A DNA stretch of 51,687 bases, from contig CAWUFA030000004.1 in assembly GCA_963921275.4 (NCBI GenBank), positions 1-51,687 on the forward strand, read 5' to 3'. Positions 1-51,687 of this stretch are shown piece by piece. Within the stretch, counting starts at the first letter, position 1. Each line of letters starts with the position of its first letter. The translations under genes and the position numbers were made by a program. Origin of the DNA: an uncultured Hormoscilla sp. GTDB lineage: Bacteria > Cyanobacteriota > Cyanobacteriia > Cyanobacteriales > Desertifilaceae. The notes beneath the pieces were generated by a model, which saw nothing but the letters and a program-made list of their open reading frames with translations, was not told the origin of the DNA and did not search any database.

Positions 1-272
1 ACTGGCGGGTTTGCTTGTTGTTTCATTTCAATCTCGATTGATTCAATAGTGATTTTCTTGCATCTTTTCTTTTGCATTTCAAAACGACGACGATTGCTTG
101 CTGGTCGTCATTCTAGAGCCAGCCTTCAAATTTCAAAAGCGCTCGAGCGAGGGCCTTCAGGAAAATCATGCTCTCCCCTTACCAAGCGCTCGAGCAAGCC
201 AGCAAGCAAAAGTAACCACAGGTGTGCCACTGAAGCGCTTCAATCAGGCTCGTGGCAAGCGCGCAAAAACTC

Positions 273-436
273 ATACTTACCTGACGAGGGTCTTCACCGT
301 GATCACGTAGGCGGTGGGCCCAGGGCGAGGCCCGACCATTGCACTTCGGCCGGGTTGACCCCCGCGATTATCTCAAATGTGGATAACTCGGTCGTAGAAT
401 TTCTGTTGGTGGGGACTGCGTTCGCGCTATCCCTTA
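273..436 (+). ncRNA. U1: U1 spliceosomal snRNA (first copy; 25 intact copies plus 1 interrupted)
   Basis: 5' end ATACTTACCTG, loop I GATCACG (U1-70K site), loop II CATTGCAC (U1A site), Sm site AATTTCTG, terminal stem GGGGACTGCGTTCGCGCTATCCC. Copies start at 273, 1651, 3029, 4407, 5785, 7163, 8541, 9919, 11297, 12664, 14031, 15409, 16787, 18165, 19543, 20921, 22299, 23677, 25055 (split), 42344, 43711, 45089, 46467, 47843, 49226 and 50591. Confidence 0.97.
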
Positions 437-569
437 ATTGTCGTCGCTTTTAATCGCTGCCCACACTTTGCCAGCCAGCTTATCAGTTCGTTTCGAGTCG
501 ATTTTGCAAAAGAACTAGCTCATAGGCAAGCTGCTTCGCTTAAAAAGCTCGTTTTCGCAAAACGCTATC

Positions 570-688
570 GCCTACGACCATACCACGTTGAACGCACCCC
601 ATCTCGTCCGATCTGGGAAGTTAAGCAACGTCGGGCTCGGTTAGTACTTGGATGGGTGACCGCCTGGGAATACCGAGTGTTGTAGGCT
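570..688 (+). rRNA. 5S rRNA: 5S rRNA (first copy; 26 copies)
   Basis: GCCTACGACCATACC...AGTTAAGC (box A)...TGGATGGGTGACCGCCTGGGAATACC...GTTGTAGGC, followed by an oligo-T run. Copies start at 570, 1948, 3326, 4704, 6082, 7460, 8838, 10216, 11594, 12961, 14328, 15706, 17084, 18462, 19840, 21218, 22596, 23974, 41263, 42641, 44008, 45386, 46764, 48140, 49521 and 50888. Confidence 0.98.
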
Positions 689-710
689 TTTGCTTGAATG
701 TTTTTTTTTT
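688..710 (+). terminator. Pol III terminator of 5S (T4 plus backup T10); present in every unit
   Basis: TTTT at 688-691 directly after the 5S 3' end, and T10 at 701-710. Confidence 0.8.
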
Positions 711-821
711 CAAAACAAGCGCGCCAACTTGTGACGAAAGTTGCGTTTTGGCACTCGAAATCAAACCGCAAGCAGAAGAGCGTTCAAAGGCAATAAAGCG
801 GCTGCTCGACGATTGTTGGGC

Positions 822-869
822 ATTCTATTTGAATAAGGTAAGTTGAGCGCTATGAAGTGCTGTTTTTTT
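822..869 (+). ncRNA. SL RNA: Spliced-leader (SL) RNA gene with a Ciona-type 16-nt leader (first copy; 26 copies)
   Basis: ATTCTATTTGAATAAG (822-837) matches the 16-nt ascidian leader known from Ciona. It is followed directly by donor GTAAGT, a 6-bp hairpin (846-861) and T7. The 3' end is approximate. Copies start at 822, 2200, 3578, 4956, 6334, 7712, 9090, 10468, 11846, 13213, 14580, 15958, 17336, 18714, 20092, 21470, 22848, 24226, 41515, 42893, 44260, 45638, 47015, 48395, 49772 and 51140. Confidence 0.88.
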
Positions 870-975
870 CAAAAATAAAGGACGAGCTGCGAGAACCTAT
901 CTCAAAAGCTCCTTAAAGATATATATCTAGAATATCAACGTGTGGTGATGGTGCGTGCGTGCACGCATTGTTTAA

Positions 976-1138
976 CCCTTTGAGGATCATAATATTCTAA
1001 TTTATAAAATTTGAGACAATTCCTTTATTGTTTGGAAACAACAAAGTTACAATGAATTTCAGAAAAATGGTTATTACGTCATAATGATATAAGATGTAAC
1101 AATCATGTAACATATGTGTTACATTATCCCTCAAAGGG
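976..1138. mobile_element. piggyBac-like non-autonomous MITE (163 bp); present in every unit
   Basis: TTAA (972-975) + CCCTTTGAGG ... CCTCAAAGGG + TTAA (1139-1142). This gives a perfect 10-bp TIR starting with CCC, a TTAA TSD and an AT-rich interior unlike the rest of the unit. Confidence 0.72.
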
Positions 1139-1182
1139 TTAAGAAAGAGAGGGGGAACGGCGGTGTTGATTCGTACTTGGAA

Positions 1183-1373
1183 ATCGCTTCTCGGCTCTCA
1201 AGAGCTAAGATCAAGTGTAGTATCTGTTCTTCTCAGTTTAATACCTGGGACGGCCAGCATCGCTGGGCCCTTGTATTAATCGTATGTTTGAACAGAGGGT
1301 GACGATTGAAAGCTTGCTTTGTCGCACCCACGGGTTGTCCCGGTATTGCAGTACCTCCGGGCTCGGCCCACAC
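1183..1373 (+). ncRNA. U2: U2 spliceosomal snRNA (first full copy; 26 copies, last truncated by the window end)
   Basis: ATCGCTTCTCGGC...GCTAAGATCAAGTGTAGTATCTGTTCTT with branch-point recognition GTAGTA, and loop IV TATTGCAGTACC. Copies start at 1183, 2561, 3939, 5317, 6695, 8073, 9451, 10829, 12196, 13563, 14941, 16319, 17697, 19075, 20453, 21831, 23209, 24587, 41876, 43243, 44621, 45999, 47375, 48758, 50122 and 51501. Confidence 0.96.
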
Positions 1374-4300
1374 CCGCCACTGGCGGGTTTGCTTGTTGTT
1401 TCATTTCAATCTCGATTGATTCAATAGTGATTTTCTTGCATCTTTTCTTTTGCATTTCAAAACGACGACGATTGCTTGCTGGTCGTCATTCTAGAGCCAG
1501 CCTTCAAATTTCAAAAGCGCTCGAGCGAGGGCCTTCAGGAAAATCATGCTCTCCCCTTACCAAGCGCTCGAGCAAGCCAGCAAGCAAAAGTAACCACAGG
1601 TGTGCCACTGAAGCGCTTCAATCAGGCTCGTGGCAAGCGCGCAAAAACTCATACTTACCTGACGAGGGTCTTCACCGTGATCACGTAGGCGGTGGGCCCA
1701 GGGCGAGGCCCGACCATTGCACTTCGGCCGGGTTGACCCCCGCGATTATCTCAAATGTGGATAACTCGGTCGTAGAATTTCTGTTGGTGGGGACTGCGTT
1801 CGCGCTATCCCTTAATTGTCGTCGCTTTTAATCGCTGCCCACACTTTGCCAGCCAGCTTATCAGTTCGTTTCGAGTCGATTTTGCAAAAGAACTAGCTCA
1901 TAGGCAAGCTGCTTCGCTTAAAAAGCTCGTTTTCGCAAAACGCTATCGCCTACGACCATACCACGTTGAACGCACCCCATCTCGTCCGATCTGGGAAGTT
2001 AAGCAACGTCGGGCTCGGTTAGTACTTGGATGGGTGACCGCCTGGGAATACCGAGTGTTGTAGGCTTTTGCTTGAATGTTTTTTTTTTCAAAACAAGCGC
2101 GCCAACTTGTGACGAAAGTTGCGTTTTGGCACTCGAAATCAAACCGCAAGCAGAAGAGCGTTCAAAGGCAATAAAGCGGCTGCTCGACGATTGTTGGGCA
2201 TTCTATTTGAATAAGGTAAGTTGAGCGCTATGAAGTGCTGTTTTTTTCAAAAATAAAGGACGAGCTGCGAGAACCTATCTCAAAAGCTCCTTAAAGATAT
2301 ATATCTAGAATATCAACGTGTGGTGATGGTGCGTGCGTGCACGCATTGTTTAACCCTTTGAGGATCATAATATTCTAATTTATAAAATTTGAGACAATTC
2401 CTTTATTGTTTGGAAACAACAAAGTTACAATGAATTTCAGAAAAATGGTTATTACGTCATAATGATATAAGATGTAACAATCATGTAACATATGTGTTAC
2501 ATTATCCCTCAAAGGGTTAAGAAAGAGAGGGGGAACGGCGGTGTTGATTCGTACTTGGAAATCGCTTCTCGGCTCTCAAGAGCTAAGATCAAGTGTAGTA
2601 TCTGTTCTTCTCAGTTTAATACCTGGGACGGCCAGCATCGCTGGGCCCTTGTATTAATCGTATGTTTGAACAGAGGGTGACGATTGAAAGCTTGCTTTGT
2701 CGCACCCACGGGTTGTCCCGGTATTGCAGTACCTCCGGGCTCGGCCCACACCCGCCACTGGCGGGTTTGCTTGTTGTTTCATTTCAATCTCGATTGATTC
2801 AATAGTGATTTTCTTGCATCTTTTCTTTTGCATTTCAAAACGACGACGATTGCTTGCTGGTCGTCATTCTAGAGCCAGCCTTCAAATTTCAAAAGCGCTC
2901 GAGCGAGGGCCTTCAGGAAAATCATGCTCTCCCCTTACCAAGCGCTCGAGCAAGCCAGCAAGCAAAAGTAACCACAGGTGTGCCACTGAAGCGCTTCAAT
3001 CAGGCTCGTGGCAAGCGCGCAAAAACTCATACTTACCTGACGAGGGTCTTCACCGTGATCACGTAGGCGGTGGGCCCAGGGCGAGGCCCGACCATTGCAC
3101 TTCGGCCGGGTTGACCCCCGCGATTATCTCAAATGTGGATAACTCGGTCGTAGAATTTCTGTTGGTGGGGACTGCGTTCGCGCTATCCCTTAATTGTCGT
3201 CGCTTTTAATCGCTGCCCACACTTTGCCAGCCAGCTTATCAGTTCGTTTCGAGTCGATTTTGCAAAAGAACTAGCTCATAGGCAAGCTGCTTCGCTTAAA
3301 AAGCTCGTTTTCGCAAAACGCTATCGCCTACGACCATACCACGTTGAACGCACCCCATCTCGTCCGATCTGGGAAGTTAAGCAACGTCGGGCTCGGTTAG
3401 TACTTGGATGGGTGACCGCCTGGGAATACCGAGTGTTGTAGGCTTTTGCTTGAATGTTTTTTTTTTCAAAACAAGCGCGCCAACTTGTGACGAAAGTTGC
3501 GTTTTGGCACTCGAAATCAAACCGCAAGCAGAAGAGCGTTCAAAGGCAATAAAGCGGCTGCTCGACGATTGTTGGGCATTCTATTTGAATAAGGTAAGTT
3601 GAGCGCTATGAAGTGCTGTTTTTTTCAAAAATAAAGGACGAGCTGCGAGAACCTATCTCAAAAGCTCCTTAAAGATATATATCTAGAATATCAACGTGTG
3701 GTGATGGTGCGTGCGTGCACGCATTGTTTAACCCTTTGAGGATCATAATATTCTAATTTATAAAATTTGAGACAATTCCTTTATTGTTTGGAAACAACAA
3801 AGTTACAATGAATTTCAGAAAAATGGTTATTACGTCATAATGATATAAGATGTAACAATCATGTAACATATGTGTTACATTATCCCTCAAAGGGTTAAGA
3901 AAGAGAGGGGGAACGGCGGTGTTGATTCGTACTTGGAAATCGCTTCTCGGCTCTCAAGAGCTAAGATCAAGTGTAGTATCTGTTCTTCTCAGTTTAATAC
4001 CTGGGACGGCCAGCATCGCTGGGCCCTTGTATTAATCGTATGTTTGAACAGAGGGTGACGATTGAAAGCTTGCTTTGTCGCACCCACGGGTTGTCCCGGT
4101 ATTGCAGTACCTCCGGGCTCGGCCCACACCCGCCACTGGCGGGTTTGCTTGTTGTTTCATTTCAATCTCGATTGATTCAATAGTGATTTTCTTGCATCTT
4201 TTCTTTTGCATTTCAAAACGACGACGATTGCTTGCTGGTCGTCATTCTAGAGCCAGCCTTCAAATTTCAAAAGCGCTCGAGCGAGGGCCTTCAGGAAAAT

Positions 4301-7300
4301 CATGCTCTCCCCTTACCAAGCGCTCGAGCAAGCCAGCAAGCAAAAGTAACCACAGGTGTGCCACTGAAGCGCTTCAATCAGGCTCGTGGCAAGCGCGCAA
4401 AAACTCATACTTACCTGACGAGGGTCTTCACCGTGATCACGTAGGCGGTGGGCCCAGGGCGAGGCCCGACCATTGCACTTCGGCCGGGTTGACCCCCGCG
4501 ATTATCTCAAATGTGGATAACTCGGTCGTAGAATTTCTGTTGGTGGGGACTGCGTTCGCGCTATCCCTTAATTGTCGTCGCTTTTAATCGCTGCCCACAC
4601 TTTGCCAGCCAGCTTATCAGTTCGTTTTGAGTCGATTTTGCAAAAGAACTAGCTCATAGGCAAGCTGCTTCGCTTAAAAAGCTCGTTTTCGCAAAACGCT
4701 ATCGCCTACGACCATACCACGTTGAACGCACCCCATCTCGTCCGATCTGGGAAGTTAAGCAACGTCGGGCTCGGTTAGTACTTGGATGGGTGACCGCCTG
4801 GGAATACCGAGTGTTGTAGGCTTTTGCTTGAATGTTTTTTTTTTCAAAACAAGCGCGCCAACTTGTGACGAAAGTTGCGTTTTGGCACTCGAAATCAAAC
4901 CGCAAGCAGAAGAGCGTTCAAAGGCAATAAAGCGGCTGCTCGACGATTGTTGGGCATTCTATTTGAATAAGGTAAGTTGAGCGCTATGAAGTGCTGTTTT
5001 TTTCAAAAATAAAGGACGAGCTGCGAGAACCTATCTCAAAAGCTCCTTAAAGATATATATCTAGAATATCAACGTGTGGTGATGGTGCGTGCGTGCACGC
5101 ATTGTTTAACCCTTTGAGGATCATAATATTCTAATTTATAAAATTTGAGACAATTCCTTTATTGTTTGGAAACAACAAAGTTACAATGAATTTCAGAAAA
5201 ATGGTTATTACGTCATAATGATATAAGATGTAACAATCATGTAACATATGTGTTACATTATCCCTCAAAGGGTTAAGAAAGAGAGGGGGAACGGCGGTGT
5301 TGATTCGTACTTGGAAATCGCTTCTCGGCTCTCAAGAGCTAAGATCAAGTGTAGTATCTGTTCTTCTCAGTTTAATACCTGGGACGGCCAGCATCGCTGG
5401 GCCCTTGTATTAATCGTATGTTTGAACAGAGGGTGACGATTGAAAGCTTGCTTTGTCGCACCCACGGGTTGTCCCGGTATTGCAGTACCTCCGGGCTCGG
5501 CCCACACCCGCCACTGGCGGGTTTGCTTGTTGTTTCATTTCAATCTCGATTGATTCAATAGTGATTTTCTTGCATCTTTTCTTTTGCATTTCAAAACGAC
5601 GACGATTGCTTGCTGGTCGTCATTCTAGAGCCAGCCTTCAAATTTCAAAAGCGCTCGAGCGAGGGCCTTCAGGAAAATCATGCTCTCCCCTTACCAAGCG
5701 CTCGAGCAAGCCAGCAAGCAAAAGTAACCACAGGTGTGCCACTGAAGCGCTTCAATCAGGCTCGTGGCAAGCGCGCAAAAACTCATACTTACCTGACGAG
5801 GGTCTTCACCGTGATCACGTAGGCGGTGGGCCCAGGGCGAGGCCCGACCATTGCACTTCGGCCGGGTTGACCCCCGCGATTATCTCAAATGTGGATAACT
5901 CGGTCGTAGAATTTCTGTTGGTGGGGACTGCGTTCGCGCTATCCCTTAATTGTCGTCGCTTTTAATCGCTGCCCACACTTTGCCAGCCAGCTTATCAGTT
6001 CGTTTCGAGTCGATTTTGCAAAAGAACTAGCTCATAGGCAAGCTGCTTCGCTTAAAAAGCTCGTTTTCGCAAAACGCTATCGCCTACGACCATACCACGT
6101 TGAACGCACCCCATCTCGTCCGATCTGGGAAGTTAAGCAACGTCGGGCTCGGTTAGTACTTGGATGGGTGACCGCCTGGGAATACCGAGTGTTGTAGGCT
6201 TTTGCTTGAATGTTTTTTTTTTCAAAACAAGCGCGCCAACTTGTGACGAAAGTTGCGTTTTGGCACTCGAAATCAAACCGCAAGCAGAAGAGCGTTCAAA
6301 GGCAATAAAGCGGCTGCTCGACGATTGTTGGGCATTCTATTTGAATAAGGTAAGTTGAGCGCTATGAAGTGCTGTTTTTTTCAAAAATAAAGGACGAGCT
6401 GCGAGAACCTATCTCAAAAGCTCCTTAAAGATATATATCTAGAATATCAACGTGTGGTGATGGTGCGTGCGTGCACGCATTGTTTAACCCTTTGAGGATC
6501 ATAATATTCTAATTTATAAAATTTGAGACAATTCCTTTATTGTTTGGAAACAACAAAGTTACAATGAATTTCAGAAAAATGGTTATTACGTCATAATGAT
6601 ATAAGATGTAACAATCATGTAACATATGTGTTACATTATCCCTCAAAGGGTTAAGAAAGAGAGGGGGAACGGCGGTGTTGATTCGTACTTGGAAATCGCT
6701 TCTCGGCTCTCAAGAGCTAAGATCAAGTGTAGTATCTGTTCTTCTCAGTTTAATACCTGGGACGGCCAGCATCGCTGGGCCCTTGTATTAATCGTATGTT
6801 TGAACAGAGGGTGACGATTGAAAGCTTGCTTTGTCGCACCCACGGGTTGTCCCGGTATTGCAGTACCTCCGGGCTCGGCCCACACCCGCCACTGGCGGGT
6901 TTGCTTGTTGTTTCATTTCAATCTCGATTGATTCAATAGTGATTTTCTTGCATCTTTTCTTTTGCATTTCAAAACGACGACGATTGCTTGCTGGTCGTCA
7001 TTCTAGAGCCAGCCTTCAAATTTCAAAAGCGCTCGAGCGAGGGCCTTCAGGAAAATCATGCTCTCCCCTTACCAAGCGCTCGAGCAAGCCAGCAAGCAAA
7101 AGTAACCACAGGTGTGCCACTGAAGCGCTTCAATCAGGCTCGTGGCAAGCGCGCAAAAACTCATACTTACCTGACGAGGGTCTTCACCGTGATCACGTAG
7201 GCGGTGGGCCCAGGGCGAGGCCCGACCATTGCACTTCGGCCGGGTTGACCCCCGCGATTATCTCAAATGTGGATAACTCGGTCGTAGAATTTCTGTTGGT

Positions 7301-10300
7301 GGGGACTGCGTTCGCGCTATCCCTTAATTGTCGTCGCTTTTAATCGCTGCCCACACTTTGCCAGCCAGCTTATCAGTTCGTTTCGAGTCGATTTTGCAAA
7401 AGAACTAGCTCATAGGCAAGCTGCTTCGCTTAAAAAGCTCGTTTTCGCAAAACGCTATCGCCTACGACCATACCACGTTGAACGCACCCCATCTCGTCCG
7501 ATCTGGGAAGTTAAGCAACGTCGGGCTCGGTTAGTACTTGGATGGGTGACCGCCTGGGAATACCGAGTGTTGTAGGCTTTTGCTTGAATGTTTTTTTTTT
7601 CAAAACAAGCGCGCCAACTTGTGACGAAAGTTGCGTTTTGGCACTCGAAATCAAACCGCAAGCAGAAGAGCGTTCAAAGGCAATAAAGCGGCTGCTCGAC
7701 GATTGTTGGGCATTCTATTTGAATAAGGTAAGTTGAGCGCTATGAAGTGCTGTTTTTTTCAAAAATAAAGGACGAGCTGCGAGAACCTATCTCAAAAGCT
7801 CCTTAAAGATATATATCTAGAATATCAACGTGTGGTGATGGTGCGTGCGTGCACGCATTGTTTAACCCTTTGAGGATCATAATATTCTAATTTATAAAAT
7901 TTGAGACAATTCCTTTATTGTTTGGAAACAACAAAGTTACAATGAATTTCAGAAAAATGGTTATTACGTCATAATGATATAAGATGTAACAATCATGTAA
8001 CATATGTGTTACATTATCCCTCAAAGGGTTAAGAAAGAGAGGGGGAACGGCGGTGTTGATTCGTACTTGGAAATCGCTTCTCGGCTCTCAAGAGCTAAGA
8101 TCAAGTGTAGTATCTGTTCTTCTCAGTTTAATACCTGGGACGGCCAGCATCGCTGGGCCCTTGTATTAATCGTATGTTTGAACAGAGGGTGACGATTGAA
8201 AGCTTGCTTTGTCGCACCCACGGGTTGTCCCGGTATTGCAGTACCTCCGGGCTCGGCCCACACCCGCCACTGGCGGGTTTGCTTGTTGTTTCATTTCAAT
8301 CTCGATTGATTCAATAGTGATTTTCTTGCATCTTTTCTTTTGCATTTCAAAACGACGACGATTGCTTGCTGGTCGTCATTCTAGAGCCAGCCTTCAAATT
8401 TCAAAAGCGCTCGAGCGAGGGCCTTCAGGAAAATCATGCTCTCCCCTTACCAAGCGCTCGAGCAAGCCAGCAAGCAAAAGTAACCACAGGTGTGCCACTG
8501 AAGCGCTTCAATCAGGCTCGTGGCAAGCGCGCAAAAACTCATACTTACCTGACGAGGGTCTTCACCGTGATCACGTAGGCGGTGGGCCCAGGGCGAGGCC
8601 CGACCATTGCACTTCGGCCGGGTTGACCCCCGCGATTATCTCAAATGTGGATAACTCGGTCGTAGAATTTCTGTTGGTGGGGACTGCGTTCGCGCTATCC
8701 CTTAATTGTCGTCGCTTTTAATCGCTGCCCACACTTTGCCAGCCAGCTTATCAGTTCGTTTCGAGTCGATTTTGCAAAAGAACTAGCTCATAGGCAAGCT
8801 GCTTCGCTTAAAAAGCTCGTTTTCGCAAAACGCTATCGCCTACGACCATACCACGTTGAACGCACCCCATCTCGTCCGATCTGGGAAGTTAAGCAACGTC
8901 GGGCTCGGTTAGTACTTGGATGGGTGACCGCCTGGGAATACCGAGTGTTGTAGGCTTTTGCTTGAATGTTTTTTTTTTCAAAACAAGCGCGCCAACTTGT
9001 GACGAAAGTTGCGTTTTGGCACTCGAAATCAAACCGCAAGCAGAAGAGCGTTCAAAGGCAATAAAGCGGCTGCTCGACGATTGTTGGGCATTCTATTTGA
9101 ATAAGGTAAGTTGAGCGCTATGAAGTGCTGTTTTTTTCAAAAATAAAGGACGAGCTGCGAGAACCTATCTCAAAAGCTCCTTAAAGATATATATCTAGAA
9201 TATCAACGTGTGGTGATGGTGCGTGCGTGCACGCATTGTTTAACCCTTTGAGGATCATAATATTCTAATTTATAAAATTTGAGACAATTCCTTTATTGTT
9301 TGGAAACAACAAAGTTACAATGAATTTCAGAAAAATGGTTATTACGTCATAATGATATAAGATGTAACAATCATGTAACATATGTGTTACATTATCCCTC
9401 AAAGGGTTAAGAAAGAGAGGGGGAACGGCGGTGTTGATTCGTACTTGGAAATCGCTTCTCGGCTCTCAAGAGCTAAGATCAAGTGTAGTATCTGTTCTTC
9501 TCAGTTTAATACCTGGGACGGCCAGCATCGCTGGGCCCTTGTATTAATCGTATGTTTGAACAGAGGGTGACGATTGAAAGCTTGCTTTGTCGCACCCACG
9601 GGTTGTCCCGGTATTGCAGTACCTCCGGGCTCGGCCCACACCCGCCACTGGCGGGTTTGCTTGTTGTTTCATTTCAATCTCGATTGATTCAATAGTGATT
9701 TTCTTGCATCTTTTCTTTTGCATTTCAAAACGACGACGATTGCTTGCTGGTCGTCATTCTAGAGCCAGCCTTCAAATTTCAAAAGCGCTCGAGCGAGGGC
9801 CTTCAGGAAAATCATGCTCTCCCCTTACCAAGCGCTCGAGCAAGCCAGCAAGCAAAAGTAACCACAGGTGTGCCACTGAAGCGCTTCAATCAGGCTCGTG
9901 GCAAGCGCGCAAAAACTCATACTTACCTGACGAGGGTCTTCACCGTGATCACGTAGGCGGTGGGCCCAGGGCGAGGCCCGACCATTGCACTTCGGCCGGG
10001 TTGACCCCCGCGATTATCTCAAATGTGGATAACTCGGTCGTAGAATTTCTGTTGGTGGGGACTGCGTTCGCGCTATCCCTTAATTGTCGTCGCTTTTAAT
10101 CGCTGCCCACACTTTGCCAGCCAGCTTATCAGTTCGTTTCGAGTCGATTTTGCAAAAGAACTAGCTCATAGGCAAGCTGCTTCGCTTAAAAAGCTCGTTT
10201 TCGCAAAACGCTATCGCCTACGACCATACCACGTTGAACGCACCCCATCTCGTCCGATCTGGGAAGTTAAGCAACGTCGGGCTCGGTTAGTACTTGGATG

Positions 10301-13300
10301 GGTGACCGCCTGGGAATACCGAGTGTTGTAGGCTTTTGCTTGAATGTTTTTTTTTTCAAAACAAGCGCGCCAACTTGTGACGAAAGTTGCGTTTTGGCAC
10401 TCGAAATCAAACCGCAAGCAGAAGAGCGTTCAAAGGCAATAAAGCGGCTGCTCGACGATTGTTGGGCATTCTATTTGAATAAGGTAAGTTGAGCGCTATG
10501 AAGTGCTGTTTTTTTCAAAAATAAAGGACGAGCTGCGAGAACCTATCTCAAAAGCTCCTTAAAGATATATATCTAGAATATCAACGTGTGGTGATGGTGC
10601 GTGCGTGCACGCATTGTTTAACCCTTTGAGGATCATAATATTCTAATTTATAAAATTTGAGACAATTCCTTTATTGTTTGGAAACAACAAAGTTACAATG
10701 AATTTCAGAAAAATGGTTATTACGTCATAATGATATAAGATGTAACAATCATGTAACATATGTGTTACATTATCCCTCAAAGGGTTAAGAAAGAGAGGGG
10801 GAACGGCGGTGTTGATTCGTACTTGGAAATCGCTTCTCGGCTCTCAAGAGCTAAGATCAAGTGTAGTATCTGTTCTTCTCAGTTTAATACCTGGGACGGC
10901 CAGCATCGCTGGGCCCTTGTATTAATCGTATGTTTGAACAGAGGGTGACGATTGAAAGCTTGCTTTGTCGCACCCACGGGTTGTCCCGGTATTGCAGTAC
11001 CTCCGGGCTCGGCCCACACCCGCCACTGGCGGGTTTGCTTGTTGTTTCATTTCAATCTCGATTGATTCAATAGTGATTTTCTTGCATCTTTTCTTTTGCA
11101 TTTCAAAACGACGACGATTGCTTGCTGGTCGTCATTCTAGAGCCAGCCTTCAAATTTCAAAAGCGCTCGAGCGAGGGCCTTCAGGAAAATCATGCTCTCC
11201 CCTTACCAAGCGCTCGAGCAAGCCAGCAAGCAAAAGTAACCACAGGTGTGCCACTGAAGCGCTTCAATCAGGCTCGTGGCAAGCGCGCAAAAACTCATAC
11301 TTACCTGACGAGGGTCTTCACCGTGATCACGTAGGCGGTGGGCCCAGGGCGAGGCCCGACCATTGCACTTCGGCCGGGTTGACCCCCGCGATTATCTCAA
11401 ATGTGGATAACTCGGTCGTAGAATTTCTGTTGGTGGGGACTGCGTTCGCGCTATCCCTTAATTGTCGTCGCTTTTAATCGCTGCCCACACTTTGCCAGCC
11501 AGCTTATCAGTTCGTTTCGAGTCGATTTTGCAAAAGAACTAGCTCATAGGCAAGCTGCTTCGCTTAAAAAGCTCGTTTTCGCAAAACGCTATCGCCTACG
11601 ACCATACCACGTTGAACGCACCCCATCTCGTCCGATCTGGGAAGTTAAGCAACGTCGGGCTCGGTTAGTACTTGGATGGGTGACCGCCTGGGAATACCGA
11701 GTGTTGTAGGCTTTTGCTTGAATGTTTTTTTTTTCAAAACAAGCGCGCCAACTTGTGACGAAAGTTGCGTTTTGGCACTCGAAATCAAACCGCAAGCAGA
11801 AGAGCGTTCAAAGGCAATAAAGCGGCTGCTCGACGATTGTTGGGCATTCTATTTGAATAAGGTAAGTTGAGCGCTATGAAGTGCTGTTTTTTTCAAAAAT
11901 AAAGGACGAGCTGCGAGAACCTATCTCAAAAGCTCCTTAAAGATATATATCTAGAATATCAACGTGTGGTGATGGTGCGTGCGTGCACGCATTGTTTAAC
12001 CCTTTGAGGATCATAATATTCTAATTTATAAAATTTGAGACAATTCCTTTATTGTTTGGAAACAACAAAGTTACAATGAATTTCAGAAAAATGGTTATTA
12101 CGTCATAATGATATAAGATGTAACATATGTGTTACATTATCCCTCAAAGGGTTAAGAAAGAGAGGGGGAACGGCGGTGTTGATTCGTACTTGGAAATCGC
12201 TTCTCGGCTCTCAAGAGCTAAGATCAAGTGTAGTATCTGTTCTTCTCAGTTTAATACCTGGGACGGCCAGCATCGCTGGGCCCTTGTATTAATCGTATGT
12301 TTGAACAGAGGGTGACGATTGAAAGCTTGCTTTGTCGCACCCACGGGTTGTCCCGGTATTGCAGTACCTCCGGGCTCGGCCCACACCCGCCACTGGCGGG
12401 TTTGCTTGTTGTTTCATTTCAATCTCGATTGATTCAATAGTGATTTTCTTGCATCTTTTCTTTTGCATTTCAAAACGACGACGATTGCTTGCTGGTCGTC
12501 ATTCTAGAGCCAGCCTTCAAATTTCAAAAGCGCTCGAGCGAGGGCCTTCAGGAAAATCATGCTCTCCCCTTACCAAGCGCTCGAGCAAGCCAGCAAGCAA
12601 AAGTAACCACAGGTGTGCCACTGAAGCGCTTCAATCAGGCTCGTGGCAAGCGCGCAAAAACTCATACTTACCTGACGAGGGTCTTCACCGTGATCACGTA
12701 GGCGGTGGGCCCAGGGCGAGGCCCGACCATTGCACTTCGGCCGGGTTGACCCCCGCGATTATCTCAAATGTGGATAACTCGGTCGTAGAATTTCTGTTGG
12801 TGGGGACTGCGTTCGCGCTATCCCTTAATTGTCGTCGCTTTTAATCGCTGCCCACACTTTGCCAGCCAGCTTATCAGTTCGTTTCGAGTCGATTTTGCAA
12901 AAGAACTAGCTCATAGGCAAGCTGCTTCGCTTAAAAAGCTCGTTTTCGCAAAACGCTATCGCCTACGACCATACCACGTTGAACGCACCCCATCTCGTCC
13001 GATCTGGGAAGTTAAGCAACGTCGGGCTCGGTTAGTACTTGGATGGGTGACCGCCTGGGAATACCGAGTGTTGTAGGCTTTTGCTTGAATGTTTTTTTTT
13101 TCAAAACAAGCGCGCCAACTTGTGACGAAAGTTGCGTTTTGGCACTCGAAATCAAACCGCAAGCAGAAGAGCGTTCAAAGGCAATAAAGCGGCTGCTCGA
13201 CGATTGTTGGGCATTCTATTTGAATAAGGTAAGTTGAGCGCTATGAAGTGCTGTTTTTTTCAAAAATAAAGGACGAGCTGCGAGAACCTATCTCAAAAGC

Positions 13301-16300
13301 TCCTTAAAGATATATATCTAGAATATCAACGTGTGGTGATGGTGCGTGCGTGCACGCATTGTTTAACCCTTTGAGGATCATAATATTCTAATTTATAAAA
13401 TTTGAGACAATTCCTTTATTGTTTGGAAACAACAAAGTTACAATGAATTTCAGAAAAATGGTTATTACGTCATAATGATATAAGATGTAACATATGTGTT
13501 ACATTATCCCTCAAAGGGTTAAGAAAGAGAGGGGGAACGGCGGTGTTGATTCGTACTTGGAAATCGCTTCTCGGCTCTCAAGAGCTAAGATCAAGTGTAG
13601 TATCTGTTCTTCTCAGTTTAATACCTGGGACGGCCAGCATCGCTGGGCCCTTGTATTAATCGTATGTTTGAACAGAGGGTGACGATTGAAAGCTTGCTTT
13701 GTCGCACCCACGGGTTGTCCCGGTATTGCAGTACCTCCGGGCTCGGCCCACACCCGCCACTGGCGGGTTTGCTTGTTGTTTCATTTCAATCTCGATTGAT
13801 TCAATAGTGATTTTCTTGCATCTTTTCTTTTGCATTTCAAAACGACGACGATTGCTTGCTGGTCGTCATTCTAGAGCCAGCCTTCAAATTTCAAAAGCGC
13901 TCGAGCGAGGGCCTTCAGGAAAATCATGCTCTCCCCTTACCAAGCGCTCGAGCAAGCCAGCAAGCAAAAGTAACCACAGGTGTGCCACTGAAGCGCTTCA
14001 ATCAGGCTCGTGGCAAGCGCGCAAAAACTCATACTTACCTGACGAGGGTCTTCACCGTGATCACGTAGGCGGTGGGCCCAGGGCGAGGCCCGACCATTGC
14101 ACTTCGGCCGGGTTGACCCCCGCGATTATCTCAAATGTGGATAACTCGGTCGTAGAATTTCTGTTGGTGGGGACTGCGTTCGCGCTATCCCTTAATTGTC
14201 GTCGCTTTTAATCGCTGCCCACACTTTGCCAGCCAGCTTATCAGTTCGTTTCGAGTCGATTTTGCAAAAGAACTAGCTCATAGGCAAGCTGCTTCGCTTA
14301 AAAAGCTCGTTTTCGCAAAACGCTATCGCCTACGACCATACCACGTTGAACGCACCCCATCTCGTCCGATCTGGGAAGTTAAGCAACGTCGGGCTCGGTT
14401 AGTACTTGGATGGGTGACCGCCTGGGAATACCGAGTGTTGTAGGCTTTTGCTTGAATGTTTTTTTTTTCAAAACAAGCGCGCCAACTTGTGACGAAAGTT
14501 GCGTTTTGGCACTCGAAATCAAACCGCAAGCAGAAGAGCGTTCAAAGGCAATAAAGCGGCTGCTCGACGATTGTTGGGCATTCTATTTGAATAAGGTAAG
14601 TTGAGCGCTATGAAGTGCTGTTTTTTTCAAAAATAAAGGACGAGCTGCGAGAACCTATCTCAAAAGCTCCTTAAAGATATATATCTAGAATATCAACGTG
14701 TGGTGATGGTGCGTGCGTGCACGCATTGTTTAACCCTTTGAGGATCATAATATTCTAATTTATAAAATTTGAGACAATTCCTTTATTGTTTGGAAACAAC
14801 AAAGTTACAATGAATTTCAGAAAAATGGTTATTACGTCATAATGATATAAGATGTAACAATCATGTAACATATGTGTTACATTATCCCTCAAAGGGTTAA
14901 GAAAGAGAGGGGGAACGGCGGTGTTGATTCGTACTTGGAAATCGCTTCTCGGCTCTCAAGAGCTAAGATCAAGTGTAGTATCTGTTCTTCTCAGTTTAAT
15001 ACCTGGGACGGCCAGCATCGCTGGGCCCTTGTATTAATCGTATGTTTGAACAGAGGGTGACGATTGAAAGCTTGCTTTGTCGCACCCACGGGTTGTCCCG
15101 GTATTGCAGTACCTCCGGGCTCGGCCCACACCCGCCACTGGCGGGTTTGCTTGTTGTTTCATTTCAATCTCGATTGATTCAATAGTGATTTTCTTGCATC
15201 TTTTCTTTTGCATTTCAAAACGACGACGATTGCTTGCTGGTCGTCATTCTAGAGCCAGCCTTCAAATTTCAAAAGCGCTCGAGCGAGGGCCTTCAGGAAA
15301 ATCATGCTCTCCCCTTACCAAGCGCTCGAGCAAGCCAGCAAGCAAAAGTAACCACAGGTGTGCCACTGAAGCGCTTCAATCAGGCTCGTGGCAAGCGCGC
15401 AAAAACTCATACTTACCTGACGAGGGTCTTCACCGTGATCACGTAGGCGGTGGGCCCAGGGCGAGGCCCGACCATTGCACTTCGGCCGGGTTGACCCCCG
15501 CGATTATCTCAAATGTGGATAACTCGGTCGTAGAATTTCTGTTGGTGGGGACTGCGTTCGCGCTATCCCTTAATTGTCGTCGCTTTTAATCGCTGCCCAC
15601 ACTTTGCCAGCCAGCTTATCAGTTCGTTTCGAGTCGATTTTGCAAAAGAACTAGCTCATAGGCAAGCTGCTTCGCTTAAAAAGCTCGTTTTCGCAAAACG
15701 CTATCGCCTACGACCATACCACGTTGAACGCACCCCATCTCGTCCGATCTGGGAAGTTAAGCAACGTCGGGCTCGGTTAGTACTTGGATGGGTGACCGCC
15801 TGGGAATACCGAGTGTTGTAGGCTTTTGCTTGAATGTTTTTTTTTTCAAAACAAGCGCGCCAACTTGTGACGAAAGTTGCGTTTTGGCACTCGAAATCAA
15901 ACCGCAAGCAGAAGAGCGTTCAAAGGCAATAAAGCGGCTGCTCGACGATTGTTGGGCATTCTATTTGAATAAGGTAAGTTGAGCGCTATGAAGTGCTGTT
16001 TTTTTCAAAAATAAAGGACGAGCTGCGAGAACCTATCTCAAAAGCTCCTTAAAGATATATATCTAGAATATCAACGTGTGGTGATGGTGCGTGCGTGCAC
16101 GCATTGTTTAACCCTTTGAGGATCATAATATTCTAATTTATAAAATTTGAGACAATTCCTTTATTGTTTGGAAACAACAAAGTTACAATGAATTTCAGAA
16201 AAATGGTTATTACGTCATAATGATATAAGATGTAACAATCATGTAACATATGTGTTACATTATCCCTCAAAGGGTTAAGAAAGAGAGGGGGAACGGCGGT

Positions 16301-19300
16301 GTTGATTCGTACTTGGAAATCGCTTCTCGGCTCTCAAGAGCTAAGATCAAGTGTAGTATCTGTTCTTCTCAGTTTAATACCTGGGACGGCCAGCATCGCT
16401 GGGCCCTTGTATTAATCGTATGTTTGAACAGAGGGTGACGATTGAAAGCTTGCTTTGTCGCACCCACGGGTTGTCCCGGTATTGCAGTACCTCCGGGCTC
16501 GGCCCACACCCGCCACTGGCGGGTTTGCTTGTTGTTTCATTTCAATCTCGATTGATTCAATAGTGATTTTCTTGCATCTTTTCTTTTGCATTTCAAAACG
16601 ACGACGATTGCTTGCTGGTCGTCATTCTAGAGCCAGCCTTCAAATTTCAAAAGCGCTCGAGCGAGGGCCTTCAGGAAAATCATGCTCTCCCCTTACCAAG
16701 CGCTCGAGCAAGCCAGCAAGCAAAAGTAACCACAGGTGTGCCACTGAAGCGCTTCAATCAGGCTCGTGGCAAGCGCGCAAAAACTCATACTTACCTGACG
16801 AGGGTCTTCACCGTGATCACGTAGGCGGTGGGCCCAGGGCGAGGCCCGACCATTGCACTTCGGCCGGGTTGACCCCCGCGATTATCTCAAATGTGGATAA
16901 CTCGGTCGTAGAATTTCTGTTGGTGGGGACTGCGTTCGCGCTATCCCTTAATTGTCGTCGCTTTTAATCGCTGCCCACACTTTGCCAGCCAGCTTATCAG
17001 TTCGTTTCGAGTCGATTTTGCAAAAGAACTAGCTCATAGGCAAGCTGCTTCGCTTAAAAAGCTCGTTTTCGCAAAACGCTATCGCCTACGACCATACCAC
17101 GTTGAACGCACCCCATCTCGTCCGATCTGGGAAGTTAAGCAACGTCGGGCTCGGTTAGTACTTGGATGGGTGACCGCCTGGGAATACCGAGTGTTGTAGG
17201 CTTTTGCTTGAATGTTTTTTTTTTCAAAACAAGCGCGCCAACTTGTGACGAAAGTTGCGTTTTGGCACTCGAAATCAAACCGCAAGCAGAAGAGCGTTCA
17301 AAGGCAATAAAGCGGCTGCTCGACGATTGTTGGGCATTCTATTTGAATAAGGTAAGTTGAGCGCTATGAAGTGCTGTTTTTTTCAAAAATAAAGGACGAG
17401 CTGCGAGAACCTATCTCAAAAGCTCCTTAAAGATATATATCTAGAATATCAACGTGTGGTGATGGTGCGTGCGTGCACGCATTGTTTAACCCTTTGAGGA
17501 TCATAATATTCTAATTTATAAAATTTGAGACAATTCCTTTATTGTTTGGAAACAACAAAGTTACAATGAATTTCAGAAAAATGGTTATTACGTCATAATG
17601 ATATAAGATGTAACAATCATGTAACATATGTGTTACATTATCCCTCAAAGGGTTAAGAAAGAGAGGGGGAACGGCGGTGTTGATTCGTACTTGGAAATCG
17701 CTTCTCGGCTCTCAAGAGCTAAGATCAAGTGTAGTATCTGTTCTTCTCAGTTTAATACCTGGGACGGCCAGCATCGCTGGGCCCTTGTATTAATCGTATG
17801 TTTGAACAGAGGGTGACGATTGAAAGCTTGCTTTGTCGCACCCACGGGTTGTCCCGGTATTGCAGTACCTCCGGGCTCGGCCCACACCCGCCACTGGCGG
17901 GTTTGCTTGTTGTTTCATTTCAATCTCGATTGATTCAATAGTGATTTTCTTGCATCTTTTCTTTTGCATTTCAAAACGACGACGATTGCTTGCTGGTCGT
18001 CATTCTAGAGCCAGCCTTCAAATTTCAAAAGCGCTCGAGCGAGGGCCTTCAGGAAAATCATGCTCTCCCCTTACCAAGCGCTCGAGCAAGCCAGCAAGCA
18101 AAAGTAACCACAGGTGTGCCACTGAAGCGCTTCAATCAGGCTCGTGGCAAGCGCGCAAAAACTCATACTTACCTGACGAGGGTCTTCACCGTGATCACGT
18201 AGGCGGTGGGCCCAGGGCGAGGCCCGACCATTGCACTTCGGCCGGGTTGACCCCCGCGATTATCTCAAATGTGGATAACTCGGTCGTAGAATTTCTGTTG
18301 GTGGGGACTGCGTTCGCGCTATCCCTTAATTGTCGTCGCTTTTAATCGCTGCCCACACTTTGCCAGCCAGCTTATCAGTTCGTTTCGAGTCGATTTTGCA
18401 AAAGAACTAGCTCATAGGCAAGCTGCTTCGCTTAAAAAGCTCGTTTTCGCAAAACGCTATCGCCTACGACCATACCACGTTGAACGCACCCCATCTCGTC
18501 CGATCTGGGAAGTTAAGCAACGTCGGGCTCGGTTAGTACTTGGATGGGTGACCGCCTGGGAATACCGAGTGTTGTAGGCTTTTGCTTGAATGTTTTTTTT
18601 TTCAAAACAAGCGCGCCAACTTGTGACGAAAGTTGCGTTTTGGCACTCGAAATCAAACCGCAAGCAGAAGAGCGTTCAAAGGCAATAAAGCGGCTGCTCG
18701 ACGATTGTTGGGCATTCTATTTGAATAAGGTAAGTTGAGCGCTATGAAGTGCTGTTTTTTTCAAAAATAAAGGACGAGCTGCGAGAACCTATCTCAAAAG
18801 CTCCTTAAAGATATATATCTAGAATATCAACGTGTGGTGATGGTGCGTGCGTGCACGCATTGTTTAACCCTTTGAGGATCATAATATTCTAATTTATAAA
18901 ATTTGAGACAATTCCTTTATTGTTTGGAAACAACAAAGTTACAATGAATTTCAGAAAAATGGTTATTACGTCATAATGATATAAGATGTAACAATCATGT
19001 AACATATGTGTTACATTATCCCTCAAAGGGTTAAGAAAGAGAGGGGGAACGGCGGTGTTGATTCGTACTTGGAAATCGCTTCTCGGCTCTCAAGAGCTAA
19101 GATCAAGTGTAGTATCTGTTCTTCTCAGTTTAATACCTGGGACGGCCAGCATCGCTGGGCCCTTGTATTAATCGTATGTTTGAACAGAGGGTGACGATTG
19201 AAAGCTTGCTTTGTCGCACCCACGGGTTGTCCCGGTATTGCAGTACCTCCGGGCTCGGCCCACACCCGCCACTGGCGGGTTTGCTTGTTGTTTCATTTCA

Positions 19301-22300
19301 ATCTCGATTGATTCAATAGTGATTTTCTTGCATCTTTTCTTTTGCATTTCAAAACGACGACGATTGCTTGCTGGTCGTCATTCTAGAGCCAGCCTTCAAA
19401 TTTCAAAAGCGCTCGAGCGAGGGCCTTCAGGAAAATCATGCTCTCCCCTTACCAAGCGCTCGAGCAAGCCAGCAAGCAAAAGTAACCACAGGTGTGCCAC
19501 TGAAGCGCTTCAATCAGGCTCGTGGCAAGCGCGCAAAAACTCATACTTACCTGACGAGGGTCTTCACCGTGATCACGTAGGCGGTGGGCCCAGGGCGAGG
19601 CCCGACCATTGCACTTCGGCCGGGTTGACCCCCGCGATTATCTCAAATGTGGATAACTCGGTCGTAGAATTTCTGTTGGTGGGGACTGCGTTCGCGCTAT
19701 CCCTTAATTGTCGTCGCTTTTAATCGCTGCCCACACTTTGCCAGCCAGCTTATCAGTTCGTTTCGAGTCGATTTTGCAAAAGAACTAGCTCATAGGCAAG
19801 CTGCTTCGCTTAAAAAGCTCGTTTTCGCAAAACGCTATCGCCTACGACCATACCACGTTGAACGCACCCCATCTCGTCCGATCTGGGAAGTTAAGCAACG
19901 TCGGGCTCGGTTAGTACTTGGATGGGTGACCGCCTGGGAATACCGAGTGTTGTAGGCTTTTGCTTGAATGTTTTTTTTTTCAAAACAAGCGCGCCAACTT
20001 GTGACGAAAGTTGCGTTTTGGCACTCGAAATCAAACCGCAAGCAGAAGAGCGTTCAAAGGCAATAAAGCGGCTGCTCGACGATTGTTGGGCATTCTATTT
20101 GAATAAGGTAAGTTGAGCGCTATGAAGTGCTGTTTTTTTCAAAAATAAAGGACGAGCTGCGAGAACCTATCTCAAAAGCTCCTTAAAGATATATATCTAG
20201 AATATCAACGTGTGGTGATGGTGCGTGCGTGCACGCATTGTTTAACCCTTTGAGGATCATAATATTCTAATTTATAAAATTTGAGACAATTCCTTTATTG
20301 TTTGGAAACAACAAAGTTACAATGAATTTCAGAAAAATGGTTATTACGTCATAATGATATAAGATGTAACAATCATGTAACATATGTGTTACATTATCCC
20401 TCAAAGGGTTAAGAAAGAGAGGGGGAACGGCGGTGTTGATTCGTACTTGGAAATCGCTTCTCGGCTCTCAAGAGCTAAGATCAAGTGTAGTATCTGTTCT
20501 TCTCAGTTTAATACCTGGGACGGCCAGCATCGCTGGGCCCTTGTATTAATCGTATGTTTGAACAGAGGGTGACGATTGAAAGCTTGCTTTGTCGCACCCA
20601 CGGGTTGTCCCGGTATTGCAGTACCTCCGGGCTCGGCCCACACCCGCCACTGGCGGGTTTGCTTGTTGTTTCATTTCAATCTCGATTGATTCAATAGTGA
20701 TTTTCTTGCATCTTTTCTTTTGCATTTCAAAACGACGACGATTGCTTGCTGGTCGTCATTCTAGAGCCAGCCTTCAAATTTCAAAAGCGCTCGAGCGAGG
20801 GCCTTCAGGAAAATCATGCTCTCCCCTTACCAAGCGCTCGAGCAAGCCAGCAAGCAAAAGTAACCACAGGTGTGCCACTGAAGCGCTTCAATCAGGCTCG
20901 TGGCAAGCGCGCAAAAACTCATACTTACCTGACGAGGGTCTTCACCGTGATCACGTAGGCGGTGGGCCCAGGGCGAGGCCCGACCATTGCACTTCGGCCG
21001 GGTTGACCCCCGCGATTATCTCAAATGTGGATAACTCGGTCGTAGAATTTCTGTTGGTGGGGACTGCGTTCGCGCTATCCCTTAATTGTCGTCGCTTTTA
21101 ATCGCTGCCCACACTTTGCCAGCCAGCTTATCAGTTCGTTTCGAGTCGATTTTGCAAAAGAACTAGCTCATAGGCAAGCTGCTTCGCTTAAAAAGCTCGT
21201 TTTCGCAAAACGCTATCGCCTACGACCATACCACGTTGAACGCACCCCATCTCGTCCGATCTGGGAAGTTAAGCAACGTCGGGCTCGGTTAGTACTTGGA
21301 TGGGTGACCGCCTGGGAATACCGAGTGTTGTAGGCTTTTGCTTGAATGTTTTTTTTTTCAAAACAAGCGCGCCAACTTGTGACGAAAGTTGCGTTTTGGC
21401 ACTCGAAATCAAACCGCAAGCAGAAGAGCGTTCAAAGGCAATAAAGCGGCTGCTCGACGATTGTTGGGCATTCTATTTGAATAAGGTAAGTTGAGCGCTA
21501 TGAAGTGCTGTTTTTTTCAAAAATAAAGGACGAGCTGCGAGAACCTATCTCAAAAGCTCCTTAAAGATATATATCTAGAATATCAACGTGTGGTGATGGT
21601 GCGTGCGTGCACGCATTGTTTAACCCTTTGAGGATCATAATATTCTAATTTATAAAATTTGAGACAATTCCTTTATTGTTTGGAAACAACAAAGTTACAA
21701 TGAATTTCAGAAAAATGGTTATTACGTCATAATGATATAAGATGTAACAATCATGTAACATATGTGTTACATTATCCCTCAAAGGGTTAAGAAAGAGAGG
21801 GGGAACGGCGGTGTTGATTCGTACTTGGAAATCGCTTCTCGGCTCTCAAGAGCTAAGATCAAGTGTAGTATCTGTTCTTCTCAGTTTAATACCTGGGACG
21901 GCCAGCATCGCTGGGCCCTTGTATTAATCGTATGTTTGAACAGAGGGTGACGATTGAAAGCTTGCTTTGTCGCACCCACGGGTTGTCCCGGTATTGCAGT
22001 ACCTCCGGGCTCGGCCCACACCCGCCACTGGCGGGTTTGCTTGTTGTTTCATTTCAATCTCGATTGATTCAATAGTGATTTTCTTGCATCTTTTCTTTTG
22101 CATTTCAAAACGACGACGATTGCTTGCTGGTCGTCATTCTAGAGCCAGCCTTCAAATTTCAAAAGCGCTCGAGCGAGGGCCTTCAGGAAAATCATGCTCT
22201 CCCCTTACCAAGCGCTCGAGCAAGCCAGCAAGCAAAAGTAACCACAGGTGTGCCACTGAAGCGCTTCAATCAGGCTCGTGGCAAGCGCGCAAAAACTCAT

Positions 22301-25054
22301 ACTTACCTGACGAGGGTCTTCACCGTGATCACGTAGGCGGTGGGCCCAGGGCGAGGCCCGACCATTGCACTTCGGCCGGGTTGACCCCCGCGATTATCTC
22401 AAATGTGGATAACTCGGTCGTAGAATTTCTGTTGGTGGGGACTGCGTTCGCGCTATCCCTTAATTGTCGTCGCTTTTAATCGCTGCCCACACTTTGCCAG
22501 CCAGCTTATCAGTTCGTTTCGAGTCGATTTTGCAAAAGAACTAGCTCATAGGCAAGCTGCTTCGCTTAAAAAGCTCGTTTTCGCAAAACGCTATCGCCTA
22601 CGACCATACCACGTTGAACGCACCCCATCTCGTCCGATCTGGGAAGTTAAGCAACGTCGGGCTCGGTTAGTACTTGGATGGGTGACCGCCTGGGAATACC
22701 GAGTGTTGTAGGCTTTTGCTTGAATGTTTTTTTTTTCAAAACAAGCGCGCCAACTTGTGACGAAAGTTGCGTTTTGGCACTCGAAATCAAACCGCAAGCA
22801 GAAGAGCGTTCAAAGGCAATAAAGCGGCTGCTCGACGATTGTTGGGCATTCTATTTGAATAAGGTAAGTTGAGCGCTATGAAGTGCTGTTTTTTTCAAAA
22901 ATAAAGGACGAGCTGCGAGAACCTATCTCAAAAGCTCCTTAAAGATATATATCTAGAATATCAACGTGTGGTGATGGTGCGTGCGTGCACGCATTGTTTA
23001 ACCCTTTGAGGATCATAATATTCTAATTTATAAAATTTGAGACAATTCCTTTATTGTTTGGAAACAACAAAGTTACAATGAATTTCAGAAAAATGGTTAT
23101 TACGTCATAATGATATAAGATGTAACAATCATGTAACATATGTGTTACATTATCCCTCAAAGGGTTAAGAAAGAGAGGGGGAACGGCGGTGTTGATTCGT
23201 ACTTGGAAATCGCTTCTCGGCTCTCAAGAGCTAAGATCAAGTGTAGTATCTGTTCTTCTCAGTTTAATACCTGGGACGGCCAGCATCGCTGGGCCCTTGT
23301 ATTAATCGTATGTTTGAACAGAGGGTGACGATTGAAAGCTTGCTTTGTCGCACCCACGGGTTGTCCCGGTATTGCAGTACCTCCGGGCTCGGCCCACACC
23401 CGCCACTGGCGGGTTTGCTTGTTGTTTCATTTCAATCTCGATTGATTCAATAGTGATTTTCTTGCATCTTTTCTTTTGCATTTCAAAACGACGACGATTG
23501 CTTGCTGGTCGTCATTCTAGAGCCAGCCTTCAAATTTCAAAAGCGCTCGAGCGAGGGCCTTCAGGAAAATCATGCTCTCCCCTTACCAAGCGCTCGAGCA
23601 AGCCAGCAAGCAAAAGTAACCACAGGTGTGCCACTGAAGCGCTTCAATCAGGCTCGTGGCAAGCGCGCAAAAACTCATACTTACCTGACGAGGGTCTTCA
23701 CCGTGATCACGTAGGCGGTGGGCCCAGGGCGAGGCCCGACCATTGCACTTCGGCCGGGTTGACCCCCGCGATTATCTCAAATGTGGATAACTCGGTCGTA
23801 GAATTTCTGTTGGTGGGGACTGCGTTCGCGCTATCCCTTAATTGTCGTCGCTTTTAATCGCTGCCCACACTTTGCCAGCCAGCTTATCAGTTCGTTTCGA
23901 GTCGATTTTGCAAAAGAACTAGCTCATAGGCAAGCTGCTTCGCTTAAAAAGCTCGTTTTCGCAAAACGCTATCGCCTACGACCATACCACGTTGAACGCA
24001 CCCCATCTCGTCCGATCTGGGAAGTTAAGCAACGTCGGGCTCGGTTAGTACTTGGATGGGTGACCGCCTGGGAATACCGAGTGTTGTAGGCTTTTGCTTG
24101 AATGTTTTTTTTTTCAAAACAAGCGCGCCAACTTGTGACGAAAGTTGCGTTTTGGCACTCGAAATCAAACCGCAAGCAGAAGAGCGTTCAAAGGCAATAA
24201 AGCGGCTGCTCGACGATTGTTGGGCATTCTATTTGAATAAGGTAAGTTGAGCGCTATGAAGTGCTGTTTTTTTCAAAAATAAAGGACGAGCTGCGAGAAC
24301 CTATCTCAAAAGCTCCTTAAAGATATATATCTAGAATATCAACGTGTGGTGATGGTGCGTGCGTGCACGCATTGTTTAACCCTTTGAGGATCATAATATT
24401 CTAATTTATAAAATTTGAGACAATTCCTTTATTGTTTGGAAACAACAAAGTTACAATGAATTTCAGAAAAATGGTTATTACGTCATAATGATATAAGATG
24501 TAACAATCATGTAACATATGTGTTACATTATCCCTCAAAGGGTTAAGAAAGAGAGGGGGAACGGCGGTGTTGATTCGTACTTGGAAATCGCTTCTCGGCT
24601 CTCAAGAGCTAAGATCAAGTGTAGTATCTGTTCTTCTCAGTTTAATACCTGGGACGGCCAGCATCGCTGGGCCCTTGTATTAATCGTATGTTTGAACAGA
24701 GGGTGACGATTGAAAGCTTGCTTTGTCGCACCCACGGGTTGTCCCGGTATTGCAGTACCTCCAGGCTCGGCCCACACCCGCCACTGGCGGGTTTGCTTGT
24801 TGTTTCATTTCAATCTCGATTGATTCAATAGTGATTTTCTTGCATCTTTTCTTTTGCATTTCAAAACGACGACGATTGCTTGCTGGTCGTCATTCTAGAG
24901 CCAGCCTTCAAATTTCAAAAGCGCTCGAGCGAGGGCCTTCAGGAAAATCATGCTCTCCCCTTACCAAGCGCTCGAGCAAGCCAGCAAGCAAAAGTAACCA
25001 CAGGTGTGCCACTGAAGCGCTTCAATCAGGCTCGTGGCAAGCGCGCAAAAACTC

Positions 25055-25148
25055 ATACTTACCTGACGAGGGTCTTCACCGTGATCACGTAGGCGGTGGG
25101 CCCAGGGCGAGGCCCGACCATTGCACTTCGGCCGGGTTGACCCCCGCG
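25055..25148 (+). pseudogene. U1: 5' part (nt 1-94) of the U1 gene interrupted by the Polinton
   Basis: Matches the array U1 up to ...TTGACCCCCGCG, then switches to AGTAGTATAT. Confidence 0.97.
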
Positions 25149-25735
25149 AGTAGTATATAACGACACTTTCGACCCGGATTTTGCGGCGCTCTGCGGCGCC
25201 CTACGTCATTTCCGAACGTGACTTCTGAGGTGATACATGACCTTGAAGTACATTGCAAACACGTGTAAACAAATGGTAACGTGTACCAACTTGTAAACAA
25301 ATGGCAACGTGTACTTGTAAACAAACGGTAACACAAAGACAACATGTACCAGCTTGTAAACAACTTAAACCAATATCAATACAACTTGTAAATAAAACTT
25401 GATTTGTGGGCACCCCTCTTGAGAATACCGCCACTTCGATATTAACTGCATTTTGAACATATGGTCTGTAAGATAGCTAGAAATCTATCACATAAACATG
25501 GGGGCGTGAAAGTCTCAGCCAATCATCAATGCTGAATCACGACTATCAACAAAAACTGATGCCAACGGAAGCTAGAAAGCTCCGAGGTGGTCACGTTTTC
25601 TAACGGCTTGAAAGTAGCTATAAACAATTTTTTGGAGTTGATCACGTTCTCTTGAAAAGATAAACAATTTTTAGCAATGAGCGAATAAATATTTTTAACT
25701 GCATTACACCAATGTTTTTATTTCACCAATGTTTT
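25149..25735 (+). repeat. Left terminal inverted repeat (~587 bp)
   Basis: Reverse complement of 40468-41053. The differences I saw are one substitution (25304 vs 40898) and one G-run indel (~25500). Confidence 0.95.
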
Positions 25736-25852
25736 ATTGCACAATTGTTTGATAGAATAAGACAAGTCCAGACAAGTATGATGATTCTTTTTTTTGTGCT
25801 AGCTGTTGTGTATATAAACCGTGTTTTTAGCGAGAAAATCAGAAGAAGAAAA

Positions 25853-26551
25853 ATGGAAAACTGTGGTGAGACACACACTTCAAATGCTGACGACTATGAA
25901 GAGCGAGTGGAGAATATCGATACTACAACTACGCACTCCCCATGTTATGAAGAGTTGGTAGAGCAAACAGCGTTGTTGAGGCGTGCAAGAAACCATCCAG
26001 AAGAAGCAAGAAAAATACGAAAAATCTTCCTCGACATTGACAAAGAAGGAAAATCAATACCCGCAGACGGTGAGATGTTGAGAAAAGGCGTGCTGACTGT
26101 CTCAAGAGGAAAAACTCTCTTTTCAACCGACCAGCTTATCCAAGTGTGTATACATATGTTCGATGGCCTGCCTTTTGTAGCTTTCAAAGGCCCAACAGAC
26201 GCCAGACCATATGTCATAGTCGTTTTCTCAGCTGACTGCCAATACGGTGATGTTTGTGAAGTGAAAACGCGGTTGGAGATTTTCAAAAAAGAGGCGGCTG
26301 TAGAAAACTTTCTTATCAGATTTAAAGTGGAAGCTATCTTTTCACCCGAGAAATATTTTCAACATCTACAAGATCGATCATCCGGATTCATCATTAGAAA
26401 CGAAAACTGCGGTATCAGTAAGGAGCTAGCCACTCTTGTGAAAACCTTGAAACACACAGCTGGGAAGAAAAAACGTTCAAGTAGTCTGCCTAGAAGTACT
26501 GAACTTTATCAAAAGAAGAGAAAACCATCTCCACTTAACATAAAACAATAA
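25853..26551 (+). CDS. Hypothetical Polinton protein (~232 aa from MENCGE; the ORF track starts at 25712)
   Basis: Long open frame with TATATAAA at 25811 ahead of the ATG at 25853. Basic NLS-like C-terminus (KKKR, KKRK). No domain recognised. Confidence 0.7.
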   Translation: MENCGETHTSNADDYEERVENIDTTTTHSPCYEELVEQTALLRRARNHPEEARKIRKIFLDIDKEGKSIPADGEMLRKGVLTVSRGKTLFSTDQLIQVCIHMFDGLPFVAFKGPTDARPYVIVVFSADCQYGDVCEVKTRLEIFKKEAAVENFLIRFKVEAIFSPEKYFQHLQDRSSGFIIRNENCGISKELATLVKTLKHTAGKKKRSSSLPRSTELYQKKRKPSPLNIKQ

Positions 26552-26608
26552 ATGTGTGATTTTAACGTATGTAACCGTCTTTAGATTTGAGTAAAATTTG
26601 TTTAAAAA

Positions 26609-27205
26609 ATGTTGTGCCCTTCTTTCGAATCTGAAGAATCGCGAATCTTAACCTTCACAAACAACTGGCCTCACCGAGTCGATAATTTAAGTCCTGAACG
26701 AATGGCAAAAGCTGGATTTTTATACAGAGGTAGCGATGATCGAGCAATATGCTTTCAATGTGGTCTTTCTCTTTATCAGTGGTCTGATAGCGACATCCCA
26801 GAAATTGAGCACGCGAAATACTGGTCCGCGTGTGCGTATCTAGAGAGAACGTTTGGATCTGAATTCATCACCCAACACAACAGCTTTCGCATCCCAGAAG
26901 AGGAGTTTTTATCGGGAACGAGATTTGGTTTTGCTACTCCTGAAGAAGTAGCAGATCCAACACTAACGAGAAACCCTCCAGTTGAAAATGAAGAACCGAA
27001 CATAACCCCCCTAACTGAAGCAAAAGAGTGTGACACATCTCAAGAACTTGTATGCAAAGTGTGTTTTGATGCGAGAATTAATGCTTTAACCATGCCGTGT
27101 TCTCACTGTTTCGGATGTCTAGCTTGTACTACAAAGCTTTATTCAAAGGAATGTCCCATATGTCGTGTGATTATTTTGGATGTGAATCGTATTTATATTG
27201 TATAA
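26609..27205 (+). CDS. iap: Inhibitor-of-apoptosis protein: one BIR domain plus C-terminal RING
   Basis: BIR: RILTF..WP...MAKAGF.Y.G..D...CFQC...W...D.PEIEH.K....C. RING: CKVC...PCSH..C..C...CPICR...IY. AATAAA at 27204. Confidence 0.93.
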   Translation: MLCPSFESEESRILTFTNNWPHRVDNLSPERMAKAGFLYRGSDDRAICFQCGLSLYQWSDSDIPEIEHAKYWSACAYLERTFGSEFITQHNSFRIPEEEFLSGTRFGFATPEEVADPTLTRNPPVENEEPNITPLTEAKECDTSQELVCKVCFDARINALTMPCSHCFGCLACTTKLYSKECPICRVIILDVNRIYIV

Positions 27206-27252
27206 TAAAGACACTCGATTGTATTCAATTCTGTTTATTACACGTAAAGCGG

Positions 27253-27702
27253 TTACAATTTCAATAAATTCTGAACAAAACACTCAACAGTTTTATCATT
27301 TACACTAACATTATCGGAGAAATGAGTCAATATCTCGGTTAAAGAGCAACCACGCGAGCGAAATAAGATATAGTACACGGTATAATGTCCACAGACTTCA
27401 GATATCAAGCTTTGTAGGGTCTTCGAGTTGTAGGTCCAGGATGAGGAGTGTGAATCTAAAAAATCCGTCAAACCATAAACAATTGGATGTAGACCATAGC
27501 TATCGAAAAATTCAGCAGATCTCTGATTGTTAAAAAACATAGCAACCCAGTGTTCTCCAGGGGAAGTGCTTGGGTCGGTGTTAACAACATAACTCCCAGG
27601 ATACTCCACAGTAGGTAGTTGATCTTTAGGATAAACACCTTTAAAAATCTTTTTTGCGCAGGCGTCATTTTTTAATATCCTCTCAATCTGCAGTGTATCC
27701 AT
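27253..27702 (-). CDS. Adenain-like cysteine (maturation) protease
   Basis: GEHWVA (His), FFDSYG (Asp), LQS...VCGHY (oxyanion Gln, catalytic Cys). Minus-strand polyA signal at 27234-27239. Confidence 0.93.
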   Translation of the reverse strand: MDTLQIERILKNDACAKKIFKGVYPKDQLPTVEYPGSYVVNTDPSTSPGEHWVAMFFNNQRSAEFFDSYGLHPIVYGLTDFLDSHSSSWTYNSKTLQSLISEVCGHYTVYYILFRSRGCSLTEILTHFSDNVSVNDKTVECFVQNLLKL

Positions 27703-29000
27703 CAGTAATCAGTTAAAACGTTTCTATCTCTATCGATTTGAAGTAGGTTGTCAAATTCTGCATGAATGATGACATTCATTGTTTCTGTAGGAGGAGTAGA
27801 GAAGTGCAACTCCAGGCGAATGTTTCCAGTTTTTATCAGTTGGAAATGAGCACAGGAAGCGGATAAATCCGGCGTAAGGTCTATTGCATACAAAGAATGA
27901 CCGAGAGGGAAGGAATCACGAGAGATTCCGTTTCCGGAGTCGTTGTAGTAAAGACCGGAGTCGGTGAAGAGCGACAAAAAACTTCGAATATAGCGGTTTT
28001 GACCGTAGTTTAATTGCAGAGGATTGGCTGGTATTTGCTCCCCATCTCTGTACAAAGAAACAAAATTGACTGAGCAGTGCTTGAAGTTGAAAGGATTCTT
28101 TCCAATAGCTCCGTTGAAGGCTTCATTTTCAACCAAACCGAAAACTATCCGCCGCGGTAACTGTCCTAGAAAAAGATTCTCTTTCGAGATGGAATAAGTA
28201 CCACGCGGGACTGTAAAACTTTTTACCTCTACTCTTCGAATTGGATATTTTGCAGAACTGCTTTGTAAAGTCCGAATGTGACTCAGTTGGACCGCGTCAC
28301 TAGGTACCGATTTCCGACAATAAAGGGAAGCATTCGTAAGTTCTACCATGTAATCTCCTGACCCCATCAAACAAAAAACATCTTTCGATCTGTTCAACCG
28401 CAGCTTCACCTCCACTCCGCTTAAGAGATAGCGGTTCTGGAAGCATAAATCTAAGTGGAGTTTACCAATCATATCCAGTTCTTTGCTGCCGGATGCTAAC
28501 TCTTTCCGTTTTTGGAATCCTTTATTCGCATTGGTTGAAGAGTCAAATTTGCTTGCTGTGTCTCCATACCAAAGAGAACAACTTAACTGAGATTTTTTAG
28601 CTTCCTCCCCAAAACTTAAAAGCGTTTCGATATAAGCTCGATAAGGGTATGTGTTGGATGCTTGGGTAACTAAAACCCCATTCAAATATAAATCACATTG
28701 AGACCACAAAGCGTGCAAGAAATTGCACACAGGAGCAACATTGCTATCATTCCCTAAAACTGATCCGTCTTGTTTTTTAATCTTCGCGCGAACATGTAGT
28801 AATGTATTCGAAAGATCGATGTAGGAGCTGTTTTCTCCTGGAATGAGGAATTCGATAGGACCATTATTTGATAAAATAGAGACAGGATTGTATTGAACGT
28901 ATTTTCCTTGCTCCAAAGAAGTTTGAGAGGGAGGGACAGAGAATAAATCCAACTCCTCTTTAATCGATTCACACGACTCTGTATGAATCAGACTCGCCAT
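27702..29000 (-). CDS. Polinton major capsid protein (double jelly-roll type)
   Basis: 432 aa with typical Polinton capsid motifs (LDLF..P..Q, GPIEF, YIDL..T.L, NTYPYRAYIETLL, NPFNF, FDNLLQID). Adjacent to the protease gene. Confidence 0.88.
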   Translation of the reverse strand: MASLIHTESCESIKEELDLFSVPPSQTSLEQGKYVQYNPVSILSNNGPIEFLIPGENSSYIDLSNTLLHVRAKIKKQDGSVLGNDSNVAPVCNFLHALWSQCDLYLNGVLVTQASNTYPYRAYIETLLSFGEEAKKSQLSCSLWYGDTASKFDSSTNANKGFQKRKELASGSKELDMIGKLHLDLCFQNRYLLSGVEVKLRLNRSKDVFCLMGSGDYMVELTNASLYCRKSVPSDAVQLSHIRTLQSSSAKYPIRRVEVKSFTVPRGTYSISKENLFLGQLPRRIVFGLVENEAFNGAIGKNPFNFKHCSVNFVSLYRDGEQIPANPLQLNYGQNRYIRSFLSLFTDSGLYYNDSGNGISRDSFPLGHSLYAIDLTPDLSASCAHFQLIKTGNIRLELHFSTPPTETMNVIIHAEFDNLLQIDRDRNVLTDY

Positions 29001-29001
29001 C

Positions 29002-29397
29002 TTAACTGAATATGTCTGTCTTGACTCTTTTCGCTTTTGAAGAGGATTTCTTTTTTCTTTTTGTGGTTTTTTTAATTCTTTTCCGTTCCCCCGGAAACGT
29101 GGCTACTTTTCGTAGTAAATTAGAACCGGTCTCTTTTGTTCTGTTCAGAGCAGCTTGTTTGAGGTTCTTACCTTCCAGAATATCAGAAACGAAGTTGGTT
29201 CCGCTTTTCAAAACCTCCTTTCCTATGGATTTAGCTCCTCGCTTTACAAGAGGTAAAACCGATCGACCTAAAGAGGCAAAGATGTTTCCTAACCCATACC
29301 CTAGCTGCCTTTGCGAGCCGGAGAAATATCCTTTTCCGGTCTGGGAGAGATAATAATCTTCATACAGTTGAGGATTACAACAATATCGTGGTCTCAT
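29002..29397 (-). CDS. Conserved basic Polinton protein, putative virion core protein (~131 aa from MRPRY)
   Basis: YEDYY..Q.G.G...QxGYGLG followed by an amphipathic helix and a Lys/Arg-rich tail ending DIFS. Ends 1 nt before the capsid ATG. Confidence 0.75.
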   Translation of the reverse strand: MRPRYCCNPQLYEDYYLSQTGKGYFSGSQRQLGYGLGNIFASLGRSVLPLVKRGAKSIGKEVLKSGTNFVSDILEGKNLKQAALNRTKETGSNLLRKVATFPGERKRIKKTTKRKKKSSSKAKRVKTDIFS

Positions 29398-29497
29398 GTT
29401 GTTAACGTTCTCCAACAAGGTTTGCGAAAGTAATGTGTGAGTAGAAGATGTTGTTTTCTTTTAACCGGATTATAGTTAATTTTTTCAAGTGTCCTCA

Positions 29498-29770
29498 TCA
29501 CGTATTCGTTGTAAGACTCTCTGATTGCTTTGAAATGTGGCTAGTGCTCGGAGTTTGATAAAGAGCATTCTTTCTTCTTTTGATTACTGGTGATGGTAGC
29601 AGATACCCTAAACAGCTAGATAACAACGAAATCCAGAGATTAATGTTCTCATTTCCAGTAGTGATGTTGTAGATGCTAAACCCAACCACAAAATAAATTG
29701 CAATAATCTGCGAGAAAAACACAATTTCGCTTTTAGGGATGTCTTTACCACAAAAAGACCAATCACCCAT
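29498..29770 (-). CDS. Small two-TM membrane protein (90 aa)
   Basis: Two hydrophobic segments (IVFFSQIIAIYFVVGFSIY and LWISLLSSCLGYLLPSP) followed by a basic patch. Its ATG overlaps the end of the integrase gene. Confidence 0.7.
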   Translation of the reverse strand: MGDWSFCGKDIPKSEIVFFSQIIAIYFVVGFSIYNITTGNENINLWISLLSSCLGYLLPSPVIKRRKNALYQTPSTSHISKQSESLTTNT

Positions 29771-30800
29771 AATTTATAAGATCTTTCTCTGTAATCCAAG
29801 AATTATATTTTTCTGGGTACCCCGACCAACTCACTAGAAACTCCACTCTCCCTCGTCTCTTACGCTTCTTTAAAATGCTGTCGATTTCGTAAATTTCGTT
29901 ATCTTTTATAGACAACTGCAACTCTTTTTCATAAAACGTTCCCATAATGGGTTCACCGCTAAGATCTTTTAATCTATAATACGGTGGGTTTCCGGGAAGA
30001 GCTTTCTGTACGATGAATAACTCCTTTGACCAGTTTTGTTCATAACCCTTTCTAAAAAGGTTTTTTATCAAACTCACGCGTACAAAATCGTTTTCAGATA
30101 ATTTTGGTTTCTTTTTCTCTGCATCTCCGTATTGGCGAATCCACAGTGTTTGCTGATCTTCCCGTCTAGCAGCTGAAGGAGTGGTTTTTATTGTTCTGTG
30201 ATAGCTGTTATTATAAGAAACCATCAGGTCGTCCAAGACATCGACGTATTTGAACGTATTATTGGCTTTAAAATATCGCCAAAGCTTCGTTTTCAAAGTC
30301 CTAATTAATCTTTCAGCAAGAGCTGCTTTGGTGTCAAAATTATATGTCTGAAAAAGTGAAATGTTTTGCTGTCTCAACCATTTTTCTAACGCTTTGTTGG
30401 TAAATTCGGTTCCGCGGTCGGTTTGCAAGTAAACAGGGTTGGGAGCACGGCGGTAAATATTTTCAAAAGCTTGAATAACAGCTGTCGATTTTTTACTTTT
30501 CACCGGCTCACAATAAGCGAATCTGCTAAAAACGTCTATAACAATGAGAAGAAATTGATTTCCGTCGTTGCTCTTTTTCAAAAGCGAAAAATCTGCTAGG
30601 TCAGCCTGATGTTGAAAGTCTGAATAGGGGGCGATTGTTTTCCTTCTTTGATATTTTTTTCTTGCTGGTTTAAAAAGCGTATACACATCCTGAGTTTCCA
30701 ACCACTTTTTTACCGGTTTTTTTAAAGCTTTTTGAAATTTAACCACTCCAGAAAAGGATTGAGGTTTTTTCAAAGAGTAGTAACTAGCAAACTCTCCCAT
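29763..30800 (-). CDS. Retroviral-like (rve, DDE) integrase with C-terminal chromodomain
   Basis: Catalytic D (QADLAD), D (QTDRGTEF) and E (AERLIRTLK). Chromodomain YEIDSIL...FLVSWSGYPEKYNSWI. First ATG at 30800; the ORF track starts at 30806. Confidence 0.95.
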   Translation of the reverse strand: MGEFASYYSLKKPQSFSGVVKFQKALKKPVKKWLETQDVYTLFKPARKKYQRRKTIAPYSDFQHQADLADFSLLKKSNDGNQFLLIVIDVFSRFAYCEPVKSKKSTAVIQAFENIYRRAPNPVYLQTDRGTEFTNKALEKWLRQQNISLFQTYNFDTKAALAERLIRTLKTKLWRYFKANNTFKYVDVLDDLMVSYNNSYHRTIKTTPSAARREDQQTLWIRQYGDAEKKKPKLSENDFVRVSLIKNLFRKGYEQNWSKELFIVQKALPGNPPYYRLKDLSGEPIMGTFYEKELQLSIKDNEIYEIDSILKKRKRRGRVEFLVSWSGYPEKYNSWITEKDLINYG

Positions 30801-30854
30801 AACCAATCTCAGAGCTGATGGATTGTTTTTGGTTTTATACCGTTTTACCTTCTT

Positions 30855-31685
30855 TTATAACTGACTCAACTTCTTCCTTCGAAAATGGAGGGTAACAATG
30901 ACCCGCCCCTTGCGAAACCGAATCGAGTTCCCTTGGTCGTCGCGAAGATTAATTTGAATTTCTGAGAAAGACTTTTTCATTACTGGTTGATATTGCAATT
31001 TGTCATATCTTTTACTAATAACGGAGCCCGGTTTTCCCTGACTTGCTATAACCCCCAGTAACGGAGCGAGGGTGTGACCCACAATACGATTCTCAATGAC
31101 ATCGCAATACACATAAATATTGTTTATTGGATTCATATCCACCACGCGCTCAGAACGAAAAATACCAACATTATGGAATGTACTCTCTGCAAACCCCAAC
31201 ATTTCGGTTAGAAAAGGGGCTAAATGAACCAAAACCGATGGCCTCGCCACTCCATCATTATCTACTCTAGTAGGAGCGGAAGAGTTATTCCTTATATTCA
31301 ATTGAACTAATTGTGAATTCTCATTGTACCGCAAATCTAATAAAAAATCGATTGGGTTTGTCAAAGTACCATTCTCTATGAGCTCCTCATTCTTCGCTTG
31401 GAAATCATGCTTCATTTGATTCAGCAATAAACGGATTAACTGTTTCGGTTCTTGGTAATACCCAGATGGTAATTTTGATTTAATCTGGATCTCACCTCTT
31501 TGATAGATGACCCAATAGCTTGTTGTATCAACATTATACCACGAATGATTAAACTGAATTTCTGCCAACCCCACCTCCCAAGACCCTGGAAGTTGCAACT
31601 CTTTGGGTAAATGAACAATGTAGTCTGAAATCTTATTTTCTGGGTAATAATCAGGTGAAGAATTGCTAGGTAAAGTTACATACAT
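30855..31685 (-). CDS. Polinton minor capsid (penton-like) protein
   Basis: N-terminal MYVTLPSNSS..YYPEN...Y.V.LP....L.G.WEVGL.EI and C-terminal IYVYCD.I....VG...PLL / I.I.LRD..G / VTLHFR are typical of this family. ATG at 31685; the ORF track starts at 31721. Confidence 0.85.
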   Translation of the reverse strand: MYVTLPSNSSPDYYPENKISDYIVHLPKELQLPGSWEVGLAEIQFNHSWYNVDTTSYWVIYQRGEIQIKSKLPSGYYQEPKQLIRLLLNQMKHDFQAKNEELIENGTLTNPIDFLLDLRYNENSQLVQLNIRNNSSAPTRVDNDGVARPSVLVHLAPFLTEMLGFAESTFHNVGIFRSERVVDMNPINNIYVYCDVIENRIVGHTLAPLLGVIASQGKPGSVISKRYDKLQYQPVMKKSFSEIQINLRDDQGNSIRFRKGRVIVTLHFRRKKLSQL

Positions 31686-31907
31686 CTTGAGATGGTGAGT
31701 GCTTTCAGTGTCACACAGCAAATGGTAACATTTTTCTATAGAGAGGCTTTATATTTCACAAATTTTTTCCTTAACATTTGTTTCAAGTGAAATAACACTA
31801 CATTTACCTCAAAAACATTTCTCTATCATCTATACTTCACATAGCAGGTGAGTGGTTACAACATGTTTGAAGTAAATTATTCAGAGAACACAGATGAGTT
31901 GCAATGA

Positions 31908-32097
31908 CAAACTGTTAACACTCCTAGACACACAAACTAAGAGGGTTTCTCTGTTACATTTGCAATGATGATTAAATCTTACAATCCCAAAACACAAAGA
32001 AAACAGATTATTTGTGATGCAATGATAAAAGACAATTCAAACTGTTACTACTCCTAGACACATAAACTAAGAGAGTTTCTCTGCAACATTTGCAATA
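31908..32097 (+). repeat. Diverged ~60-bp direct repeat (period 130) in the non-coding interior
   Basis: CAAACTGTTA..ACTCCTAGACACA.AAACTAAGAG.GTTTCTCTG..ACATTTGCAAT occurs at ~31908 and ~32038. Confidence 0.75.
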
Positions 32098-32781
32098 ATT
32101 CACAATTCTCCAACACCAAATGCAAACTCCTATTACACGACAACAAACATGTTTGAAATACAGTAAATGATTTATAGATCACAGATGATAAAACTTAACT
32201 ATTACAACCCATGGAAATACAAAAATTATGAAGAGTGTATTACAGTTCATCCTTTCTCTGTATCCTCATGGAAGAGTTTTTCAAAGCAGAGATCACTTCA
32301 TTCCTGATCAGGTACATACAACCGAATTTTCTTCTTGGTTGAGTAAATTCTTTTACTGCAATGATTCTTTTTGTGTACACAGTTGAAAGTAGCATATTGT
32401 CATGACTGTAGCAGTTCTTTGACATTGTTTAATGTTACTAGAATCTAAAACAAGCAGCTGTTAATATTACTTCAAAACGAGATTTAACTTGACATAACTC
32501 TGTAATCCCAACTGCTAACTGAATCAGCACAATTCCAACAGCTAAAACTGAGTCAGCACAATTCCAAAAAAGAGCTAGCGGCAACCACATCTTTTACTAG
32601 AACATTCCATAGCTTTTCTCTTTCAACACGTTTTGACAGCTACAATTAAAATCTATCGGTAGCGTGTTTTATTATATTTGTTCAGGGTTTAAATCTTCGA
32701 CATCATAGGTTGAATTTCTTTGAAATCTTAGGTGTTTGTCTCAACAACTGTGTTCTTAACATTCAGAAATATTGTGAAGAA

Positions 32782-33237
32782 TTACAAACTCTCCCAAACT
32801 AGGGAGCGAAACTGTTCCGAGCCGGGTGAAGGCTTGATCTCTTTTTTGATTTTATCTGTTATTAGTTTTTTAATATTGCTTTGAGGAATAGGAGTTTTAT
32901 CAAAAATTAATTCTCCTCTTGAATTCCACGAAGCAGAGCTGTTGTTCTCAATCGACTCCAAAAGCTTCTTGGCTTGGATTAGGTTTTTCTTGGTGAACCC
33001 TTTCAAAATATCTTTCGCTGGAATAGGTTTTTCTTCCTCCTCCAACACCAACCGCGGATTTATGGTTCTCTCTTTTAATGATAAATATTTTTGAAGAACT
33101 TGGTTGTATTGCTTGATCTTCTCACTCTCCTCCAGATCAGAGTTCAAAATTTGACTCATTTCTTCATCAAGTTTAGACATCTCTTTCTGCATTGGTTTCC
33201 TGTAAGAGTTAGGGTCTACTAAAATCATTTTCTTCAT
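32782..33237 (-). CDS. Conserved hypothetical Polinton protein (151 aa)
   Basis: MKKMILV...LDEEM..IL......EK...Y...LQKYL...WN..GEL pattern. ATGA overlap with the upstream gene. Confidence 0.75.
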   Translation of the reverse strand: MKKMILVDPNSYRKPMQKEMSKLDEEMSQILNSDLEESEKIKQYNQVLQKYLSLKERTINPRLVLEEEEKPIPAKDILKGFTKKNLIQAKKLLESIENNSSASWNSRGELIFDKTPIPQSNIKKLITDKIKKEIKPSPGSEQFRSLVWESL

Positions 33238-33566
33238 TTTTTCACAAGAGAGCCTACCAAACCACCAAGGACAGGAATCAAAGCGGATAACAGAGTAGTT
33301 AAGAATCCGCCTTTTTGGATTAACTTCCGCTTCCGATTGACACTGATAGGCTTTGTCAGCTTTCGAAGAGTTTCTTTATATGGTTTAAGTCTTTTTTTCT
33401 GTTGTTTTGTGATCTGAATATTACCTTTTAAAAGATTATGACAGCAATCCGCTAAACAATGAATAAAATCCGGCGGAGAGTTATTAATGACCGCTTTTAC
33501 AAACTTAGGTTTTGCTTTGTGGAGTAGTTTCAAAGTTGGGTAGTTCTTTTTTAGTCTCGTTGTCAT
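33234..33566 (-). CDS. Small basic protein with a QKGG-F hydrophobic tail (adenovirus pX/mu-like core protein candidate)
   Basis: Lys-rich body with C-terminus IQKGGFLTTLLSALIPVLGGLVGSL. ATGA overlap with the ATPase stop. Confidence 0.75.
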   Translation of the reverse strand: MTTRLKKNYPTLKLLHKAKPKFVKAVINNSPPDFIHCLADCCHNLLKGNIQITKQQKKRLKPYKETLRKLTKPISVNRKRKLIQKGGFLTTLLSALIPVLGGLVGSLVKK

Positions 33567-34162
33567 GTCAAGACATATACGAACTGTTGATCTTCTGGGA
33601 ATATACCAGTGCGAATTCGAAGCTGGTCAGGGGTTTCAGAGCGGAAATCGAATAGAAGGTATCCGTGTGGGGCTCTCGTAGAATCTAAGAAAATAGCTTC
33701 GATTTCTTTAACGTGTTGATGGAAAGCCTGACGAGCGAAAAATGATAGTTGTCCTGTGTCTCGTGGATTTTTAAACAGAACCACAATCTGAGAGTTCAGA
33801 GAGATTGTTCTGATCCCCCGGAAAAAAAGATTCTGCACGAGGTAAAAGACTGTGATTTTGAGATGATGACTGCCCCGCGTAAAATATTTCGTCACCTTCT
33901 CCAGATCCTGCTCCATGAGATCGTCTAAAACTAAAATGGTCGGTTGCCCGTCAAAATAGTCAAAATCGGGCACCCCCTGAACAAAATCTGCTTCGATCTC
34001 GTCATAAGCTCTTTGCCATATAGTGTAACACCACACAATTCGTTTTGGTGGTGGGCTCATCAAACGATCGCGGTTTTTAATAAACTTACTCACAAAAAAG
34101 GTCTTGCCGGAATTGCTAGGACCGGAAACGAGTACGGAAACAGAATTCTCTATATGAAACAT
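33563..34162 (-). CDS. DNA-packaging ATPase (FtsK-HerA/A32-like)
   Basis: Walker A GPSNSGKT, Walker B ILVLDD, then SHH, QN, RTISLN and FKNPRD motifs. ATG at 34162, TATA box at ~34200; the ORF track starts at 34186. Confidence 0.93.
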   Translation of the reverse strand: MFHIENSVSVLVSGPSNSGKTFFVSKFIKNRDRLMSPPPKRIVWCYTIWQRAYDEIEADFVQGVPDFDYFDGQPTILVLDDLMEQDLEKVTKYFTRGSHHLKITVFYLVQNLFFRGIRTISLNSQIVVLFKNPRDTGQLSFFARQAFHQHVKEIEAIFLDSTRAPHGYLLFDFRSETPDQLRIRTGIFPEDQQFVYVLT

Positions 34163-34458
34163 TTTGAAATATCGAAGACAGTGCAAAGGTTTTAGTATTT
34201 ATAACCCTAATCTTTTTTCAAACAACTGTTTTATGGTTGTGTTTACTTCTTAGAGTTATAGCCTCTATCTAGCTATTTTTCAACAGCTGTGGTCGTCACG
34301 TAGGAAATCTGTAATGCTTTTTTCTGCAGAGACAACTACCGGAAAACGTGGAGGTTATAAAAACAGTCTTAAACTCTAAAAATTCATAAAATCAAGCAAA
34401 ACGTGAGTAAGATGACAGAGCTATGCTGTTATTTTCACTAACTGTTTTATTTTACAGA

Positions 34459-34900
34459 ATGTATCAGTGCAGTATATGCTTGAAGAATTTCTCTACGTTG
34501 CAGGCGGTGAAAGATCACCGCCGGGTGCAACATTTTTTGATTTATTATCGGTAAGTATTTGTATAAAATTTCAACCCCAACCAAAACCAAGAATTCGACT
34601 ATTTTTCAGATGCCCCCTTTGCGGGCGAAAATTTAAAACTAGAAATGGGTACCGGAGACACTTTCTCCGGTGTTATATAAACCGTGGAGGGACTGTGGAG
34701 ATCCCTTTTGTTAATATCATAGTAAGTTCCACTTCTTGTAGTGATTATATCTTTTTCAGCTGTGATGAGTTTTATTCAGACTACAGAGTTCAGCAGCTAC
34801 ACTGAATTTCAGCTGCGATGAATGTTATATTCAGGCTACAAAACTCAGCAACTAGTCTGTGCCGTTAGACTAATGATGTGTTTTTTATTTTCAGATCTGA
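34459..34900 (+). CDS. Predicted spliced two-zinc-finger protein (~69 aa): exons 34459-34550, 34610-34721 and 34895-34900
   Basis: The joined frame reads MYQCSICLKNFSTLQAVKDHRRVQHFLIYYR-CPLCGRKFKTRNGYRRHFLRC... Introns are GTAAGT..TTTTCAG. There is also a 5'-UTR intron at 34403-34457 (GTGAGT/CTAAC/TTACAG), a TATA box at ~34355 and AATAAA at ~34937. The last exon is uncertain. Confidence 0.75.
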
Positions 34901-35069
34901 CGACCACGTTTATTATTGTCTTGCGTTTAAACGGAAAATAAAACACCTCAAAACACTTGAATAAGACTGCTTCAGTTATCGCTTGCAAATGCGCGTGACG
35001 TCATCGGTTTAGATCGACTAAAGAAAAAAGCTCATTCGTCTCGTATAGGTCTAGCATCGACTAGTAAAC

Positions 35070-35390
35070 GGTTGATTCCAGAAATAGGCGAAGAGATTTG
35101 TGAGATTTAAACCTTTTGGGAGCGGTTTCGCTGTACAAGATGTTGTGTAGAAGATAGTCAGTGTTATCTGCTTTGTAGTATAAGCGTTGACAGAGTTTTT
35201 TCGGTGACAGCTTGGTGGTTGTATTCCTCAAGAGTGGTGGTAAAAAATTCACAGGGGTGGGTGCAGCCAGAGACGAGTCGCATTACCTCGTTTAATGATA
35301 CGTCTAGTGTTTTTGTGTGGGTGCTTTGGCACCAGACAGGGGTACAATACTCAGTTGGTGTAAACACAAGCGCTGTAGCGGAGGTTTTTT
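35070..35390 (-). pseudogene. Decayed, frameshifted fragment of a non-LTR retrotransposon ORF (region C-terminal to RT)
   Basis: KTSATALVFTPTEYCTPVWCQSTHTKTLDVSLNEVMRLVSGC, then in another frame LLHNIL...PKRFKSHK. This resembles the AL..S.AEYC.PVW..S.H...D..LN..MR...G and KRLKSR motifs of LINE proteins (recognised from memory). Confidence 0.65.
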
Positions 35391-35945
35391 AGTTTGTGCA
35401 AACGGTTTCTGTATGTTAGACTCCGATCTAGGATGATTGTAAGGTATGTAGGATATTACTGGGTGGAAACTGCTTTACGTTCCTGTCGTCCACCTACAGC
35501 GGTTATTATACTAGCGAAATTTGCAACGACTTGTCAGTTTCATCTCTGCAGCGTCGCGCATCGCTGATGTGTGTGTGTGTGACGTCATCGGTTTAGATCG
35601 AACAGCTAGCAGGAAACAATTCAGTAACCTGAGTCGACGCGAATTTTACTGAGCTAGCGTCACGCATCGCTGACTTCCTTCATCAGCACACGACTAAGAG
35701 AGACGTTGCGCTTCACTGATTCAATGCGTAATTTTACTACGATTAACGCATCGCTGATTCACTTTATCAACAAACTTTACTACGGTTGAGGGTTACTTCA
35801 GGTCGTTCTCGATTAACTGACGCTCCTAAGAATAGTTTGTTTTCCATCAAACGAGAATAGTATAAGACATAAATTTTATTGAGCATAAAACAGAAGAAGA
35901 CACAAATTAACATTCACAATAAATCTAGGAGAGAATAAGTGTAAA

Positions 35946-38900
35946 TTAAAGATCAAGAGGAGTTGTTGAAATCCCGTCTCCCAGAACTTTCCGCTTTCCG
36001 TAAAAAAAACCTAACCCACTTCTTTTTTGAGTGTAGGTGAAAACTTGGTGGTTTTTACATACAAACCCTTTGTTCACCCCTACACCACTGCATTTGGTTT
36101 CGAGAACATCTAAATAGGTGTCGAAGTTAAATTTATTTAATTTTGTAGACAATCCCTTGCAAGCTTTTTTAATGTGATTGCTGTCGCTTTCACCCCCCTG
36201 AAGAACCTCTTTTTCACTAATGTATGTTTTCGGCGCCAAAGCCAGCATCTTACTCCCGAAGAACTCCAGTTTCAAGAGCCCTGGGGTCCGTTTATCAAAT
36301 ATTTCACGAGTTTTGCAGCAATCTCTTTGTACCCACTCTACATTTTGAACCCGGGCCTTGATGAACTCTTTTTTGTGGAGTTCGCAAGCTAAACTAGGAA
36401 AGAAATAGTGGTAGTTTTGGAAAAACTCTTCTCTCAGTTCTGGTTTCACCGCATCATCCAGAGAGTTGCTACAAAGAGAGAGATATAGCGAATCGGTATC
36501 CATTTCAACAAATTCGTAGCAGTCATCCGGAAGATATTTTTTGATGCAGTCATAAACAAATTCCAGCATCTTCAATTTTGCCCAGGAGTAGACATACAAA
36601 CCAATTTGAAGAGGGAGATCGAATGTGACGTGTTTTTTAAGACTTTTTACCTCATAGAGATCATTGTCCACCAAATCTAGATTCACAAATCTGGGGGAGT
36701 TTATGGCTTTATCTACAGTGGACTGATTGTGATAGGAAATAGTTTTATATCGGTCTTTTCTCAAGAGGGATGATGAATATCCGCTGTTGCCAATCAACTT
36801 CCACGTGTCCGCTAACATCTTCCTGGAGGAGTCAATATCTCCCATCCTTCTTCCATCGCTCACATCTCGTGAAAACTTTTCAAAAGGTTTTTCAGGGGTA
36901 AATTCCACAAACTCATAAATTTTGGTGATTACTAACCCATGGTCAAGATACCATTTTGCTAAAGGTGTGGTCAGCAGGATTTTCTCACCAAAATAGCTAG
37001 ATATCAGCATCCTTCTTGGTTTTTTTAAGAGTCCGTTCTCCTCCGCAAATCTCTTCATCAACTCTCCAACATCCTCTCTTCCAACCATAACATTTTTAAA
37101 GATAGGAGGAAATTCGTTAAAGAGTTGTTTCAGGTGGTTAGGAGTGTGAATATCCACTAAAACAAAACCAAATAACTCACCACTTTGAACCCCTTTTAAA
37201 ATTTTTTGGTAGGATAGACGGCGTCTAGGTCTGACAGATTTCAACGTTTTGGTGAAGGAGATCACATCCTCCTCCAAAGATAACCGCTTCCACTGACATT
37301 CCCAAATGAATCGAACACGAAAACCACAATCCTCTAGTAGTTTTATTTTCTCTTCCGTGTTTTGGCGCAGCTCTTGGAAGGTTTTCCCGTTTACTGAGTT
37401 CACTCCTCCTGGATTTTGACATCTTTCGCATCCGTGCCACCAACAGCCGAAAAACTCAAAAGCCTCTCGAGTCTCTTCACAAAATCCATCTACTGGAAGA
37501 TTTCTGGAGGTAAGGCGACGCTCACCAACATTGAAATCGTGCTCGATGAATTTACCCTCAGTCGCAGCAATCCAGCTTAACCACTGATAGGAGGCTAATC
37601 CAAATTTGTGTGGAGTCTTTGGATGATATCTTTCCTCCTCTTTATATCTCACGAAATACCCCACCGGAAGTGTTTGAGATAGGGCCCATAGGTAAAGGGC
37701 GTTAACGTCGTAACCGCGAATAATCTGGCAAATTTTTGGGTTGGGGTATAGATGACTTTTAATGAAAGTTTCGTTTTTGATGGCTAATCTTTTAAATACT
37801 AAGCTTGGACCCCCCACCAACTGATCGAGCATGAGCTGATGAAGATCTGCGTTTTTCTTATCAATCAGGGAAAAGAAACAATCTACTGTTTGTTTAAATA
37901 AAAATCTCTTTGTTATTCCGCTGACGCTAAACGATTCCTTAAATAAGTCCAACCCTTTACTTTGATAAAACCCCACACATTTTTCCACAGCTTCCACGAA
38001 TGGTTGTACATCAAGGTTATTGTAATAGAGCAGTAAATCGCGAAGAGAGGTCCAGTTCTCCTCCTGCCATTTTCTGACTACTGCTTGGTAGTCCTCCAGT
38101 GAGATGTTGCTTTCTTTTAGATTGCTGTAGAATGCTTCGTGGTTGGGGAGGGTGTGATTTAGCTTTTCAAGACTATCCACGTACTCGTAGGGAAAGAAAA
38201 ATTTAGTTTGACTGACGTCATAAGCTTTGATGAATTTATCGTATGAAAATCCCGGGGCAATGTAATTTTTTATGTCTAAAAATCTTAACGTTTCTGTCTT
38301 AATGCACATAAAATGATTGCTCCTCTTGATCACAAAGTCTAATTTCGGTAAAAGCACTCGAATCAACTGTTTTTTAATTAAATTAAGATCATAGGATCCG
38401 GAGTTGAAACCAAGAACAATGTGGTTTTTCAAGAATTTTTCAAATTTCAGCTTCAGCTTTTCGCTTTTGACGTTTTCACTGACAGACAGATCATCAAACA
38501 CATATTGATATTTTGCTTTCAACAAATCGAATGCTGTGGACGCCATTTGCTCTAAATATTCAATTACCTTCTCAACCAATTTAAGAGAATCACCATCGGA
38601 GATGTAGCAGGTTGGGGATCTGAAACCGGGAATATTGGAGCAAAGAGAGCAGCTGAGAGGGATATGTTTGGCTTGATGTTCAAGGAGAGAGGTATTGGGG
38701 GGTAGATTTTCCTTTGAAAGGATGCATTCGAAATCAAACACCGAGAAATAAGGGTAAAATCGATCACTTTTGGGGACAGGAATACCAAGCTCTAGCAGTT
38801 CTTCAAAAATGGTGGGGGTAAGCCTAAAAACACCTCCTTTATACGTGTATTTTACTTGCCCTTGACAGTGTTTAATATGATGGTTGAAATTCCTTTGATG

Positions 38901-40334
38901 ATACCATAAAACATCACATTTTAGACATTGAAAAACGCTAGAATACTTCTCAAAATGAAAAATGTAGCTAAAATGGTTTTCAAAAAGATTGAGCTTCATA
39001 GTTTTGGGATAAATTTTTCGTGAGTTTTGTATAAGACGACAAACTGTTTCATTTTCAAATTCTGCTAGCTCATACACCATCACATTAATTTCGAAGAGAT
39101 CCTCCACAAAAAGAAGATCATGTAAACATACCCCTTGAAAGCTAGAAGCTGAAATTTGTTGTTTGTGACAATATAAACGAAATTTTGTTTGAGTGTCAGC
39201 TTCTAAATTATTCAACTGAAAGCCAAAAAACAAACTCAAACAGCGAAAAATACATAAACGATCTTGATACAGTTCACCTGTATTAAAATCTGTAGTTAAA
39301 CTATGCACACCCTGGTTATGCAAAAGAAAAGGAGGTAATGTAACAGGTTGACCAATTACTGTTTTTCTTAGTTTGTTCACATAAAAGGTAATATTGGTGG
39401 TAGACAAATATCGCCACTTTGTGTCAGGTCTATCAAAATTTTCAAAATCGTGTTCTGAGACAGTCTCTAAAAAACGTGACAATTGATCGCTATCACTAAT
39501 TAATTCTGCGGTATTCATCACACAATGATTATTATAGGATGGGTGAAAAAATCGAAGCGCGTCAGATTCAATATTTTTCAAAATGTAACCAAAACTATAA
39601 TTAATTTTAAAACGCGAATTTTGGTTACTCATGATAGTACTATGAATTTGGTGTAGTAAATCATTTATGTTGGAGTTAAGAAAGAAATTATATATATCCT
39701 GTATAGGTCTGATGATGCTTCTTGTTCGAATTTGGGTCCATTTCTCCCGAATAAAATTTCTGTTGAGGAAGAGAGTATTAGAACAGTCTAAGGAATAATC
39801 TGGGAAATGTTTACCTTAACTCTTCATTTTCAATCGCTGGTGGTTCTTCTTCCTCCGCGGATTGCTTTGGAATGCTGCATAAAACACGCAATGAACACAG
39901 CACAATGCTGAGAAATTTTGCATTCGCTTACCTGGTATCAGCTCTTCTTTTCTGAGGTTTTGGCGTGGGTCCACTCCCCTTCTCCGCAGATTGTTTTGGA
40001 ATGCTGAATAAAGTATGCATTAAACACAGCGCAATGTTGAGAAATTTTAATTCACTTACCTGGAATCAGTTCTTTTTTTGTGTGGTTTTGCCTTCGAACC
40101 CCTTTTCTCTGTGCAGTGATGTCTCGCTAGCTCAAGAGAGTTTGAGAAGTCCACACCACACAGACGACAAACACAACATTTTTCTTGATGCCTCTTCATA
40201 ACATCTTTTCGATTAAATTTTTTGAAGCACTTCTCGCACTGCACCTCAGCATTTTGGTGAACAGTTTCGATGTGTCTTTTAAGATCTCTCGCTCTCGTGA
40301 AGGTCTTGCCACAAATCTCACAAATTTTCTCCAT
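35946..40334 (-). CDS. polB: Protein-primed family B DNA polymerase; predicted 4 exons (40334-40060, 40003-39932, 39874-39815, 39759-35946; 1406 aa) with N-terminal zinc fingers
   Basis: Exo motifs FDFE, FNSGSYD and YNNLDV; polymerase motifs YDVNALY, KLIGNSGY and MDTDS. Three 55-57-nt GT-AG introns join the zinc-finger ORF in frame to the 1228-aa ORF (35946-39632). Confidence 0.92.
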
Positions 40335-40366
40335 TTTTGAATGTGTGTTTTGATTTCTGCTTGCGT

Positions 40367-40500
40367 TTTTATAGCCAACACCATATGGTGAAACGAGGAA
40401 TTTTTGAGAATTACGTAATAAAAACAGTGGTGAAATAAAACATTGCATTTTTGAGAATTACGTAATAAAAACATTGGTGAAATAAAAACATTGGTGTAAT
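40367..40500 (-). promoter_or_regulatory. Putative polB promoter: TATA box plus a tandem ~47-bp repeat containing TTACGTAA palindromes
   Basis: CTATAAAA on the minus strand ~35 nt before the ATG at 40334. TTTTTGAGAATTACGTAATAAAAACA.TGGTGAAATAAAA occurs twice. Confidence 0.5.
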
Positions 40501-41053
40501 GCAGTTAAAAATATTTATTCGCTCATTGCTAAAAATTGTTTATCTTTTCAAGAGAACGTGATCAACTCCAAAAAATTGTTTATAGCTACTTTCAAGCCGT
40601 TAGAAAACGTGACCACCTCGGAGCTTTCTAGCTTCCGTTGGCATCAGTTTTTGTTGATAGTCGTGATTCAGCATTGATGATTGGCTGAGACTTTCACGCC
40701 CCATGTTTATGTGATAGATTTCTAGCTATCTTACAGACCATATGTTCAAAATGCAGTTAATATCGAAGTGGCGGTATTCTCAAGAGGGGTGCCCACAAAT
40801 CAAGTTTTATTTACAAGTTGTATTGATATTGGTTTAAGTTGTTTACAAGCTGGTACATGTTGTCTTTGTGTTACCGTTTGTTTACAAGTACACGTTGTCA
40901 TTTGTTTACAAGTTGGTACACGTTACCATTTGTTTACACGTGTTTGCAATGTACTTCAAGGTCATGTATCACCTCAGAAGTCACGTTCGGAAATGACGTA
41001 GGGCGCCGCAGAGCGCCGCAAAATCCGGGTCGAAAGTGTCGTTATATACTACT
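40468..41053 (-). repeat. Right terminal inverted repeat (~586 bp)
   Basis: Reverse complement of 25149-25735; ends ...TTATATACTACT. Confidence 0.95.
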
Positions 41054-41129
41054 CCCGCGATTATCTCAAATGTGGATAACTCGGTCATAGAATTTCTGTT
41101 GGTGGGGACTGCGTTCGCGCTATCCCTTA
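41054..41129 (+). pseudogene. U1: 3' part (nt 89-164) of the interrupted U1 gene
   Basis: Resumes CCCGCGATTATCTCAAATGTGG... and carries a private G>A change at 41087. Confidence 0.96.
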
Positions 41130-44100
41130 ATTGTCGTCGCTTTTAATCGCTGCCCACACTTTGCCAGCCAGCTTATCAGTTCGTTTCGAGTCGATTTTGC
41201 AAAAGAACTAGCTCATAGGCAAGCTGCTTCGCTTAAAAAGCTCGTTTTCGCAAAACGCTATCGCCTACGACCATACCACGTTGAACGCACCCCATCTCGT
41301 CCGATCTGGGAAGTTAAGCAACGTCGGGCTCGGTTAGTACTTGGATGGGTGACCGCCTGGGAATACCGAGTGTTGTAGGCTTTTGCTTGAATGTTTTTTT
41401 TTTCAAAACAAGCGCGCCAACTTGTGACGAAAGTTGCGTTTTGGCACTCGAAATCAAACCGCAAGCAGAAGAGCGTTCAAAGGCAATAAAGCGGCTGCTC
41501 GACGATTGTTGGGCATTCTATTTGAATAAGGTAAGTTGAGCGCTATGAAGTGCTGTTTTTTTCAAAAATAAAGGACGAGCTGCGAGAACCTATCTCAAAA
41601 GCTCCTTAAAGATATATATCTAGAATATCAACGTGTGGTGATGGTGCGTGCGTGCACGCATTGTTTAACCCTTTGAGGATCATAATATTCTAATTTATAA
41701 AATTTGAGACAATTCCTTTATTGTTTGGAAACAACAAAGTTACAATGAATTTCAGAAAAATGGTTATTACGTCATAATGATATAAGATGTAACAATCATG
41801 TAACATATGTGTTACATTATCCCTCAAAGGGTTAAGAAAGAGAGGGGGAACGGCGGTGTTGATTCGTACTTGGAAATCGCTTCTCGGCTCTCAAGAGCTA
41901 AGATCAAGTGTAGTATCTGTTCTTCTCAGTTTAATACCTGGGACGGCCAGCATCGCTGGGCCCTTGTATTAATCGTATGTTTGAACAGAGGGTGACGATT
42001 GAAAGCTTGCTTTGTCGCACCCACGGGTTGTCCCGGTATTGCAGTACCTCCGGGCTCGGCCCACACCCGCCACTGGCGGGTTTGCTTGTTGTTTCATTTC
42101 AATCTCGATTGATTCAATAGTGATTTTCTTGCATCTTTTCTTTTGCATTTCAAAACGACGACGATTGCTTGCTGGTCGTCATTCTAGAGCCAGCCTTCAA
42201 ATTTCAAAAGCGCTCGAGCGAGGGCCTTCAGGAAAATCATGCTCTCCCCTTACCAAGCGCTCGAGCAAGCCAGCAAGCAAAAGTAACCACAGGTGTGCCA
42301 CTGAAGCGCTTCAATCAGGCTCGTGGCAAGCGCGCAAAAACTCATACTTACCTGACGAGGGTCTTCACCGTGATCACGTAGGCGGTGGGCCCAGGGCGAG
42401 GCCCGATCATTGCACTTCGGCCGGGTTGACCCCCGCGATTATCTCAAATGTGGATAACTCGGTCGTAGAATTTCTGTTGGTGGGGACTGCGTTCGCGCTA
42501 TCCCTTAATTGTCGTCGCTTTTAATCGCTGCCCACACTTTGCCAGCCAGCTTATCAGTTCGTTTTGAGGCGATTTTGCAAAAGAACTAGCTCATAGGCAA
42601 GCTGCTTCGCTTAAAAAGCTCGTTTTCGCAAAACGCTATCGCCTACGACCATACCACGTTGAACGCACCCCATCTCGTCCGATCTGGGAAGTTAAGCAAC
42701 GTCGAGCTCGGTTAGTACTTGGATGGGTGACCGCCTGGGAATACCGAGTGTTGTAGGCTTTTGCTTGAATGTTTTTTTTTTCAAAACAAGCGCGCCAACT
42801 TGTGACGAAAGTTGCGTTTTGGCACTCGAAATCAAACCGCAAGCAGAAGAGCGTTCAAAGGCAATAAAGCGGCTGCTCGACGATTGTTGGGCATTCTATT
42901 TGAATAAGGTAAGTTGAGCGCTATGAAGTGCTGTTTTTTTTAAAAATAAAGGACGAGCTGCGAGAACCTATCTCAAAAGCTCCTTAAAGATATATATCTA
43001 GAATATCAACGTGTGGTGATGGTGCGTGCGTGCACGCATTGTTTAACCCTTTGAGGATCATAATATTCTAATTTATAAAATTTGAGACAATTCCTTTATT
43101 GTTTGGAAACAACAAAGTTACAATGAATTTCAGAAAAATGGTTATTACGTCATAATGATATAAGATGTAACATATGTGTTACATTATCCCTCAAAGGGTT
43201 AAGAAAGAGAGGGGGAACGGCGGTGTTGATTCGTACTTGGAAATCGCTTCTCGGCTCTCAAGAGCTAAGATCAAGTGTAGTATCTGTTCTTCTCAGTTTA
43301 ATACCTGGGACGGCCAGCATCGCTGGGCCCTTGTATTAATCGTATGTTTGAACAGAGGGTGACGATTGAAAGCTTGCTTTGTCGCACCCACGGGTTGTCC
43401 CGGTATTGCAGTACCTCCAGGCTCGGCCCACACCCGCCACTGGCGGGTTTGCTTGTTGTTTCATTTCAATCTCGATTGATTCAATAGTGATTTTCTTGCA
43501 TCTTTTCTTTTGCATTTCAAAACGACGACGATTGCTTGCTGGTCGTCATTCTAGAGCCAGCCTTCAAATTTCAAAAGCGCTCGAGCGAGGGCCTTCAGGA
43601 AAATCATGCTCTCCCCTTACCAAGCGCTCGAGCAAGCCAGCAAGCAAAAGTAACCACAGGTGTGCCACTGAAGCGCTTCAAACAGGCTCGTGGCAAGCGC
43701 GCAAAAACTCATACTTACCTGACGAGGGTCTTCACCGTGATCACGTAGGCGGTGGGCCCAGGGCGAGGCCCGACCATTGCACTTCGGCCGGGTTGACCCC
43801 CGCGATTATCTCAAATGTGGATAACTCGGTCGTAGAATTTCTGTTGGTGGGGACTGCGTTCGCGCTATCCCTTAATTGTCGTCGCTTTTAATCGCTGCCC
43901 ACACTTTGCCAGCCAGCTTATCAGTTCGTTTCGAGTCGATTTTGCAAAAGAACTAGCTCATAGGCAAGCTGCTTCGCTTAAAAAGCTCGTTTTCGCAAAA
44001 CGCTATCGCCTACGACCATACCACGTTGAACGCACCCCATCTCGTCCGATCTGGGAAGTTAAGCAACGTCGAGCTCGGTTAGTACTTGGATGGGTGACCG

Positions 44101-47100
44101 CCTGGGAATACCGAGTGTTGTAGGCTTTTGCTTGAATGTTTTTTTTTTCAAAACAAGCGCGCCAACTTGTGACGAAAGTTGCGTTTTGGCACTCGAAATC
44201 AAACCGCAAGCAGAAGAGCGTTCAAAGGCAATAAAGCGGCTGCTCGACGATTGTTGGGCATTCTATTTGAATAAGGTAAGTTGAGCGCTATGAAGTGCTG
44301 TTTTTTTCAAAAATAAAGGACGAGCTGCGAGAACCTATCTCAAAAGCTCCTTAAAGATATATATCTAGAATATCAACGTGTGGTGATGGTGCGTGCGTGC
44401 ACGCATTGTTTAACCCTTTGAGGATCATAATATTCTAATTTATAAAATTTGAGACAATTCCTTTATTGTTTGGAAACAACAAAGTTACAATGAATTTCAG
44501 AAAAATGGTTATTACGTCATAATGATATAAGATGTAACAATCATGTAACATATGTGTTACATTATCCCTCAAAGGGTTAAGAAAGAGAGGGGGAACGGCG
44601 GTGTTGATTCGTACTTGGAAATCGCTTCTCGGCTCTCAAGAGCTAAGATCAAGTGTAGTATCTGTTCTTCTCAGTTTAATACCTGGGACGGCCAGCATCG
44701 CTGGGCCCTTGTATTAATCGTATGTTTGAACAGAGGGTGACGATTGAAAGCTTGCTTTGTCGCACCCACGGGTTGTCCCGGTATTGCAGTACCTCCGGGC
44801 TCGGCCCACACCCGCCACTGGCGGGTTTGCTTGTTGTTTCATTTCAATCTCGATTGATTCAATAGTGATTTTCTTGCATCTTTTCTTTTGCATTTCAAAA
44901 CGACGACGATTGCTTGCTGGTCGTCATTCTAGAGCCAGCCTTCAAATTTCAAAAGCGCTCGAGCGAGGGCCTTCAGGAAAATCATGCTCTCCCCTTACCA
45001 AGCGCTCGAGCAAGCCAGCAAGCAAAAGTAACCACAGGTGTGCCACTGAAGCGCTTCAATCAGGCTCGTGGCAAGCGCGCAAAAACTCATACTTACCTGA
45101 CGAGGGTCTTCACCGTGATCACGTAGGCGGTGGGCCCAGGGCGAGGCCCGACCATTGCACTTCGGCCGGGTTGACCCCCGCGATTATCTCAAATGTGGAT
45201 AACTCGGTCGTAGAATTTCTGTTGGTGGGGACTGCGTTCGCGCTATCCCTTAATTGTCGTCGCTTTTAATCGCTGCCCACACTTTGCCAGCCAGCTTATC
45301 AGTTCGTTTCGAGTCGATTTTGCAAAAGAACTAGCTCATAGGCAAGCTGCTTCGCTTAAAAAGCTCGTTTTCGCAAAACGCTATCGCCTACGACCATACC
45401 ACGTTGAACGCACCCCATCTCGTCCGATCTGGGAAGTTAAGCAACGTCGAGCTCGGTTAGTACTTGGATGGGTGACCGCCTGGGAATACCGAGTGTTGTA
45501 GGCTTTTGCTTGAATGTTTTTTTTTTCAAAACAAGCGCGCCAACTTGTGACGAAAGTTGCGTTTTGGCACTCGAAATCAAACCGCAAGCAGAAGAGCGTT
45601 CAAAGGCAATAAAGCGGCTGCTCGACGATTGTTGGGCATTCTATTTGAATAAGGTAAGTTGAGCGCTATGAAGTGCTGTTTTTTTCAAAAATAAAGGACG
45701 AGCTGCGAGAACCTATCTCAAAAGCTCCTTAAAGATATATATCTAGAATATCAACGTGTGGTGATGGTGCGTGCGTGCACGCATTGTTTAACCCTTTGAG
45801 GATCATAATATTCTAATTTATAAAATTTGAGACAATTCCTTTATTGTTTGGAAACAACAAAGTTACAATGAATTTCAGAAAAATGGTTATTACGTCATAA
45901 TGATATAAGATGTAACAATCATGTAACATATGTGTTACATTATCCCTCAAAGGGTTAAGAAAGAGAGGGGGAACGGCGGTGTTGATTCGTACTTGGAAAT
46001 CGCTTCTCGGCTCTCAAGAGCTAAGATCAAGTGTAGTATCTGTTCTTCTCAGTTTAATACCTGGGACGGCCAGCATCGCTGGGCCCTTGTATTAATCGTA
46101 TGTTTGAACAGAGGGTGACGATTGAAAGCTTGCTTTGTCGCACCCACGGGTTGTCCCGGTATTGCAGTACCTCCGGGCTCGGCCCACACCCCCCACTGGC
46201 GGGTTTGCTTGTTGTTTCATTTCAATCTCGATTGATTCAATAGTGATTTTCTTGCATCTTTTCTTTTGCATTTCAAAACGACGACGATTGCTTGCTGGTC
46301 GTCATTCTAGAGCCAGCCTTCAAATTTCAAAAGCGCTCGAGCGAGGGCCTTCAGGAAAATCATGCTCTCCCCTTACCAAGCGCTCGAGCAAGCCAGCAAG
46401 CAAAAGTAACCACAGGTGTGCCACTGAAGCGCTTCAATCAGGCTCGTGGCAAGCGCGCAAAAACTCATACTTACCTGACGAGGGTCTTCACCGTGATCAC
46501 GTAGGCGGTGGGCCCAGGGCGAGGCCCGATCATTGCACTTCGGCCGGGTTGACCCCCGCGATTATCTCAAATGTGGATAACTCGGTCGTAGAATTTCTGT
46601 TGGTGGGGACTGCGTTCGCGCTATCCCTTAATTGTCGTCGCTTTTAATCGCTGCCCACACTTTGCCAGCCAGCTTATCAGTTCGTTTCGAGTCGATTTTG
46701 CAAAAGAACTAGCTCATAGGCAAGCTGCTTCGCTTAAAAAGCTCGTTTTCGCAAAACGCTATCGCCTACGACCATACCACGTTGAACGCACCCCATCTCG
46801 TCCGATCTGGGAAGTTAAGCAACGTCGGGCTCGGTTAGTACTTGGATGGGTGACCGCCTGGGAATACCGAGTGTTGTAGGCTTTTGCTTGAATGTTTTTT
46901 TTTCAAAACAAGCGCGCCAACTTGTGACGAAAGTTGCGTTTTGGCACTCGAAATCAAACCGCAAGCAGAAGAGCGTTCAAAGGCAATAAAGCGGCTGCTC
47001 GACGATTGTTGGGCATTCTATTTGAATAAGGTAAGTTGAGCGCTATGAAGTGCTGTTTTTTTCAAAAATAAAGGACGAGCTGCGAGAACCTATCTCAAAA

Positions 47101-50100
47101 GCTCCTTAAAGATATATATCTAGAATATCAACGTGTGGTGATGGTGCGTGCGTGCACGCATTGTTTAACCCTTTGAGGATCATAATATTCTAATTTATAA
47201 AATTTGAGACAATTCCTTTATTGTTTGGAAACAACAAAGTTACAATGAATTTCAGAAAAATGGTTATTACGTCATAATGATATAAGATGTAACAATCATG
47301 TAACATATGTGTTACATTATCCCTCAAAGGGTTAAGAAAGAGAGGGGAACGGCGGTGTTGATTCGTACTTGGAAATCGCTTCTCGGCTCTCAAGAGCTAA
47401 GATCAAGTGTAGTATCTGTTCTTCTCAGTTTAATACCTGGGACGGCCAGCATCGCTGGGCCCTTGTATTAATCGTATGTTTGAACAGAGGGTGACGATTG
47501 AAAGCTTGCTTTGTCGCACCCACGGGTTGTCCCGGTATTGCAGTACCTCCGGGCTCGGCCCACACCCGCCACTGGCGGGTTTGCTTGTTGTTTCATTTCA
47601 ATCTCGATTGATTCAATAGTGATTTTCTTGCATCTTTTCTTTTGCATTTCAAAACGACGACGATTGCTTGCTGGTCGTCATTCTAGAGCCAGCCTTCAAA
47701 TTTCAAAAGCGCTCGAGCGAGGGCCTTCAGGAAAATCATGCTCTCCCCTTACCAAGCGCTCGAGCAAGCCAGCAAGCAAAAGTAACCACAGGTGTGCCAC
47801 TGAAGCGCTTCAATCAGGCTCGTGGCAAGCGCGCAAAAACTCATACTTACCTGACGAGGGTCTTCACCGTGATCACGTAGGCGGTGGGCCCAGGGCGAGG
47901 CCCGACCATTGCACTTCGGCCGGGTTGACCCCCGCGATTATCTCAAATGTGGATAACTCGGTCGTAGAATTTCTGTTGGTGGGGACTGCGTTCGCGCTAT
48001 CCCTTAATTGTCGTCGCTTTTAATCGCTGCCCACACTTTGCCAGCCAGCTTATCAGTTCGTTTCGAGTCGATTTTGCAAAAGAACTAGCTCATAGGCAAG
48101 CTGCTTCGCTTAAAAAGCTCGTTTTCGCAAAACGCTATCGCCTACGACCATACCACGTTGAACGACACCCCATCTCGTCCGATCTGGGAAGTTAAGCAAC
48201 GTCGGGCTCGGTTAGTAACTTGGATGGGTGACCGCCTGGGAATACCGAGTGTTGTAGGCTTTTGCTTGAATGTTTTTTTTTTCAAAACAAGCGCGCCAAC
48301 TTGTGACGAAAGTTGCGTTTTTGGCACTCGAAATCAAACCGCAAGCAGAAGAGCGTTCAAAGGCAATAAAGCGGCTGCTCGACGATTGTTGGGCATTCTA
48401 TTTGAATAAGGTAAGTTGAAGCGCTATGAAGTGCTGTTTTTTTCAAAAATAAAGGACGAGCTGCGAGAACCTATCTCAAAAGCTCCTTAAAGATATATAT
48501 CTAGAATATCAACGTGTGGTGATGGTGCGTGCGTGCACGCATTGTTTAACCCTTTGAGGATCATAATATTCTAATTTATAAAATTTGAGACAATTCCTTT
48601 ATTGTTTGGAAACAACAAAGTTACAATGAATTTCAGAAAAATGGTTATTACGTCATAATGATATAAGATTGTAACAATCATGTAACATATGTGTTACATT
48701 ATCCCTCAAAGGGTTAAGAAAGAGAGGGGGAACGGCGGTGTTGATTCGTACTTGGAAATCGCTTCTCGGCTCTCAAGAGCTAAGATCAAGTGTAGTATCT
48801 GTTCTTCTCAGTTTAATACCTGGGACGGCCAGCATCGCTGGGCCCTTGTATTAATCGTATGTTTGAACAGAGGGTGACGATTGAAAGCCTGGCTTTGTCG
48901 CACCCACGGGTTGTCCCGGTATTGCAGTACCTCCGGGCTCGGCCCACACCCGCCACTGGCGGGTTTGCTTGTTGTTTCATTTCAATCTCGATTGATTCAA
49001 TAGTGATTTTCTTGCATCTTTTCTTTTGCATTTCAAAACGACGACGATTGCTTGCTGGTCGTCATTCTAGAGCCAGCCTTCAAATTTCAAAAGCGCTCGA
49101 GCGAGGGCCTTCAGGAAAATCATGCTCTCCCCTACCAAGCGCTCGAGCAAGCCAGCAAGCAAAAGTAACCACAGGTGTGCCACTGAAGCGCTTCAATCAG
49201 GCTCGTGGCAAGCGCGCAAAAACTCATACTTACCTGACGAGGGTCTTCACCGTGATCACGTAGGCGGTGGGCCCAGGGCGAGGCCCGACCATTGCACTTC
49301 GGCCGGGTTGACCCCCGCGATTATCTCAAATGTGGATAACTCGGTCGTAGAATTTCTGTTGGTGGGGACTGCGTTCGCGCTATCCCTTAATTGTCGTCGC
49401 TTTTAATCGCTGCCCACACTTTGCCAGCCAGCTTATCAGTTCGTTTTGAGGCGATTTTGCAAAAGAACTAGCTCATAGGCAAGCTGCTTCGCTTAAAAGC
49501 TCGTTTTCGCAAACGCTATCGCCTACGACCATACCACGTTGAACGCACCCCATCTCGTCCGATCTGGGAAGTTAAGCAACGTCGAGCTCGGTTAGTACTT
49601 GGATGGGTGACCGCCTGGAATACCGAGTGTTGTAGGCTTTTGCTTGAATGTTTTTTTTTTCAAAACAAGCGCGCCAACTTGTGGACGAAAGTTGCGTTTT
49701 GGCACTCGAAATCAAACCGCAAGCAGAAGAGCGTTCAAAGGCAATAAGCGGCTGCTCGACGATTGTTGGGCATTCTATTTGAATAAGGTAAGTTGAGCGC
49801 TATGAAGTGCTGTTTTTTTCAAAAATAAAGGACGAGCTGCGAGAACCTATCTCAAAAGCTCCTTAAAGATATATATCTAGAATATCAACGTGTGGTGATG
49901 GTGCGTGCGTGCACGCATTGTTTAACCCTTTGAGGATCATAATATTCTAATTTATAAAATTTGAGACAATTCCTTTATTGTTTGGAAACAACAAAGTTAC
50001 AATGAATTTCAGAAAAATGGTTATTACGTCATAATGATATAAGATGTAACATATGTGTTACATTATCCCTCAAAGGGTTAAGAAAGAGAGGGGGAACGGC

Positions 50101-51687
50101 GGTGTTGATTCGTACTTGGAAATCGCTTCTCGGCTCTCAAGAGCTAAGATCAAGTGTAGTATCTGTTCTTCTCAGTTTAATACCTGGGACGGCCAGCATC
50201 GCTGGGCCCTTGTATTAATCGTATGTTTGAACAGAGGGTGACGATTGAAAGCTTGCTTTGTCGCACCCACGGGTTGTTCCCGGTATTGCAGTACCTCCGG
50301 GCTCGGCCCACACCCGCACTGGCGGGTTTTGCTTGTTGTTTCATTTCAATCTCGATTGATTCAATAGTGATTTTCTTGCATCTTTTCTTTTGCATTTCAA
50401 AACGACGACGATTGCTTGCTGGTCGTCATTCTAGAGCCAGCCTTCAAATTTCAAAAGCGCTCGAGCGAGGGCCTTCAGGAAAATCATGCTCTCCCCTTAC
50501 CAAGCGCTCGAGCAAGCCAGCAAGCAAAAGTAACCACAGGTGTGCCACTGAAGCGCTTCAATCAGGCTCGTGGCAAGCGCGCAAAAACTCATACTTACCT
50601 GACGAGGGTCTTCACCGTGATCACGTAGGCGGTGGGCCCAGGGCGAGGCCCGACCATTGCACTTCGGCCGGGTTGACCCCCGCGATTATCTCAAATGTGG
50701 ATAACTCGGTCGTAGAATTTCTGTTGGTGGGGACTGCGTTCGCGCTATCCCTTAATTGTCGTCGCTTTTAATCGCTGCCCACACTTTGCCAGCCAGCTTA
50801 TCAGTTCGTTTCGAGTCGATTTTGCAAAAGAACTAGCTCATAGGCAAGCTGCTTCGCTTAAAAAGCTCGTTTTCGCAAAACGCTATCGCCTACGACCATA
50901 CCACGTTGAACGCACCCCATCTCGTCCGATCTGGGAAGTTAAGCAACGTCGAGCTCGGTTAGTACTTGGATGGGTGACCGCCTGGGAATACCGAGTGTTG
51001 TAGGCTTTTGCTTGAATGTTTTTTTTTTCAAAACAAGCGCGCCAACTTGTGACGAAAGTTGCGTTTTGGCACTCGAAATCAAACCGCAAGCAGAAGAGCG
51101 TTCAAAGGCAATAAAGCGGCTGCTCGACGATTGTTGGGCATTCTATTTGAATAAGGTAAGTTGAGCGCTATGAAGTGCTGTTTTTTTCAAAAATAAAGGA
51201 CGAGCTGCGAGAACCTATCTCAAAAGCTCCTTAAAGATATATATCTAGAATATCAACGTGTGGTGATGGTGCGTGCGTGCACGCATTGTTTAACCCTTTG
51301 AGGATCATAATATTCTAATTTATAAAATTTGAGACAATTCCTTTATTGTTTGGAAACAACAAAGTTACAATGAATTTCAGAAAAATGGTTATTACGTCAT
51401 AATGATATAAGATGTAACAATCATGTAACATATGTGTTACATTATCCCTCAAAGGGTTAAGAAAGAGAGGGGGAACGGCGGTGTTGATTCGTACTTGGAA
51501 ATCGCTTCTCGGCTCTCAAGAGCTAAGATCAAGTGTAGTATCTGTTCTTCTCAGTTTAATACCTGGGACGGCCAGCATCGCTGGGCCCTTGTATTAATCG
51601 TATGTTTGAACAGAGGGTGACGATTGAAAGCTTGCTTTGTCGCACCCACGGGTTGTCCCGGTATTGCAGTACCTCCAGGCTCGGCCC
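41054..51687 (+). repeat. Tandem array, right arm (about 7.7 units), in the same orientation and register as the left arm
   Basis: The same 1378/1367-bp unit continues. It shows more SNPs, and scattered 1-bp indels beyond ~46900. Confidence 0.99.

Follow-up and report, generated by a model that had tools for sequence, protein, structure and literature searches.

Dinoflagellates carry spliced-leader (SL), 5S rRNA, and U6 genes in one cluster, and taeniid tapeworms possibly have U1 beside their SL genes. According to the available excerpts of the published sources, linkage of 5S and SL genes occurs in Oikopleura dioica (PMC8008620), calanoid copepods (PMC4664967), and Caenorhabditis briggsae, and in the 5S-SL unit of C. 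elegans RNA polymerase II (Pol II) and RNA polymerase III (Pol III) work side by side, each on its own genes (bioRxiv 10.64898/2026.01.07.698080). The same kind of material describes tandem 5S-U1-U2 units in Acropora corals (PMC8167085) and, as cited in that paper, 5S-U2 linkage in oysters, 5S-U1 linkage in a crustacean, and a four-gene 5S-U1-U2-U5 unit in Solea senegalensis; hake have linked U1-U2 units (PMC4696792). Ciona intestinalis possesses ∼670 SL genes in a 264-bp repeat (PMC7986045, PMC6836712). SL RNAs have been proposed to arise from U1 copies lodged in 5S arrays (PMC4233971). In the excerpts at hand, a report on the concerted evolution of flatworm SL arrays (PMC12582326) does not mention U1 or 5S rRNA, a survey of Didemnum non-coding RNAs (PMC5006418) does not mention a spliced leader or linkage, and a 2026 paper on tunicate splicing (PMC13326754) does not mention trans-splicing or 5S rRNA. 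No unit uniting an SL gene with U1 and U2, no four-way unit, and no SL RNA gene for aplousobranchs was found in the literature searched, which included few subscription papers and was represented partly by excerpts. Here we describe a window (the whole stretch of DNA that was analyzed, 51,687 nt) in which U1, 5S, SL, and U2 genes share one tandemly repeated unit.

The array, its genes, and their source

The window contains 26 tandem units with a period of 1378 bp, each in the order U1-5S-SL-U2 on the + strand (26/26 units, with no minus-strand copies in a check of motif order). At the Rfam gathering score we counted 25 whole U1, 26 5S, and 26 U2 genes, the 26th U1 copy being interrupted by an insertion and the last U2 truncated at the contig end. 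These numbers bear out the first-pass annotation, which had reported four co-oriented genes in one ∼1.4-kb unit present ∼26 times in a 1:1:1:1 ratio: there are 26 copies each of 5S, SL, and U2, plus 25 whole U1 genes and one that is split. The Rfam check that it had proposed for one unit returned whole-model matches above gathering for U1, 5S, and U2, and no match for the SL gene. The major features of the array and of its first set of genes are listed below.

1-25148, + strand: left array arm, 18 units plus the 5′ part of a U1 (Rfam and repeat analysis)
25149-41053, no strand assigned: 15,905-bp insertion, identified from its sequence as a Polinton/Maverick, after nt 94 of one U1, with ∼598-bp inverted ends and the 6-bp target duplication CCCGCG
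41054-51687, + strand: right array arm, 8 units, with greater variability (Rfam and repeat analysis)
273-435, + strand: U1 snRNA gene, first of 26 (Rfam RF00003, 137 bits against a gathering score of 69.5, model positions 1-166)
540-544, + strand: candidate TATA-like TTAAA, −30 to −26 of 5S (read from the sequence; putative role)
570-688, + strand: 5S rRNA gene (Rfam RF00001, 116 bits against a gathering score of 38, whole model)
688-710, + strand: T4 and T10 runs behind 5S, resembling a Pol III terminator (putative role)
766-773, + strand: putative proximal promoter element CCGCAAGC, at −56 relative to the SL gene (26/26 units, once per unit)
822-837, + strand: 16-nt SL exon, equal to the Ciona leader (exact match, 16/16 bases)
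838-869, + strand: intron part of the SL gene, with GTAAGT donor, predicted hairpin (846-861), and T7 run (863-869), kept in a second animal
892-909, + strand: putative 3′-end signal of 18 nt, downstream of the SL gene (26/26 units, identical in the second animal)
972-1142, no strand assigned: 163-bp miniature element (976-1138) between two TTAA, with a 10-bp terminal inverted repeat and 28% GC
1183-1376, + strand: U2 snRNA gene (Rfam RF00004, 152 bits against a gathering score of 46, whole model)

The U1 gene matches the whole model and has an intact 5′ end, the U2 gene includes the branch-point recognition sequence GTGTAGTA, and the 5S gene is followed by a T run. Pol III terminates at T runs. 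The TTAAA upstream of 5S may be compared with the WTAAA motif at −29 to −25 of vertebrate 5S genes, as given in the excerpt of PMC8789306.

Complete U1-to-U1 units were identical in 14 of 24 cases. The others differ by a few substitutions in common, by an 11-bp deletion (4 units, located on either side of the 15.9-kb insertion), or by single-base indels that lie in the last 5 kb of the array and resemble read errors. Twelve further copies of the unit lie outside the window, eight of them SL-bearing on contig C7 and four on contig C2, and the gene order is invariant there as well. Contig C2 (1-9304) is a variant array with a 2457-bp period, in which a 1.08-kb decayed piggyBac-like piece occupies a TTAA 3′ of the SL gene and each 5S copy has 5 changes; its last SL copy switches to unrelated AT-rich DNA 8 bases past the exon. 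No tRNA genes were found in the analysis of the array.

The array contig (C5) is animal DNA inside a 7.03-Mb bacterial bin that contains a 6.88-Mb chromosome. Contig C3 of this bin holds a complete ascidian mitochondrial genome of 15 kb in doubled form (17.6% GC). Its COX1, translated with the ascidian code, has no more than 84% identity to named relatives, with values of 84%, 82%, 79%, 78%, and 76% for Rhopalaea, Aplidium, Clavelina, Diplosoma, and Ciona, respectively. Because the co-binned COX1 is closest to the first four of these, we infer that the host of the array is an aplousobranch ascidian; array and mitochondrion likely derive from one animal. The tunicate origin assumed in the first-pass annotation is upheld. 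The leader was absent from the genomes of relatives of the Hormoscilla bin (0/60). Among 24 listed sequencing runs, 16 from 13 studies contain 61-81% of the unit's sampled words, although these runs are perhaps not independent; 4 RNA or guessed-RNA runs among those listed contain 5-6% of the words, a result with no bearing on expression. Despite a contamination rating of 1%, this bin includes no fewer than four contigs of animal DNA. Its contig C4 is a 64-bp satellite and its contig C6 has a phage-like appearance. The possibility that C6 is host rDNA was rejected, with no Rfam match in the first 40 of its 42 kb and ORFs that are phage-like.

The probable spliced-leader gene and the array of a second animal

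The 16-mer of the SL exon is identical to the C. intestinalis leader as printed in PMC7986045 and has 26 exact occurrences in the window, compared with 0.07 expected from shuffles allowing two mismatches; these occurrences represent one event copied 26 times, with a chance of ∼1e-6 per unit. The exon is followed directly by the GTAAGT donor in 26/26 copies (by motif order), and this donor is complementary to the U1 5′ end. If the 3′ end lies at the T run, the SL RNA is likely ∼46-48 nt long, compared with 46 nt for that of Ciona (excerpt of PMC7986045).

Bacterial genome contigs (185,579 genomes) were scanned for the exact 18-base sequence comprising the leader and GT, which yielded 24 loci. 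U1 or U2 was located near the leader at two of these (L023 and L030), both on a single 17-kb contig (L162) of an Endozoicomonas bin, which we take to be from another ascidian species. The unit of this second animal is 1864 bp long and has one copy each of U1, SL, and U2, in that order and on one strand. Its U1 matches that of the window at 159/163 bases and its U2 is 94% identical, with the first 70 bases unchanged, whereas no significant alignment was obtained for the U1-SL and U2-U1 spacers (68-239 of 500 shuffles scored as high). Head-to-tail units are near-identical within a species while most spacers are unalignable between the two animals, as in concerted evolution. The Rfam scores of the window genes are below those of the second animal, by 13 bits for U1 and 5 bits for U2, a difference that counts against the account favored below. 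The usual Sm pattern is AUUUUUG, and the Sm sites of both animals deviate from it in U2 (AUGUUUG, window 1284-1290) and in U1 (AUUUCUG, window 398-406). Directly behind U2, both animals have a short G+C-rich hairpin (window 1372-1386; L023 2391-2409) of differing sequence, possibly a part of 3′-end formation.

The two SL genes have 24 consecutive bases in common, spanning GGC, the exon, and GTAAG. These are followed in both by a predicted hairpin with a four-base loop in register, a run of seven Ts, and, ∼22 bases farther on, the 18-mer, whose conservation score was reached by 0/500 shuffles. Across the two animals, 11 of 12 cells of the hairpin are paired, compared with 25-58% in controls with slid partners, and 3 of its 6 pairs are altered on both sides. 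Against a conserved fold, the paired-change test uses two sequences only and is not significant (65/500 shuffles were as good), and the short SL folds do not exceed shuffles in stability (z −0.6 to −1.1). A longer candidate, an SL RNA of ∼91 nt with three hairpins, was rejected: it folds well in the window (z −2.3) but fails in the second animal (z +0.2). The Ciona-type Sm motif AGCUUUGG is absent from 822-912 and, within 25 bases of the donor, from the second animal. The T7 run behind the hairpin is not closed by G and departs from the usual Sm pattern; an Sm site of an unusual kind and a terminator are both possible readings. On the basis of its cross-species conservation the SL gene is well supported, and we consider it very probably a working SL RNA gene.

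Rfam did not detect a 5S gene in the second animal at the gathering score, nor at E values up to 10 in the U1-U2 stretch. Inspection by eye revealed a 5S-like piece of 18-37 nt between U1 and SL of this animal, at a distance of 150 bases from U1; in the window, the corresponding piece of 5S follows U1 at 167 bases. The score of this piece was reached by 6, 17, and 103 of 2000 dinucleotide shuffles under three scorings, which hints that it could be a decayed ancestral 5S. A likeness between the region upstream of the window 5S and that upstream of the second animal's U2 was attributed to chance (200/500 shuffles).

The motif CCGCAAGC is located at −56 in the SL genes of both animals and at −57 in the second animal's U1, occurring once per unit in the window and twice per unit in the second animal; that it was chosen by eye after inspection counts against it. 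Of the 6 regions upstream of Pol II genes, 5 contain the GCAAGC core at a position from −85 to −40, as opposed to ∼9-12% of random 45-base windows; the core is additionally found at −44 of 5S. The proximal element of animal snRNA genes sits at about this upstream position, so the plain reading is that the snRNA and SL genes have separate Pol II promoters. The second animal's U2 has GCAAGC at −71 and −67. For the window U2, no GCAAGC was found within 130 bases upstream, which is against this reading.

Beyond these two arrays, a scan of metagenomes identified at least 122 leader loci, 80 of which had wide flanks, and no U1, U2, or 5S matches were present among the matches listed. Two of 111 distinct sites among the matches listed have a GTAAG donor. 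At least 100 dispersed leader + GT sites are followed by a few recurring sequence families (L038-L159), and in at least 28 distinct sites, with 55 having enough flank and with no control comparison, an ATG and a long open frame come close behind. These metagenome sites appear to be copies of retroelements, capped with the leader, from other ascidians. On viral contigs the leader occurred at 8 and 3 loci, which lacked U1 and U2 and whose likeness stopped at the 19-base pattern, and the leader was found in 0 of 20 further genomes of the genus Endozoicomonas.

Mobile elements in the two arrays

The first-pass annotation had mentioned neither the 15.9-kb insertion in one U1 nor the 163-bp transposon-like element in every unit. 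The former appears complete, with near-perfect inverted ends of ∼598 bp. Among its proteins are a chromodomain-bearing integrase and a BIR-RING (apoptosis-inhibitor-like) protein, and protease-like and ATPase-like ORFs were recognized by eye from their motifs; the BIR-RING gene and a zinc-finger gene lie near the ends. The nearest Atlas clusters are a family-B2 DNA polymerase and a double-jelly-roll capsid, assignments that rest on these look-alikes, the polymerase and capsid ORFs having no direct match in Pfam, PHROGs, or PDB. The length within 15-20 kb, the long inverted ends, the 6-bp duplication, the integrase, and the family-B polymerase (by Atlas look-alike) lead us to identify the insertion as a Polinton/Maverick. 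From a single insertion, no preference for U1 can be deduced.

The miniature element is presumably of the piggyBac type, judging from known piggyBac ends. It is fixed, with 38 left and 38 right ends over three contigs, in all 38 units counted; it was not seen in the second animal. In every copy its right end is at −55 to −45 of U2, where the U2 promoter would be expected, and this placement speaks against transcription of U2 from a promoter of the usual kind. The window U2 copies either use other upstream sequence or are silent.

The second animal's array has been invaded as well. A 6.8-kb non-LTR retrotransposon with endonuclease and reverse transcriptase (L162 ∼5420-12260) is located within U2 at ∼nt 33-35, and the poly(A) end of another element abuts a different U2 at the same position. 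The U2-inserted element resembles U2-targeting elements such as Keno. The last SL copy (L162 ∼735-2112) has GC where GT would stand and gives way directly to unrelated sequence. A zinc-knuckle-like ORF of 405 codons lies in that sequence, which is possibly an element inserting in SL genes.

Explanations of the array and its place among related systems

On balance, we favor as the most probable account that the four genes of the unit are each transcribed on their own and are homogenized by concerted evolution, U1-SL-U2 being an older core and 5S changeable. Pol III would transcribe 5S, using the promoter inside the gene and stopping at the T runs that follow. Pol II would transcribe U1 and SL from a common snRNA-type upstream element with the GCAAGC core, and it would transcribe U2 as well, whose promoter in the window species is not among the elements found. 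From an SL RNA of the predicted size, the first 16 bases would pass to pre-mRNAs by way of the GTAAGT donor, and recombination would homogenize the whole unit, presumably without selection on the linkage. The U1-SL-U2 trio would be the older core, common to the second animal, where the spacers have diverged. That animal has the trio but no intact 5S, so 5S gives the impression of being a changeable passenger, either gained in the window lineage or, somewhat more likely, decayed in the second animal.

An unlikely, though not negligible, alternative is that the linkage itself is selected, with U1, SL, and U2 forming one co-regulated locus for splicing RNAs that has a common promoter factor and nuclear body and fixes their dosage. 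The retention of one gene order in two animals with spacers too diverged to align, the upstream motif in common, and the single copy of each gene per unit in the second array as well would all suit this explanation, as would the excerpted finding that Pol II foci at the nematode 5S-SL1 cluster track SL1 expression (bioRxiv 10.64898/2026.01.07.698080). However, tunicates can do without the trio, given that, in the available excerpts, Ciona SL genes are in a separate 264-bp unit (PMC7986045) and Oikopleura SL genes are with 5S (PMC8008620). Moreover, the presence of 5S varies, the window U2 does not have the common motif, and tandem units are able to persist without selection on their order. Two species are too few to separate neutral persistence from selection. 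We think it rather improbable that the array is partly dead, such that the miniature transposon displaced the U2 promoter, U2 and perhaps more is silent, and the working genes are in another array. The contrast between a window U2 without upstream GCAAGC and the −71/−67 copies of the second animal points in that direction, along with the transposon end so close to U2, the lower Rfam scores, and the variant unit of contig C2 with its extra piggyBac-like insert and five changes in 5S. Yet U2 gives a whole-model score of 152 bits and retains the same first 70 bases as the second animal, while the adjoining spacer is fully diverged, and 20 of 26 copies exhibit no decay, even if a recent loss would look alike.

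We regard as very improbable a scheme in which a single precursor transcribed from the SL promoter is cleaved into SL and U2, with the 18-mer as processing signal, or in which SL is a Pol III-type unit ending at T7. Such schemes would accommodate the window U2 without an upstream motif, the retention of the T7 run and the 18-mer in both animals, and the 46-48 nt obtained for an end at the T run, close to the 46 nt of Ciona. Animal U2 and SL RNAs require their own Pol II cap, however, and the second animal's U2 has the motif and yet retains the 18-mer. That the array is an artefact of assembly or a chimera of the metagenome bin is scarcely credible: the contig does lie within a 7-Mb bacterial bin, its last 5 kb has indels like read errors, and exact copy number is unreliable in such contigs, but variant units recur, the insertion is flanked by a clean 6-bp duplication, a diverged array is on another contig, the same trio is found in the second animal, and much of the unit recurs in 16 of the 24 listed runs from 13 studies (61-81% of its words, in runs that are perhaps not independent). 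Beyond the account of separately transcribed genes in a concertedly evolving array, we offer as a low-probability conjecture that the U1-SL-U2 cassette is lineage-wide in aplousobranchs, uses one promoter element, and is selected for matched output of cis- and trans-splicing RNAs, 5S being optional; the SL RNA would do without the Ciona Sm site and rely on a new 3′ element, and the locus would be a living example of the U1/5S neighborhood proposed for SL origin.

The arrangement of SL with U1 and U2 is apparently unreported, and it provides a large group of ascidians with an SL RNA gene. Three different arrangements of SL genes can now be distinguished within tunicates. The two-species comparison also provides short candidate control elements (the −56 motif, the 18-mer, and the T7 run) for a chordate SL gene whose promoter the excerpts at hand do not describe. 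The locus has a weak bearing on the question of a spliced-leader origin next to U1 within 5S arrays. Neither new chemistry nor a new pathway is revealed, and linkages of this type are known for their frequent gain and loss.

In the first-pass annotation the four-gene unit was called unusual and possibly undescribed. The second term stands as far as the searched literature and its excerpts extend, but the surprise was overrated, as units with 5S, U1, and U2, in one case with U5, are published. The mixing of Pol II with Pol III genes, which it had also considered unusual, is already shared by the 5S-SL units of nematodes and Oikopleura in the excerpts describing them. It had correctly stated that 5S-SL linkage (nematodes, Oikopleura) and 5S-U1/U2 linkage (for which the excerpts name corals, oysters, a crustacean, and sole) occur separately and that Ciona SL genes are in short repeats of their own, the excerpted 264-bp unit of PMC7986045.

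According to those excerpts, the ascidian unit is like the Acropora and sole units in that 5S and several spliceosomal snRNA genes are tandemly repeated with Pol II and Pol III genes mixed, the sole unit also having four genes; unlike them, as no SL gene is reported there, it has an SL gene between 5S and U2. With the units of C. elegans, C. briggsae, Oikopleura, and copepods it shares the presence of SL and 5S in one repeated unit, whereas U1 and U2 are not mentioned in the excerpts for the nematode, Oikopleura, and copepod units, and the Oikopleura copies are mostly inverted pairs. The SL gene is like that of Ciona, as excerpted, in its identical 16-nt leader, the GGC directly upstream (compare the SLIDR extension), and its likely similar length; it differs by having a putative conserved hairpin, the T7 run, and the 18-mer instead of AGCUUUGG, and the 264-bp Ciona unit is too short for U1, 5S, and U2. 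The adjacency of U1, SL, and 5S in one concerted unit, with an upstream motif in common, matches the excerpted model of SL origin from U1 in 5S arrays, although adjacency does not establish descent of SL RNA from U1. We conclude that the U1-5S-SL-U2 arrangement is real and that it combines genes in a new way, within a class of small-RNA gene arrays that is familiar and prone to change.
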